This document shows positions 1 through 58,666 of a stretch of 58,666 nt of DNA, one piece after another. The stretch lies in IMG/VR virus record IMGVR_UViG_3300028383_000267, positions 1 through 58,666 of that record; one strand, given 5' to 3'. This DNA is from a virus. Its lineage: Duplodnaviria; Caudoviricetes. Each line of letters begins with the position of its first letter. Positions within the stretch are counted from its first letter, which is position 1. The notes below the pieces were generated by a model that saw only the letters and a list, made by a program, of their open reading frames with translations, did no database searches and had not been told where the DNA came from. The translations under genes were made by a program, and so were the position numbers.

Positions 1-1
1 T

Positions 2-349
2 AATCAAACTTATTCTAAAGTAGTAGACGATAGGTCTGTTAATAATATCGATCCAGCGAGAAATAGAATAGAAACTAGACACGTTTCTGGAACTAACTAC
101 ACTGATGTATTTGTTACTTGCTTGTTAGATTACGGTGAACCTGCAGATCAAGCAGCTTTTGACAACGCAACAGATCAAGCTGGTGCTTATATATTTGACG
201 AACTAGGTCTAAGAGCATTTTCTACCTCAGGCGAAGGTAGATTGTTAACACATGTTCTGTTTCATCCAGTGCAAAAGAGTTTGAATAGATTGATTCAAAT
301 TGATTACACAGTTCGCATACAGTCGCTGTCAGGGTTTAACGAGGTATAA
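2..349 (+). CDS. Partial (5'-truncated) phage structural protein, probably baseplate/tail
   Basis: Frame is open from the window edge (NQTYSKVVDDRSVNNIDPARNRIETRHVSGTNYTDVFVTCLLDYGEP...), so the track start at 122 is not the true start. Lies directly upstream of tail genes. Confidence 0.6.
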   Translation, partial: NQTYSKVVDDRSVNNIDPARNRIETRHVSGTNYTDVFVTCLLDYGEPADQAAFDNATDQAGAYIFDELGLRAFSTSGEGRLLTHVLFHPVQKSLNRLIQIDYTVRIQSLSGFNEV

Positions 350-351
350 TA

Positions 352-2355
352 ATGGCATATTCAGTTCCTTTTACAGATAACCTAGAAAAAGGTTCTATCG
401 TGGTAGAAGATGGCACTCTAAATGAGCAAACCACAATTAAATTGCCTGGCAGAAATTACACTGGATATGGTAACGCAATTGCAGAAAATTTTTTACACCT
501 TCTAGAAAATTTTGCGAGCAGTAATCAACCTTCTAGAGCAATTGAAGGTCAGTTATGGTATGACACAACACAGGATAGCGAACAATTAAAACTGTATGAC
601 GGCACAAGCTGGATACCTGCAGGAAATGTTAATAGAAGCGCAATTGAACCAGACACAGCTCAGGAAGGAGACTTGTGGGCAAACACAGAAAACCAGCAGC
701 TCTATCTCAAAAGCGAAAACGAGTGGATATTGGTAGGACCTAATTTTTCCGATGGTCTTAGCACAGGAGCATCTCCTACTACAATAGTTGGCACAGACAA
801 TGAAGAATATTCTGTTGTGCTTATTGAAGTACAAGCTCAACCGGTCGCGATTATATCTACAGGAGAATTTACGCCAAAAACAGCAATATCTGGATTTACT
901 AGGATAAGGCCAGGTATTAATCTCACATCTCGAGACATAACCGGAGCAGGTAATACTAAGTTTATAGGAACGTCTGAGAAAGCCGAAGCACTTGTAGTAG
1001 GCAATGATACAATCGGAGCAGCAAATTTTTTGAGGGGGGACGTTCAGTCAAGGTCAAATTTTCCACTTATTATACAAAACAACGACGGAGTTTCAATCGG
1101 GACAGATTCTGCGCTTACTTTAGGAATAGACGGCCAGGCAGGACTTATTCAACATAATATTGATGGATCTAATATCGACATTAGAATGAGGGATCAAGGA
1201 ACTACGCGCACTGTAGTTAGAATTGATAGTTCCCAAAATGTTGGCATCAATAATCAAGCACCAGACGAAGCGCTAGATGTCAACGGTAATATTCAAACAA
1301 ATAGTGCAATATTTGTAGATGGTACAGAAAATTCAAACGAAATTAATGAAGGTTCGATTATAACCAGAGGAGGAGCTGGTATAGCTAAAAACCTCAATGT
1401 GGGTGGGAATTCTAGATTTGCTAATCTAAGCACTTTTGCAAACATAGTTCCAGACGGGCCTAATACTAGAAATATCGGCGTTCCTGAAGCGAGGTTTAAA
1501 AATATATATGCCACTACATTTGTAGGCACTTTAGAAGGCAATGTTCTAGGTACAGTGTCAGGCGCGTCGGGCGAAGCAGAAAGATTAACCAATACTACCA
1601 GTTTCCAAATTATAGGAGATGTTACCTCACAAAGTGTTACATTTAACGGTTCAGGCAATTTAACAAAAACCTTTGAAACCAGCATAAGCAATTCTTTTAT
1701 TGGCGACAAAGACAGAGTTCCTAGCTCTAATACAGATGATGAACTATTGATAAACAGAGTATCTGGCACTACTGGCTTGTTCAAAATTTCTGTAGATAAT
1801 TTACTGGATCGTGTACCTGAAAACCCTGCGGGAGTCATAATGCCTTATGCTGGTGATTCTGTTCCTGGGGGATGGTTATTATGTGATGGTTCAGAATACT
1901 CTCGGTCTACATACCAGCGTCTCTACGATGCAATAGGAGACAAGTTTGGAAGTGATGTTGAATCTGGTAATTTTAGAGTTCCTGATTTGAGAGGACGACT
2001 ACCTTTAGGTGCTGATAACATGGGAGGTAGCAGTGCTGACAGGGTAACGGCGGACTATGCAGACGGGGTAGGCCAGGCAGGCGGGTCTGATAAGGTTAAT
2101 ATAGAAGTTGAAAACCTACCAGACCACGAACATGATCTCAAAGGTGATTCAGGTGACCAATACTATGCAATTCGTGATGTTGCTGGCACACCAAACGATA
2201 AAGAGGCTATAACATATGATGCTCCCACAGGATTAGGAAACGGCCAAGCTTATCCTAGCAGCGGAGGTGTTGTTGATGGAGAAGGTAATCCTCTAGATAT
2301 TATGAATCCAACATTAACAATAAATTACATAATTTACACAGGCAGGGCAGCATAA
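352..2355 (+). CDS. Tail fibre/baseplate protein with C-terminal phage tail-collar domain
   Basis: Tail-collar motif PAGVIMPYAG..VPGGWLLCDG...LYDAIG..FG...FRVPDLRGR; N-terminal GRNYxGYG..ENF..LLENFA...GQLWYD module; G/T/S/N-rich. Confidence 0.85.
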   Translation: MAYSVPFTDNLEKGSIVVEDGTLNEQTTIKLPGRNYTGYGNAIAENFLHLLENFASSNQPSRAIEGQLWYDTTQDSEQLKLYDGTSWIPAGNVNRSAIEPDTAQEGDLWANTENQQLYLKSENEWILVGPNFSDGLSTGASPTTIVGTDNEEYSVVLIEVQAQPVAIISTGEFTPKTAISGFTRIRPGINLTSRDITGAGNTKFIGTSEKAEALVVGNDTIGAANFLRGDVQSRSNFPLIIQNNDGVSIGTDSALTLGIDGQAGLIQHNIDGSNIDIRMRDQGTTRTVVRIDSSQNVGINNQAPDEALDVNGNIQTNSAIFVDGTENSNEINEGSIITRGGAGIAKNLNVGGNSRFANLSTFANIVPDGPNTRNIGVPEARFKNIYATTFVGTLEGNVLGTVSGASGEAERLTNTTSFQIIGDVTSQSVTFNGSGNLTKTFETSISNSFIGDKDRVPSSNTDDELLINRVSGTTGLFKISVDNLLDRVPENPAGVIMPYAGDSVPGGWLLCDGSEYSRSTYQRLYDAIGDKFGSDVESGNFRVPDLRGRLPLGADNMGGSSADRVTADYADGVGQAGGSDKVNIEVENLPDHEHDLKGDSGDQYYAIRDVAGTPNDKEAITYDAPTGLGNGQAYPSSGGVVDGEGNPLDIMNPTLTINYIIYTGRAA

Positions 2356-2356
2356 G

Positions 2357-4243
2357 ATGAGCTATCGACTGAACAAAACCAACGGTGAACTAGTGCTAGA
2401 TCTAGCAGACGGTCAAATTGATAATACTAGTACAGACATAACTCTAGTAGGAAGAAATTTCAAGGGATTTGGCGAATTTATAAACGAAAATTTTATCAAA
2501 ATTGTTGAAAATTTTGCAAACCTTAATCCGCCCGACGCTCCTTTAGAAGGCCAGTTATGGTATGATACAAACCAAGCAAAGCTTAAAGTTTACAACGGTT
2601 CCGAGTTTAGACCAGCAGGCGCTCCGTTATTAACCCCAGATAGACCTCCTCTTGTAGGCGGCGATTTATGGATAGATAATCTCAACAGGCAACTGTATTT
2701 TTACGACGGAAATATAGATAACGAATTAACACTCGCAGGTCCTATTTACAGTGATTCACAAGGAAAAAGTGGATTTGAGGTAGAAACCACTATTGATATA
2801 TCTGAGCAACAAAGAACAGTTTTGAAGTTGTTTATAGGAGGAGACCTTGTTGCAGTTATTACAGATGCTGAGTTTAGATTATCTGGTAATAACAAAGTTC
2901 AAGGTTATCCCGATGATCCTAACGATTCTATAAATCCTCCAAGACAGTTGTTTGAAAATGGAGTAAATCTAGTAGATGCAAATTTCCGTTTTAGAGGCAC
3001 TGCAAACTCTGCTAGAGCTCTTGTTGATGCAGAAGGAAACGAAAGAACAACGGCAAACTTTTTGCCAGCTGACGAGAACGGTGAAACAACCGGTAGTTTA
3101 TTTGTAAAAAATGCCAATGGTGTCTCTATTGGCGTCAATGATATTAATTATGCTAGTTTTAAACTTATAGGTACAACAGCAGCAATAGAAACGCAGCAAT
3201 CTAATACGGATCTTACACTGCGTACAAGGATAGGCAACCGAGATCTTAATGCTGTTTATATTGACGCAGATGAGGCAAGAGTGGGTATTTTTGATACTAC
3301 ACCGGATTATACTCTAGACATAGATGGTGATTTGCGTGCTACCGGCAATGCTATTATTGACGGAAATCTTACTGTAAACGGGGAAGCAACATACATTAAT
3401 GTAAACACATTATCTGTGCTAGATAAAAACATAGAGTTAGGATTACTAGACGATAGCACAGAAGGCAATGACAATGATGTAGATAACGCAGGCATAATTG
3501 TAACATCTTCAGACGGAAGTAAAGATTTTGTTTGGAAAAGAGATACAAATTCATTCTCCTCAAATGTGAATATTGATTTACTACAAGGAAAAGAATATAA
3601 AATCAACGGGCAAACAGTTCTAAGTTTTAACCGTCTGCCTACAGTGAGTTCTGCAAACAATCTGTCTAGTATAGGAACATTGGTTAAGCTGAATGTGGAT
3701 GATATTGAAATAGATGGCAATGTAATATCCTCCAGTACAAACACAGATATATCATTTGACCCAGGCCGCAATATATCCGTTTCTAATAGTTTAATTAAGC
3801 TGGTAAATGATCCTGATGACGAAAAAGATGCTGCTAACAAAAGATGGGTAGAAGAACAAATTAATTCTATTGATGTGGGGTTTGCTTTGGATATTACCGG
3901 CTTGGACAACCCGACACTTAATGACCCTTTTGAATCTGTAAAGGAAATACTAGAGGAAATTCACCCTTCGGAAAATAAAACAAACGGAACTAGAGCAAGA
4001 ATTCATTGTACTTCGACAAACAACCTTACAGTTACGGGCATTAATGTTGACGATGCAAAAAGTTTGACAACGGTTGATGTCCTAGGAGCAGACTCACAGC
4101 AAACAGAAGAATCTGTAGTTCAAGATATAACTTTTGTAGATGTATCTGGATCTATATCCTCACAACCCACAAGGCAACTAATGGAATTTACGATTCGAAA
4201 CGGTGAGTGGGACCATGATTCTACTACTACTCTCAATTTGTAA
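2357..4243 (+). CDS. Tail fibre/baseplate structural protein
   Basis: Same N-terminal ENF..ENFA...GQLWYD module as its neighbours; beta-repeat-like body; DAANKRWVE fibre-like motif. Confidence 0.75.
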   Translation: MSYRLNKTNGELVLDLADGQIDNTSTDITLVGRNFKGFGEFINENFIKIVENFANLNPPDAPLEGQLWYDTNQAKLKVYNGSEFRPAGAPLLTPDRPPLVGGDLWIDNLNRQLYFYDGNIDNELTLAGPIYSDSQGKSGFEVETTIDISEQQRTVLKLFIGGDLVAVITDAEFRLSGNNKVQGYPDDPNDSINPPRQLFENGVNLVDANFRFRGTANSARALVDAEGNERTTANFLPADENGETTGSLFVKNANGVSIGVNDINYASFKLIGTTAAIETQQSNTDLTLRTRIGNRDLNAVYIDADEARVGIFDTTPDYTLDIDGDLRATGNAIIDGNLTVNGEATYINVNTLSVLDKNIELGLLDDSTEGNDNDVDNAGIIVTSSDGSKDFVWKRDTNSFSSNVNIDLLQGKEYKINGQTVLSFNRLPTVSSANNLSSIGTLVKLNVDDIEIDGNVISSSTNTDISFDPGRNISVSNSLIKLVNDPDDEKDAANKRWVEEQINSIDVGFALDITGLDNPTLNDPFESVKEILEEIHPSENKTNGTRARIHCTSTNNLTVTGINVDDAKSLTTVDVLGADSQQTEESVVQDITFVDVSGSISSQPTRQLMEFTIRNGEWDHDSTTTLNL

Positions 4244-4252
4244 CCGCATATC

Positions 4253-4260
4253 GATAAATA
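4253..4260 (+). promoter_or_regulatory. Putative T4-like late promoter (GATAAATA)
   Basis: Intergenic TAAATA core about 25 nt before the ATG at 4285; the same motif precedes other structural genes. Confidence 0.6.
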
Positions 4261-4284
4261 CTCTTATAGAAGGGGTATGAAATA

Positions 4285-5763
4285 ATGGCTTACACTATCA
4301 ATCGATACGACGGCAGCACACTTACCGTTGTTGAAGACGGTACTATCGATCAAAACACAGATCTAAAACTAGTTGGCAGGAATTATGCCGGTTACGGTGA
4401 AATACAGAATGAAAATTTTGTATTCCTGTTAGAAAACTTTGCAAACCAAAATCCGCCTCCTAAACCTGTCAGCGGCCAATTATGGTTCGACTCTAGCGCA
4501 TCCAAATTAAAATTCTACGATGGAGGGCAATTTAGATCTACCGGCGGCGCAGAAACAAACACCGATCAACCTTCCGGGCTCACAGAAGGTGATTTTTGGT
4601 GGGACACTTCAAACGAACAGTTGTATGCATTTAACGGCACAGACTTTATTTTGATCGGACCGCAGGATGCCGGTGAAGGCATCACGCAGATGCAGAGTCG
4701 AACAGTAATAGACACTAATGGTGTAGCCCATTCTGTGATTGTATCGATTCTCAATGATGAAGTCGTTCATATTATATCAAATGAAGAATTTTTCATACAA
4801 CAGACTTCAGAAAATGCAATTTCTGGATTTGACATTGTAAAGAAAGGTGTGACACTAGTTAACACTCAAAATGCTACTGGCGGTGTTACAACAACTGATC
4901 ATCTTTTTTGGGGCACCGTGTCTAATGCTTTGCAATTAGGCGGTGTTGACGCAGACGATTTTGTTAAACAAGGTGATGCTGGATTTAACTCTTTGGTATC
5001 ATTCTCGGATTTTGGTTTAGCAGTTGGCAATTCTAATGATCTAAAGGTTACTATAGAAAACGGCGACGAAGCAGCTATTTCAAACGAAGTCGGTGGAGTC
5101 ATAAAATTTAAAGCAACCGATCAATCAGGCACTTTAAAAGACACACTGCGCATTCGCGCCAACAGCGTTCTACCAGGTAAAACAGGCGGCGTAAAAGAAG
5201 CTGTTGCTATTGGCGCAATGGACGATACTTTTGAAGATGTTTATGCAGATAATTTTTGGGGAGTAAGTGAGCAAGCAAACAGTCTGTTAGTAGGCGGAAA
5301 CAAACGATTCGGTGATGTTCAGGCTACTTCAAATTCTGTAGCGGTTAGAGACAGTTCAGGAGATTTGAGAGTAAATCTTCTCAGAGGAACAGCACTAGCT
5401 GCTAGATATGCAGATTTGGCGGAAATTTATTCAACAGATCGAAAGTATCCTGTAGGAACAGTGCTTACTATATGTGTCCATGAAGGCCACGAAGCAGAGC
5501 AGGCTGAAGAGAACGATATTCCGATTGGTGTAGTTTCTCTAAAACCAGCATACATAATGAATTCAGAAGCAGAAGGGCAGCCTGTGGCCCTTACAGGCAG
5601 AACACCAGTAAGAATTACAGGAGCTGTGCAAAAAGGAGATGCTATTAGTGTAGCAGATAACGGTACAGCAGTAGCAAACGGATCAGGCGCCAGAGTAGGA
5701 ATCGCACTAGAATCTAGCAGTATTGTGGAAGAAAAGCTAGTCGAATGTTTTATCAAGACATAA
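4285..5763 (+). CDS. Tail fibre protein with C-terminal intramolecular-chaperone/peptidase G2-like domain
   Basis: Shared N-terminal module; C-terminal YADLAE.Y...GTV...IGVVS..PAYIMN...VAL.GR.PV...KGD pattern typical of autocleaving fibre chaperone domains. Confidence 0.7.
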   Translation: MAYTINRYDGSTLTVVEDGTIDQNTDLKLVGRNYAGYGEIQNENFVFLLENFANQNPPPKPVSGQLWFDSSASKLKFYDGGQFRSTGGAETNTDQPSGLTEGDFWWDTSNEQLYAFNGTDFILIGPQDAGEGITQMQSRTVIDTNGVAHSVIVSILNDEVVHIISNEEFFIQQTSENAISGFDIVKKGVTLVNTQNATGGVTTTDHLFWGTVSNALQLGGVDADDFVKQGDAGFNSLVSFSDFGLAVGNSNDLKVTIENGDEAAISNEVGGVIKFKATDQSGTLKDTLRIRANSVLPGKTGGVKEAVAIGAMDDTFEDVYADNFWGVSEQANSLLVGGNKRFGDVQATSNSVAVRDSSGDLRVNLLRGTALAARYADLAEIYSTDRKYPVGTVLTICVHEGHEAEQAEENDIPIGVVSLKPAYIMNSEAEGQPVALTGRTPVRITGAVQKGDAISVADNGTAVANGSGARVGIALESSSIVEEKLVECFIKT

Positions 5764-5766
5764 ATA
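5759..5766 (+). promoter_or_regulatory. Putative late promoter (CATAAATA)
   Basis: TAAATA core overlapping the upstream stop codon, about 25 nt before 5792. Confidence 0.5.
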
Positions 5767-5791
5767 AGTGCGTACTTAATGGAAAATAAAT

Positions 5792-6805
5792 ATGTCAATT
5801 AATTCTGGTGATAGAATAATCGCTGCCGACTATAATACTCTCCAAAGTAGAGTAGAACAAATCCTAGGCACTGGCTCCCAATCTTTCGGCTACGGACAAC
5901 AGGTAGAAAGCTCACAGGTAAGCGGACCATCTGAAACTGGAGCAACAGATGCTAGCGATGTTACTGCAGAAGAGTTAAACAATCTTCGAAGCGATATAGG
6001 CAGGATATATACTCATCAAACAGGATTGTCAAATCCTGTCGAAGAATTTGTTTCTACAGATGTAATTGGTGCTGACCAAACAGCTAAAGAAGTTACAGTA
6101 GACGACGATAATAATTATTCCTATAATGATATAGATGAAACAAAAGGATTTAATAATTTAGTTGAAATTGTAAATGAGCTAGAATCAGACTCAAATCGTT
6201 TTAACATTAATCCTAATCAACAAGGAATAGTATTTCTCTCGTCTGACAGACGCACTCTTAGCTGGAATGGAAATATTCAATCAGAATTTCAACTTTCTTT
6301 TTCTGACTCTGACCAAAGAAGATATTTCTTTAATGCAGGCGGCCAAATTAGAATTAACGGTACGGTTACAAATGCGTCTACCCAAAGAGGCACATTCTGG
6401 AACGATCTAATAGAAAATCCTGGTGAGATACAATTCGGATATAATTATACTCAAAATACTGGCAGCAGTAATGGAGTATCATTTCCAGGTGGTAAAAAAG
6501 GTAATGCAGACTTAACCTCTTTATATCAAACTATCTTTAGAAAAGATGCAAGTTCTGGATTATATTCGGACAGCTACTGGGAGATTCAAGCAAAAGAAAT
6601 TTCAGATAGCAAAATCAGTTTCCGCGTTATTCTAGTAAACGACGGACCTGAAAGTGACACTGACTCTGGAGTTTCTGGTGCAATATCAGGCGGGGTCAAA
6701 GAATCTGTCGAAGCTGACATTGAATTTGACTATGATGCCAGAAGAGCCGATGGCACGGTTGTTACAGAATTTCCAAATATACAAATCTCAGACAGATTCG
6801 AATAG
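5792..6805 (+). CDS. Virion structural protein (paralog 1)
   Basis: Very acidic, S/T/G-rich; RYFFNAGGQIR motif shared with 6869..7867; late-promoter context. Confidence 0.65.
   Translation: MSINSGDRIIAADYNTLQSRVEQILGTGSQSFGYGQQVESSQVSGPSETGATDASDVTAEELNNLRSDIGRIYTHQTGLSNPVEEFVSTDVIGADQTAKEVTVDDDNNYSYNDIDETKGFNNLVEIVNELESDSNRFNINPNQQGIVFLSSDRRTLSWNGNIQSEFQLSFSDSDQRRYFFNAGGQIRINGTVTNASTQRGTFWNDLIENPGEIQFGYNYTQNTGSSNGVSFPGGKKGNADLTSLYQTIFRKDASSGLYSDSYWEIQAKEISDSKISFRVILVNDGPESDTDSGVSGAISGGVKESVEADIEFDYDARRADGTVVTEFPNIQISDRFE
6383..6420 (+). repeat. 38-nt exact direct repeat, copy 1 (copy 2 at 7454-7491); a 29-nt repeat also occurs at 6320-6348 and 7391-7419
   Basis: caaagaggcacattctggaacgatctaatagaaaatcc and agatatttctttaatgcaggcggccaaat are each present in both paralogs. 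Confidence 0.9.
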
Positions 6806-6836
6806 CCACTTTGAAACGTCCGCACGCTACACCGCC

Positions 6837-6844
6837 AATAAATA
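6837..6844 (+). promoter_or_regulatory. Putative late promoter (AATAAATA)
   Basis: Intergenic TAAATA core about 25 nt before 6869. Confidence 0.55.
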
Positions 6845-6868
6845 GCTTAGTATTGGATGTTCTAATAA

Positions 6869-7867
6869 ATGGCAGTTAATTCAACACAATCTATTACCGC
6901 AGAAGAATATAACAGTCTGCAGTCTAGAATTTCTCAGATACTAGGCACCGGCTCGGATAACGAAGGCTATGGACAGACAGTATTATCTTCACAAGTTCAA
7001 TCAATAACCGACTTGTCGGCAGTTGACGGCGACTCCGTTTTGTCAACTCAGCTTAACAATCTTCGCGACGATTTTAATACTGTGGTTGAACATCAAACAG
7101 GGTCGCCTACTGATATATCCAGTTTTTCTGTAGGAGACATTGTAGGTGCAGACCAGTCAGGGACTGATATAGAGTACGACCAAGACGGAAATATTACTTT
7201 TGTAAACGAAGACGATTCAAAAGGATTTAACGATTTTATTTCTCTCATCAGTGATTTAGAAAGTAACAGATTCGACATCGCACAAAACCAACAAGACATC
7301 TCTACTTTGGTTTCGTTAAGTAGAAGTGACTCCTGGAACGGAACCATAAGTGCAACTGTTTTAGTAGAATTTGTCTCTGAAGACGACCTTAGATATTTCT
7401 TTAATGCAGGCGGCCAAATAAGATTTGTAGGGGATGTTACAAATGTTTCAACTCAAAGAGGCACATTCTGGAACGATCTAATAGAAAATCCCGGCGAGGT
7501 ACAGTTCGATGCCGAAAAAACCAATAATACAGGAAGCGATAGCGGTGTTTCCTTATTTATGGTTGGAAATTATGATTTGACTTCGTCTTATCAAAACATA
7601 TTTAGAAAAGATGCCAATGCTGGACTCTATAGTGACAGTTTTTGGCGCATAGAAGCTAGAGAAGAATCTACAAAATCTATTAGTTTCCGTATAATTCTTG
7701 TTAATGACGGTCCTGAAAGCGACACTGATTTCGGAGTACCCGGCGGGGTCGACGGAGGAATACAAGAATCTGTTCAAGCGGACATAGAGTTTGAAATATC
7801 TACTCGTCGTGCAAACGGCGTAGTAACTGTTGCTAACCCTGATATTACTATCACTAACTCTTTTTAA
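6869..7867 (+). CDS. Virion structural protein (paralog 2)
   Basis: Colinear paralog of 5792..6805 (YNxLQSR..QILGTGS, RYFFNAGGQIR, GLYSDSxW, NDGPESDTD). Confidence 0.65.
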   Translation: MAVNSTQSITAEEYNSLQSRISQILGTGSDNEGYGQTVLSSQVQSITDLSAVDGDSVLSTQLNNLRDDFNTVVEHQTGSPTDISSFSVGDIVGADQSGTDIEYDQDGNITFVNEDDSKGFNDFISLISDLESNRFDIAQNQQDISTLVSLSRSDSWNGTISATVLVEFVSEDDLRYFFNAGGQIRFVGDVTNVSTQRGTFWNDLIENPGEVQFDAEKTNNTGSDSGVSLFMVGNYDLTSSYQNIFRKDANAGLYSDSFWRIEAREESTKSISFRIILVNDGPESDTDFGVPGGVDGGIQESVQADIEFEISTRRANGVVTVANPDITITNSF

Positions 7868-7870
7868 AAT

Positions 7871-7899
7871 TTGACATTCGTCGGTTTTTCACTTATAAT
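7871..7899 (+). promoter_or_regulatory. Consensus sigma70 promoter heading the enzyme cluster
   Basis: TTGACA (7871-7876), 17-nt spacer, TATAAT (7894-7899), followed by the RBS AAGGAGG before 7921. Confidence 0.85.
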
Positions 7900-7920
7900 T
7901 AATATAATAAGGAGGACCTA

Positions 7921-8280
7921 ATGGACGAACGACTAGAAAAAGCTCTTGATTTTTCGAACTACATGGTAACTCTAAATAATCAAAAAAGAATTTTGAAAGA
8001 GAAATTTAGAGAATCTGTAGTGCATTATCATAGAGGCGGTCAGTTTACAGTAACAAAACAGCTTGTTACATTTGTAAATCTACTGGTAGACAAAGATAAC
8101 ACAGAAAACGTTGTATTAATTGACGACAATGAAACACCTATCATGGTAGAAGATTTGGAAAATTTTCTAGATGATATATTAGATATCTACTTTTCCGCAG
8201 CAAATGTGTTTCACACAGAATATCAAAAGCTAACGAAAAACAGATCCACAGAAAAATTAGTAGAGTATGAACAAGACTAA
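7921..8280 (+). CDS. Hypothetical phage protein, first gene of the cluster
   Basis: 119 aa ORF with a strong RBS, overlapping the next gene. Confidence 0.7.
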   Translation: MDERLEKALDFSNYMVTLNNQKRILKEKFRESVVHYHRGGQFTVTKQLVTFVNLLVDKDNTENVVLIDDNETPIMVEDLENFLDDILDIYFSAANVFHTEYQKLTKNRSTEKLVEYEQD

Positions 8281-9157
8281 AGGTATTTTGGTTTTTGCAA
8301 GAAACAATTCTCAAATAGATTACATAAAACAGGCATATTTTCTTGCAAAAAGAGCTCGAAGCTATCTCGATCTCCCTACAACAGTAGTAACTGACAGTGA
8401 GGATTTTCTAAAAAATCAATACCCTGACTGGGACTCTGTGTTCGACGGAATTGTTTCTATTGTGTGGGAAGAGGATAAGCTAGTTGGCAGCGCAGTTCTT
8501 TCACCTAGAGAAAACAAAAATCTAAAAAAGTTTCATGATGGTTCGCTAGTAAGCAAGCAGCTTGCCTGGAAAAACGAAGCTCGGGTGCTCGCATATGAAG
8601 CCTCTCCTTACGACGAAACGCTGGTTCTTGATACAGATGTTATAGTTTGCAACGACGAGTGGTTAAAATGTTTTGAACAACAGCATGATCTTCTCCTTTA
8701 TAAACACTCAACAGAGCTGATAGACATAGATAGGGGCGATGATCTCGAAAGAATTTCTGATACATCAGTGGATTTTTATTGGGCAACCTGTGTTTTCTTT
8801 AGGAAAACAGAAACAAATAAAATTTTCTTTGGTTTAGTGCAGCATATACAGGAAAATTGGTCACACTATAACAATATCTTTCAGATAAATTCTCCTTATT
8901 ACCGCAATGATTACGCTTTTTCGATTGCCGTACACATAATGAACGGCTATCAAACAGGTGATTTTGCAAAACCTATGCCAGGAACGTTGTATTTTGCTTC
9001 AGATAGATCCGTTTTGTGGCAGATTCAAGGAGAATCACTGTTTGTATTGCTAGAAAAACCACTTTATGATGGAGAATACACGCCTTTGAAAGTAAAAAAT
9101 TGCAATTTACACTTTATGAACAAGTTTAGTTTGAACAGGTGTATCGATGAGCTCTAG
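8267..9157 (+). CDS. Putative GT-A fold glycosyltransferase (GT8-like)
   Basis: SPYDETLVLDTD DxD motif; YRND acceptor-side motif; C-terminal HFMNK. Confidence 0.65.
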   Translation: MNKTKGILVFARNNSQIDYIKQAYFLAKRARSYLDLPTTVVTDSEDFLKNQYPDWDSVFDGIVSIVWEEDKLVGSAVLSPRENKNLKKFHDGSLVSKQLAWKNEARVLAYEASPYDETLVLDTDVIVCNDEWLKCFEQQHDLLLYKHSTELIDIDRGDDLERISDTSVDFYWATCVFFRKTETNKIFFGLVQHIQENWSHYNNIFQINSPYYRNDYAFSIAVHIMNGYQTGDFAKPMPGTLYFASDRSVLWQIQGESLFVLLEKPLYDGEYTPLKVKNCNLHFMNKFSLNRCIDEL

Positions 9158-9977
9158 AGGATTTGTAATTTATGCAGAAGGATCTGCGTATGTCAGGCAG
9201 GCATATCTTGCAGCACTCAGTTTACAAGCTTCCGGCAATGAATATCCTGTCAGTTTAATCACCTCAGATTCCGTTTCTCGAAAATTTCGTCGAGTCTTTG
9301 ATAAAATTATCAAAATTCCGTGGTACACAAAGTCAGAACACAGTCTTTGTACAGATAATCGCTGGAAAATCTATCATGCAACACCCTATGAACACAATAT
9401 TGTTCTAGATTCAGATGTTTTAGTACTAGAAAATCTTGATTATTTTTGGGAATTTGTAACTAATTACGATTTGTATTTTCCAACCACAGTTTTCACGTAT
9501 AGAAAAGAACAAATTGTAGACAATTTTTATAGAAAAGCATTTTCTGCAAATGATTTGCCTAATTTTTATAACTGTGTACACTATTTTAAAAAATCAGATT
9601 TTGCAAAAGAGTTCTATGCTTGGGTAGAGCTAGTAAATAATAACTGGGAACTGTTTTATGGTAAATTCTGCTCAGAACACTATCCAAAGCAGCCTTCGAT
9701 GGATATAACAACTGCAATAGTTTCAAAAATACTTGATTGTGATAGCGAAATTTCTAATGCGTCAACGGAATTACCTCAGATTGTGCATATGAAATCGCAA
9801 GTCCAGTATTGGAAAAATTCTACAACACGGTGGCAGGACAGAGTAGGAGTGTATTTGAGCGAGGACCTACAGCTAAAGATAGGAAATCATAGACAGGATA
9901 GTATCTTTCACTATACAGAAAACGATTTTTGCACAGATACAATGATAGGAAAGTTTGAAAAATGTCTGAATCTTTGA
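9147..9977 (+). CDS. Putative GT-A fold glycosyltransferase (paralog of 8267)
   Basis: TPYEHNIVLDSD DxD motif; VHMK motif. Confidence 0.65.
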   Translation: MSSRGFVIYAEGSAYVRQAYLAALSLQASGNEYPVSLITSDSVSRKFRRVFDKIIKIPWYTKSEHSLCTDNRWKIYHATPYEHNIVLDSDVLVLENLDYFWEFVTNYDLYFPTTVFTYRKEQIVDNFYRKAFSANDLPNFYNCVHYFKKSDFAKEFYAWVELVNNNWELFYGKFCSEHYPKQPSMDITTAIVSKILDCDSEISNASTELPQIVHMKSQVQYWKNSTTRWQDRVGVYLSEDLQLKIGNHRQDSIFHYTENDFCTDTMIGKFEKCLNL

Positions 9978-10537
9978 TGTATGTAAATTTTGAAGAAGAA
10001 ACAGGAAAAATTCTAGGAATTAGCCCCAAACAGAACAGAACCAGCTCTATTCCTGTATTTTTATCGTCAGTTCAGCCTTTATTAGACGGTGTCGAGCCTA
10101 AAAGAAACTACAGAGTTGAATATAACGCAAAAACCAAAGAGCTAGAACTAAAACATCAGTTCATTTCTAGGTTTGATGGCTCGAATGTTAATGATTTTAT
10201 CTATGAAATTCCTGAAACCGGTGTAAAAGATACAGATATTATAATAGAACAGAATATTTCAGAGATGTGCTGGAAAATCAAAATAGGATCTAAGCTCAAA
10301 AAAAATCTTCGTACTAAAAAGATACGACTAAATCAAACTTTAAATTTTGCTGTTACTAGAAAGCACGATCCTAACATTCTCTACAAAACTCTTTCTGTAG
10401 ACTTTTCTTCTATTATGACAGATAACTATGCATTGCTGCCTTTTGACATGCAGTTTGAAAGATCAGACGCGGCTATCAGTGTTTTTACAGCTAGAACGTT
10501 TGATTCCTATCTTTTTACAAGAGTGGTTAATGAATAA
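9962..10537 (+). CDS. Hypothetical protein
   Basis: 191 aa ORF coupled to both neighbours; no motif recognised. Confidence 0.6.
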   Translation: MSESLMYVNFEEETGKILGISPKQNRTSSIPVFLSSVQPLLDGVEPKRNYRVEYNAKTKELELKHQFISRFDGSNVNDFIYEIPETGVKDTDIIIEQNISEMCWKIKIGSKLKKNLRTKKIRLNQTLNFAVTRKHDPNILYKTLSVDFSSIMTDNYALLPFDMQFERSDAAISVFTARTFDSYLFTRVVNE

Positions 10538-11444
10538 TAAAATAAGAATAGTAGAACAGGACATAATTTTTCTTTCCTATGACGAGCCAAACGCAGAAAA
10601 AAATTACGCAGACCTCTGTCAAAAGATTCCGTGGGCAAAAAGAGTTCATGGAGTAAAAGGCTCTGATGCCGCACACAAGGCGTGTGCTGATATTTCTGAA
10701 ACAGACTATTTTGTTACAGTTGACGGTGACAACCAGATAGATACAGAATTTCTAGTTCAAGAAATTGATCTGGACGAGCTAGGTTTAACTTCCGATCATG
10801 TTTTTTCATGGTGCGGAAAAGTAAATGTGAATAACTTAATGTACGGAAACGGCGGATTAAAACTTTGGAATAAAAAATTTGTTCAAAATATGCGCACTCA
10901 CGAAGCAGCATCGCAGAATGACACTAAATCTCTTGTAGAGTTTTGTTTTAATAATCTATATTACCAATTCGATGATAATTTTTCTATTTCTTACATTAAC
11001 AGTTCTCCTTTTCAGGCTTTTCGAGCAGGATTTAGAGAGGGAGTTAAAATGAGTCTTGATCAAGGACAAAAGCTTTCTGATATAAAAACAGCTTGGTCAA
11101 AAAATTATGAACGTCTTTTAATATGGTGCTCTGTAGGAGCAGACATCGAAAACGGATTATGGAGTATGTACGGTGCAAGAGAAGGCTGTTACCTTACAAA
11201 TTGTACTGATTGGGATTATACACAGGTAAGAGATTTTGAATATTTAACAGAACAGTGGACAGATTACTATTCAAAATCAGAAGATACCTTGAAAGCAGAA
11301 ATTGAAAGGTTGGGGTCAATATTAACACAAGAGTTAAAATTAGAAATAGGTTATCTGGATCCTCAAGCAAGCAATTTTTTCAAAAAAGTGTATTATAACT
11401 TTCCTAGAAGATTAAAAAATGTCAAACGAACACGAAATAGATAA
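10530..11444 (+). CDS. Putative glycosyltransferase (GT2/GT-A-like)
   Basis: DIIFLSYDEPNA...RVHGVKG...AHKACA...VTVDGD (DxD), YGNGGLKLW, AFRAGFREG. ATG at 10530 preferred because it overlaps the upstream gene end. Confidence 0.65.
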   Translation: MNNKIRIVEQDIIFLSYDEPNAEKNYADLCQKIPWAKRVHGVKGSDAAHKACADISETDYFVTVDGDNQIDTEFLVQEIDLDELGLTSDHVFSWCGKVNVNNLMYGNGGLKLWNKKFVQNMRTHEAASQNDTKSLVEFCFNNLYYQFDDNFSISYINSSPFQAFRAGFREGVKMSLDQGQKLSDIKTAWSKNYERLLIWCSVGADIENGLWSMYGAREGCYLTNCTDWDYTQVRDFEYLTEQWTDYYSKSEDTLKAEIERLGSILTQELKLEIGYLDPQASNFFKKVYYNFPRRLKNVKRTRNR

Positions 11445-12780
11445 ATTAAAAGCAAAGCGAGACATAATTAATAAAATAAGCCCAAGCTTTTGTTCTGCAA
11501 AGTGGCTGCAAACAACTCTATATCTTCAAAACGGATATAATCACTCCTGTCATCACCCTGCACCTCACAAAATACCTGTAGAAGAGGTGCTAGAAAACCC
11601 AGCAGCATTACATAATTCAAAATTTAAAAAAGAACAACGGCAAAAAATGTTGCAAGGTGAAAGACCGGCAGAATGTTCCTATTGCTGGAAAACAGAAGAT
11701 CTCAAAGAAGATCATTTTTCAGATAGACATTATAAAACTTCAGATAATTGGGCATGGCCTCGTTTAAATGAAGTTGCCGAATCAAATCCGCGGGACAATA
11801 TAAATCCTTCTTATCTCGAGGTTAGTTTTTCAAATGTCTGCAATTTCAAATGTTCTTATTGCTCGTCCGAAATAAGTTCTAAGTGGCTAGAAGAGATTAA
11901 ACAATACGGTGAATACGATACCAGCCAAGCAAACCATAACCTTGATTGGTTAAAAGACAGTGGAAGATTTCCCTATAAAAACAGAGAAAAGAATCCTTAT
12001 GTAGAAGCTTTTTGGCAATGGTTCCCAGACATTCTACCTGATCTTAAAGTCTTCAGAATTACAGGAGGCGAGCCGCTACTCAGCAAGGAAACATGGAAAG
12101 TCTTAGACTATGTAGAAAACAATGCTGATAAACCTATCGATATTGCAATTAACACTAATCTATGTGTAGATAATCTATTAATAGATAAATTAATTGAAAA
12201 GTTTGAAGATTTGAAATCTAAAGGGCACTCTTGCGAAGTATATACCAGTCTAGAAAGCACTAGCAAAAAAGCTGAATATAGTAGATATGGATTAGACTAC
12301 AATCAATGGTGCAAGAACGTAGAGAAAATTCTCGAGCAAAGCAGCTTGAATGTTGCTGTGATGACAACAATAAATCTTCTCAGCATTACAGATTTTGGAA
12401 ATTTTATAGATTTGATTATGGAAATGCGTAGAAAGTATAATACTTCGTCTGCAGAGAATAGACTGCCTTTGAGCATAAATCAGTTGCACTGGCCACCTTA
12501 TTTAAATATTTCAATATTACCTAAAAAAATAAAAAACAAAATTTACGATGATATAATAAATCATTGCGAAAAACTGTTAAAATATAACAATGACGGTAAA
12601 ATAGAAAGACTGTATCTTGAGGAATGGGATCAAATTCAAAGGCTGTGCAAATCAATGATGTCCTCAGAACACAAATCTAACGAGATCATAGACTTTCAAA
12701 AATACATACTAGAGTACGACAGAAGAAGAAACACAGACTTTCGAAAAACATTTCCGGAATTAGAGGAATTACTAGACTAA
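11419..12780 (+). CDS. Radical SAM protein with N-terminal Twitch/SPASM-like domain
   Basis: CNFKCSYC, TGGEPL, INTN; N-terminal FCSAKW...SCHHP...CSYCW. Confidence 0.9.
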   Translation: MSNEHEIDKLKAKRDIINKISPSFCSAKWLQTTLYLQNGYNHSCHHPAPHKIPVEEVLENPAALHNSKFKKEQRQKMLQGERPAECSYCWKTEDLKEDHFSDRHYKTSDNWAWPRLNEVAESNPRDNINPSYLEVSFSNVCNFKCSYCSSEISSKWLEEIKQYGEYDTSQANHNLDWLKDSGRFPYKNREKNPYVEAFWQWFPDILPDLKVFRITGGEPLLSKETWKVLDYVENNADKPIDIAINTNLCVDNLLIDKLIEKFEDLKSKGHSCEVYTSLESTSKKAEYSRYGLDYNQWCKNVEKILEQSSLNVAVMTTINLLSITDFGNFIDLIMEMRRKYNTSSAENRLPLSINQLHWPPYLNISILPKKIKNKIYDDIINHCEKLLKYNNDGKIERLYLEEWDQIQRLCKSMMSSEHKSNEIIDFQKYILEYDRRRNTDFRKTFPELEELLD

Positions 12781-12781
12781 T

Positions 12782-14299
12782 ATGCCTAAAAAGCAGGATG
12801 AATCACTTGTACAATATAGAGATAGGATAATAGATAAAATTAGCAGCAGTTTTTGTGCTGCAAAATGGTATAATGCTACTATTTGGCTAGGCAGCGGAAC
12901 TACTGCTAGCTGTCATCATCCCCCTGCTCATCAAATTCCTTTAGAAGAAGTAAAGGAAAATTTCAAGGCGATTCACAATACTAAGCATAAGAAGCTCATG
13001 CGGAAAATGATGTTAAATGGTGAACGTCCAAAGGAATGTGAATATTGCTGGAAAATGGAGGACATTTCTAAGGATACTGTAAGTGACAGAGTTTTTAAAA
13101 CAATTATCTATCAAGACGACGAAATAAATGAGCTTGCTAAAGTAGACTATCGTGAAGATGTTGATTTAAAAACTTTGGAAATATCATTTGACAGAGTATG
13201 TAATCTTGCTTGCTCATATTGTAATGCTAGTTTTTCTACTACCTGGGCAAGAGATATAAAAAAGAACGGTGCATACCAAAATCTAGTGTCAGACGGCGCG
13301 GGAGCATTTCAACAGGACGGATCATGGACAGAGCCTTATACATCAGACGACGAGAATCCTTATATTCAAGCATTCTGGGAATGGTGGAATGACAGTTTAT
13401 CAGAAAGTCTTGATGAATTACGCATAACAGGCGGTGAACCTTTAATGAGCGGAAATACCTGGAAATTATTTGACTGGTTTTCCAATCAAAATTCTGATAT
13501 GAGATTTGCGATCAATAGTAACCTAATAGCAAAGCCTGATTTTATTGATAGTCTAATCGAAAAAACAAAAAACATTAATCGTTTTGAAATCTATACTTCA
13601 TGTGAAGCTGTAGGAAAGCATGCAGAATATATCAGAGACGGTCTAGATTATGGGTTGTGGAAAAACAACATGGTTAAAATATTAGACGAAGGAAATCTTC
13701 GCGGTATGCATGTCATGATGACAATAAACAGTTTGTGTCTTTTCAGTATTACTGACTTTTTTGATGAAATGTACGAAATCAAAGAATGGTTTCATGAAAA
13801 GACCGGAAAAAAGCAACCTACAATGAGTGTGAATTTGGTACGCTTTCCTAGTTTCCAGTCTCCTCTTGCACTTCCGGATCATATCAAAATCTATTTGAAG
13901 ACACAGTTAGAAGACTGGTATTCAAAAGCAAAAGAACAGCCGCTTTGGCATGAATTTGAAAAATCAAGCATTGAAAGATTGATCGATTATCTTGACGTAG
14001 TTGATGCTCCCCATAGAAGAACGTCTAACAAGATTACTCTCTGGAGAGATTTCAAAAGTTTTTACAAGCAATACGACAAGAGACGTGGAAAAAGCATCTA
14101 TGTTTTCCCAAAGATCTTAACAGACTGGTTCGACCAGTTGCCTGATACTGAATTATCAGAATTTGCGCAACTACGCAACGGTAATTCAACAAACCAGTAT
14201 CAAGCTGATGAAGAATTACAGCGCCTCGCAGAAGAGGAAGGCTGGATACTCGATCCAGATCCAAAAAATATTGATGAACCTCTCGGAAAATATGACTAA
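12782..14299 (+). CDS. Radical SAM protein with N-terminal Twitch/SPASM-like domain
   Basis: CNLACSYC, TGGEPL; N-terminal FCAAKW...SCHHP...CEYCW. Confidence 0.9.
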   Translation: MPKKQDESLVQYRDRIIDKISSSFCAAKWYNATIWLGSGTTASCHHPPAHQIPLEEVKENFKAIHNTKHKKLMRKMMLNGERPKECEYCWKMEDISKDTVSDRVFKTIIYQDDEINELAKVDYREDVDLKTLEISFDRVCNLACSYCNASFSTTWARDIKKNGAYQNLVSDGAGAFQQDGSWTEPYTSDDENPYIQAFWEWWNDSLSESLDELRITGGEPLMSGNTWKLFDWFSNQNSDMRFAINSNLIAKPDFIDSLIEKTKNINRFEIYTSCEAVGKHAEYIRDGLDYGLWKNNMVKILDEGNLRGMHVMMTINSLCLFSITDFFDEMYEIKEWFHEKTGKKQPTMSVNLVRFPSFQSPLALPDHIKIYLKTQLEDWYSKAKEQPLWHEFEKSSIERLIDYLDVVDAPHRRTSNKITLWRDFKSFYKQYDKRRGKSIYVFPKILTDWFDQLPDTELSEFAQLRNGNSTNQYQADEELQRLAEEEGWILDPDPKNIDEPLGKYD

Positions 14300-15605
14300 A
14301 AAAGTAAGCGAGTACTTCTGCGTTGCTCCTTGGACTCACACTTTTGTTTCTCCTCAGGGAGAAAGACGACTTTGCTGTGCTAGTAGAGAAGAACCCAGTT
14401 TTCAAAAACAGTATATTGATGCCGGTGATGACAACGATAATGATTTTGTCTCGCAAACTTTAGACGAGCACTGGAACAGTAATTATATGAAAGATATTCG
14501 TCGTAGAATGTTAAACGGCGAGCGTTTATCAACATGTGAAGTATGTAATGGGCAGATTTTAAATCTTCATACATACAAAGATTACTTTAATAAAACTCTC
14601 TTTCCAAACAAAATGGATGAGATATTAGAAAATACAGATGAGGATGGCTATACAACTCTAAAACCTATTAGTTACGATTATCGTATTTCTAATCTATGCA
14701 ATTTTAAATGCAGAATGTGCGGGGAGCAGTTATCTAGTGCTTGGGAAACTGAAAAAAATAAACATTACAAACTAGATTATACCACAAATAAATGGATGGA
14801 ACCTTCTACACGTAAGAAAATATCAAAATTCCAGGAAGAGGTGCTAGAAGAAGAATTGCAACGGGCAGTAGATGAAGGCAGAATTGAAGAAATTTACTGG
14901 GTAGGCGGTGAACCTCTTATGTGGGAACGTCATTGGACTGTGATGAATCAACTGGTAGAGACTGGCAATTCAAAAGATGTGGTGATAAGATATAACACAA
15001 ATCTTAGCAGAATAACTTATAAAAATTACAATCTGTATGACATGTTACCTTATTTTAAAAGAATAAATCTTTGTGCAAGCATAGACGGAGTTGGCGAAGT
15101 AGGTGAGTATATCAGAACTGGACTAGATTGGAAATCATGGTTTGAAAACTTCAAAAAAGGGATGTTTTTGATAGATAAATTCGGTGATGATGCTCTGGTA
15201 TTTGATGTTACCTTGACTACTCCTGGTTTTTTTGATTTAAAAAATCTATTCGATACAGTAACAGAACTAGATGTCAAGAGTTATCTTAAAATTACTTTTG
15301 CTTTTGATCCTTCTGTTGTGATGAGCCCGATGTGTTTGCCGAGAAAGATTTTAGATGACAAAATATATGAACTTCTAGAATATATGGAGCCTAGACAAAC
15401 ACGGAAGAACAAGGTATATATAGACACCTTGCAAGATATGTTGAAAAGACCTACTTTTGAGGAACAGTGGCCCGAAAAAGTACGTCAAGGCCTAAAAAGA
15501 GGAAAGCATAATATAGAATTTCTAGAGAGCATACGACAGCAAAAGACTACTTTTAGAAATGTTTTAAATAAGGATGCAAAAAAATGGTGGGACGCAATTG
15601 AGTAA
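14292..15605 (+). CDS. Radical SAM protein with N-terminal Twitch/SPASM-like domain
   Basis: CNFKCRMC, VGGEPL, YNTN; N-terminal CVAPW..H...LCC...CEVC. ATG at 14292 overlaps the previous gene end. Confidence 0.9.
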   Translation: MTKKVSEYFCVAPWTHTFVSPQGERRLCCASREEPSFQKQYIDAGDDNDNDFVSQTLDEHWNSNYMKDIRRRMLNGERLSTCEVCNGQILNLHTYKDYFNKTLFPNKMDEILENTDEDGYTTLKPISYDYRISNLCNFKCRMCGEQLSSAWETEKNKHYKLDYTTNKWMEPSTRKKISKFQEEVLEEELQRAVDEGRIEEIYWVGGEPLMWERHWTVMNQLVETGNSKDVVIRYNTNLSRITYKNYNLYDMLPYFKRINLCASIDGVGEVGEYIRTGLDWKSWFENFKKGMFLIDKFGDDALVFDVTLTTPGFFDLKNLFDTVTELDVKSYLKITFAFDPSVVMSPMCLPRKILDDKIYELLEYMEPRQTRKNKVYIDTLQDMLKRPTFEEQWPEKVRQGLKRGKHNIEFLESIRQQKTTFRNVLNKDAKKWWDAIE

Positions 15606-16785
15606 AACATTTTGTCCACTTCCTTGGACACATCTAGCCACTCATCCTCATGGGAGTGTGACGTTGTGTTGCGAAAGCGATCATTCTAACAGAGCATCTG
15701 AATCGAGAGATTTTCCTAAGCAATATAAAACGCTTCATTCCGAACAATTCGATTTTGATTCTATTTTTAATAGTGAATACTTTAATCAGGTAAGACAACA
15801 AATGTTGAACAACGAAATACCTGACGCCTGTTTTAAATGTTTTTACTATGAATCTATAGGAAAAGAAAGCAAACGTCAGCGAGAAAGCAAACGTCTGGAT
15901 TTCGGAATAGAAAACGCTAGTGAAATTACAAATCTAGACGGTTCTTTAAAATCTCTCGAGTTTGAGTTTATAGAGTTAAGGCTAGGTAATTATTGTAATC
16001 TAGGATGTAGAACCTGCAATCCTTCTAGCTCTACTACACTGAAAAAAGATTGGAAAAAAGTTTTTGGAGAGAAAGATTTAATAGATCAAAAGCTGTTTGA
16101 TTGGCCCGACAATGAAGATTTTTGGGAAAGTTTGTCTCAACACGTTGGCAATCTACAATACATATACATAAACGGCGGCGAACCTTTATTGATAGACAAG
16201 CATAAGTTTTTTCTAGAAAAACTAGTAAGGAACAATCATGCTCGAAACATTCATTTAGTCTATAGCACAAATGGCACAGTCGTTAACAACAAATTTATAG
16301 ATGTATGGAAGCATTTTAAGTCTGTTGATTTAATGATATCTGTAGATGATATAGAAGAAAGAAATACCTATATCAGATATCCATCAGATTGGAAAAAGAT
16401 ATTAAAGTTTTTGGATTGGATAGAAGAATTGTCTCAATCATTACCTATTACATTTAAAATACTGCAAACAGTGTCTGCAATGAATGTTTACTATTTAGGA
16501 GAAGTCGCGGATTATTTCGATAATAAAAACATACCAGTAAGCAGAAATTATGTACATCAACCTAAATATTATAGACCAGATGTATTGCCACAGCCAATCA
16601 AAAACAAAATACTAGAAATACACAAAGACTATGATTTTTATACAGAATTAAAACAAATATTAGGGTCTGAAAATAACGATTTTGATAATTTCATTAAAGT
16701 AACAAAAGAATTCGATGCAGTAAGGAAGCAGAGTTTTCATGATACATTCCCACAATTAGCGAAATTAATTTATGAGCACCAATAA
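15574..16785 (+). CDS. Radical SAM protein with N-terminal Twitch/SPASM-like domain
   Basis: CNLGCRTC, NGGEPL, STNG; N-terminal CPLPW..H...LCC...CFKC. Start may be the TTG at 15598. Confidence 0.9.
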   Translation: MQKNGGTQLSKTFCPLPWTHLATHPHGSVTLCCESDHSNRASESRDFPKQYKTLHSEQFDFDSIFNSEYFNQVRQQMLNNEIPDACFKCFYYESIGKESKRQRESKRLDFGIENASEITNLDGSLKSLEFEFIELRLGNYCNLGCRTCNPSSSTTLKKDWKKVFGEKDLIDQKLFDWPDNEDFWESLSQHVGNLQYIYINGGEPLLIDKHKFFLEKLVRNNHARNIHLVYSTNGTVVNNKFIDVWKHFKSVDLMISVDDIEERNTYIRYPSDWKKILKFLDWIEELSQSLPITFKILQTVSAMNVYYLGEVADYFDNKNIPVSRNYVHQPKYYRPDVLPQPIKNKILEIHKDYDFYTELKQILGSENNDFDNFIKVTKEFDAVRKQSFHDTFPQLAKLIYEHQ

Positions 16786-17968
16786 AGACACAAAATGTAT
16801 TTTACCGTGGATACACACGCACACATGGCCTAACGGTGCTGTATATCCTTGTTGTCTAACACCCATGGAGTATACAATGGGTGATTTAAATCAGGAAAAT
16901 CTAAAAGAAGTCTGGAATAACAAACAATACAAAAAACTTCGTGCAGAGATGATTTCAGGAAAAGAGCCTGAAAGTTGTAAACGCTGCTTCGAGCAAGAAT
17001 CAGTAGGCAAAAACAGTTTTAGAGAAGACGTGAATGAAAAATTTAGACATTTGCATTATCTATTTGACAAAACAAAACCAAATGGTTCTCTAGATTATTT
17101 TAAATTGTATTACTGGGACTTTAGATTTTCTAATATTTGCAATATGAGGTGTAGGAGTTGCGGTCCGCAGTTAAGCACAGGCTGGTATGAAGATACTAAA
17201 AAACTGTGGGGAGGTCTTCCTCAAGACATTCCAGATTCTGAACCTAAATTTGATATGTGGAAAGAAATTGAGCCGTTTTTTCCTGATGTCGAATCTATTT
17301 ATTTTGCAGGTGGAGAACCTCTTATAATGGAAGAGCACTACAAAATACTTGAAAAATTAGATGAATTAGAAAAATATGATACACACATAAGTTATAATAC
17401 AAATTTTAGTAGATTAACATACAAAAAAATAAACGCAGTCGATGTTTGGTCTAAATTCAAAAATGTAGAAATAGGTGCTAGCATAGACGGGTTTGGAAAA
17501 AAGGCCGAATATATAAGAAAAGGCACAGACTGGAACAAAATAGAAGCTAATAGAAAAGAGCTAAAAAGAAAAGCGCCAAATGTTGACTTCTGGATAAATT
17601 TTACTCTAAGTGTGTATAATTCATATCACGTTATAGAGTTTTATAATTGGGCAGTTGACTCTGGTTTTATAAAACCAGATAAATTCCATATTAATTTAGT
17701 GCAATTTCCGGAGCACTTAAGATTACAGATACTGCCAACTCATATTAAAAAAGACTTGACTCGAGAATACAAAAAATTAGCTGAGGTCACTAGGAAGAGA
17801 AATATAGATCATCTAGCAGATCAATTTGATAGTATTACGAATTTTATGTGGCAAGAAGATCGAACTGATTTACAAGAAAATTTCAAAAAGTATACTCTAG
17901 CAGTGGATAAAATTAGAGAAGAAAATTTTGAAACAGTTTTTCCTGAATTGGAACAATTATTAAGATGA
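16772..17968 (+). CDS. Radical SAM protein with N-terminal Twitch/SPASM-like domain
   Basis: CNMRCRSC, AGGEPL; N-terminal CILPW..H...YPCC...CKRC. Confidence 0.9.
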   Translation: MSTNKDTKCILPWIHTHTWPNGAVYPCCLTPMEYTMGDLNQENLKEVWNNKQYKKLRAEMISGKEPESCKRCFEQESVGKNSFREDVNEKFRHLHYLFDKTKPNGSLDYFKLYYWDFRFSNICNMRCRSCGPQLSTGWYEDTKKLWGGLPQDIPDSEPKFDMWKEIEPFFPDVESIYFAGGEPLIMEEHYKILEKLDELEKYDTHISYNTNFSRLTYKKINAVDVWSKFKNVEIGASIDGFGKKAEYIRKGTDWNKIEANRKELKRKAPNVDFWINFTLSVYNSYHVIEFYNWAVDSGFIKPDKFHINLVQFPEHLRLQILPTHIKKDLTREYKKLAEVTRKRNIDHLADQFDSITNFMWQEDRTDLQENFKKYTLAVDKIREENFETVFPELEQLLR

Positions 17969-18690
17969 AAACAATATTATGTGCAGGATGCAGCTGGACC
18001 TACGGGCATGGTTTACAAGACTATCAAACTTATCCAGCAAAAATTCAGGATCACTTAGATGATTGTAAAGTTATTAATGCAGGCTTAGGAGGGCGAGATA
18101 ATCAATATTCTACTTATGTAGTATCTAGAATGATTGCAGAAATGCAAATAGATTTAGTATTGTTCCAGATCACTACATTTGACAGATTAACACTAGGTAA
18201 TGATGGATACAAAAACTTTATAGAAGACAGAGTTTTCGACAAAAAACAAAAATCAATATATAATATCAAAGAAAAATATACTAGGCTAGGTTCGTTAGAT
18301 CATCAGGAGCACTTGACACTAACAGCTGGAGAGTATCTAAACTCAAAAAAGTCAAAAATCATCAAATATCTTATGGAAAAATCTGTTTATTCTAATTATA
18401 CTATAGATATTACTATAACTAATCTGTATAATCTAAAAATGCACTTAGAATATTTGAGAATCCCGATGGTTCTTTTTAGCTGGGTTCCATTACCTCAAGG
18501 TGTTTTTGATACTACTTACGGCAATAACTTAACGTCTCGAACCTACATAGATCAACCGGTTTTAAAATATCTCGAAACAAAAACCCAAAATTATTTTATT
18601 GATAATGGCTATCATGTAAGCGAAAAAGCCAATGCGTTAATTGCAAAGAATTTTTTAATACCCCACTGTATAAATATGGGAGTATTATGA
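17965..18690 (+). CDS. SGNH/GDSL-like hydrolase or acyltransferase
   Basis: Block-I-like GCSWTYG, NAGLGG, C-terminal DNGYH. Confidence 0.55.
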   Translation: MKTILCAGCSWTYGHGLQDYQTYPAKIQDHLDDCKVINAGLGGRDNQYSTYVVSRMIAEMQIDLVLFQITTFDRLTLGNDGYKNFIEDRVFDKKQKSIYNIKEKYTRLGSLDHQEHLTLTAGEYLNSKKSKIIKYLMEKSVYSNYTIDITITNLYNLKMHLEYLRIPMVLFSWVPLPQGVFDTTYGNNLTSRTYIDQPVLKYLETKTQNYFIDNGYHVSEKANALIAKNFLIPHCINMGVL

Positions 18691-19811
18691 GTAACTTCTG
18701 TATTTTGCCTTGGATACACCTAGAAGCAGATGCCAACGGATCGGCTAAGCCCTGTTGTCTATATGAAGAAACTGTTGGCAATTTGAATTATCAATCGATT
18801 GAAGAAGTATGGAACTCAAAAGAATTAATTAATCTCCGTGAGAAATTTCATAACAATGAACGTCCTTCGTTGTGCAAAAAGTGCTGGGATGTAGAAGACT
18901 CGGGCGGTAGATCTAAAAGGATCAACGAATTAGAACGATTTGATCATCTAATGTATCGAAGCAAGGAGACAGGTCGGCCTCCTGCTTATTTAGATTTAAA
19001 ATTAGGGCGAGTATGCAATATTAAGTGCCGCACTTGTAATAGTTTTAGTTCTTCAGCATGGACACAGGACGAAAAAAAGCTTTATGGAAAAGCATTTAAC
19101 GATAACGAACTTGGTTATTGGATATCTGATGATATGCCAGTCTGGAAAGAACTGTCGGAGATACTGCCTTATATTGAATTTATAGATTTTTCAGGCGGTG
19201 AGCCTCTACTAATAAAAAAACATTTTGAACTTTTACAAAAAGCCGTTGACATTGGCTGCGCTGATAAAATAAGCCTACATTATAATACAAACGGCACTAT
19301 TAAACCCACAGAAAAAATGTTTGAAATTTGGTCGAAATTCAAATATGTAGAAATAATGCTCAGTGCAGACGGAATAAAAGAAAGATTTGAATACCTAAGA
19401 CATCCTGCAAAATGGAATACCTTTACTAATACTTTTGAGATCTTTCAAAGAAACTCGCATATAGTTCATTTAACAATATGTCACTCTGTGAGTGCTTTAA
19501 ATGTTTTTTATTTGGATGAATTTATAGATTGGTGCGAAAGAAATTCTATAGTAGATCATAATCTATACCTTAACATAATTCATGAACCTGCATATTATTG
19601 TATTGCTAATTTGCCAACAGGGTTAAAAGAAAAAATTACAGAACATTTAAGAAACAAAAGATGTCAAGAAATCGTTAATTTTATGAATTCTCAAAACAGG
19701 AATCATTTTAAAGAGCTTCTTTCTAAAACAGAAAAATTAGACAATATTCGAAAAGAAACCTTTGCAGATGTTTTTCCAGAATTTTGGGAAGAAGCTGAGA
19801 TTTATAGATGA
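18687..19811 (+). CDS. Radical SAM protein with N-terminal Twitch/SPASM-like domain
   Basis: CNIKCRTC, SGGEPL, YNTNG; N-terminal CILPW..H...KPCC...CKKC. Confidence 0.9.
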   Translation: MSNFCILPWIHLEADANGSAKPCCLYEETVGNLNYQSIEEVWNSKELINLREKFHNNERPSLCKKCWDVEDSGGRSKRINELERFDHLMYRSKETGRPPAYLDLKLGRVCNIKCRTCNSFSSSAWTQDEKKLYGKAFNDNELGYWISDDMPVWKELSEILPYIEFIDFSGGEPLLIKKHFELLQKAVDIGCADKISLHYNTNGTIKPTEKMFEIWSKFKYVEIMLSADGIKERFEYLRHPAKWNTFTNTFEIFQRNSHIVHLTICHSVSALNVFYLDEFIDWCERNSIVDHNLYLNIIHEPAYYCIANLPTGLKEKITEHLRNKRCQEIVNFMNSQNRNHFKELLSKTEKLDNIRKETFADVFPEFWEEAEIYR

Positions 19812-21010
19812 ATTTATGGTTTGAAAACATAAAAGGAATCAACTCTCCAATAAAAAACTGTAGTGATCATGTTTCTATCATAGAAAGAGAAAGCGAAATA
19901 ATTTGGCATTTAAAAAGTTTAGAAACGCATTATAGCTTAAAACAAATAGACAAAGATAAGATTTCAAAAAATGATAGAAATTTTTTTCCTGTAGAATTCT
20001 GGAATCTTGATAGTCTTGATACTATCTTTGATACTTTAAGTGAATCTACAAAGCGCCTTTTAACAGAGAAAAAATTAACTTTACTTGTTTATTTTCCCTT
20101 TGAAGGATTTTCTTTAGATACATGTAATTGGTTAGACAAATTAGAATATTCTCTTAAGGTCAATAGACTAGAAAATTGTAATAAAATCTTGATTTTTGGA
20201 AATTTAGAAATTGAACAACTGGTATACGAAAGAAATAATTTTTGGAACAAAGTCTTTGGAATTGATTTTTGGCAATGGTTTTATGCCGAAGAATATAAAG
20301 AAAGGTTAGATAAAAATTTAGAAAAAGATAGTAAAAAAACAAAGTCTAAAAAGGAAAAAGACTTTTTATCACTGAATGGTGCAACAAGAGAACATAGATT
20401 AATTTTTTGTTCAGAACTAGAAAGGAAGAACCTAAATAAATTTGGACACGTAAGCATGGTAGGTAGGAATTTAAATCCAACAGATTTTGATGACGCCGAC
20501 CAAATTTTACAACCTTATAAAAAGAAAAATACTTATTTTAAAGCATATTGCAAAAATTGGAAGCCTTTGGTACTAGATAAGCAATTGTTTCAATTAGAGA
20601 AAGACGACAGAGGTATAAATAAATCTTTATATAAGGATTCTTTTTTCAGTGTTGTCACAGAAACCTGTGTTTCAGAAGGCTTATTTTTGACTGAAAAAAC
20701 ATTCAAACCAATAGTAAACTTGCATCCGTTTATGATTTTAGGTCAACCGGGTATCTTAAAATATCTTAAATCTCAAGGCTATAAAACCTTTCCCGAATTA
20801 TTTGACGAATCCTACGACAACGAAACCGACCTAGTAAAAAGAATAGATAAAATACAAGACAATATCGAAATGTTCTCGCAATTAGAGTATAATACCAAAC
20901 TAGAATTATTACAAAGTGTTCAAGATAAACTAAAACACAACAAAAAGATTTTTCTAGATGAAGAAAATCAAAATACTAAAAAAATTAAAAAAGTATTTAA
21001 AAAATTATAG
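19808..21010 (+). CDS. Putative glycosyltransferase-like protein (VTET..TEKT.KPI family)
   Basis: FLSLN...REHR; FSVVTET..FLTEKTFKPI..HPF..LG....L..L...GYKTF...DESYD, reminiscent of the GT10/GT-B nucleotide-binding half. Confidence 0.45.
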   Translation: MNLWFENIKGINSPIKNCSDHVSIIERESEIIWHLKSLETHYSLKQIDKDKISKNDRNFFPVEFWNLDSLDTIFDTLSESTKRLLTEKKLTLLVYFPFEGFSLDTCNWLDKLEYSLKVNRLENCNKILIFGNLEIEQLVYERNNFWNKVFGIDFWQWFYAEEYKERLDKNLEKDSKKTKSKKEKDFLSLNGATREHRLIFCSELERKNLNKFGHVSMVGRNLNPTDFDDADQILQPYKKKNTYFKAYCKNWKPLVLDKQLFQLEKDDRGINKSLYKDSFFSVVTETCVSEGLFLTEKTFKPIVNLHPFMILGQPGILKYLKSQGYKTFPELFDESYDNETDLVKRIDKIQDNIEMFSQLEYNTKLELLQSVQDKLKHNKKIFLDEENQNTKKIKKVFKKL

Positions 21011-21014
21011 TTTC

Positions 21015-21956
21015 ATGCTGATTTACGACCAAGGATTTACTCCACAAAACATTATTGGACAACACGACAGAGTCATAAAAAACATAATAATGTATCAGTT
21101 ATCCGAGGACGATGTTTTTATTAACACTACATGGTTAGAGGTCGATGATAACCTAAAACATATTGCAGATAAAAACAAGAATGCAATTTGTTATAGCGGT
21201 CCTGATTGGGAAAATACCATATGTAGGAAAAAACAGAACGAGTTTATTGATGATAATTTTAAGGATGTTTACAGAGTAGGAAATACCCGAGGAGATTATT
21301 ATTTTTCTTTTTGGTTAGATTTTGTTTTTAATCATCTTCCTGCCTATCAAAAGTTTGATCCTTATAAATTTAAAAATATAAAGACTTTCATGTGCCTAAA
21401 CAGAAAACCTCATGAACACAGGGTAGAATTAATTAATCAAATTAACAGTTTGAAACGGCATGGAATTGTAAGCCTTGGTGGAGAAACCCCTATACTGTTA
21501 GATATTGATGTAAAAAACCAAGAAGGAGATAATTCTGTTGGAGGGAAAGTGGGCATTACGAATGATATAACCGGTTTAGGACACAAAGACAATTGGAATG
21601 CCCATTTTCTTAATGTTGTAACAGAAACCACAATACACAGTGATGTTTTTATAAGTGAAAAAACATTAAAACCAATAATTGGCAAAAGGCCTTTTATTAT
21701 TTTAGGTGACTTCAAATTATATTCTATCTTACACTCGTGGGGTATAGACACTTTTGACGATTTATTTGGAAAGGGATACCTGAAAAGATGGCATACAGAT
21801 AGAATAGATTGGATCCAAAATGTTTTAGAATCTCTTACTAAAGAGAAAAAACTTGATAGTTTGTTAAATTCTCTCAAGCCTAGACTAGAAAAAAATTACA
21901 CTGCCTTGTGCCAGGCATACGTAGAAAACAAAGAAAAAATAGAGAATTTATTATGA
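21015..21956 (+). CDS. Putative glycosyltransferase-like protein (same family as 19808)
   Basis: FMCLNRKPHEHR; NVVTET...SEKTLKPIIGKRPF...GIDTFDD. ATG at 21015 follows the upstream stop. Confidence 0.45.
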   Translation: MLIYDQGFTPQNIIGQHDRVIKNIIMYQLSEDDVFINTTWLEVDDNLKHIADKNKNAICYSGPDWENTICRKKQNEFIDDNFKDVYRVGNTRGDYYFSFWLDFVFNHLPAYQKFDPYKFKNIKTFMCLNRKPHEHRVELINQINSLKRHGIVSLGGETPILLDIDVKNQEGDNSVGGKVGITNDITGLGHKDNWNAHFLNVVTETTIHSDVFISEKTLKPIIGKRPFIILGDFKLYSILHSWGIDTFDDLFGKGYLKRWHTDRIDWIQNVLESLTKEKKLDSLLNSLKPRLEKNYTALCQAYVENKEKIENLL

Positions 21957-22810
21957 AAATACTTACCGGAGGATGTAGTTTTACAGCGCATTTAGAAGAA
22001 CAATTTTTAGCTTGGCCGTATCACTTAGAAAATAAAGGCTATCAAATCGTGAATACAGCAGAAATGGCGTCAGGAAATGAAATAATACTAGAACGCATAA
22101 TTTCACAAATACAAAAAGCTAATCCTGATGCAATTATTGTAATGTGGTCAAACCCTTTTAGAGTAGATTTATTTTTTAACCAAGAATCAAAAGATTTTGA
22201 CCTAATTCATTCTGCTATGAAAGGACATACATCTTATAGCAATTTTGTCTTAAACGGAAAAATTCAGAATCACAAAAATTCTAACTGGATAAGAACGGGC
22301 GGCGGATATGGAATCTGGAAGTTTGGGTGTAAACCTTTAGATAAAATTTTTAAAAACTATCTTGCAGATTATTACAATAATGAATACCAATTTATAAAAA
22401 ATGTTAGGAATATATTAACCTTACAAACAGTGTGTGCGTCCTTAGGAGTTAAACTTATTAACACTTGCTGGCAAAACATATGGGACGACTTATACGATTT
22501 AGATAACCACGAATTAAAAACTTCTAATTGGATAACCAAAGAAAGTGTAAAGAAATTAAAAAATAGAAATGCTGTTTATACACCATTGATAGATAAATTT
22601 CCTAATGCCAAACATTGGTATGATTTAATAGATTGGTCTACATGGTTATTTTACGAAAAAGAAGGTGTCAAAAGAGGAGGTATAGGAGAATTTGCAATTA
22701 TAGAAAACAATGATGAATTACAGAACTCTCATCCTTCATGGACCTCACAAAAATTATGGACAGATTTTTTAGATAGAAATTTATTCAATAGATTTAAGTT
22801 TAGAGGTTAG
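21953..22810 (+). CDS. SGNH/GDSL-like protein
   Basis: MKILTGGCSFT, SGN, C-terminal SHPS; ATGA overlap at 21953. Confidence 0.5.
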   Translation: MKILTGGCSFTAHLEEQFLAWPYHLENKGYQIVNTAEMASGNEIILERIISQIQKANPDAIIVMWSNPFRVDLFFNQESKDFDLIHSAMKGHTSYSNFVLNGKIQNHKNSNWIRTGGGYGIWKFGCKPLDKIFKNYLADYYNNEYQFIKNVRNILTLQTVCASLGVKLINTCWQNIWDDLYDLDNHELKTSNWITKESVKKLKNRNAVYTPLIDKFPNAKHWYDLIDWSTWLFYEKEGVKRGGIGEFAIIENNDELQNSHPSWTSQKLWTDFLDRNLFNRFKFRG

Positions 22811-22826
22811 AATAATACTATAGTAT

Positions 22827-23130
22827 ATGAACGTTTTTACATCAGGATATACTGGTGTAGGTAAACTATGACTATACTGTGTATAACAAACTGCAAAAAA
22901 AGCACACAGTAAAAGGTTATGATATTAACCTTTTACAAAGCAGCACGGTGGATTTGCAACATTTAATGAAAAATGTAAGTCACTGACATTATATATATGT
23001 AGAGGTCCTAACACCTCACGATTCAGAGAACAACGGCCTTTGTCCTACTTCTCACCTCTCTAAGAAAGATTTTGATTAGAATACTGTGTAGAGCATATGA
23101 ATTCAGATCAATTATTGGTTCTAATTCTAG
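22827..23130 (+). pseudogene. Decayed 5' fragment of a nucleotide-sugar dehydrogenase (copy of the 26549 gene)
   Basis: Translates in pieces as MNVFTSGYTGVGKL*..KKHTVKGYDI..VLTPHDSENNG..PTSHL..KDFD*NTV..HMNSDQLLVLI, matching GYIGVGKLG..KKHVVTAYDL..VPTPHDSSYDG..PT..L..RDFDYETV..HMDKTQLLVLI; multiple stops and frameshifts. Confidence 0.85.
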
Positions 23131-23155
23131 GTATACGCAAAAAACAAAGAAAAAA

Positions 23156-24364
23156 TTAACAGTATTGCAAATTATCTCTAAAAGTTTTCAGGTTCTTAAA
23201 AGAATCATAATTCACACATTCTAATCTAGCTAGATTATAGTCTAAAACCGATGACATTTTTCCATGCATTTTTTTAAGTTCTTTGATTTTTAAACTATTA
23301 AGATAATCTATTAAATCTAATATTTTTTCTAATCTTTTTGAATGATCAGGTTCTTCGTCGTAAGATTCATCCCAAAAATCTGAGAAAGTTTTAAATCCTA
23401 GTCCTTGTAATAATCTTAAACTGAAAGGGCCAGACGCAACTATAAAAGGACATCTAGCTATAATTGGTTTAATTGTTTTTTCGCTTATATTTGCCATAGG
23501 CATAGTGAATCTACTTTCATTGACAACGTGGATCCACGAACGAGAAATTTCGTTGACGTTGTATTTTTGTTCTCTAGCAGAAATGTTTTTATAAACAAAG
23601 TCTTTGTCAGTTGAATACGGTTTAAATCGAGTTCTAACAGAATGTTTTTTGTTTTTATTTTTTAAATTATTATCATAGATTTTTCTTAGCTTTTCGTTGC
23701 TTAAAACTAGATTATCCTGCAGTAATGTTTTGGAAAGATTATCATTGTTCATTTTCTGTAACTGTGAACATAACGAATTTTCTAAACCTAGTAGATAGGT
23801 GGTTATAATATATTTGTGAGGTTCAAATCTAGCACTGAAACTGGAAAATCTATAATTTTTTTTTAAATTATTTTGTTGTTTTTTTAAATGCAATTTTGCA
23901 TCTGTCTGAATGTAATCTGCAATAAACAAATCAAAATAATTTATCGGAAAATCGTAGCAATCCTGAAAAATTTCACAATTAGCTTCGCAGTGATAAACCT
24001 CAAAGGGAAGATCAAACTCGCTTGTTATTATTTTAACTGTGTCTAATTCAGGAGACCTTGCGTTTAGCGGTTCTTTTTCAATAAGAGAGCTGTTGCGAAT
24101 ATTTGTGGCACAATTCGTAGAGTATATTCTTAGGATATCATATATAAAAAAAATTATTTTTTTAGGTCTTTGTTCTCTAATTCTATTGTATATAGGATTT
24201 AGGTTTGTGCTAGTCCATCCTTTAACTATGATTATCAGATTATCTTCTATATTAATTGTGTTCCGAATGTATTTAAGGAGTGGTACTTTTTCAAATTGGC
24301 ATTGGTTATCTTCTCCAAAATTTACCAAATTTTTTTTCGAAATATAGCCTATGCTAGGAAACAT
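23156..24364 (-). CDS. Putative glycosyltransferase-like protein (same family as 19808)
   Basis: HVVNES...SEKTIKPIIARCPF...GFKTFSDFWDESYD...RL. Confidence 0.45.
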   Translation of the reverse strand: MFPSIGYISKKNLVNFGEDNQCQFEKVPLLKYIRNTINIEDNLIIIVKGWTSTNLNPIYNRIREQRPKKIIFFIYDILRIYSTNCATNIRNSSLIEKEPLNARSPELDTVKIITSEFDLPFEVYHCEANCEIFQDCYDFPINYFDLFIADYIQTDAKLHLKKQQNNLKKNYRFSSFSARFEPHKYIITTYLLGLENSLCSQLQKMNNDNLSKTLLQDNLVLSNEKLRKIYDNNLKNKNKKHSVRTRFKPYSTDKDFVYKNISAREQKYNVNEISRSWIHVVNESRFTMPMANISEKTIKPIIARCPFIVASGPFSLRLLQGLGFKTFSDFWDESYDEEPDHSKRLEKILDLIDYLNSLKIKELKKMHGKMSSVLDYNLARLECVNYDSFKNLKTFRDNLQYC

Positions 24365-24859
24365 TTATCTAATGCCTGTAATTTGCAGAGTGTACCTAGG
24401 TTCTGTGCCTATATTGGCTGCAAAATGAGGCTCATCGCAATCCCAAATCACATATTTGCCTGCTTTGTAATTTACAATCGCTTTTTCGCCTATATCAAAG
24501 TAGTGCCCTATTTTCCAGTCTTCTAAAAAAACAACTGCTCTTTTTACTTGCCACCTTTCTACCTCAAAGATTTCGCAATATTTTTCAAAATGATCCACAT
24601 GAGTAGGCATTATATCTCCTGTTTTCATTCTGTAAAAAACAAAACCAGGCTTATATAGTTCTAGGCTGTTAGAAATTTCCCAAACCCAGTTCGGCATGAG
24701 GTTTTTCCCGCCGTACATAGAACCTGTAAAACTTTTGTGTGAGTACCCCATATACCGCCAACGTTCTATTTCTTCATTCTTAGCGGGTTGTTTTGTATAC
24801 GAAAAATTTTTAAAATTGTTGTCCCAAAAAGGCTTAATTTCTCCCTCTATTACACTCAT
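24365..24859 (-). CDS. Fe(II)/2-oxoglutarate oxygenase-like protein
   Basis: THVD (HxD), distal HFAAN, RYTLQITG. ATG at 24859 forms an ATGA overlap with the upstream gene. Confidence 0.65.
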   Translation of the reverse strand: MSVIEGEIKPFWDNNFKNFSYTKQPAKNEEIERWRYMGYSHKSFTGSMYGGKNLMPNWVWEISNSLELYKPGFVFYRMKTGDIMPTHVDHFEKYCEIFEVERWQVKRAVVFLEDWKIGHYFDIGEKAIVNYKAGKYVIWDCDEPHFAANIGTEPRYTLQITGIR

Positions 24860-25821
24860 TTTGTTTCCCGTTCTATATCTAAAGTTACACAGTGGAAGCC
24901 GCCGCCTAGTGTTCTTTGATGCCTCATCGGCAGCATTGCACATTCTATTTTTTGTTTTTCCAAAACTTTTCGTAAACCGTGCTGATGTTCTTCTAACACT
25001 ACTAGATTTTCATTCACTGAAAACACGTTCATATTTACCCATTTGCTTGCATTGCAATAGTTACCAAAGTATCCTAAATCGTTAGGTTCAGGCGCCCACA
25101 CAACATCCCAGTCACAGAAAGGTTTAGGCAAAATCTTTTTAGATGATATTCTATCTGGGTTTAACAGCATTAATCCGTCCCGGAGAAATGCCACAGTAGA
25201 ATCTATGTGCATGTAAGAATACACATTTTCTAATAGGTGAATTTTTGCTGTATCGAGTAAACTTTGAATATATTCAGCTCCCTTTTTGTTACCACTATTG
25301 CTAACTAGATATAAAATATCGTCGTTTGCTTTAATGATATTAGCAGCATCAAAGGCAGGAGCAATTTCGTTAAGTGCAAGTGTATTAGGGTCTCCTATGC
25401 AATCCGGGTTGAACAGTTCTCGACCAGCACAAGGATTAATTTGTTGTAATTTGTCAAGATGATGTTCGAAAGACTTATATTCATTATGCCTAGAGAAAAT
25501 TGGCATTGGAGAAGAATATGCGGTGTCCTTATAAACAAGTACCGAATCTCTGGGACAGTAATTGTAGTAAGCAGGATCGTTGTCAATAGGTCTAAAAACT
25601 TTGACTCCTTCTTTCCTTAGAAATTTGCAAAAAATATCTAGGTCTTCATTTGCTTCTTCGATAACTTGTCGGGGATAAGGACCATAAGGAATTTTGTCTT
25701 CGTTAAGCTCGTCAGCATAGTTAATATATCTAAGAGAGATATCGTTTTCAGGAATTTTTGCATTGTCTGCAATTCCTACTATAACACTTTTTAATTGACT
25801 CCATTCATTTGTAACGTTCAT
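24856..25821 (-). CDS. Amidinotransferase (glycine/inosamine-phosphate amidinotransferase family)
   Basis: NEW..LK.VIVG, CPRD, FDAA, HIDST, C-terminal GGGFHC (catalytic Cys). Confidence 0.9.
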   Translation of the reverse strand: MNVTNEWSQLKSVIVGIADNAKIPENDISLRYINYADELNEDKIPYGPYPRQVIEEANEDLDIFCKFLRKEGVKVFRPIDNDPAYYNYCPRDSVLVYKDTAYSSPMPIFSRHNEYKSFEHHLDKLQQINPCAGRELFNPDCIGDPNTLALNEIAPAFDAANIIKANDDILYLVSNSGNKKGAEYIQSLLDTAKIHLLENVYSYMHIDSTVAFLRDGLMLLNPDRISSKKILPKPFCDWDVVWAPEPNDLGYFGNYCNASKWVNMNVFSVNENLVVLEEHQHGLRKVLEKQKIECAMLPMRHQRTLGGGFHCVTLDIERETK

Positions 25822-25871
25822 ATTTTTAATCTCTTGCTGATTATTTGTTTACTGTCAAATGGGAATTTCAT
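25818..25871 (-). CDS. 17-aa mini-ORF (MKFPFDSKQIISKRLKI), possibly a collapsed gene
   Basis: Exactly fills the gap between two genes, with ATGA overlaps at both ends. Confidence 0.4.
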   Translation of the reverse strand: MKFPFDSKQIISKRLKI

Positions 25872-26455
25872 CGAAAAATCTTCATCTTCGACAAGTCAGG
25901 ATAGTCACTATAACACCATTTTTGCGGAATTTGTTTCTTGGCACTGTCTAAACGATCTAGTCCTAATTGGGCGGTTTCAGGAGTCATATAATAATGATAT
26001 CCCATGCGATCTATATCTTGATCTGCCCAGGGCACATTAGGTATTCTCCCGTCATAAGACATTCTTTTAAGGTTTGCATAATCTTTTTTATTATCTAGCA
26101 AAATTGCCCCGCCTCGACCTAAACTTAAATGTTTTTTAAATTGAAAACTAAGGCACATAAATGTGCCTGATATATACCCTTTTTCTTTCCAGTAAACAGC
26201 AGCATCTATAATAGAATCAGTTACATAATAAAAATTATGCCATTTATGATCTAGAAAATTCCAATCTATGCCTAATTTATCGAATGTAAAGGGCACAGAA
26301 ATATAGGTTTTTTTAGGAGATGTTGCTCTATTCGCGCTTGTATATCGCAAGCAAAGTTCAATTGCATGGGTACAACAGTCGGTAGCAACTGCATAAGGAG
26401 CACTATAATATTCAGCAATATTTTTTTCGAACAATTCAATCGTGCTAAAATTCAT
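25868..26455 (-). CDS. Short DegT/DnrJ/EryC1/StrS-family PLP aminotransferase
   Basis: YAVATDCCTHAIELCL, IIDAA, CLSFQFKKHLSLGRGG (PLP-Lys loop), GYHYYM; only 195 aa. Confidence 0.8.
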   Translation of the reverse strand: MNFSTIELFEKNIAEYYSAPYAVATDCCTHAIELCLRYTSANRATSPKKTYISVPFTFDKLGIDWNFLDHKWHNFYYVTDSIIDAAVYWKEKGYISGTFMCLSFQFKKHLSLGRGGAILLDNKKDYANLKRMSYDGRIPNVPWADQDIDRMGYHYYMTPETAQLGLDRLDSAKKQIPQKWCYSDYPDLSKMKIFR

Positions 26456-26518
26456 CTACTGTACTTATTTTTCAAAGAATATTTCCCTTCAAATTGCGAG
26501 ATATAGATCAATACCTAA

Positions 26519-26526
26519 GTTAAATA
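26519..26526 (+). promoter_or_regulatory. Putative late promoter (GTTAAATA)
   Basis: TAAATA core in the divergent intergenic gap, followed by the RBS AAGGAG before 26549. Confidence 0.45.
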
Positions 26527-26548
26527 CTATGTTAATGAAGGAGACAAA

Positions 26549-27781
26549 ATGAACATAGGATATATTGGTGTTGGTAAACTAGGATTGCCCTGTGCTGAAA
26601 AAATTGCAGAAAAAAAGCATGTTGTCACTGCATATGATTTAGAACCGCAGACCAGTGAACTAGTTGAGTTTAAAACAAATATACAAGAATGTGTTGAAAA
26701 TACAGAAATTGTATTCGTTGCAGTTCCTACTCCGCACGATTCTTCTTATGACGGACAACAACCTACCTGCCAATTACCTCCTCGTGACTTTGATTACGAA
26801 ACTGTAAAGGCTGTTTTAACCGAAGCAGACAAGCATATGGATAAAACTCAATTGCTTGTTCTTATCTCAACAGTTCTACCAGGCACTACTAGAAGAGAAT
26901 TTACACCGCTTGTAAAAAACACTCGATTTGTTTACAATCCTTATCTAATCGCAATGGGTTCTGTTGCATGGGATATGGTTAACCCCGAAATGGTAATGAT
27001 AGGTACAGATAACGGTTCTGAAACAGGTGATGCAAAACAGCTTAAAGAATTTTATAAAACTATTATGGAAAACGACCCAAATTATGTGATAGGCACATAT
27101 GACGAGTGTGAGTGCATAAAAGTTTTCTATAACACTTTTATATCCACAAAGATTAGCCTTGTAAACATGATGCAAGATGTAGCAGAAAAACAGGGCAATA
27201 TAAATGTAGATGTGATTACAGATGCTCTAGCAAATTCTACTAAGAGGATTATGAGCCCTCAATATATGACAGCAGGCATGGGAGACGGCGGTGCGTGTCA
27301 TCCTAGAGATAATATTGCTCTCAGATATCTTGCGCAAGAATTAGATTTGGGATATGATCTATTCGACTCTATAATGAAAGCCAGAGAAGCACAAGCAGAA
27401 AATCTTGCCAAAGAACTGGCAAAGCATGCAAAAGAAAACAATATGCCTGTATATATTCACGGAAAGGCATACAAACCCAAGGTGCCGTACACAGACGGGT
27501 CATACAGCATATTAGTGGGACATTATATAGAAGAATTAGGTATGAAACCTACTTATATAGATCCATACACGGGAGATGATTATCAACCTTTTGAGCCAGG
27601 TGTCTTTTTAATGGCACATTCTGCTAGTATTACATATGATTATACATCAAGCAAAACCAAAGATGAAATATATTGTTCAATACCTCCAGGAAGCATTATA
27701 ATCGATCCATGGAGAAAGATAACTTCGAGCGTTAGTAAGGTAAGGCATTACGGTAATACTAGGAAAGATAAAAGTTGTTGA
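26549..27781 (+). CDS. ugd: UDP-glucose/GDP-mannose dehydrogenase family protein
   Basis: Rossmann IGVGKLG, VAVPTP, STVLPGT, KVFYNTF, catalytic GGACHPRD, C-terminal GKAYKP. Confidence 0.9.
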   Translation: MNIGYIGVGKLGLPCAEKIAEKKHVVTAYDLEPQTSELVEFKTNIQECVENTEIVFVAVPTPHDSSYDGQQPTCQLPPRDFDYETVKAVLTEADKHMDKTQLLVLISTVLPGTTRREFTPLVKNTRFVYNPYLIAMGSVAWDMVNPEMVMIGTDNGSETGDAKQLKEFYKTIMENDPNYVIGTYDECECIKVFYNTFISTKISLVNMMQDVAEKQGNINVDVITDALANSTKRIMSPQYMTAGMGDGGACHPRDNIALRYLAQELDLGYDLFDSIMKAREAQAENLAKELAKHAKENNMPVYIHGKAYKPKVPYTDGSYSILVGHYIEELGMKPTYIDPYTGDDYQPFEPGVFLMAHSASITYDYTSSKTKDEIYCSIPPGSIIIDPWRKITSSVSKVRHYGNTRKDKSC

Positions 27782-27806
27782 CAGATTGTATAAAATTTTG
27801 TAAACT
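27778..27806 (+). promoter_or_regulatory. Putative sigma70 promoter
   Basis: TTGACA, 17-nt spacer, TAAACT directly before the ATG at 27814 (near-leaderless). Confidence 0.5.
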
Positions 27807-27813
27807 ATAACCT

Positions 27814-28506
27814 ATGTACGATATTATCTTTATATCTTATGGAGAATCTAACGCCGACAAAAATTGGCAAACACTCAAAGATAGGTTTCCATATGCAAAA
27901 AGAGTCGACGGTGTTAAAGGTATTCATCAAGCGCATATCAAAGCTGCAAAAAAGTCATTCACTAAAATGTTTTGGGTTGTTGATGGCGATTCAAAAATTT
28001 TACGAACCTTTAATTTTGACTTTGAAGTACATGAAAGCAATTTAAACACTGTCCATATCTGGTGGTCAAAAAATCCAGTGAACGGGTTAGTTTACGGTTA
28101 CGGTGGAGTTAAACTATTACCAAATACTCTTACAAAAAAATTAGACCTATCTAAACCCGACGTTGCTACTTCTATAAGTAATGACATAAAAATTATAAGT
28201 GAATTGGCTAGCATTACTGAATTCAACACTGATGCATTTTCTGCATGGAGATCAGGTTTCAGAGAATGTACAAAACTTTCTAGCAAGGTAATTGACCGCC
28301 AAATAGATAGCGAAACTGAACACAGGTTAGAAACATGGTGCAACGTTGGTACAAACGCACGTTTCGGCATTGACGCTATAAAAGGCGCAAAGGCCGGAAG
28401 AGATTACGGACAAAGAAATAAAAATAATCCACAAGCACTATCGAGAATAAATGACTATGATTGGTTGATTGATTATTTTAGAAGTAATAACGATATAAAA
28501 GTGTGA
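27814..28506 (+). CDS. Putative glycosyltransferase (paralog of 10530)
   Basis: YDIIFISYGE..A, RVDGVKGIHQAH, WVVDGD, YGYGGVKL, AWRSGFREC. Confidence 0.65.
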   Translation: MYDIIFISYGESNADKNWQTLKDRFPYAKRVDGVKGIHQAHIKAAKKSFTKMFWVVDGDSKILRTFNFDFEVHESNLNTVHIWWSKNPVNGLVYGYGGVKLLPNTLTKKLDLSKPDVATSISNDIKIISELASITEFNTDAFSAWRSGFRECTKLSSKVIDRQIDSETEHRLETWCNVGTNARFGIDAIKGAKAGRDYGQRNKNNPQALSRINDYDWLIDYFRSNNDIKV

Positions 28507-28544
28507 AAATTAATTGGGCATAAAACAGGTATAATACTATAAGC

Positions 28545-29408
28545 ATGATCAATATTGTTTGCACAAGTAAGCCATGTGACGGACTTTTCTATTACAGTTA
28601 TGAGTATTGCTCTCGTTTGAACGATTTGGGGTTCCCTGCACGAGTAATTGTTGTTACCCACAGGCGTTTCCCTTCAGCTGACTATGTTAGCTCTATAAAA
28701 CAAAAATACATTCATTGTAAAAATTTGGTTTTTAACGACGTTGATCCAGACGACAATGACATAACTTTTGTAACTGGTAGAAGCATGATTACACTTGCCT
28801 ATCAAGACTTTGACGGTTATACGTTGGAACAGCAAAACACTCTGAGGAAACTGTTTTCCAAAAACACAATACCGGTTTATTCAGAAAACCATCCAATTAA
28901 TTATCCAAAAGCTTTAGATTTTTTCCAACCCAAAAAAATCATAGATCTGTGTGATCAGGAAGTGTATCCTAATGGAACAGGAGAGCATTTTGAAAAAACC
29001 ATTAATTTTGATATATATAAGCCTGTTAAGAATGAGTCAGAATTCAAGTACCTGTTCCTTGGAACCAACAACAAATATTATGCCACAGTAGAGAGTGTAA
29101 TACATGATTTCCCTAATCATGGAATTTTAGTTTACAATGACCAAACTGTTAATGATGATTATAACAATATTGTGGCGCCTGCAAATAACCTCCTGGGTAA
29201 ATTTGATACGTATGTATATACTAAAAACACTTTTGATCCGGCTCCCAGACTGTTTCAGGAATGTAGATATTTTGGCAAAAACATAATATATAAGAGAAGC
29301 AAAACTATTCACGACGGCGGTAGTGTATACTGGAACCGAGACATTAAAAAACCAGATATAACGCCTATCGAGCAAGCAATTGAGAAGCTAAATGAAAATA
29401 GAACCTAA
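28545..29408 (+). CDS. Hypothetical protein (possibly GT-B-like)
   Basis: 287 aa; DPAPRL..EC..FGK C-terminal pattern; no confident family. Confidence 0.55.
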   Translation: MINIVCTSKPCDGLFYYSYEYCSRLNDLGFPARVIVVTHRRFPSADYVSSIKQKYIHCKNLVFNDVDPDDNDITFVTGRSMITLAYQDFDGYTLEQQNTLRKLFSKNTIPVYSENHPINYPKALDFFQPKKIIDLCDQEVYPNGTGEHFEKTINFDIYKPVKNESEFKYLFLGTNNKYYATVESVIHDFPNHGILVYNDQTVNDDYNNIVAPANNLLGKFDTYVYTKNTFDPAPRLFQECRYFGKNIIYKRSKTIHDGGSVYWNRDIKKPDITPIEQAIEKLNENRT

Positions 29409-29742
29409 GTGTTTGAAATTCGGTGCGAAAGACAACAAAGGAGCTGCATATACTTCTGACGGTTTTATGCTTCCTTGCTGTTGGATGGACGACCCACCGG
29501 TTTATAGATATGTAGTAGAAGCTGGTCTTAAAGACGAAGAACTAGCATTAGAAAATAATTCTAGCTTAGAAGATATTTTTACTTCTGATCAATGGGAAAA
29601 TTTTTTCCAAACACTGTTAAATGATCCTGAAAACGCCTCACACATGTGTAAGAAAAAATGTGGTGTAGATGTTGACATGGAAAAATTGAAAGAAGAAGAA
29701 AAAAGAGCAGTCAAGGAACAGTCAAATGGCTCGCATTACTGA
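29392..29742 (+). CDS. Stand-alone SPASM/Twitch-like Fe-S protein
   Basis: PKC...DG.MLPCCW...LEDIF.S..W...CKKKC, the same Cys pattern as the N-terminal domains of the neighbouring rSAMs. Confidence 0.6.
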   Translation: MKIEPKCLKFGAKDNKGAAYTSDGFMLPCCWMDDPPVYRYVVEAGLKDEELALENNSSLEDIFTSDQWENFFQTLLNDPENASHMCKKKCGVDVDMEKLKEEEKRAVKEQSNGSHY

Positions 29743-30484
29743 TGAGTATGTCAAAGCTCAGAAATATTGTAGGCCAAATATTGATGCTTCACATCGATGT
29801 ATATTCAAATGCCCACAGTGTGTAAGGCAAAAGACATTAAGCCAAGATCAAATTAAACGTTCTTTTGATTTAGAAGAAAAAAATTTCCAAAAGATATTAG
29901 ATTACTATGATTATGGTATAACATTTTGTGGCCAGATATCAGATCCAATATATCATCCTAGATTTCTTAATCTTCTAAAAATATGCGACGGACAAGAAAA
30001 AGCTGTAAGAATTGCAACTGTTGGTAGTGGAAAAAATGATGCATGGTGGAAAGAAGCCTACAGTTACGGAGTAGGAGAAAATGCTTGGTACTTTGGTGTA
30101 GATGGCATCGATGAAAAAAGTGAATTATATCGTATTGGTTCAAACTTTCAAGATGTATGGTCAAGAATGAAACAAGGCAGAGATCTAGGGCATGTTATAG
30201 TTTGGCAATATATTATCTTTGGTTACAATGAACACGAAATCGACAAAGCAATTAATATTGCAGAAAAAGAAGATTTTGCTCTACTTTTTGTGAACACAAA
30301 CAGAGGATTTAATCCAGACAGTCCGTTGCTTAGAAAAAATGTAGATTTTACGCTAACACGTCCTAAAGAAAAACACACAGAAGAAAGAGTTAAAAAAGAG
30401 TGGTGGGGACATAGGTCAAAAGCTTTAGAAGAATGGAACAAACTTCCAAGAAAAAAAATGGAAAATAAAAATGATTTCTTATGA
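29726..30484 (+). CDS. Radical SAM protein (core only)
   Basis: CIFKCPQC, FCGQISDP, FGVDG, YRIG, WQYIIF.YNEHEI. Confidence 0.85.
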   Translation: MARITDEYVKAQKYCRPNIDASHRCIFKCPQCVRQKTLSQDQIKRSFDLEEKNFQKILDYYDYGITFCGQISDPIYHPRFLNLLKICDGQEKAVRIATVGSGKNDAWWKEAYSYGVGENAWYFGVDGIDEKSELYRIGSNFQDVWSRMKQGRDLGHVIVWQYIIFGYNEHEIDKAINIAEKEDFALLFVNTNRGFNPDSPLLRKNVDFTLTRPKEKHTEERVKKEWWGHRSKALEEWNKLPRKKMENKNDFL

Positions 30485-31544
30485 TGGCTGGGACAGAGAA
30501 TACCAAGACAATAGACAAGATTATCTTGAATTGTTTGATCAGTTTATGAGTCAAACAAATTATGAAAATAATGAACTGTTTGAACAAGAGTTTGCAGAGA
30601 GTCTTGGGAGAAAATACTGCGTTAGTGTAGCCAGCGCCACAGATGCACTGCATTTTAGTTTATTAGCACACGGTGTTGGTCCTGGAGACGAGGTTCTTGT
30701 TACAGATTTTAGTTGGATTTCAAGTGCCAGCTGCGTAGACATGGCAGGAGCAACACCGGTATTTTGTGATATTGAACTAGATTCATATCAAATGAGCTTG
30801 GAAAGTGTACAACGCATGTATAGCGATCGTGTTAAAGCCATCGTATATGTACACTTATTTGGCACAATGGCTGACACAAGTGCGTTGCAGGCGTTTTGCA
30901 GAGAAAAAAATATTGTATTCATTGAAGACGCAGCACAAGCTCTAGGTAGCAGTCTAAACGGAGTCAAAGCAGGCACTATTGGAGATTGCAGCGTATTCAG
31001 TTTTAATACGAACAAGGTAATTGCAGGCATCAACGGCGGCGGAGTTGTCTTAACGGACGATTATGACATCGCGCGGCGTCTTAAAATGATTCGCCGCCAC
31101 GGCAAGGAAAAAACTTTTGACTTGCTTGGTTATAACAGTCGCATGTATGTGCTCAATGCGCTAATTATCAAACAGCGTATGAAAAATATGCATCAAAATC
31201 AATCAAAACGCCAAGAAATTGCGAAACAATACAACCAAGCTTTTTCAAATTTGCCCGTCCAAATGCCGAAAGGATCAACCGGTCTGAGCCATAATTTTCA
31301 TAAGTATGTTGTGCGATTTGTAGATAGAGACACTCGCAATCGTGTAAAGAACGCACTAGGCGCCAGTGTGCATTATGAAATTCCTCTGAGCGATAATCTT
31401 ATGTATACCACTTTGCAATACAGAAAAGATAATTGTGCAGCATCTAAAACTGCTTCAAACACGGTGCTATCTCTTCCTATACATCCTTGGTTAACAGAAG
31501 AAGAACTAAGTACTATTATAAAAGTAGTAAGGAGTAACGTGTGA
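30471..31544 (+). CDS. DegT/DnrJ/EryC1/StrS-family sugar aminotransferase
   Basis: SATDALH, GPGDEV, GATPVFCDI, VHLFG, IEDAAQALG, FSFNTNK, GYNSRM, LSLPIHP. Confidence 0.92.
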   Translation: MISYDGWDREYQDNRQDYLELFDQFMSQTNYENNELFEQEFAESLGRKYCVSVASATDALHFSLLAHGVGPGDEVLVTDFSWISSASCVDMAGATPVFCDIELDSYQMSLESVQRMYSDRVKAIVYVHLFGTMADTSALQAFCREKNIVFIEDAAQALGSSLNGVKAGTIGDCSVFSFNTNKVIAGINGGGVVLTDDYDIARRLKMIRRHGKEKTFDLLGYNSRMYVLNALIIKQRMKNMHQNQSKRQEIAKQYNQAFSNLPVQMPKGSTGLSHNFHKYVVRFVDRDTRNRVKNALGASVHYEIPLSDNLMYTTLQYRKDNCAASKTASNTVLSLPIHPWLTEEELSTIIKVVRSNV

Positions 31545-32251
31545 TAGAAGATTCTCTTGGTAAACGAAAGCATGTTATGCACTATGATACAGAGGTCATT
31601 CCAACACAGTCTGAAATTGAGGAGATATTAAGGTTAGGATATTCTCTTTCTACATCAAAACAAAAAGCTTATGCATACAAGTTTTGGATATTAGGACCAA
31701 ACAAAGAACGAAGTAATATTTTATATAATATAGCCGAAGGTAATAAACTCGACGTAGATTACAAAGCATATAAAACAACATCCGAATCTAAAGAATATGT
31801 TCTTAATGAAGGACTTTTTCATATTAAGAGTGCTCCTTACACATTTATAGTAACACCAAGAATGGCTTCACCTAATCCTCAGTTTAGGTATGTAATGGAC
31901 AAGTCTCGCAGTAAGTGGCAATTGGAAGACTACGAATTTGTAAACACAAAAAACAGAGAGTCAAATGCCATAGATGTTGGCATGGTAACAACAGCAATTT
32001 CAGGTGCAGCTTACGATCGAGGATGGGATATTTCGTATAATATTTGTTTCTACAATGACAGAAAAAAATGGCCTGATTTTCTGCCTTTTATAAGCGGAGA
32101 ATGGGGATTCAGGCCTGTGTTAATGGTCACATTGGGCAAGGCAAAGACTTACTATTATGAACGTTTAAAAGAAGACGGCTCTTTAACTAATGATCCTAAA
32201 TATAATACGGATCCGCCATTTGAAACAATCTTTGAATTTATAGATAACTAG
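31541..32251 (+). CDS. Nitroreductase-fold protein 1
   Basis: KRKHV..YD, STSKQKAY.Y, SAPY, IDVGM, GWDISY, C-terminal LG. Confidence 0.65.
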   Translation: MIEDSLGKRKHVMHYDTEVIPTQSEIEEILRLGYSLSTSKQKAYAYKFWILGPNKERSNILYNIAEGNKLDVDYKAYKTTSESKEYVLNEGLFHIKSAPYTFIVTPRMASPNPQFRYVMDKSRSKWQLEDYEFVNTKNRESNAIDVGMVTTAISGAAYDRGWDISYNICFYNDRKKWPDFLPFISGEWGFRPVLMVTLGKAKTYYYERLKEDGSLTNDPKYNTDPPFETIFEFIDN

Positions 32252-32254
32252 TAT

Positions 32255-32944
32255 ATGAAAAATTACAAATATGTCCTAGGTTGGTCTTCTAAAACAGTTG
32301 ATGATAAAATTGTGAAAGAAAGTCTAGATTATGCTTGGAGATATACTCCTTCAAAAAATAATTTTATGAATTATAGTGTATTTGTTTTAGGGCCTGATCA
32401 AAAAAATCTTAAAAAATCGATTTATTATAAGTGTTTAAAACAACAATCAAAAGCAAACGGACATGAAGTATCAAATCAAGGTTTATTGAAGTATGAAAAA
32501 AGACTTATAAAGCAAGGCATACCGCCTCTTTTCAAAAACATCAAAGATGCACCATATCTGCTGATTTATACTTCAAGAGTAGCTGACGAATTAAACGAGA
32601 TTCAACAAAATAACATAAACTACGGAATGGTATACGAACAAACTTTCCCTCCGGGAACAGAGAAATACGAGTCTGCCTGCAATCTAAGCAGAATAGAAAT
32701 AGGAATGTTTGCAACAAATTTTGCAACGAAGTGTTTGGAAAGTAACATCGATATTTCATATGTGCTGTGTATGCCTACAAGTCTAGACGATTGGTCAGAA
32801 CCAGAATGGAGTTTTATGCTACATAATCCTATTTTGATACAGCTTGCAGGGCATGGCAAAACCTATAGACGTTCAATTTTGGATGCAGACAAAGACCTAA
32901 AACCTAACTTTGATAAGATAGTAAATATCATAGGAAAAAAATAA
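32255..32944 (+). CDS. Nitroreductase-fold protein 2
   Basis: TPSKNNFMNY..FVLGP, DAPY, IEIGMFA, IDISY, KPNFD.IV. Confidence 0.65.
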   Translation: MKNYKYVLGWSSKTVDDKIVKESLDYAWRYTPSKNNFMNYSVFVLGPDQKNLKKSIYYKCLKQQSKANGHEVSNQGLLKYEKRLIKQGIPPLFKNIKDAPYLLIYTSRVADELNEIQQNNINYGMVYEQTFPPGTEKYESACNLSRIEIGMFATNFATKCLESNIDISYVLCMPTSLDDWSEPEWSFMLHNPILIQLAGHGKTYRRSILDADKDLKPNFDKIVNIIGKK

Positions 32945-32945
32945 G

Positions 32946-33746
32946 ATGAGCATTGAAAAATTGTTTTCCAAAAGACGGCAAATTAGAGCAGCTTGGGATC
33001 CTAATCGGTCACCTAGCAAGGAACTTATATATGACCTGCTTAAACGCACTCAAAACATTGCGCCGTCCAAGCAAAATTTATATCCTTTTAAAATTCATGC
33101 TTTTGGACCAAATAATCCAGAAGAAAAGAAAAAAGTCGAGCAAATTTGTTGCTTATATACACAAGGAGCAGTTAATAATTTTAATTGTAGCCAAGAACAA
33201 CTTGAAACAGCAGGAGAAGACAACAATTTTCCACCTTGGGTATTAGTATTTGAATTAAGGAAATGCAAACCAAATACCTTTATTGAAGAATACGACACAA
33301 TGTTTCAAGGCGAAAGTCCAAATGCTGTTAAAGGAGATTTTAGTGGCGCCGCTTCACGATTTAGCCAAATTAGTGAAAACCGTTTTAGAGAAAATAACAA
33401 TAAAACACTGGCGTGCATAGAAGTAGGAATGTTCGCAAAATTGTTGGCTGGACTCTGCCTCGAAAATGATATTGCAATTTCATATATTAAATCATTTCCA
33501 GAATGGAATTGGAAGGGACAAAGCAAACGATACAGTAAAGACATAAATGAGGTAGGTTTAAGCTGGGACAGTTTACCTGAGATAACAGAGGCTCCTTTAT
33601 TGGTTGTGCAAATTGGCTATAAGGCAGATATGGATGATCCTTTAGCATCAACTGTTGAAGTTGACGGAGTTGTCCATTCCACAAAAGGCGGAGTACTTTT
33701 AGAAGATAAACCCAGCATAGACGAAATTATTCAGTTCAAAGATTAA
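32946..33746 (+). CDS. Nitroreductase-fold protein 3
   Basis: KRRQIR, APSKQNLYP, IEVGMFA, IAISY, IGY, DKPSIDEII. Confidence 0.7.
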   Translation: MSIEKLFSKRRQIRAAWDPNRSPSKELIYDLLKRTQNIAPSKQNLYPFKIHAFGPNNPEEKKKVEQICCLYTQGAVNNFNCSQEQLETAGEDNNFPPWVLVFELRKCKPNTFIEEYDTMFQGESPNAVKGDFSGAASRFSQISENRFRENNNKTLACIEVGMFAKLLAGLCLENDIAISYIKSFPEWNWKGQSKRYSKDINEVGLSWDSLPEITEAPLLVVQIGYKADMDDPLASTVEVDGVVHSTKGGVLLEDKPSIDEIIQFKD

Positions 33747-33760
33747 TAACTTATAATACC

Positions 33761-34492
33761 ATGAATAAGAATTTGCTAGAAGCTATAGATTCTTCGCAGC
33801 GTGCTCAACGCAATTATGATTTGTCTAGATCTATCTCTCAAAAAGATCTAGATACGCTAATTTACGCATCTTCAAAATCCCCTTCAAAGCAAAACGAAAA
33901 ACATTATTCTCTGTTTGTCTATACTGATCCTATAATGATTAGAAAAATCTACGACACTACAAAAAAATTCACTTTATTTGATAAAAATGATAACTTAGAA
34001 AAATTGTTCGGAGAAAAAAATGAAGTTTACTGGCAAAATGATGATTATTCAGTAAAAAATTCACAGGTTCTAGCTAATGTTTTGTTTGTATATACAGAAG
34101 AAAAAGGAGAGCCTAGAGGCGGAACACACATAGTTGGTCAACAAAGTATTGCCGGCAAATCAGCACAACTTTATAAAGAACAAATAGATTATAGTATCGG
34201 AATATCTGTAGGTCAATTAATTTTATCTGCTAACCTTTTAGGACTTAAAACAGGAATATGTTCTGCAATGGACGGCCGTGCCATAAAAAAAGTCGTAGGA
34301 ACAGAAAAAAGTGTGAAAATGCTAGTTGGCGTGGGTTTTGAAAATGCCGATACTGATAGAAGACTCCACCCTGATGTGTTAAATAGAGATGTCTCTGCCA
34401 AATTTAGAAATGGCAAAGACTCAGAAAACTGGCGTTTTCCTAGTTTCGAAAAAGAATGCAAGGTATATCTTAATGGCCAAATTTACTCTTGA
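33761..34492 (+). CDS. Nitroreductase-fold protein 4
   Basis: SQRAQRNYD, SPSKQN, SIGISVGQL.LSA.LLGLKTGIC, VGVG. Confidence 0.75.
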   Translation: MNKNLLEAIDSSQRAQRNYDLSRSISQKDLDTLIYASSKSPSKQNEKHYSLFVYTDPIMIRKIYDTTKKFTLFDKNDNLEKLFGEKNEVYWQNDDYSVKNSQVLANVLFVYTEEKGEPRGGTHIVGQQSIAGKSAQLYKEQIDYSIGISVGQLILSANLLGLKTGICSAMDGRAIKKVVGTEKSVKMLVGVGFENADTDRRLHPDVLNRDVSAKFRNGKDSENWRFPSFEKECKVYLNGQIYS

Positions 34493-35303
34493 TGAATTAA
34501 AAAGAGGTGGATTTCTTACCGTAGACTTTTATCTCACTAAGTCCTGTAATAAGTCCTGCTACTACTGCACTGCATGGACGAAGGAGATGCGGAATCTTGA
34601 TGTTGATATAGAGTTTTTGTCGAAGACTCTTGAATATCTCAGTCCTTACAAAACTCGTATTTGTCTCCTAGGAGGAGAACCTGCACTAGTTAGAAATTTT
34701 GAAGAGGTGATCAACGAGATTAAAAAACACGAAAACCTAGTACCTCAGGTAATGTCAAATTCTTTGATAAGGAATAGGTATCCTTGGGTGCTAGACGATC
34801 CTGAAATTTTTTACATGGAACATCTTGTTCTAGATTTTCATGAAGACAGGATAGAAAAATTAGGTAAGCATGACTTTTTACCTGAAAACGATCTTAACAA
34901 TTTTAATCTAATAATTGAAACTCCTAATTATTTCAAATATAGAGAAAATTTTGATTTGTCAGAAATTGACCATAAAAATACCGAATTCAAAGAATTTAAT
35001 GGAAGGTCCCCTACTTTCAACCGTGCCGAACAGGCACCGGAAATTGATAGACGCATTTGTGCCGCGTTTCCTTTGGTACCTGTAATAGATTTTGAATTGC
35101 AAAAGATAAGACATTGTAGCCGGAAAGCTATTAATGGCTCACGCACTTTCGATGTAACTCGTGAAAATATAGACAAAATGATGAACTTTGATCTATTTCA
35201 GTTTGAATCTTACTGCAAAACCTGTACAGAAATAATACCAAAGAGACCAGACTGGCAAAGACAAATGATATTGGAAAAAATTACGCAGGACGAACTGCAA
35301 TGA
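34473..35303 (+). CDS. Radical SAM protein with C-terminal Cys cluster
   Basis: CNKSCYYC, LGGEP; C-terminal C...HC...CKTC. ATG at 34473 preferred. Confidence 0.85.
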   Translation: MAKFTLDELKRGGFLTVDFYLTKSCNKSCYYCTAWTKEMRNLDVDIEFLSKTLEYLSPYKTRICLLGGEPALVRNFEEVINEIKKHENLVPQVMSNSLIRNRYPWVLDDPEIFYMEHLVLDFHEDRIEKLGKHDFLPENDLNNFNLIIETPNYFKYRENFDLSEIDHKNTEFKEFNGRSPTFNRAEQAPEIDRRICAAFPLVPVIDFELQKIRHCSRKAINGSRTFDVTRENIDKMMNFDLFQFESYCKTCTEIIPKRPDWQRQMILEKITQDELQ

Positions 35304-36820
35304 ATATATTTTCTATTGCAGTAAACATTCATGATCACAACTGGTACGATGGCAAAACACATCGTCAAGAAGAAAGACATACTAAAGTAAAACACAATCT
35401 CAACCCAGACAATTCACATGATCCTGAACCTAGTAGAACTTTTTTTCGACAGCATTTTATTCCTAATTACAAAAAGCAAAAACAAAACGACGTATTTTGT
35501 TTCACAGTATCTAATCTTGGCCAAGAGTTTGTGCGTGATTTACTAGAAGCAACCATAGGCGAACTTGATTTTTTAGAATTCCGCCCTCAGAACCTCTGGG
35601 ACTATTATAGCACTGACTCATATTATTACATAGATCATCATCAATCTCATGCTGCTTATGCTTTTTTAACATCAGGGCATAAAGAGTCTGATATTCTAGC
35701 AATTGATGGCAGAGGATGGCAATTTAACTGTATGTTTGTCGATAGTGCTGGCAACATAATCGATCTTTCTAAAGAACTTAGTATAGGCGGATTGTGGAAT
35801 AGACTAGCACAAGACATAGGCCTGGGTTACCTGGGCGCTGGCAAAGTAATGGGTTTAGCAGGTTACGGCAAATGGGATGAAGATATTGCCGACATGATTG
35901 ATCTTTATCTAGAAAACCCTAATCATAAACTACCAAACGGTGCTTACGATTTATTAGCAAAAACTCCTAAGGAAAACACTGCGCGCACACTGCAGATCAA
36001 GACAGAACAGTTAATCAGAGAACATGTCTATCCATTAAAAACTTCAGATTGTCTTTGTGTTGCAGGAGGTGTGGCATACAACGGATATGTAAACGAGATG
36101 CTTACAGAGCATTACACTCATGTTTATGTTCCGCCTGCTGTAGGCGACGAAGGACAAGCAATAGGGGCATACATGCATGCAGACCATATGCTCAATAATA
36201 ACGTTCACAAGACGACCGTATATGCGGGCACAGACTGGGAAATAGACACTGCATTGTTTGAAGATTTTGAATGGCAAGAAAAAACATTTGACGAAATTTC
36301 AAATGAGGTTGCTGCTGAAATTGCAAATGGCTCAATAGTAGGATGGTTCCAAGGAAAGTCTGAATCAGGAAATAGAGCACTAGGAAACAGAAGCATACTG
36401 GCTGATCCACGAAATCGCAACATCAAAGACATAATTAATCATACGATTAAGAAGCGCGAGGACTTTAGGCCTTTTGCTCCTGCTGTTTTAGAAGATTATT
36501 ATCAAGATTATTTTTACACCAATCAGCCGTCACCGTACATGTCACGAATTGTGCCAGTGATCAGTAATGAAATTCCAGGAGTTACTCATGTAGACGGCAC
36601 TGCACGCATACAAACAGTAACTATGAAAAGCAACGAGCGTTTTTATAATTTAATCAATCAATTTTATAAACAAACTGGGATTCCGATGTTGCTGAATACC
36701 AGTTTCAATTGTCAAGAACCTATTGTAGAAACGCCCGAAGATTCTGTCACTACTTTCAAAAAATCTGATCTTGATATACTAGTCATTAATAATTTTATAT
36801 TGAGAAAACGTTATGATTGA
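35300..36820 (+). CDS. Carbamoyltransferase (NodU/CmcH/TobZ family)
   Basis: DHHQSHAA, AIDG.G, GKVMGLAGYG, AGGVAYN, GDEG, RALGNRSILADP, KRE.FRPFAP, HVDGTARIQTV, LLNTSFN. Confidence 0.95.
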   Translation: MNIFSIAVNIHDHNWYDGKTHRQEERHTKVKHNLNPDNSHDPEPSRTFFRQHFIPNYKKQKQNDVFCFTVSNLGQEFVRDLLEATIGELDFLEFRPQNLWDYYSTDSYYYIDHHQSHAAYAFLTSGHKESDILAIDGRGWQFNCMFVDSAGNIIDLSKELSIGGLWNRLAQDIGLGYLGAGKVMGLAGYGKWDEDIADMIDLYLENPNHKLPNGAYDLLAKTPKENTARTLQIKTEQLIREHVYPLKTSDCLCVAGGVAYNGYVNEMLTEHYTHVYVPPAVGDEGQAIGAYMHADHMLNNNVHKTTVYAGTDWEIDTALFEDFEWQEKTFDEISNEVAAEIANGSIVGWFQGKSESGNRALGNRSILADPRNRNIKDIINHTIKKREDFRPFAPAVLEDYYQDYFYTNQPSPYMSRIVPVISNEIPGVTHVDGTARIQTVTMKSNERFYNLINQFYKQTGIPMLLNTSFNCQEPIVETPEDSVTTFKKSDLDILVINNFILRKRYD

Positions 36821-37016
36821 TAGAGAAAATTTAAAATATTATGAAAATATATTGAGTTTAGAAAACGAAGTAGTAGACTTTGAAAATGTTTATAATATTG
36901 TTACTGCAATCAAAGAAAACGATTATACAAATACGGTTGATATTGTACTATCAAATCTCAACAGTGATATCAGTGATCTAGAAGACATTAAAAATATTCT
37001 TGTACGACGAGTATAG
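36813..37016 (+). CDS. Short ORF, possibly the frameshifted N-terminus of the downstream methyltransferase
   Basis: Coupled to the carbamoyltransferase stop; overlaps the next ORF, which has only a TTG start and no clear RBS. Confidence 0.45.
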   Translation: MIDRENLKYYENILSLENEVVDFENVYNIVTAIKENDYTNTVDIVLSNLNSDISDLEDIKNILVRRV

Positions 37017-37656
37017 TGTTTTTAAGATTCTACTCGAAAACACTAGCGGTTATAATCTGAATTTATTAGAAAATGTACTAAAGACGTGCAAACACCGTCC
37101 TGAACTAAAGGACGATATTCTAGACTCTTTCAGTGATAATCAGTTTAGATCAAAAAATAAGGTGTTAGAATTAATATCTACGTTGCCCTTACCGAACAAT
37201 GAATTAGATATTACAATATTTGGATCTTGGTATGGCAGTATTCTGATTCCGGGTCTTGCACACAGGGCGAAAAGAATTAGTTGCATAGATTTAGATGAGA
37301 AGGTTTTAAAAGTTGCGAAAAACAGATTATTTAATAATCTAGATAACATTGATTATATCGCTGCAGATATGTTTCAAAAAGATAGAGAACGATACTGGAA
37401 CGCAAATTTATTTGTTAATACCTCGTGTGAACATATGAAGCCGATGAGAGAATGGCCTTATTGGCAAAACTGCAAAAAAAATTCATATTTTGCTTTTCAG
37501 TCTAACAACATGTACGATATAGAAGGTCACATAAATTGTGTTGATTCGATAACCGAATTCAAAGCCCAATTGCCAGATTTTTTCGAAGTATATAACGAAG
37601 TAGAGATAGCTGATTCTAGAGGCACTAGGTTTTGTTTGGTAGGTAAAATTTTGTAA
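37000..37656 (+). CDS. Class I SAM-dependent methyltransferase-like protein
   Basis: IFGSWYG (motif I-like), CIDLD (acidic motif II), NTSCEHM, QSNN...HINC. Confidence 0.7.
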   Translation: MYDEYSVFKILLENTSGYNLNLLENVLKTCKHRPELKDDILDSFSDNQFRSKNKVLELISTLPLPNNELDITIFGSWYGSILIPGLAHRAKRISCIDLDEKVLKVAKNRLFNNLDNIDYIAADMFQKDRERYWNANLFVNTSCEHMKPMREWPYWQNCKKNSYFAFQSNNMYDIEGHINCVDSITEFKAQLPDFFEVYNEVEIADSRGTRFCLVGKIL

Positions 37657-38162
37657 TGGAGATAGCAATTACAGGTCACACTTCTGGTATTGGAAAATAT
37701 ATTTTTGAAAATTATAGAGGCATTTCTGGATTTAGCAGATCAAACGGATACAATATATGTAAAAGTGACGACAGAAAAAGGATCCTACAAAATGCTGAAA
37801 ACTGCGATGTGTTTATTAATAATGCGCACAATGAATTCGGCCAAACATTCCTGCTCCTAGATATTTTTAAAAAATGGCAATTTAGGAATAAAACAATTGT
37901 GAACATAGGAAGTCGAGTTGCAGAAGATGGTCTGTTTCTAGCAAATCATAGAATGGATCTAATGAATTATAGAATTTACAAAAGTTCTTTAAAATCTCTG
38001 CATGAAGATTTAGCCCAATGTGATACCAGTTTGACATTAAATTATGTGTGGTTTGGTTATGTTGGAACTGAGAGAATTTTTAAAAAATATCCGGATTTAC
38101 AAGATTATATTTCTGTAGAACAAGCTGCAACTGAAATTCTGAAGCCTTTACAAAAGGAATGA
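37656..38162 (+). CDS. Short-chain dehydrogenase/reductase (compact), copy 1
   Basis: TGHTSGIG, INNA, NIGS, YRIYK (YxxxK). Confidence 0.8.
   Translation: MEIAITGHTSGIGKYIFENYRGISGFSRSNGYNICKSDDRKRILQNAENCDVFINNAHNEFGQTFLLLDIFKKWQFRNKTIVNIGSRVAEDGLFLANHRMDLMNYRIYKSSLKSLHEDLAQCDTSLTLNYVWFGYVGTERIFKKYPDLQDYISVEQAATEILKPLQKE
37662..37715 (+). repeat. 54-nt direct repeat with 1 mismatch (copy 2 at 38173-38226)
   Basis: atagcaattacaggtcacacttctggtattggaaa(a/g)tatatttttgaaaattat begins both SDR genes. Confidence 0.9.
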
Positions 38163-38166
38163 AAAT

Positions 38167-38661
38167 ATGAATATAGCAATTACAGGTCACACTTCTGGTA
38201 TTGGAAAGTATATTTTTGAAAATTATCCTAATGTAAAAGGTCTTAGTAGAACTAACAAATACGATATTTCTACTAAAGAAGGTAGAGAAAAAATAATTTT
38301 TGATACAAAAAAGACAGATGTGCTAATCAACAATGCTTACTGTGAATTTGCACAGTCTTCCTTGTTATTAGATTTTTTTAAGCAATACAGGTGGTGCGAG
38401 AAAATAATTGTAAACATAGGAAGCGAAGCAGCAGAAGGAAATAAAGTATTTGAAGATAATATATCATTACTAGAATATAGAACTCATAAAAGATCTTTGA
38501 AAGACTTGTGCGCTGAATTAAATAGATATAACAAAGTAATAGATATAAAATATATTTCTTTTGGATATGTTTGGATAGAAAGAGATAATGTGAAATCACC
38601 ATTATTAGATAACTATTTGACGGTTAAAGAAGCATCCGGTATAATTATGGAATCAATATGA
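38167..38661 (+). CDS. Short-chain dehydrogenase/reductase (compact), copy 2
   Basis: TGHTSGIG, INNA, NIGS, YRTHK. Confidence 0.8.
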   Translation: MNIAITGHTSGIGKYIFENYPNVKGLSRTNKYDISTKEGREKIIFDTKKTDVLINNAYCEFAQSSLLLDFFKQYRWCEKIIVNIGSEAAEGNKVFEDNISLLEYRTHKRSLKDLCAELNRYNKVIDIKYISFGYVWIERDNVKSPLLDNYLTVKEASGIIMESI

Positions 38662-39239
38662 AACATTTTGGTATTGTACAAGATTTACCTATTTTAGATC
38701 TACAATCAGAGCTATATAGATTGCTAGATGAAGAAAAAATTTCTTGGGGGAATCCGGCACAGATCTGTGTAAATTGCACTAATAAAGGATCGCATGATTA
38801 TAAAGAAGGCATAGGAAGTTTGCGGTTAGATTGGGATAATCAATACACAATAATAGATAATAAAGGAAACGACAAGCTTGTTGTTCCCGAGAGAGAAACG
38901 CCAAAAAGCGAAATAGATTTTAGGTATCTTTGCGAGACGTTTAAGGACACGTTATTTGAAGATATTTACAATGCACTGAACAAAAAATACTTGCTTGGTA
39001 GGGTGCGATTAATGAAATCTCAACCAAAAACTTGTTTATCATGGCACGTTGATTATCATAAAAGGATTCATTTTCCTATAAAAACTCAGGAAGGGTGCTT
39101 TATGGTGATAGAAAACGAAGTATGTATTTTAGAAGAAGGAAAATGGTGGAAAACAAATACCACAGTTTATCACACTGCGGTAAATGCTAGTAAAGAAGAC
39201 AGGATACATCTAGTAGCCACCGTTATAGAAGAATATTAG
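38658..39239 (+). CDS. Asp/Asn beta-hydroxylase-like Fe(II)/2OG oxygenase
   Basis: GRVRLM, WHVD, RIHFPI, HTAVN, RIHLV. Confidence 0.75.
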   Translation: MKHFGIVQDLPILDLQSELYRLLDEEKISWGNPAQICVNCTNKGSHDYKEGIGSLRLDWDNQYTIIDNKGNDKLVVPERETPKSEIDFRYLCETFKDTLFEDIYNALNKKYLLGRVRLMKSQPKTCLSWHVDYHKRIHFPIKTQEGCFMVIENEVCILEEGKWWKTNTTVYHTAVNASKEDRIHLVATVIEEY

Positions 39240-39277
39240 TATCTTTGTTCAGAAATGTCTCTGTTAGACTTATAATT

Positions 39278-39285
39278 TATAAATA
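39278..39285 (+). promoter_or_regulatory. T4-consensus late promoter TATAAATA
   Basis: Exact T4 late consensus in the intergenic gap, followed by a GGAG RBS before 39307. Confidence 0.6.
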
Positions 39286-39306
39286 ATTTACAGATGGAGA
39301 AAAACA

Positions 39307-40101
39307 ATGAGTGCAGCATTAAACCTTATTAACAGACCAATCACGCTTTTCTTACTCCAATTATTAGCGCATGTATCTTTGGTTTATGCAGCATTTAATT
39401 TCAGCCTTGCAGAATTTGGTATTATCTTTTTTTTATACTTTCTTGGAGCCTGCTTCGGCGGCACAATGACCTTTCATAGACTGATTGCCCATAGAAGTTG
39501 GAATGCACCTAACTGGTTTTATTACATCGGAAGTTTGATAGGCTCTTACTTCTTAGTTGGGTCTCCTTTAGCATGGGCAAATAATCACATAGCTCATCAC
39601 AGGTATACTGACACAGACAAAGATCCACATAGTCCAAAAAAATATGGAATACTTGGCATGTTCACAAGCATGTTTCATGCCGAAAGAAAATTAAAATACG
39701 TCAGGATTAACAAATTTCAGTTAATCTTACATAGATATTACTTTTTAGGACATGCTGTGATTTTAACTTTGTTTTTGACAGTGTTTGGAATCCACACAAC
39801 CGTATTACTTTATCTTGCCCCGTCAGCTTTGGTTTGGACGATTCCTTCGTTGGTAAATCACTTCTGCCATCTAGATTACGGGTTAATGGGCAAATTGGGA
39901 CATTATAGAAATAATGAAAACCGAGACGATAGTCACAATAACATTATTTTAGGATATTTGGTTTTTGGAGAAGGTTTTCATAACAACCATCATACTAATC
40001 CTGCAAATCCTAATATGGGTGGACGACATCCTTGGGAAATTGATATAGGGTGGTTTTTCATTAATTTACTTGAAAAGAACCCAAAGGTTTATACACAATG
40101 A
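39307..40101 (+). CDS. Membrane fatty-acid (delta-9-like) desaturase
   Basis: Three His boxes HRLIAH, HIAHH..DTDKDPHSP, GEGFHNNHH; hydrophobic segments. Confidence 0.92.
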   Translation: MSAALNLINRPITLFLLQLLAHVSLVYAAFNFSLAEFGIIFFLYFLGACFGGTMTFHRLIAHRSWNAPNWFYYIGSLIGSYFLVGSPLAWANNHIAHHRYTDTDKDPHSPKKYGILGMFTSMFHAERKLKYVRINKFQLILHRYYFLGHAVILTLFLTVFGIHTTVLLYLAPSALVWTIPSLVNHFCHLDYGLMGKLGHYRNNENRDDSHNNIILGYLVFGEGFHNNHHTNPANPNMGGRHPWEIDIGWFFINLLEKNPKVYTQ

Positions 40102-40775
40102 ACGAAGCTGTTACAAAGAAATTAAAAAAATATGATCTTCCTTTAATTAAAGAAATCAGTCATGTAGATATCGACGCTGACGAATTAAAACAATATACTG
40201 CTGATTTGCATGGTAAATTCACAGATGTTAAAAGCACTAATAAAGCTTTATGTGCAGTCCATGAAAAACTAGTAAAAGATGTATATGAAAACTTTCATCA
40301 GATAAGTTTAACTACTCTTAGACCAGAGGTGTCTACGGAAATAGATATTGATGATTCTGGATCCAAGTCTAATGAAATCAAAGATAGATTAAAAAAAGCT
40401 ACATCTGGCACTTCAATAAATGAACATCTCTATGATCATAGAACGGATTTAATTGACGAAAGAATAGACAAAATTCTAAATCAATTTAAGTCAAAGGTGT
40501 CTCGAGTGAGATTAGTAAAACTTGATCCGAACACAAGCATACCTCCACACATAGACTATGATCCTTCTTATGCTACTAGAGTTATTGTGCCGGTTATTGC
40601 GCCAAAAGAATGCGTTAATGTATTTTGGTATAAGAACGAAATAAAATCATTTTACCTACAAGAAGGGAAAGCGTACTTCTTGAACACGGGATTCAGACAT
40701 GCGGTAATGAATTGGAGCAACGAACCAAGAATTACATTTATGCTCTCTCTTGACGGACAGGAAGACTTGATGTGA
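40098..40775 (+). CDS. Asp/Asn beta-hydroxylase-like Fe(II)/2OG oxygenase
   Basis: RVRLVKL, PHID, LNTG.RHAVMN, R. Confidence 0.75.
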   Translation: MNEAVTKKLKKYDLPLIKEISHVDIDADELKQYTADLHGKFTDVKSTNKALCAVHEKLVKDVYENFHQISLTTLRPEVSTEIDIDDSGSKSNEIKDRLKKATSGTSINEHLYDHRTDLIDERIDKILNQFKSKVSRVRLVKLDPNTSIPPHIDYDPSYATRVIVPVIAPKECVNVFWYKNEIKSFYLQEGKAYFLNTGFRHAVMNWSNEPRITFMLSLDGQEDLM

Positions 40776-41347
40776 TACTATCGTGGCATAAAGATGCAAA
40801 TTCACAGATTAAAAAAGAGTGGAAATTATTACAAAAAGAAATTGAATTTACAAACGATAAACTTAGAGACAATTACATTGGTATTGATCCTAATAGCTTC
40901 CTAGATTTTAATATTGTTCTTTCAGATAACAATGAAATTGAAGCATTTGCAGCAGTTCAAGATAAAGAGTGTTGGAATGGATTTAAGAGAATCGCAACAA
41001 GGCTATACATCCGCCCTAGATTCCGTAAAAGCGTCCAAGAAGGCTCGTCTTTAAACCAGTATACAAAAAAAACTTCCTATACCGCACTTCTTATTGACTA
41101 TCAATATAACAACTATAGTAATGACTGCATTTTTTTGTCAAGAGAATGCACATTTAGATCTTTTGAAAGATTTATCGAACGTTTTGATCTAAAAAACAAG
41201 TTTATTGTAGCTGACGGTTTATACAGAGTATGTGGAATAGACAGTGTTAACCCAAAATGTATACAAAAGATAGCGGTTACTAGAAATTCTATGTCTCATC
41301 TTAATAAACTTGATCACTTAATCTACGAAACACAGCAGAATACATGA
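40772..41347 (+). CDS. Hypothetical protein (possibly GNAT-like)
   Basis: RIATRLYIRPRFRK resembles GNAT motif A; weak. Confidence 0.5.
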   Translation: MILSWHKDANSQIKKEWKLLQKEIEFTNDKLRDNYIGIDPNSFLDFNIVLSDNNEIEAFAAVQDKECWNGFKRIATRLYIRPRFRKSVQEGSSLNQYTKKTSYTALLIDYQYNNYSNDCIFLSRECTFRSFERFIERFDLKNKFIVADGLYRVCGIDSVNPKCIQKIAVTRNSMSHLNKLDHLIYETQQNT

Positions 41348-42186
41348 TAGAAAACAATGTAATCAAGCAAGAGTTAATACAAAATCCTTGGGTACAGTGT
41401 CCCAACTTAGAATGTGTTAATTCTCTTCTACAAGATTTTACTGTAAAAAACTATTATAGAGGAACTGGTTTCCCTTCAGAAAGGCTACGTGAATTAGAAT
41501 TGAAATATAGAAACTGGATCAAACAGATAATAGATTTAGAGGATTTTAATTATTGTTATTTTGTGAACGGAGTTACAGACGCAATAAATCAATGGTTATT
41601 AAATGAAGATCGAGACTGGCAGTACCTTGTAGGTGATTATGAGTATGCACATGCAGTTACTGGCAAGGGTAAAAAAGTACAAAATATACAAAAAGATTTG
41701 CCATTATATATTTCTAATCCATTTTGCGCTACAGGCGATTTTATCAAAATTAATCAGTACGACTGTCCTATTATTTTAGACTGTGCATATATAGGATCTA
41801 CAGCAATACAAAAAATAGACATTCCTGTAAACACAGAACAGATTTTTTTCAGTTTTTCTAAAGGATGGGGATTGATTGGACAGAGGTTGGGACTAGTTTT
41901 TTCAAAATATAAGATACCAAGCCTTGATATAATGAAAAATGTAGAATGTTGGAATTTTAACAGTGTTGAGTTGTGCCACTTGATACTAGATAATTTTGAT
42001 CCTGATACTACATACCATATGAACAGACAAAAGCAAATTAATATATGCGATTCATGGAATTTTGAACCAAGCGACTGTTTTTTTATGGCGAAGTCCTATG
42101 ACAGAGAATACAAACCTAGGAGAAGGGTTCCTAACATAGCTAGAATTGATCTTTCTAGGTTTTTTAATGAGGAGACAACAGCATGA
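41344..42186 (+). CDS. PLP-dependent fold-type-I enzyme (aminotransferase-like)
   Basis: NGVTDAI, ISNP, ILDCAY, FSFSKGWGLIGQRLG (SxSK...G.R.G). Confidence 0.75.
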   Translation: MIENNVIKQELIQNPWVQCPNLECVNSLLQDFTVKNYYRGTGFPSERLRELELKYRNWIKQIIDLEDFNYCYFVNGVTDAINQWLLNEDRDWQYLVGDYEYAHAVTGKGKKVQNIQKDLPLYISNPFCATGDFIKINQYDCPIILDCAYIGSTAIQKIDIPVNTEQIFFSFSKGWGLIGQRLGLVFSKYKIPSLDIMKNVECWNFNSVELCHLILDNFDPDTTYHMNRQKQINICDSWNFEPSDCFFMAKSYDREYKPRRRVPNIARIDLSRFFNEETTA

Positions 42187-42998
42187 TGAAGTTGCATCGA
42201 TCTACAGAAGACGTTACTAGACTTACTAAAAGAGAATTACAAATTATTGCAAATAGAATTCAAACAGACGGCGCAGCAGTTTTTTTCGACCAAACTCTAA
42301 ATGAACGAGAGTATGTTGATTTTATTAAAAGGTTTGGCGAGTGCGAAGCACCTGGTTTTTTTATGAACATGGACGAGTACCCTGAAATTTTTAGAGTGAC
42401 AAATGAAAAAGACGATCAAGGCAACAAACTGGGAATGTTCGGCGGCGGCGAACTAGGTTGGCATAGCAACGGGAATAATCGACCAGTGATAGATAAAATC
42501 TTAGTCTCTTTACTATGTGTCCAAGGAGACCCAAACACAACTTTAAGTATATGTAATACTAGCCAGCCTTTTTATGAACTTACAAAAGACGAACAGGATT
42601 ACTGGAAGACGATTAATATTCGTCTTAAATTTGAAAATCATACAATGTACTCTTTAGACGAAGACGATCCTGAATTAGAATTTATGAGCACTTTTAACGG
42701 AAGTATTCGACCTTTGGTAAATCAGCATCCTGTTACAGGACAGTATTATTTCTATTTTCCGTATCATTCAATTAAAAAGGCCTGGGAAGGAAAAAGACAG
42801 ATAGATCACGAAGAAATAATTGAGCGACTCAAAAAAATTATCTTCAAAAGTAAATACCAATATCATCATGTATTTCAAGAAGGCGACCTCGTATTAATGG
42901 ATCAATTTACATCGTTACATCGTAGAACACCTGTACAGGGTCCTAGACTATTATATAGAACAGCAAGCGATTATAAAAATATTACTCCTCATGAGTAA
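42183..42998 (+). CDS. TauD/TfdA-family dioxygenase
   Basis: LGWHSNG, LVNQHPVTG, GDLVLMD...LHRR, RLLYR. Confidence 0.85.
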   Translation: MMKLHRSTEDVTRLTKRELQIIANRIQTDGAAVFFDQTLNEREYVDFIKRFGECEAPGFFMNMDEYPEIFRVTNEKDDQGNKLGMFGGGELGWHSNGNNRPVIDKILVSLLCVQGDPNTTLSICNTSQPFYELTKDEQDYWKTINIRLKFENHTMYSLDEDDPELEFMSTFNGSIRPLVNQHPVTGQYYFYFPYHSIKKAWEGKRQIDHEEIIERLKKIIFKSKYQYHHVFQEGDLVLMDQFTSLHRRTPVQGPRLLYRTASDYKNITPHE

Positions 42999-43014
42999 TT
43001 AATGGTTATTTTAT

Positions 43015-43596
43015 ATGACTTTGTTAAAGCAAGCAAAATGGTGCTACAAGCGGATTGAGATCAGCAATCTTTGTCGTATCCAAAGAGAACTAAATTCAGT
43101 TTTACCAAGGTACGACAACGGAAGTATTAGTTTTTCAATTATTTGGAAGAACAAGATAGAAAACCATTTGCCACTAACTAAGCAAATGCTGTTTGAGATG
43201 GGCATATTAGACAGATGGTCTCATGTGATTCTAGTAAAAATGCAAAATGACAATTGGGTTCCGCATGTAGATTGGTACGACTGGAGGGAACAATGTTTTT
43301 CTTTCAACATACCTTTGCAAAATGTCGATGGAACGTATACTGCGTTCTATGACGCAGAAATTATAGACCAAAAACCAGAAAAATCGGAACATCGTAAAGG
43401 TACTGGGGAAACTCATAGGATAGTTAATCCTAAAACAGCGAAGGAGATATGCAGAGTCGATGCAGATCAACCACTCTGGATAAACACAAGTATTCCGCAT
43501 ACTCCGTTAGTGTTTCACGATCGACCCAGAGTAAACGCTTGTTTTCGATTTAACCCAGAACTACACGATTACTTCGAGCATTATACCATTCCTTAA
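43015..43596 (+). CDS. Fe(II)/2OG oxygenase-like protein
   Basis: PHVD, FNIPL, INTSIPH, R...CFRF. Confidence 0.65.
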   Translation: MTLLKQAKWCYKRIEISNLCRIQRELNSVLPRYDNGSISFSIIWKNKIENHLPLTKQMLFEMGILDRWSHVILVKMQNDNWVPHVDWYDWREQCFSFNIPLQNVDGTYTAFYDAEIIDQKPEKSEHRKGTGETHRIVNPKTAKEICRVDADQPLWINTSIPHTPLVFHDRPRVNACFRFNPELHDYFEHYTIP

Positions 43597-44260
43597 CTTC
43601 ATCCAAGTTAGAAATAAGTGACTCTTTTTTAATATTGTTGTACAGTTTATATATAGGTTCGAAAAATTCTGTATTTCCTCTCCAAGTAAGACTGGTTTCG
43701 GACTCGATTGTTAATCTAGGATTTTCTATTAAGTCCTCGTAGAAAATATGTGAATATTTTTTCTTACTTGCAATCAACTCTTTTTTATCCTTCCAAATTC
43801 TTTCTAAATCAAAAAAATCGTCTACAGTCTGTCTTGCAACTTTTACCGGAGATGCATAAGGCTTATATTTTTTTGTGCGATTAAATACAAACGTAGTGCA
43901 TGCTAGACAAAAAGAAATAAATCTTTCCCATGTATTTTTTCTTTCACATATAATTATATCATAATTTTCAAAAATCATATCGGTAACAGGCTGCGAAAGA
44001 TGTTGGGGAAGACATTTTATTGTATATTTGTAATTATATTTTTTTAAAAGAGAAAGTCTTCTATCTATTTCTTCTTTTTGGTTCTTAAAATAACCAACAG
44101 TTTGATAAAGACCATTGCCGGTATCGTACACATAGAAATTATTTAAAAAAGTTTGGAAAAATTCGTCTTGTAATTTCGAATCATAGTCTACAGACAAATC
44201 TTTGATTGTCCTATAAAGCAGTGTTGTTCCTGAACGCATCGGTCCAATTATTGCATACAT
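43550..44260 (-). CDS. Sulfotransferase-family protein
   Basis: 5'-PSB-like IIGPMRSGTTLL, ERKN..ERFIS, FYEDL. ATG at 44260. Confidence 0.7.
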   Translation of the reverse strand: MYAIIGPMRSGTTLLYRTIKDLSVDYDSKLQDEFFQTFLNNFYVYDTGNGLYQTVGYFKNQKEEIDRRLSLLKKYNYKYTIKCLPQHLSQPVTDMIFENYDIIICERKNTWERFISFCLACTTFVFNRTKKYKPYASPVKVARQTVDDFFDLERIWKDKKELIASKKKYSHIFYEDLIENPRLTIESETSLTWRGNTEFFEPIYKLYNNIKKESLISNLDEVKEWYNARSNRVVLG

Positions 44261-44317
44261 AAAACTATTTATTGAGAAGGTCAAAGATTTTTACTAAATA
44301 AATTTTTGGAGATTAAT

Positions 44318-44926
44318 ATGAAGCAAGTTTGGTTCAGAGAATTTAATTTGAACTATCCTTTAGATAAGTTATTAGTGTTTGCTAGGAAAATTATGCTATC
44401 AGGGCCTAGTTCGCCAGTAGGACCAAGAGTGTCAAGAACACAAGTATGGTGGCCGTCTACCGCTCCTCTTGATTTTTGGCAAAGATGTGAAAAAATTGCT
44501 CCTCTTCGCAGTTATTTTGGTGATTTCGGCCCGCGGTTTGCTTCTATTTGGGAATATCCAAAGTATGATGTTCTCTCGCCGCACATAGATGATCCAGGTA
44601 AAGGGGTTACAAGCTTAATTATTCCGTTAATAGGAAGATTTAGAACTGATAGATATAAAAGTATTCATGACCTTACAGTAAATGTAAGTGCGGAATCTTT
44701 AAACAGAAGAGAGGCTACCGAAGAGCAATATAATCAAGTTTCAAAAGAAATTGATACAGAACCGTATGACAGTCACGAATATGGTCCTGGAAAGATTTTT
44801 CTTTTAAATAATTCTGTATACTTTCACGGAGGAGAACCTTTAGATGATTATAGGTTATGCATGCAGGTGTATGTCTCTCCGGATTATGATTTAGATAAAT
44901 TGTTTACAGATGATAAAAAATACTAA
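44318..44926 (+). CDS. Fe(II)/2OG oxygenase-like protein
   Basis: PHIDD, LIIPL, LNNSVYFHGG, R; GGAG RBS and TAAATA upstream. Confidence 0.6.
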   Translation: MKQVWFREFNLNYPLDKLLVFARKIMLSGPSSPVGPRVSRTQVWWPSTAPLDFWQRCEKIAPLRSYFGDFGPRFASIWEYPKYDVLSPHIDDPGKGVTSLIIPLIGRFRTDRYKSIHDLTVNVSAESLNRREATEEQYNQVSKEIDTEPYDSHEYGPGKIFLLNNSVYFHGGEPLDDYRLCMQVYVSPDYDLDKLFTDDKKY

Positions 44927-45614
44927 CGTTAAAAAAGAAGACTTTGACTATAAACCTTTGAACAAAAAGGACGGAATGCCCTGGCCAAGAATTCCTAAAG
45001 ATCCCGAAGAAATTCCCGATGATATTCCTCTTAAAGAAGAATATCTCTTGAGAACTATGGATTTCCTTGACACGCCGGAAGCTAGACCAATGTTTGAGAA
45101 ACAGGCAGATATAATTATTGAAAATAACATTAAAGGGATAGTTGATGTAGGGTGCAGAATAGGAATAGTTAACGAAATATTATATGACCGAGGTTATCAC
45201 GATTATAATTACATGGGTTTCGATACTAGTCCTCAGCCCATAGAATATGCTTCGCAATTGTGGCAATACTCACCGAATATAGAATATCGTTGCAAGAGCA
45301 TGGATGATTATGATGACATAAAAGTAGATTTTGATGCGGACTGTGTAATTTGGTCAGGAATTTTACTATATCGTCCAGACGATCATATGCGTTTATTTCA
45401 CGATATTACTGTAGATTTATATCAGGCAAAGCATGCTATTATCCAAGAACCATGCAAGGATCAAGATCATGACAAATACCCTCACGGAATGCAGTTGCAT
45501 ACTATAGATAACGAATTGTACAGGTATAAAGAAAAGTACTCTGACTATGTTGAATGGAAATTTGATTTAAACATGTTTCTAGGAAAACGCAAAGTGTGTC
45601 ATATTATTATTTAA
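44910..45614 (+). CDS. Class I SAM-dependent methyltransferase
   Basis: IVDVGCRIG (motif I), YMGFDTS, DCVIWSGILLY. Confidence 0.8.
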   Translation: MIKNTNVKKEDFDYKPLNKKDGMPWPRIPKDPEEIPDDIPLKEEYLLRTMDFLDTPEARPMFEKQADIIIENNIKGIVDVGCRIGIVNEILYDRGYHDYNYMGFDTSPQPIEYASQLWQYSPNIEYRCKSMDDYDDIKVDFDADCVIWSGILLYRPDDHMRLFHDITVDLYQAKHAIIQEPCKDQDHDKYPHGMQLHTIDNELYRYKEKYSDYVEWKFDLNMFLGKRKVCHIII

Positions 45615-46206
45615 TATTCCATTGCTTATTCCAATTATCATATTTTTCTTTCCATTTGTTTGAGGTTTCAGAATTGTATGACAGGTAGTGATTAATTGTT
45701 TTACATTCTTCTTTGAAGAAATCCGCATTATCTGGAAGCACACTATTCCAGCAATCTTTAAAGCAATGAGAATAAACCACATTGCCTCCTAGTTTATTTA
45801 TTACAGCAGTCGTTGTAGGGAAATGTCTATCGCCCGCTTCTCTATTTGAGGGTGTAAAGGTAAGCAAAATTACCGGTTTTTGAGAGAAAGGATAATTCTG
45901 TCCTAGATTACTGTTAAAGTTTGTGCAAACAACAAACCAATCTAAAAGATTCTTAAAACCGGCCGACATAAGCCCTGTCATTTCTGGCACTGCAAAGACA
46001 AAAGCATCGTAGTTGAACATCTCGGTAAACAACCTGTCTATATCTTTTGGAACCTTTTCGTCTACCCTATTTGTATCAATAACAGGAATGTCATACTTGC
46101 ACAAGGAATCAACAAGGCTAAAGCTGCACAGCTTGTTTAATAATTTTAAGCCGCGTAAATTCAATGATTCGGATGAGTGTGAAGCTGCTAATGCAAACGA
46201 CTTCAT
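45607..46206 (-). CDS. NADPH-dependent FMN reductase (flavodoxin-like)
   Basis: S.S..SLN, FAVPEMTG.MS..FKNLLDW, KPVIL. Confidence 0.8.
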   Translation of the reverse strand: MKSFALAASHSSESLNLRGLKLLNKLCSFSLVDSLCKYDIPVIDTNRVDEKVPKDIDRLFTEMFNYDAFVFAVPEMTGLMSAGFKNLLDWFVVCTNFNSNLGQNYPFSQKPVILLTFTPSNREAGDRHFPTTTAVINKLGGNVVYSHCFKDCWNSVLPDNADFFKEECKTINHYLSYNSETSNKWKEKYDNWNKQWNIK

Positions 46207-46209
46207 TAA

Positions 46210-47682
46210 TTATGCAGAAGACCCGTCGTCAAGATTGATCCATGCTCCGTTTTGGTATCCCTGAAATCTTTCACTAGTACTATTGTAGATTACCATACCA
46301 TTTACACCATCTGGACGATCTGTGTCGGTATAAGAGCCAAACTGTACAAACCCTCCTGATGTTATTGTATTGTCTACTGCATCAATAAGTACCGTTGAAT
46401 CATCACCTACAACAGTTCCCTTAAAAGCAGAAGCTTCAATGTTTCCTCTAACAATAGCAGAACCATTAACATCAAGTGTAGCTCCCGGATCGGCAATTCC
46501 TATACCTAACTGTTGGTCAAAGAAAGTTACACGGTTTCGCTCGTCAAAAAATCCATCTCCTGTAGTTGGATCTCCTCCTTGGGTTGCTGCTCCGAAAGTA
46601 ATAAAGTTCAATCCTCCGTTTATAAACGCAGTAGATGCTATTCCGTTAACATCATTTCTTTCGAAAGCTATTTCTCCGTACAATTTAAATGGCTCGTCTG
46701 TAAGATCTGTATCTGAATTACGCACTAATGCATATAATGGAAGATTGTCGTCGTCTGCAACTGATATTGTCGGTGTAACAATTGAAACATTAGATTCGAT
46801 TGTGTCTATGAGAAGTGACTTTGTCACCGAAGATAATAATAGAGTATTATCATTAGCAAGTACACTTCCTTGTAGGTCAGACAAAACTAGGGAAGCAAAG
46901 ATATCTGTAGCATTAATATCACCTGTCTGAGAATTTACAATAATTCCCGAATCTTCTGCAAAAACACTACCGGTCAAATCTGCTGTCACTGTTTCGGCAA
47001 ATATATCTATTGCATTAATATTCCCTGTGTCTGCATCTATCATTACTTGGGAGTTTTGTGCAAGTACATTTCCTTGAAGATTAGTAAAAAAAGTTTGTGT
47101 TAGGCTTTCAAAAACCAGCGCACTGTCATCAGCATAAATATCACCTATAACCGAAATATTGTCAGCCGAAATACTTCCATTAACCTCTAATCCTTCAAAA
47201 AAACCATTTCTCCATGCTGAAACATTCGATCCTAGATCATATGCTCGATCATCAGCAGGAATCAATGAACTAGAAATTTCACCACCGACAATAATGTTGT
47301 CGTCTGCTCCTGCACCTATGTTTATAACACCGGTTGCTTGAATCGAACCGTCAATATTTATATTGCCTTGGCCAATAATATTATAGCTGTTAAGATCTAA
47401 GCTAGTTCCTAAAGAGAGGCTAGTTCCTGGGCCAGGCCCACCAATATTACCGTCAATTGCAATATTACCAATACCGGTAATGTTATTTTCGTTTAGGTCT
47501 AGATTCCCTCCTAATTCAGGATCAGATTCTTGAGAAAGTGTAGATATAATGGGTTGACCACCCTGTGTTTCGCCGTCACCTATGTACAGCTCGCCCGTGT
47601 CTGTAACATAAACAGGCTCGCCTTCTGCAAACTCAAACTGCTGTCTTTCTGCGTCTGTGCCACGACGAAATTGTAACGCCAT
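46210..47682 (-). CDS. Tail fibre/virion structural protein with Mtd-N/hyaluronidase-N-like start
   Basis: MALQFRRGT..ER...AEGEP.YVTDT..LYIGDG; internal L.GSV.A.DS..L.D repeats; GMVIYN....FQGY..GAW end; highly acidic. Confidence 0.75.
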   Translation of the reverse strand: MALQFRRGTDAERQQFEFAEGEPVYVTDTGELYIGDGETQGGQPIISTLSQESDPELGGNLDLNENNITGIGNIAIDGNIGGPGPGTSLSLGTSLDLNSYNIIGQGNINIDGSIQATGVINIGAGADDNIIVGGEISSSLIPADDRAYDLGSNVSAWRNGFFEGLEVNGSISADNISVIGDIYADDSALVFESLTQTFFTNLQGNVLAQNSQVMIDADTGNINAIDIFAETVTADLTGSVFAEDSGIIVNSQTGDINATDIFASLVLSDLQGSVLANDNTLLLSSVTKSLLIDTIESNVSIVTPTISVADDDNLPLYALVRNSDTDLTDEPFKLYGEIAFERNDVNGIASTAFINGGLNFITFGAATQGGDPTTGDGFFDERNRVTFFDQQLGIGIADPGATLDVNGSAIVRGNIEASAFKGTVVGDDSTVLIDAVDNTITSGGFVQFGSYTDTDRPDGVNGMVIYNSTSERFQGYQNGAWINLDDGSSA

Positions 47683-47709
47683 CTATTTACTCCCAAACTT
47701 GACTTAATG

Positions 47710-47717
47710 TATTTATC
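47710..47717 (-). promoter_or_regulatory. Putative late promoter (GATAAATA)
   Basis: Same octamer as 4253, about 28 nt upstream of the structural gene start at 47682. Confidence 0.6.
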
Positions 47718-47732
47718 AAATCTGAGAGAAAC

Positions 47733-47815
47733 CTATCTACGTTTTTTCATGAAGATGTGGGTTCTTTTTGAGATGTCTCTCTTGACTTTTTCTGTGGTAA
47801 TTTTTTGTTAGGCAC
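47733..47815 (-). pseudogene. Collapsed/frameshifted small gene
   Basis: A GTG directly after the upstream stop gives MPNKKLPQ; a second frame gives TEKVKRDISKRTHIFMKKRR*; span 83 nt, out of frame. Confidence 0.5.
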
Positions 47816-48409
47816 TTATGACTTTTCTTTTTTCTTTGATGGAGAGAGTTCTTCTGCCTGCTCTCTCAAACGTTTTGCCTCCTTGAACATTTTGTCAGCA
47901 TCGCTGCGATATTTTGCAGCAAGATCCTCATCTGAGATTGCATCAGCTGTTACTGGAGCAGGTTCCGCTTGTGGCTCAGAGATAGGCTGTTCAGTAACAG
48001 GTTGTTCAGTTGTAGAAGAAGTTGTCTGAGAAAGAGCAAGATCCTCCACAGACACACCTTTCTGCTGCGCAATCTGCTGATTAAGCTCGTCCAGAGAGAT
48101 AACAGTGTTTTTATCAGGCATCATTTCTACTTCTTTAGTAGCTACCTTCATCATTCTGCCTGTGGTATGAAAGCCAGCTAACATGTTTCTACCGTCGGGC
48201 AGTTGAGTGCGCGACATTGCTTCTGCAAACTCATATGCACTCTGTCCTGTGTTGCTTTCTACAGCCTTCATAAGAGCATCGTGCTCGTCAGCCATTAGAT
48301 TTTCTGTTGTAACGACCACACAGCTATCAGGATCGCCTGGAACCGTGCGATATGCTACCACTATTTTTCTCTGATTGTTCTTGATTCTTCCAACGTGCTT
48401 GAGAGCCAT
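47816..48409 (-). CDS. Hypothetical phage protein
   Basis: 197 aa; low-complexity linker and charged C-terminal helix. Confidence 0.75.
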   Translation of the reverse strand: MALKHVGRIKNNQRKIVVAYRTVPGDPDSCVVVTTENLMADEHDALMKAVESNTGQSAYEFAEAMSRTQLPDGRNMLAGFHTTGRMMKVATKEVEMMPDKNTVISLDELNQQIAQQKGVSVEDLALSQTTSSTTEQPVTEQPISEPQAEPAPVTADAISDEDLAAKYRSDADKMFKEAKRLREQAEELSPSKKKEKS

Positions 48410-48642
48410 TATGATTCCCCTTGTGTTCCCTGCTGATTAGAAACAGCAGCTAAAAATGTTTCCAACTTGGTGTAGGTTTGTCCCACAGTCATCATTTCGT
48501 TGGGTCTAAATGCGCCGCGCTGGCTTGCGACATCGATAATCTGCTTGATTGCAGAGAGATCCTGCACAGTAAGCTCGGCACCTGCTTCGCTGCCAGTGTC
48601 CTCTGCTTCTTGTGTTTCTGGTGTAGTTGTTTCGTCCGTCAT
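48409..48642 (-). CDS. Hypothetical phage protein
   Basis: GGAGG RBS before the ATG at 48642; LTVQDL..IIDVASQRGAF; TAAATA upstream at 48670-48677. Confidence 0.75.
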   Translation of the reverse strand: MTDETTTPETQEAEDTGSEAGAELTVQDLSAIKQIIDVASQRGAFRPNEMMTVGQTYTKLETFLAAVSNQQGTQGES

Positions 48643-48675
48643 TCTATCCTCCAAATAATATGCGTGTTTTATTTA

Positions 48676-48826
48676 CTAATACTTTAGATAAGGACAACCC
48701 AAAGTGAATACAGACACTTCTTTCGGATCTTCGAATCCTATTTTGATTACTCGAGACTGTTTGTTGTTTCGATCAAGTTCGTGAGAAGTCTAACGGGTTA
48801 ATCTTCTTAGGTCTATTTTTAAGCAT
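48676..48826 (-). pseudogene. Collapsed/frameshifted small gene
   Basis: ATG overlapping the VWA gene end gives MLKNRPKKINPLDF; another frame gives HELDRNNKQSRVIKIGFEDPKEVSVFTLGCPYLKY*; span 151 nt, out of frame. Confidence 0.55.
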
Positions 48827-50084
48827 CTTCGTAGTATGTGGTTACTCCGAACGGTGCTTCTGGCGCTCTGCCATACACCGAATGAATAAGAAATACCGTA
48901 TCGCAATAGTCCGGATCGCCCCAACTGCTCCACGGCATGCCGTCTGTAAACATGATAAATTTCTTGGGTTGAATATCATGCTCTTTCATGTAATTCCAGT
49001 TGCAGTCAAAGTCGGTTCCGCCACCGCCTTTAATGTCGTAGTCTGTAATTTTGCGTCCGTCGTCTGCTGAAAACTCGTCTTGATTATAAACTTCAGTATC
49101 AAAGCACCACAGTTTAATGCGATAGTCCTCATACTGGTCCATGATGCCTTTAATCTCGCTCAAAAACACCCGAGCTTGTTCGTCTCCGATAGATCCACTC
49201 ATATCAAGCGCAATGCAAATATCAATTGTCTCGTCAAAGTTCTGACCAGGAAGCACAGCGCCCATGTGCCAGCCCTTGCGTGACGGCCGAGCAAAAGTAA
49301 AGTCGTTCTTGATAGTGCTCTGAATCTGCTGCTGCAGAATCTCACGCCAGTTCATTTTAGGCTCAGTGAGATCTTTAATCATTCTCTCAATTTCGCCAGG
49401 CACATTGCCAGCACCAGCACCTTGCGCAGCAGAAATCATATTTTCTTTGATCTCGTCGCGAATTTTTTCTAGTTCTTCTCGAGTGTATTTAGGGCGTCCA
49501 CCTTTGCCATCGCCGTCTTTCTTGTCCTTGCCAGAACCATTACTTTCCTGTTCCTTCTCCCAGTCGACATGCTCGTCAAGCATTTTGCCCAGTTCGTCAA
49601 GGTCGATCTTATCAGCCTGATCATAAAGTTCGTCGTAGATCTCTTCAGACGTCCAGCCGTCATACTTGTAGTCCTGGTAGATCTGAATGTCTGGCACATC
49701 ACCGATTTTGTCGCGCACAAGTGTATTGTTCACCTTGTAATCACATGCTACATTATACAACTGCGGATTGCGTTCTTCTCGACGAATAATATGGTCAAAC
49801 ACACAATGAAGAATCTCATGTGCAATAACAAACTCAATCTGTTTGGTAGTGAGCTTGTTAAAAAATTGTGAATTGTAAAACAGATTGCGACCGTCTGTAG
49901 CAGCCGTAGGGCACCAACCGTCACAAGGCTGAACACGCAGACGAGTTGCCATATTACCGAACCACGGATGACGGAGAAGTAGTCCTACGCGAGCAGTAAT
50001 TACCTTCTCTTTTACTTCATCCTGCAGAGCAGCAAGTGCTTCTTTGGAAAGTTCTTCGTGTTCTAGTAGAGTATCGTCTGCCAC
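48819..50084 (-). CDS. Metallopeptidase-like plus VWA domain protein
   Basis: TAATDG, AHEILH (HExxH), MIDAS DMSGS, GGGGTDF, FTDG. Confidence 0.9.
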   Translation of the reverse strand: MADDTLLEHEELSKEALAALQDEVKEKVITARVGLLLRHPWFGNMATRLRVQPCDGWCPTAATDGRNLFYNSQFFNKLTTKQIEFVIAHEILHCVFDHIIRREERNPQLYNVACDYKVNNTLVRDKIGDVPDIQIYQDYKYDGWTSEEIYDELYDQADKIDLDELGKMLDEHVDWEKEQESNGSGKDKKDGDGKGGRPKYTREELEKIRDEIKENMISAAQGAGAGNVPGEIERMIKDLTEPKMNWREILQQQIQSTIKNDFTFARPSRKGWHMGAVLPGQNFDETIDICIALDMSGSIGDEQARVFLSEIKGIMDQYEDYRIKLWCFDTEVYNQDEFSADDGRKITDYDIKGGGGTDFDCNWNYMKEHDIQPKKFIMFTDGMPWSSWGDPDYCDTVFLIHSVYGRAPEAPFGVTTYYEDA

Positions 50085-50113
50085 AGTGTTCTCCTAATTG
50101 CCAGTGTATATAT

Positions 50114-50142
50114 ATAATACACAATAGTAAGGGATTAGTCAA
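50114..50142 (-). promoter_or_regulatory. Putative sigma70 promoter
   Basis: TTGACT, 17-nt spacer, TATTAT upstream of 50084. Confidence 0.65.
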
Positions 50143-50144
50143 GA

Positions 50145-50170
50145 ATTGGGGCGAACGAATCGCCCCAATA
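50145..50170 (-). terminator. Stem-loop, probable intrinsic terminator after the AAA gene
   Basis: attggggcga-acgaa-tcgccccaat inverted repeat immediately after the stop at 50172; short U-tract. Confidence 0.65.
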
Positions 50171-50171
50171 T

Positions 50172-51254
50172 TTACGCCTTCTGAGCGGCTGTAATATACT
50201 TGCCGTAACGCTCGTGGAACTCGTCAAAGCACTCAATCGCGTCCGGATCAATAGGCAGGCTATATTGCGTCAACGCCAGCTTGATACCCATAACCACCAA
50301 CTCTGTTTCGAAATTGTCCATTGAAAAACGCAGGAAGTTGTTGACTTTGTCATCAAACTTCTTGTCGTTTGCGTCGCTGGCTTCTTTAAGCTCATAGCAG
50401 AGAGAAACTGTAAGAGAATACATTGCGGAAATTTCTTTTGTGTTGAGCTCAGTTACCTTGCCTTCAAGAATGTCACCAGGATTAGGCATCTGCGATGCAA
50501 CCTTGCGATGTGCCATAAACTTAACAGCTAGACCTTCTCCTACAGCACCTGACACAAGATCAGTGGTAGTGCTTTCGTCTAGGCTGTCTTCGAGCAGTTC
50601 GCTTACAAAACTCCACGAACGAGGCGTTGCAAACGAACGACTAGGCGACTTGGGATCGAAATCGTACAGATCCTTCTTGGAGAAAGTCAGATAACCTACA
50701 ACATCCGTGTGAATGCTATTGTCAACAGCCCACTGGAACCAATCATCAAAGCTCACAGTCATTTCAAGGTGAACAAAGCGATTAGCCAACGGCGCTGGCA
50801 TGCGATAGGTTACACCCTTGTCAGCCTCTCGGTTACCAGCAGCTACAATGTATACATTGTCAGGCAGAGTGTAAGTGCCAACCTTGCGATTGAGGATAAG
50901 CTGATAAGCAGCAGCCTGCACAGCCGGAGCCGCAGAGTTCATCTCATCGAGAAACAGCACAATGTTGTCGTGCTGAGAAGCAAGCTCGTCGTCTGGAAGT
51001 TCAAGCGGCGGAGCCCAAACCATCTTGCCAATGTTGGAATCAAAGTAAGGAATACCCTTGATGTCAGTTGGCTCCCAAAGCGAAAGACGAACATCAATTA
51101 CCTTGGCATTCATCTGCTCGCCGATCTGGTGAACAATGTCACTCTTGCCGATGCCAGGAGGACCCCAAAGAAAGATTGGACGCTTCTTGCGAATAGCGTG
51201 ATTAATAGATGCCTTGGCAGAGTTAGGCGTAAGTTGACGAGTTGCAGTATCCAT
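50172..51254 (-). CDS. MoxR-like AAA+ ATPase
   Basis: Walker A GPPGIGKS, Walker B LFLDE, AAGN, LANRF, TPRSW; paired with a VWA gene. Confidence 0.9.
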   Translation of the reverse strand: MDTATRQLTPNSAKASINHAIRKKRPIFLWGPPGIGKSDIVHQIGEQMNAKVIDVRLSLWEPTDIKGIPYFDSNIGKMVWAPPLELPDDELASQHDNIVLFLDEMNSAAPAVQAAAYQLILNRKVGTYTLPDNVYIVAAGNREADKGVTYRMPAPLANRFVHLEMTVSFDDWFQWAVDNSIHTDVVGYLTFSKKDLYDFDPKSPSRSFATPRSWSFVSELLEDSLDESTTTDLVSGAVGEGLAVKFMAHRKVASQMPNPGDILEGKVTELNTKEISAMYSLTVSLCYELKEASDANDKKFDDKVNNFLRFSMDNFETELVVMGIKLALTQYSLPIDPDAIECFDEFHERYGKYITAAQKA

Positions 51255-51293
51255 AAGTACCTCTAGTTGCAGTTGTGTTTAAGTTCAAGTATT

Positions 51294-51321
51294 ATTATAC
51301 AGGAATGCAGGCGAGTGTCAA
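51294..51321 (-). promoter_or_regulatory. Putative sigma70 promoter
   Basis: TTGACA, 16-nt spacer, TATAAT upstream of 51254. Confidence 0.65.
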
Positions 51322-51710
51322 TCGTTTTTGGCTTCTTGTCTTGCCAAGGCTTTCGAAATACCATATTTTTTGATATCTCCTGAGAAGAGATGAAGCTCAA
51401 GAGACTTCTTGTCATCTGTTACAAACATACTTCTTTTGCCGAGATAATAAGGACAATCTATGAAGTTGTCAAGCCAAATTATAATTTGTGTAGTAAAATG
51501 CATGTCGGGTGCGTAAGGCACTTCGTAGAACGTTATGTCTAGATCTTCAGTCATCATTCGATAACCTTCTTCCGTAAGGCGCATGCCACCTGTCTCTTTT
51601 GTTCGAGGATTGCGCCACCATTCTGCTAAAGCAGAACGAACAGAAAGGTCATTTACAGATTGGTCAAGCTGCTTGAGAAAGACCTTGGTATAGCTTTCTT
51701 TCCAGTTCAT
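51318..51710 (-). CDS. Hypothetical phage protein
   Basis: 130 aa, coupled ORF (WW.NPR...GMRLT..G, CPYY, LFSGD). Confidence 0.75.
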   Translation of the reverse strand: MNWKESYTKVFLKQLDQSVNDLSVRSALAEWWRNPRTKETGGMRLTEEGYRMMTEDLDITFYEVPYAPDMHFTTQIIIWLDNFIDCPYYLGKRSMFVTDDKKSLELHLFSGDIKKYGISKALARQEAKND

Positions 51711-52000
51711 TCGTCTAACGAAATGATTTCGCCCTGAGTAAGCTTTACAACTTCAAACTCGTTCGTATTGAATAGAGAATTTAGCTTTTTTGCAAGGTTG
51801 ATTGCGTGACCAGGATTTGAAAAGGATACCTTAGGATATTTTGGTCCAGGATAATTAGTAAGCATATTTGCGGATTTGAGGTTGAACGGTTCGCCCTGAT
51901 AGAATACAGCCCAGATTGCTTCAGCCTTGAGTACCTGTTCTGTTTTATAGGTTTTCTTATCGATGTGTTCCAAAATTACATCAGGCTTAGGACGGCTCAT
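51707..52000 (-). CDS. Hypothetical phage protein
   Basis: 97 aa (MSRPKP...GPKY..VSFSNPGHA.NLAKKLN); GATAAATA upstream. Confidence 0.75.
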   Translation of the reverse strand: MSRPKPDVILEHIDKKTYKTEQVLKAEAIWAVFYQGEPFNLKSANMLTNYPGPKYPKVSFSNPGHAINLAKKLNSLFNTNEFEVVKLTQGEIISLDE

Positions 52001-52031
52001 GTGCGTGTTTCCTTTTCATTAACTACGCACT

Positions 52032-52039
52032 TATTTATC
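52032..52039 (-). promoter_or_regulatory. Putative late promoter (GATAAATA)
   Basis: Third exact copy of the octamer, intergenic, upstream of 52000. Confidence 0.55.
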
Positions 52040-52042
52040 TTT

Positions 52043-52288
52043 TTACCAGCTAGAACCTCCGTCAAGCTTTACTTCAATTACTTCATCAGACGATCCACCT
52101 TGCCGAGCAATTATCTCTTCAAGATTGCCTTCTAGACGCGCCATAGTCTCACCAAGACAGAAGGCCAATCTTTTTGCGGTTTGAAGATCCAGTTTTACTT
52201 CTTTTGCTTTGTTAGCATCAGCAGACCGAACCTGCTGAATAAACTGTTGAACAGGAGCAGTATTTAGGGGTTCTGATTTATTTGACAC
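52043..52288 (-). CDS. Hypothetical phage protein
   Basis: 81 aa coupled ORF. Confidence 0.7.
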   Translation of the reverse strand: MSNKSEPLNTAPVQQFIQQVRSADANKAKEVKLDLQTAKRLAFCLGETMARLEGNLEEIIARQGGSSDEVIEVKLDGGSSW

Positions 52289-52733
52289 GACCGAGCTCCT
52301 CTCGTGCTTCTAATTCAGTCTTGAAAGGACCTTTAAAATCATTTCGTTCAAGGGTAATCAGTTTAGGACAGAAGCTTTTCACCCAGCCTTTGTCAAACTT
52401 AACCACATAATATCCTGCGCAGTAAACGCTTTTTGATTTTTCGCTCTTAGTAAAAAGAGGGATCTTTCTTCGCACATCATACATGGGATTGTAGGGCTTA
52501 TAGGATGTAGGAAAGCCGTGAACTTCATAAGAAATAGAATTTTCTAGCTGTTTGTGACCCCATTTTATGCTGCCTAGCGATTTCTTCAGTTGATTCTCAG
52601 AGTTGAAAACTGTAGTACCGTTTTTGTCACTCAAAATGTATTTGTCTTCGTCTAGTGTAAGAGTGCCTACCTTGGCACCTTCGTTCTCTACAATCCAAAA
52701 TTTTCCTTCTAGAATAGGTTTAGCATTCGCCAT
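52278..52733 (-). CDS. Hypothetical phage protein
   Basis: ATG at 52733 with a GAGG RBS; P.FTKS.KSKS.YCAGYY...FCPKLITL...GPFKT. Confidence 0.7.
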   Translation of the reverse strand: MANAKPILEGKFWIVENEGAKVGTLTLDEDKYILSDKNGTTVFNSENQLKKSLGSIKWGHKQLENSISYEVHGFPTSYKPYNPMYDVRRKIPLFTKSEKSKSVYCAGYYVVKFDKGWVKSFCPKLITLERNDFKGPFKTELEAREELGRVK

Positions 52734-53712
52734 CGGGATACCTCGCTGATAATGGTTTTGCAAATGTGGATGCCTGATCTGCGATCTTCTGCATATCCCA
52801 CTTTGTACAGAATTTCATAAGTCTAAGTCCTACCTGCGATACTGACTTAGACTCTATATTTTGTGTTTCGTTGTCTATAATTTCTCTAATCTCTTGAGGT
52901 TGTGCTGTTAGATCACATAGAACAACATTTCTATTATAGTCATCGATAACACGATGCTCTTCGCCTTTATGATCTACCCAGCGCTGCAGCATTAGGTTAT
53001 TCCAATTGAAGCCTTTTGTGTTCTTGTCGTCAAATGCCTCAAATAGGCCAACCTTGTTTTTAGTGCCTTTCTTGCGTACACCGGGGTAAGCAGAAAACAC
53101 ATTGTCTGACGTATCGCCTCGCATACACTTTTCAAACAGCATCCACTCAGGATTCGGAGCAGGCTTTTCTGTTTGTGTTTTCTTGTCTATTACTCTCTCG
53201 CCTTTGTCGTCAAAATAGCCTTCGTGTGTAATAGTAGTAGAAGTAACGCCGTTATACTGCTTGACATTGGGCGCAATCAGCTGAGCAAAATCACCGTCTG
53301 TGGAGATAATAACATGATTGTCGTTGGGGTGATTCTGACACCAACCTGCTATAAGATCGTCTGCTTCAAGACGTTCGTGACGCAGCACTGTGACATTTGT
53401 TTTTTCAATAAGAAATGTCTTCAACTCGTCAAAGATTTCCCAGAACACTCGATCCTCTTCCTCTTCTTTTGCAGTCATTGCTGATCGTGCTTCTTTTCTA
53501 TTGCGCTTGTAAGGCTCGTAGAAATCTTTGCGCCATGAGCGTCCTTCTAGGCAGACCACAACATGATCACCGTCGAAGTCTTCCCATGCTTTCTTGAGAG
53601 AAGACAAAGTGATATGTATAGCCATACCGACCTTGGTATCAATGTCGCCGCGAACAACATGTCGAGCGCGGAAAAAAACATTTGCAGTGTCTAGCAAAAT
53701 ATATGTGCTCAT
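52720..53712 (-). CDS. rnh: T4 RNase H-like 5'-3' exonuclease/flap endonuclease
   Basis: LLD..N.FFR, SWRKD.Y..YK.NR, EADD, ISTDGDF.QL, GD.SDN...PGV. Confidence 0.9.
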   Translation of the reverse strand: MSTYILLDTANVFFRARHVVRGDIDTKVGMAIHITLSSLKKAWEDFDGDHVVVCLEGRSWRKDFYEPYKRNRKEARSAMTAKEEEEDRVFWEIFDELKTFLIEKTNVTVLRHERLEADDLIAGWCQNHPNDNHVIISTDGDFAQLIAPNVKQYNGVTSTTITHEGYFDDKGERVIDKKTQTEKPAPNPEWMLFEKCMRGDTSDNVFSAYPGVRKKGTKNKVGLFEAFDDKNTKGFNWNNLMLQRWVDHKGEEHRVIDDYNRNVVLCDLTAQPQEIREIIDNETQNIESKSVSQVGLRLMKFCTKWDMQKIADQASTFAKPLSARYPDGEC

Positions 53713-53772
53713 ACAGGATCCATTCCTAAGCTTTTAGTAACATCAAAGATATCTTTACCTTCAATATAATAC

Positions 53773-53801
53773 ACTATAGCATCTCTTGGTTTAAGAAGCA
53801 A
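53773..53801 (-). promoter_or_regulatory. Putative sigma70 promoter for rnh
   Basis: TTGCTT, 17-nt spacer, TATAGT. Confidence 0.5.
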
Positions 53802-53830
53802 GAAATCATTATCCGGTAGATATAAATGCA

Positions 53831-54214
53831 TTAAGAAACTTCCGATCGCCCTTCGTCAAGAGGATTGACATTTATATAGCCCATGCCTCTTTCTGTGTCG
53901 ACACCTTCCTCTGCCAGCATCTGAGTTACAATAGTTCTAAACCAAGCATCCACAATCTCTTCGTTGGTTTCGCCTTTGTATCCTGCATCCAATAGTCTTT
54001 CAATAAATTCGTTGTTCCAGTCTAGTTCAAAGAAACCATTGCGAATGTTTTCAGGATTAACCTGCGTGTCCAATACTGCTACCCAGGGTTCGCCCTTGCT
54101 GGTTGCTTCTGCCTTTTCCTGTTCTAGAGTTTCTCTGCGAACATCTTCTGAAGTTTTTTCTTCTGCAGGAACTTCTTCTTTATTTGGTTTCAGTTTCTTC
54201 CAAAAGTTAAACAT
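53831..54214 (-). CDS. Hypothetical phage protein
   Basis: 127 aa (ATSKGEPWV.VL...GFFELDWN..F...L..AGY.G). Confidence 0.75.
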   Translation of the reverse strand: MFNFWKKLKPNKEEVPAEEKTSEDVRRETLEQEKAEATSKGEPWVAVLDTQVNPENIRNGFFELDWNNEFIERLLDAGYKGETNEEIVDAWFRTIVTQMLAEEGVDTERGMGYINVNPLDEGRSEVS

Positions 54215-54539
54215 TTTCTACCTCTGCTGGCTTTGATTGGAGGCAACCGTAAACAATAGTTGCTACAAAGTTCACATAAGGAATCAAGAACAGTAATATC
54301 CACCAAGGCGAGATACCAGCATCTCTACAGCGTCTTGCTGCTGTAGCAAACTGCAACCATAATGCTGCAATTACTAAAGCAATTAAGCCGATCACACCAA
54401 TATAGATTCCTGTTGTGCCAGTAAACATTAAACCTTCTAGAATAATTGTGCCGAAGAAAGTTACTGCAAAAGTAATGAATACCACTGCCCAATACTCCTG
54501 CCTCATAGCGAGACCTGTAAAACTAAAATACCTAGACAT
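54207..54539 (-). CDS. DUF805/YhaH-like inner-membrane protein
   Basis: YFSFTG...RQEYW, ARRCRDAGIS.WW.LL.LIP; 3 hydrophobic segments. Confidence 0.8.
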   Translation of the reverse strand: MSRYFSFTGLAMRQEYWAVVFITFAVTFFGTIILEGLMFTGTTGIYIGVIGLIALVIAALWLQFATAARRCRDAGISPWWILLFLIPYVNFVATIVYGCLQSKPAEVENV

Positions 54540-54588
54540 TGTTAATCTCCTTTAAAATCCTGATTTTCTAAGTTTATCTGTAGGATCA

Positions 54589-55404
54589 TCATGTCCCCCA
54601 TGCGTTGCCGAACAATTCGATGTGGAGCCTCGGAGTGTATCTCCAGCCTCTTGCCATTGCAAGTTTTGCAACTCTGTCTGTGTTAAGTTCATACTCCTCC
54701 GAGCGTCCGCCGAGAGGCATGATGTAGACCGGACATTGGACACCCGCCTCTTTAAATTGTTCAGTTGCTCTAGTAACTTCGTCGACATCTCTTTCGTCAG
54801 CAACCACAAACTTAAAATACTGGTTACTGTTAGGAATAGCATGATATTGCCTAGCAATCTCACCCCTAATAGCATCATCCCAACGCTCTCCCGAAACTGT
54901 GAGTTTTGGGGAACACGAAAAGGTAACATGTATTCTGTCTTGAGTTCTGAGCCAATGTTCAAAATCTGGCTGTAGTTTCTGTGTTGTATTTGTTTCAATA
55001 GTGACATTTTTTAGGTCCTGCATATCTGGATGAGCAAACAGTTCTGGCCAAAATTTCTGCCAGAGCATGGGCTCACCACCTGTTAGTATAAGATGAATAT
55101 CTTGTCCGTTCGATTGTGTCCATCTTCCTTCTGGAATGAGAGATAGAAGATGCTCTACAGTTTCGTCCACTGTCTTATTTTGCATAAACTTCTTGAACTC
55201 TGGGGTTTTTGTTTTTTCAACAACTCCACTGTCTAACAGTTCTTTAACCTCGGGATTGTGCTTACCCATTTCCTCTTCTCTGTCTCTACCAAACGATCTA
55301 CAACGGAAGTTGCAGCCAAATGTTCGCAAGAATAATGACGGAACTCCGACGAATCTGCCTTCGCCTTGTATTGAGTAAAATGCTTCTGAATAACGTAGAT
55401 TCAT
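54589..55404 (-). CDS. queE: 7-carboxy-7-deazaguanine synthase QueE (radical SAM), apparently lacking the third cluster Cys
   Basis: SE.FYSIQGEG..VGVPS.FLR.FGCNFRC, LTGGEP, IETN, SPKL, FKFVV, PRLH; no CD-type third Cys is present. Confidence 0.88.
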   Translation of the reverse strand: MNLRYSEAFYSIQGEGRFVGVPSLFLRTFGCNFRCRSFGRDREEEMGKHNPEVKELLDSGVVEKTKTPEFKKFMQNKTVDETVEHLLSLIPEGRWTQSNGQDIHLILTGGEPMLWQKFWPELFAHPDMQDLKNVTIETNTTQKLQPDFEHWLRTQDRIHVTFSCSPKLTVSGERWDDAIRGEIARQYHAIPNSNQYFKFVVADERDVDEVTRATEQFKEAGVQCPVYIMPLGGRSEEYELNTDRVAKLAMARGWRYTPRLHIELFGNAWGT

Positions 55405-55406
55405 TT

Positions 55407-56573
55407 TTATCCTTTGTAATATTCCTTAAGTCTAACATCTATGTCCATATCTTTCAACACTTTTTTTATTATGCCAAAATCAAAATCTTGTTGAAACTCT
55501 TTATTATACAAATAGTTGTCCATTAAATCAATATTTTTCTCAAATCTTTGTCTGTTTTCTTTCCATAAATTAGCTAGCGTTTTAGGCGAAGTTAAAAGAT
55601 TTTTATTGCAGTCAATTGCTTGTACTAATCTTTGTGTAGGGTCTCTAATTGAATCGTAACTATGATCTATAATATCATCAAAGACATCGAAACCAAATTT
55701 ATTCTTAAAGACATTTATAGAGTAAGGGCAATTAATGAATATAAAAAAATTCATTCCGTATACACACTGTATTTCCTTTTCACTAAAGAACGGCGTGGGT
55801 TCAAAATATAGGCTTCCTGTAATAATTTCTAGCAAAGTAGATTCGTAGACAGGATATAAATTATAATTATAATTATCAATCGGATCTTTTATTACACTGT
55901 TTGTTAATCTTGAAAATGAGCTTTTACATAAATTATTGTAGCCATTAATTATCTGCTGCATTTCCCCTTTATTAAATTTAAAGTAATCTTTTATTATATC
56001 TAGAAATCTTTCTCGTTCCATTTTAAAACCAGGAGTATACCCAATTTTTCCATACCTACTAACCTTGTTTTCCCCTAATAAATGTGATATTACTGCTAAT
56101 CTGTGTTCTTTTAAAGAATTATTGATGCAGAACCAAGATCTAGGCTTATTACCAAAATTCTTTAACCTACATTTTTTATATCTTTTTTCAAGTTTGATGT
56201 TAATCATGTGTTCTACATATAAGTTTGGAACATTTACATACTGTTCTAAGTTAGACTGATGACAAAGCAAGACAAATTTTTTGTCTGAATGATGTCTGCA
56301 AATATCTTGCATTTTATCAAAAGGTTTAATAGCCTTGTCTGCATAATAGTTAAAAGTGCTTTTATCTATTATTGAATCAGTACATACCCAAAAGATAATT
56401 TTAGCATGATAATCTAAATTAGCAAGATAATCATAATCAACCCCTTCCGGGTCATACAAAAATTCGATAATTTGGATGTCATAATCAATGTAAAATCTAG
56501 AAAAAAAATCAGTTACATTACTTCCTACAGGAAATGATCCGTTATCTGATAGATTTAAATAATCAACTTTCAT
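55407..56573 (-). CDS. Putative glycosyltransferase-like protein (same family as 19808)
   Basis: FCIN...KEHR, FFSEK, GFDVFDDIIDHSYD...RL; AT-rich. Confidence 0.45.
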   Translation of the reverse strand: MKVDYLNLSDNGSFPVGSNVTDFFSRFYIDYDIQIIEFLYDPEGVDYDYLANLDYHAKIIFWVCTDSIIDKSTFNYYADKAIKPFDKMQDICRHHSDKKFVLLCHQSNLEQYVNVPNLYVEHMINIKLEKRYKKCRLKNFGNKPRSWFCINNSLKEHRLAVISHLLGENKVSRYGKIGYTPGFKMERERFLDIIKDYFKFNKGEMQQIINGYNNLCKSSFSRLTNSVIKDPIDNYNYNLYPVYESTLLEIITGSLYFEPTPFFSEKEIQCVYGMNFFIFINCPYSINVFKNKFGFDVFDDIIDHSYDSIRDPTQRLVQAIDCNKNLLTSPKTLANLWKENRQRFEKNIDLMDNYLYNKEFQQDFDFGIIKKVLKDMDIDVRLKEYYKG

Positions 56574-57169
56574 TTAGAAACTTTTCTAGCTAATCTACCG
56601 GAATAGGTTCCTGATTCCTGCACATTTTTTGAAATATTACTAAATGCATTTACAATTACGTTATCTGTAACATATAAATTATTTAAAACAGAAGACCTAA
56701 AACCAAAAAAGCAGTGATTGCCTATAACAGTCCTTCCGGCTATAAGAGTACCAGAATGAAGTATACAATTTTCCCCTATAGTAGTGTTATGCGCGATTAG
56801 ACAATAAGTTTCAATTATACAATGATCGTTAATTTGAGAGTTTAGCAGAACACTGTTAAAACATCCTATAAAGACATTACTCCCTATTTTTGACCTAGGC
56901 GAAATAAAACATGTATCATGTATGAAGGAACAAAAATCTAATCCTTTTAACTGTATTTTTTTTATGACATCATAACGCTCTTTAAGGTTTAACGCTAAAC
57001 TAACTGTGTATTGAAATGTCTCTTTTTGTTCTAAAAAATTAAAATCTTCCGGGGGTACTATTTGAACATCTGCTTCCGATTCTAGTCGATAAGCATCAAA
57101 GTACTCCTGGGTAAGAGTAGATTGAGGATAACCTATAATCGCAATTTTTTTATCATTACCTATTATCAT
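56570..57169 (-). CDS. Hexapeptide-repeat (NeuD/PglD-like) sugar acetyltransferase
   Basis: IG..V.IG hexapeptide repeats, IAHNT.IG, C-terminal Y.G..ARK. ATG at 57169. Confidence 0.8.
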   Translation of the reverse strand: MIIGNDKKIAIIGYPQSTLTQEYFDAYRLESEADVQIVPPEDFNFLEQKETFQYTVSLALNLKERYDVIKKIQLKGLDFCSFIHDTCFISPRSKIGSNVFIGCFNSVLLNSQINDHCIIETYCLIAHNTTIGENCILHSGTLIAGRTVIGNHCFFGFRSSVLNNLYVTDNVIVNAFSNISKNVQESGTYSGRLARKVSK

Positions 57170-57170
57170 T

Positions 57171-57727
57171 TTACCGGGGAGCAAACTCCTGTTGTAGTTT
57201 AATATTGTGAAAGAATTCTTCTTTTACACTTGCGTCTTTCATAAACGCACCTTCCAACACTGTTGTTTGTGTAAGCGAAGAGTGTGCCATAATGCCTCTA
57301 TTTTCGCAGCAACCATGCGTACACTGTATATATACGCCCACATTTTCTGACCCCGTTGCTTGCATAATTTCTCTTGCAATATCATTAGCAAGTTCTTCCT
57401 GCAGAGTACCACGACGCGCACACCATTGCGCAATTCGAGTATATTTAGAAAGTCCTATTAGCTTTTCTGCGGCAATAATGCCAATATATGCTACACCTGT
57501 AACAGGCTGGTGATGATGCGAACACACAGAACGCAGTTCAGAACGCACTACCAGCATTCCTTCGTATCCATCTTTGGGATTGTTAGGAAAAGCAGTGGCG
57601 TTAGGCTGCGGATAATAGCGTCCACTCATCAATTCGTTTCTTCAATATAATCTGCGATATTATCGCCTGCCCAGTAGCGAGCATTGTTGTCTTCCAGTCT
57701 TTGTTTAATTTTGTCTGATGTTTTCAA
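57171..57727 (-). pseudogene. folE: GTP cyclohydrolase I, split by an internal deletion/frameshift
   Basis: The 3' part has SVCSHH, GLSK..R, RR..LQE, H.CC..RG, EFF. The 5' part, TTG 57727 MKTSDKIKQRL..YWAGDNI.DYIEETN*, has its own RBS but is out of frame. The usual T..R.A.MY helix is absent. Confidence 0.8.
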
Positions 57728-57767
57728 TATTTTCTCCGAGTTATAGACGAGGATGTCTATTATTACT

Positions 57768-57796
57768 ATTATAGATTGTATTTAGGTCGTTGTCAA
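57768..57796 (-). promoter_or_regulatory. Consensus sigma70 promoter with a nested late-type TAAATA
   Basis: TTGACA-acgacctaaatacaatc (17 nt)-TATAAT upstream of folE. Confidence 0.8.
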
Positions 57797-57811
57797 GAAA
57801 AAGGATAAAAA

Positions 57812-58075
57812 CTATCCTCTTCTTCCTAGAATTGGCGTTCTACCCGCTTCTAGTTGAACATCTTCCAAGCCCATATAGGTATACAGTGCTTCAAGTTTGT
57901 CATGATAGTCAGCAACTTCTGCTAGTTCTTTTTCTAGTTCTTCTAGTATATCACCGTTGTTGCCAACACCTGCTGCGTTAGTAGCAAGTATTTCTGCGTT
58001 TGCTCTGTGCTTTTCAATGTGTCCTACAAAGTGGGCTTCAGCAGCCAACAGAACTTCCGATCTCATATTCTTCAT
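57812..58075 (-). CDS. Hypothetical phage protein (helical)
   Basis: AAGGAG RBS before the ATG at 58075; G.IEKH.AN.E.L....AGVG...DI.E..EKEL..VA.Y.D.LE. Confidence 0.7.
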   Translation of the reverse strand: MKNMRSEVLLAAEAHFVGHIEKHRANAEILATNAAGVGNNGDILEELEKELAEVADYHDKLEALYTYMGLEDVQLEAGRTPILGRRG

Positions 58076-58454
58076 TGTCGTCTCCTTTTTTGTAATTTCC
58101 CATGTGAGGAATGACATGTCTTACACCGCCTCTTGGGTCTGACATGTCTCCTGTTCGTCTTGGTATAAGGTGGATGTGGGGATAGGCAATAGTCTGTCCC
58201 GCTGCTTCTCCTACATTCATGCCCATGTTAAAAGCATCACAGTAGCCTCTATCTACCCAGTCTGTTCCCCACTTGTAAGCAGCTTCCCAGCACTTTGTGA
58301 CATCATGCCAATCTTCCTGTTTTGGTACAAAAAGAACATGTCCTTCTGTGACAGGATAAGCATCTCGAAACACTGTGTAATCTCTAGTTTCTACTAGCAC
58401 ATCCTGCCAAGGAGTATCACCAGCTTTGTGTGCTTCATCAAGTGTTCGGGTCAT
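58038..58454 (-). CDS. HIT-family nucleotide hydrolase
   Basis: D.YPVT.GH.LFVPK, N.GEAAGQT..YPHIHLIPRR.GD..DPRGGVR. Confidence 0.9.
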   Translation of the reverse strand: MTRTLDEAHKAGDTPWQDVLVETRDYTVFRDAYPVTEGHVLFVPKQEDWHDVTKCWEAAYKWGTDWVDRGYCDAFNMGMNVGEAAGQTIAYPHIHLIPRRTGDMSDPRGGVRHVIPHMGNYKKGDDNEEYEIGSSVGC

Positions 58455-58638
58455 ATTCTACTACCTTTACTAATTCTTCTTTGCCAGGCAAACGCCAAAA
58501 GTCTGCTGCTCTTTCTGCTTCTTCTTGTGTATCAAAGATTTTTACAGAAGGCGCGCTAAAATCCATTCCTTCAACAAATTCTGTGACGTAGACATAATCG
58601 TTTTCTGACATAGGAACCATAATCGCCCACTTAGTCAC
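58438..58638 (-). CDS. Hypothetical protein
   Basis: GTG at 58638 with GGAG upstream; FDT.EEAE.AA motif. Confidence 0.6.
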   Translation of the reverse strand: MTKWAIMVPMSENDYVYVTEFVEGMDFSAPSVKIFDTQEEAERAADFWRLPGKEELVKVVEYDPNT

Positions 58639-58666
58639 GATATTCTCCCACACATTCCCAGGGGTA
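58631..58666 (-). CDS. 3' end of an upstream gene (YPWECVGEYRD*), possibly a phosphoribosyltransferase
   Basis: Open to the window edge; a terminal PWE is typical of purine phosphoribosyltransferases, but only 11 residues are visible. Confidence 0.3.
   Translation of the reverse strand, partial: YPWECVGEYRD

Follow-up and report, generated by a model that had tools for sequence, protein, structure and literature searches.

Six N_Twi_rSAM radical SAM paralogs in a conserved, possibly sugar-tailoring gene module of T4-like aquatic phages

What would a phage make with six different radical SAM (rSAM) enzymes encoded almost end to end? Here we analyse a 58,666-nt stretch of DNA from a large T4-like phage (the window), to which a 165.6-kb record carrying a T4-type gp23 is closely related. 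Six same-strand rSAM ORFs (R1 to R6) lie there within a block of sugar-building genes (Table 1). Five of them are consecutive, as a sequence-only reading of this DNA had described, and only a 241-aa ORF splits R5 from R6. This ORF had no match in Pfam, NCBIfam or PHROG; it resembles DUF6071 clusters of the Atlas (features 0.95, TM 0.74), one of them passing the threshold for a name. For R3, the ATG at 14292 is a likelier start than the TTG at 14163 of the ORF list, which overlaps R2 by 137 nt. Adjacent array genes overlap or abut, an arrangement that suggests co-translation and leaves no gap in which a small ORF could fit.

Table 1 Features of the array and of the surrounding module (window coordinates)
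Feature	Position	Strand	Description
Three fibre genes	352-5763	+	Collar domain, tail-fibre PHROGs
st6 paralogs (two)	5792-6805, 6869-7867	+	Baseplate or fibre structural genes
Promoter-like site	7871..7899	+	Sigma-70 type, 12/12 matches; in gap before s5
s5	7921..8280	+	Conserved 119-aa protein opening the enzyme block; in 44/80 viral loci
GT8-like genes (two)	8267-9157, 9147-9977	+	Glycogenin-type, GT-A; in 53/80 viral loci
c1	10530..11444	+	GT-A-fold protein directly upstream of R1; in 65/80 viral loci
rSAM array	11419..19811	+	Six rSAM ORFs
R1	11419..12780	+	N_Twi_rSAM paralog, 453 aa; NF033640 337 bits; all 7 Cys
R2	12782..14299	+	N_Twi_rSAM paralog, 505 aa; NF033640 308 bits
R3	14292..15605	+	N_Twi_rSAM paralog; NF033640 326 bits; Pfam SPASM at N-terminus
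R4	15574..16785	+	N_Twi_rSAM paralog, 403 aa; NF033640 359 bits; rare orthogroup
R5	16772..17968	+	N_Twi_rSAM paralog, 398 aa; NF033640 424 bits; nearest family consensus
DUF6071/SGNH(GDSL)-like ORF	17965..18690	+	241 aa; within array, between R5 and R6
R6	18687..19811	+	N_Twi_rSAM paralog, 374 aa; NF033640 366 bits
Region after the array	19808..24364		Cluster 3 in 53/80 viral loci, cluster 10 in 30/80
Three-copy virus-specific family	19808-21010, 20958-21956, 23156-24364	+, +, -	Possibly GT10-like
DUF6071-cluster ORF	21908-22810	+	
c1 paralog	27814-28506		
Carbamoyltransferase	35300..36820	+	NodU/CmcH type; Pfam Carbam_trans_C E 1e-65; in 46/80 viral loci

All six proteins match the NCBIfam model NF033640 (N_Twi_rSAM, 'twitch domain-containing radical SAM protein') end to end (profile positions 1-2 to 392-397 of 398), at 308-424 bits (E 1e-92 to 9e-127) against a curated cut-off of 170 bits, and a six-frame search of the whole record returned the same six ORFs, and no others, above that cut-off. 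Pfam PF04055 scored above its gathering threshold in 5/6, the exception being R2 (22.3 versus 29.5). Judged by sequence, the six are thus ordinary members of a curated but functionally uncharacterised family, from which they show no family-level difference: the model carries no function, and our literature search found no publication on what the family does. With 7012 clusters (50% identity) at E<=1e-30, N_Twi_rSAM holds this very architecture in thousands of members, and the earlier view of the N-terminal auxiliary domain as unusual does not stand. What this analysis adds to NF033640 is a division into conserved orthogroups, together with the surrounding phage module. A housekeeping identity as MoaA (GTP 3',8-cyclase), against which the sequence-only reading had staked itself, was rejected, as the best of the six reached 40.5 bits against an equivalog cut-off of 284.

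Pairwise identity among the paralogs is only 21-40%. In their alignment (R1 numbering), C25, W29, C44, C86 and C89 are invariant, as are C141-N142-x2-C145-x2-C148 and G216-G217-E218-P219-L220, which contain the CxxxCxxC and GGEPL motifs of the radical SAM superfamily; all seven Cys are retained in 540/574 relatives of at least 330 aa. The N-terminal 'CC' noted earlier holds for four of the six, R1 and R2 having 'SC', and the C-terminal D..R...F...FP.L is exact in R1, R4 and R5, with FPEF in R6 and variants in R2 and R3. The four N-terminal Cys (C-x18-C-x40-CxxC) pair one-to-one with Cys of the twitch region of BtrN (2-deoxy-scyllo-inosamine dehydrogenase; PDB 4M7T), the founding twitch enzyme, in a profile-to-BtrN alignment (domain E 0.008) in which R5 residues 5-74 are the part that aligns. 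We take the paired BtrN residues to be auxiliary-cluster ligands. The likeness lies in these Cys and how they are spaced; over the whole protein the match is weak (E 6e-4, 22 bits), and the twitch domain follows the core in BtrN whereas it precedes the core in the six. BtrN carries a single auxiliary cluster, not two, and acts on a carbohydrate-like substrate. Family model, Cys alignment and BtrN match together bear out the earlier description of paralogous rSAMs with an N-terminal twitch-type Cys domain. By analogy, the four Cys would hold one fully ligated auxiliary [4Fe-4S] cluster ahead of a partial TIM-barrel core. A full SPASM domain (seven or eight Cys, two clusters, C-terminal) was rejected, the conserved auxiliary Cys being only four and N-terminal; Pfam SPASM matches this domain in 4/6, as a related half-domain.

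The fold itself does not discriminate between substrates. An AF2 model of R5 has pLDDT 92.9. Solved rSAM enzymes were matched by fold at Z 11-12 (SuiB, BlsE, anSME, CteB, MoaA and DesII), a list that mixes peptide-, protein-, sugar- and nucleotide-acting enzymes and that comes from a search aligning the core only. The best core matches, anSME, SuiB and CteB (Z 11-12), carry their SPASM domain, with two auxiliary clusters, at the C-terminus and mostly include a domain for peptide recognition, whereas the six have four N-terminal auxiliary Cys only and no recognition domain. DesII and BlsE, which act on nucleotide-linked sugars, are tied with these peptide enzymes (Z 11.0 and 12.1) and would suit a sugar context, but they have no specific sequence relationship to the six and a different domain order.

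The paralogs recur as a set. Among related loci, retrieved with an R5-centred query and flanks of +/-10 kb, the R2 clade comprises 75 sequences in 71 loci (support 1.0), the R3 clade 65 in 65 (support 1.0), the R6 clade 76 in 72 and the R1' group 69 in 68; sequence and locus counts are nearly equal, so each is essentially single-copy. The R4 clade (support 0.996) occurs in only 11 loci. R2, R3, R5 and R6 are found together in 47/80 related viral loci, and 91/143 sources have at least four N_Twi_rSAM copies. Co-occurrence counts are biased by the R5-centred query and the +/-10 kb cut, and missing members may lie beyond the flank. Additional conserved Cys outside the ligand set are confined to the R2, R3 and R6 orthogroups (in 92% of the R2 clade), and we count them in support of orthogroup-specific chemistry. 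Clades and identities indicate that the six are ancient, functionally diverged paralogs, not recent duplicates. Natural rSAM-rSAM tandem fusions in the family hint at joint action, such as the complex that the sequence-only reading proposed, but they demonstrate nothing for these six.

The neighbourhood of the array is also conserved. Besides the rSAM set, the module comprises baseplate-fibre genes, a pair of GT8-like genes, one gene with a GT-A fold, DUF6071/SGNH-like genes and a NodU-type carbamoyltransferase. Glycosyltransferase (GT) genes do lie directly upstream of the array, as had been noted: two are GT8-like and one has a GT-A fold. The GT8-like family profile matches glycogenin in the PDB over its N-terminal 105 positions, a partial match (E 1.3e-5), and D124 is invariant in the family; the second gene also matches Pfam Mannosyl_trans3 (E 3e-5). 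The AF2 model of c1 (pLDDT 84; D62 and D64 invariant) has as its top Foldseek match 2p6w, the capsid-glycosylating GT of PBCV-1 (E 2.7e-4), followed by SunS and TarS/TarP. For the three-copy family, GT10 clusters come nearest among the named ones of the Atlas (0.79-0.80), a lead only, and PF00852 matched 0/18 at E<=1. The carbamoyltransferase matches NodU at E 1e-38, under the NodU cut-off, and the window further encodes an NDP-sugar dehydrogenase, a PseC/LegC-type aminotransferase and a NeuD-type acetyltransferase. Between 5.7 and 37 kb, module proteins have no TM-like segments apart from one borderline case, and nothing resembles a Wzx/Wzy-type multi-pass membrane protein; the module is thus predicted to be entirely soluble.

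With GT genes, sugar genes and one natural fusion to a GT2 domain (P0242, one of 15 long forms examined), a glycan-type context, as first proposed from the sequence, is the best-supported reading. We give about an even chance to the view that the six act, as soluble enzymes, in a phage glycosylation pathway where they modify sugars by radical chemistry; a virion protein may be the acceptor. Each would abstract one particular sugar C-H by means of the 5'-deoxyadenosyl radical, with oxidation, epimerisation or deoxygenation of the sugar unit as the outcome and the twitch cluster as a path for electrons, as in BtrN. In successive steps, the six together would modify a glycan or glycoconjugate made by the phage, on a cytoplasmic acceptor that may be the baseplate-fibre proteins encoded just upstream. 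We infer the sugar substrate, the chemistry and the acceptor, and the assignment to sugars rests on neighbourhood and one fusion because no family member has a known function. Among nine bacterial loci examined, four have GT2, GDSL, carbamoyltransferase or DegT neighbours, and many bacterial arrays are surrounded by housekeeping genes, without any carbohydrate gene in the vicinity.

The long forms also bring in another class of substrate. TPR or Sel1 repeats are fused to the enzyme in 6/15 long forms, as also in an Elusimicrobia MAG, which suggests protein partners no less than it does sugars. Most SPASM/twitch enzymes modify peptides or proteins, and the paralogs could be maturases that alter amino acids of a phage protein, such as the upstream fibre or baseplate proteins, each at its own site (by epimerisation, cross-linking or Ser/Cys oxidation as in anSME), with the GTs serving a separate purpose. 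Besides these protein-interaction repeats, such a role would fit the presence of SuiB, anSME, CteB and SkfB among the top structural matches and of fibre or baseplate genes before the module in at least 33/80 viral loci. We nevertheless consider it unlikely. A PqqD-like recognition domain was found in 0/6 (Pfam, E<=0.01). The array is gap-free with no Cys- or Gly-rich small ORF, and the conserved small proteins s5 and c9 look folded rather than precursor-like (s5 is neither Cys- nor Gly-rich), in agreement with the earlier remark that no precursor peptide is evident, although one encoded at a distance or in trans could still exist. Thioether-forming enzymes have an open iron site, which the six would lack, since all four twitch Cys are present. 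Finally, the second rSAM gene of Ralstonia phage RsoM2USA has DUF6071 and carbamoyltransferase genes as neighbours and is remote from any fibre gene.

This cultured phage contains a minimal version of the module, annotated throughout as hypothetical: st6-s5-GT8-GT8-x-c1-R1-c1 at one site and DUF6071-R2-DUF6071-DUF6071-carbamoyltransferase at the other. Its gp349 is 45% identical to R1 and its gp354 35% identical to s5.

The array is linked to tail or fibre proteins by gene order. The module follows fibre or baseplate genes, as in the loci counted above, and the st6 homolog of PA5oct (EST35_0123), which carries an ESI-MS/MS flag in its record, lies two genes from a gp10-like baseplate protein. 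A strong sigma-70-like promoter site separates the fibre genes from the enzyme block, so the link may be mere adjacency; sites with at least 10/12 matches lie upstream of 22/45 s5 genes versus 92/1409 other genes. Such a promoter suggests expression apart from the late fibre genes, as would suit sugar tailoring aimed away from the virion, either to remodel the O-chain of host LPS and block superinfection or to make a free, aminoglycoside-like small molecule. Host-surface remodelling is proposed, in a study of pelagimyophages, for their GT-rich host-recognition clusters (PMC7029224). The module combines a twitch rSAM, a DegT aminotransferase, GTs and a carbamoyltransferase, much as aminoglycoside pathways do. 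However, the module showed no membrane protein and no flippase, polymerase, transporter or polyprenyl-phosphate GT, profile searches of the window found no cyclitol synthase, and in many loci the module strictly adjoins baseplate-fibre genes, which makes a target outside the virion rather improbable.

Nor does the phage DNA seem a plausible acceptor. DNA is a frequent substrate of phage GTs, and radical SAM enzymes take part in some routes to thymidine hypermodification; with these precedents, and with GTP cyclohydrolase I and a QueE-like rSAM also in the window, the GTs and rSAMs might decorate DNA bases and so evade restriction. We regard this as very unlikely: the 7-deazaguanine genes are 35 kb from the array on the opposite strand, the genes beside the array showed no base-modifying kinase, DpdA-like transglycosylase or hydroxymethylase, and GT8 and NodU-type enzymes are, to our knowledge, not among the DNA-modifying families.

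Returning to sugar tailoring, a more specific version is conceivable but doubtful: a self-contained, cytoplasmic viral glycosylation line in which five or six diverged twitch rSAMs each make one site-specific radical edit, for instance an epimerisation or oxidation, to a glycan on baseplate-fibre proteins. Phage GTs would build the glycan directly on these proteins, and some paralogs would use their orthogroup-specific Cys as hydrogen donor. PBCV-1 A64R, the chlorovirus enzyme that is the best solved match of c1 by a small Foldseek margin over other GT-A enzymes, belongs to a virion glycosylation pathway that is likewise soluble and virus-encoded, although PBCV-1 is a eukaryotic virus and we know of no radical SAM enzyme in its glycosylation. 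Closer to T4, the pelagimyophage study describes a host recognition cluster of tail fibres, GT8, UDP-glucose dehydrogenase and radical SAM cassettes in one variable block (PMC7029224), which resembles the module, the rSAM cassettes being mentioned there in passing and likened here by description rather than by family match.

N_Twi_rSAM enzymes are frequent in large aquatic phages, and many uncultured phages share this multi-enzyme set. Five or six different conserved rSAMs beside GTs make an unusually rich target for new radical chemistry on carbohydrates or proteins, for which the map of orthogroups and the minimal module of the cultured RsoM2USA offer starting points for experiments. They also bear on the question of what T4-like phages of seas and lakes produce from their large 'host recognition' islands. 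If the glycosylation line is real, T4-like aquatic phages would carry an unusual carbamoylated, acylated sugar coat on their host-recognition organ, and this would be the first function for N_Twi_rSAM and the first radical-SAM-dependent virion glycosylation.

All six array enzymes, R1 to R6 in gene order, match the NCBIfam model NF033640 (N_Twi_rSAM, 'twitch domain-containing radical SAM protein') at 308–424 bits, where the curated cut-off is 170 bits, and cover almost all of the 398-position profile. The six-member radical SAM (rSAM) array with an N-terminal auxiliary domain, proposed in the sequence-only reading, is real and well outside what chance would give. Searching the record in six frames gave the same six proteins above the cut-off. 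No other NCBIfam family came near its own cut-off with the six; MoaA, named in that reading as an example of a housekeeping family whose match to all six would count against it, scored 40.5 bits against a cut-off of 284. Pfam Radical_SAM was detected in all six (above gathering in five) and a SPASM-type Pfam domain lies N-terminally in four. The placement of this domain had been regarded as unusual, a view overtaken by NF033640, which was built for exactly such an architecture. The six enzymes are additions to a family already catalogued but functionally uncharacterised. Their genes abut or share 4–32 nt with their neighbours.

The six proteins share 21–40% pairwise identity, and their alignment is invariant at C25, W29, C44, C86, C89, C141-N-x2-C145-x2-C148 and GGEPL. 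Two finer motifs claimed earlier hold in part: the N-terminal CC occurs in four proteins and is missing from two, and the C-terminal D..R...F...FP.L is exact in three, with near-variants only in the rest. In a family profile alignment (whole-protein E 6e-4), the four N-terminal cysteines pair one-to-one with four cysteines of the BtrN twitch region, which we take to be the ligands of the fully ligated auxiliary cluster of BtrN. Of the 574 relatives that are 330 aa or longer, 540 keep all seven cysteines, and many of the remainder appear to reflect artefacts of ORF starts or of the alignment. Each enzyme would generate a 5'-deoxyadenosyl radical and take one specific C–H, and a fully ligated twitch cluster would pass an electron, as the auxiliary cluster does in BtrN. 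The AlphaFold2 model of R5 is of high confidence (pLDDT 92.9), and its core (residues ~110–360) matches SuiB, BlsE, anSME, CteB, MoaA, SkfB and DesII at Z 11–12; because these are tied, the fold has no power to separate sugar from peptide enzymes.

The comparison covered 62 loci from genome contigs and 80 viral ones around relatives, with flanks of ±10 kb; the viral set is the top 80 among at least 675 matches to a query centred on R5. Counting the window, 143 sources carry one (23 sources), two (14), three (15), four (20), five (37), six (28), seven (4) or eight (2) family copies. The array enzymes are old paralogs. A FastTree tree of 561 sequences (13 were excluded as too short) separates two superclades, one with R1, R2 and the related orthogroup R1', the other with R3, R4, R5 and R6. 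The orthogroups are in essence single-copy per locus: R2 (75 sequences in 71 loci, support 1.0), R3 (65 in 65, support 1.0), R6 (76 in 72, support 0.86), R1' (69 in 68, support 0.87) and R4 (11 in 11). R2, R3, R5 and R6 occur together in 47 of these best 80 viral loci. Additional conserved non-ligand cysteines are restricted to R2, R3 and R6, which hints that chemistry may differ between orthogroups. Some R5 orthologs (L072, L079, L089, L090, L092 and L120) bear an additional N-terminal domain of ~150 aa with neither a Pfam match nor a homolog among the other module proteins. A proposed likeness of the N-terminal extensions of some long members, and of one ORF upstream of the array, to the conserved module protein c9 was rejected, as the c9 HMM had no match to them at E ≤ 0.01.

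Clustering of ORFs across loci revealed a recurrent order: fibre, st6 (a baseplate/fibre structural gene), s5 (a 119-aa protein opening the enzyme block), two GT8-like glycosyltransferases (GTs), c9, c1 and R1', followed by a possible GT10-like gene, R2, R5, R6, R3, the conserved protein c7, sometimes DUF6071, and a carbamoyltransferase. The window has a variant order, with R1 to R5, a DUF6071-like gene and then R6. Among these 80 best-matching viral loci, c1 is present in 65, GT8-like and GT10-like genes in 53 each, carbamoyltransferase in 46, s5 in 44, st6 in 43, c7 in 42, fibre in 33 and DUF6071 in 30. The GT8 label is based on a profile match to glycogenin (E 1.3e-5). The c1 protein has a GT-A fold; among solved structures its best match is a PBCV-1 capsid-glycosylating enzyme (E 2.7e-4), with SunS and TarS/TarP next. 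GT10 is no more than a lead, and Pfam assigned none of 18 GT10-like members to a GT family. Profiles built from c1, from c7 and from the GT10-like family had no meaningful match among PDB sequences. A BLASTP comparison of the in-array DUF6071-like ORF with the one downstream of the array was not significant (E 3.3), so the two are tied only via DUF6071-type Atlas matches.

Coordinates of features in the window (strand where assigned)
Position	Strand	Feature
7871–7899	+	Perfect sigma-70-type site, TTGACA-17-TATAAT (12/12), in the 53-nt st6–s5 gap
9962–10537		ORF compared with c9
11419–19811		Array of six rSAM ORFs, 374–505 aa, on a common strand
17965–18690		241-aa ORF between R5 and R6, DUF6071/GDSL-like (Atlas)
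21908–22810		ORF with DUF6071-type Atlas match
25868–26455	−	195-aa ORF matching positions 163–244 of 360 only of the DegT aminotransferase profile
29726–30484		Radical SAM gene
33761–34492, 45607–46206		Nitroreductase-family and NADPH-dependent FMN-reductase-family genes
34389–35303		Radical SAM gene
38658–42998	+	Two Asp/Arg beta-hydroxylase-like, one fatty-acid desaturase-like and one TauD-like dioxygenase gene
48819–51254	−	MoxR-type AAA ATPase paired with a DUF2201 metallopeptidase/VWA protein
54589–55404		Radical SAM gene, QueE-like
57171–57632		GTP cyclohydrolase I

With three more radical SAM genes outside the array, the 58.7-kb window has nine in all. The QueE-like gene lies near that for GTP cyclohydrolase I, which suggests that the window encodes a 7-deazaguanine pathway. 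The run of oxygen-dependent enzymes shares an island with the oxygen-sensitive radical SAM genes, and it is speculation that the nitroreductase- and FMN-reductase-family proteins serve as electron donors to radical SAM enzymes. The DegT-like ORF is possibly an aminotransferase remnant or a truncated form of one. The MoxR-type ATPase is 52.6% identical to its counterpart in the Pseudomonas jumbo phage PA5oct.

The array is consistently accompanied by GT-A enzymes, SGNH-like proteins and an O-carbamoyltransferase, so a sugar is the best guess for the substrate; a GT2–rSAM fusion (P0242, one of 15 long forms) and the sub-modules of phage RsoM2USA described below favour the same reading. We give sugar tailoring by the array enzymes roughly an even chance. 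The window also encodes an NDP-sugar dehydrogenase, a PseC/LegC-type aminotransferase and a NeuD-type acetyltransferase. The module showed no flippase, polymerase or priming transferase, and its proteins (5.7–37 kb) have no transmembrane-like segments bar one borderline case. The lack of membrane machinery suggests that the acceptor is cytoplasmic. A product for the host surface, or a small molecule, is quite unlikely. The position of the module after baseplate–fibre genes makes virion proteins a candidate acceptor, but the sigma-70-type site between st6 and s5 counts against this link. Such sites (at least 10/12), frequently at a fixed offset, precede 22 of 45 s5 genes compared with 92 of 1,409 other genes, and the block of enzyme genes may form a separate transcription unit of the early or middle class. 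A complex prediction for R1 and c1 scored 0.00 without controls and carries no weight either way. DNA modification is a highly improbable role.

Modification of proteins by the array enzymes is unlikely, but is kept alive by fusions to TPR or Sel1 repeats in six of the 15 long forms and by an Elusimicrobia MAG (L016, L023, L027–L043) with members on at least 15 contigs, many of these members arranged in tandem and bearing long N-terminal TPR arrays. Tandem fusions of 800–1,200 aa hold two or three N_Twi_rSAM modules per polypeptide (P0121, P0127, P0136 and others). Housekeeping genes often surround the bacterial arrays. A B12-binding radical SAM gene accompanies arrays in 13 loci, seven viral and six bacterial (for example, L006 18953–20557).

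Searching 1.84 billion cluster representatives with a profile found 7,012 family proteins at E ≤ 1e-30, and a word-indexed search found 6,543 at E ≤ 1e-5. Fourteen model organisms contain no member above the NF033640 cut-off, and PA5oct contains no family member. KVP40 has three full-length relatives below the cut-off (114–131 bits; 135–144 kb), two of them side by side and adjoining a QueC-like and a PF04095-annotated gene. Literature searches on the family, on N-terminal SPASM domains and on twitch domains in phages found no publication on its members, and one on jumbo phages with rSAM, GT and carbamoyltransferase genes found nothing relevant.

CheckV rates the window record (58,666 b) as 11% complete. 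A close relative, a 165.6-kb record rated complete, encodes a T4-type gp23 along with seven N_Twi_rSAM proteins. Near-identical DNA is present in a salt-lake metagenome, possibly the source; in two further studies, lake-water and aquatic metagenomes have it at word shares of 0.26–0.56, and three metatranscriptome runs contain 0.07–0.10 of the sampled words. The fibre N termini match the T4 gp10-like baseplate protein of PA5oct, whose st6 homolog lies two genes from that protein and has an ESI-MS/MS flag in its record. Megablast of the array against cultured phages gave no match. The cultured phage RsoM2USA carries a minimal version of the module, with two members above the cut-off: at 216–223 kb, st6, s5, two GT8 genes, one other gene, c1, R1 (45% identity) and c1; and, distant from this fibre-linked module, at 123–129 kb, DUF6071-like gp203, R2-type gp202, DUF6071-like gp201 and gp200, and carbamoyltransferase gp199. 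All of these genes are annotated as hypothetical. The value of the analysis lies in showing that the array is a conserved set of several orthogroups inside a phage glycosylation-type module.
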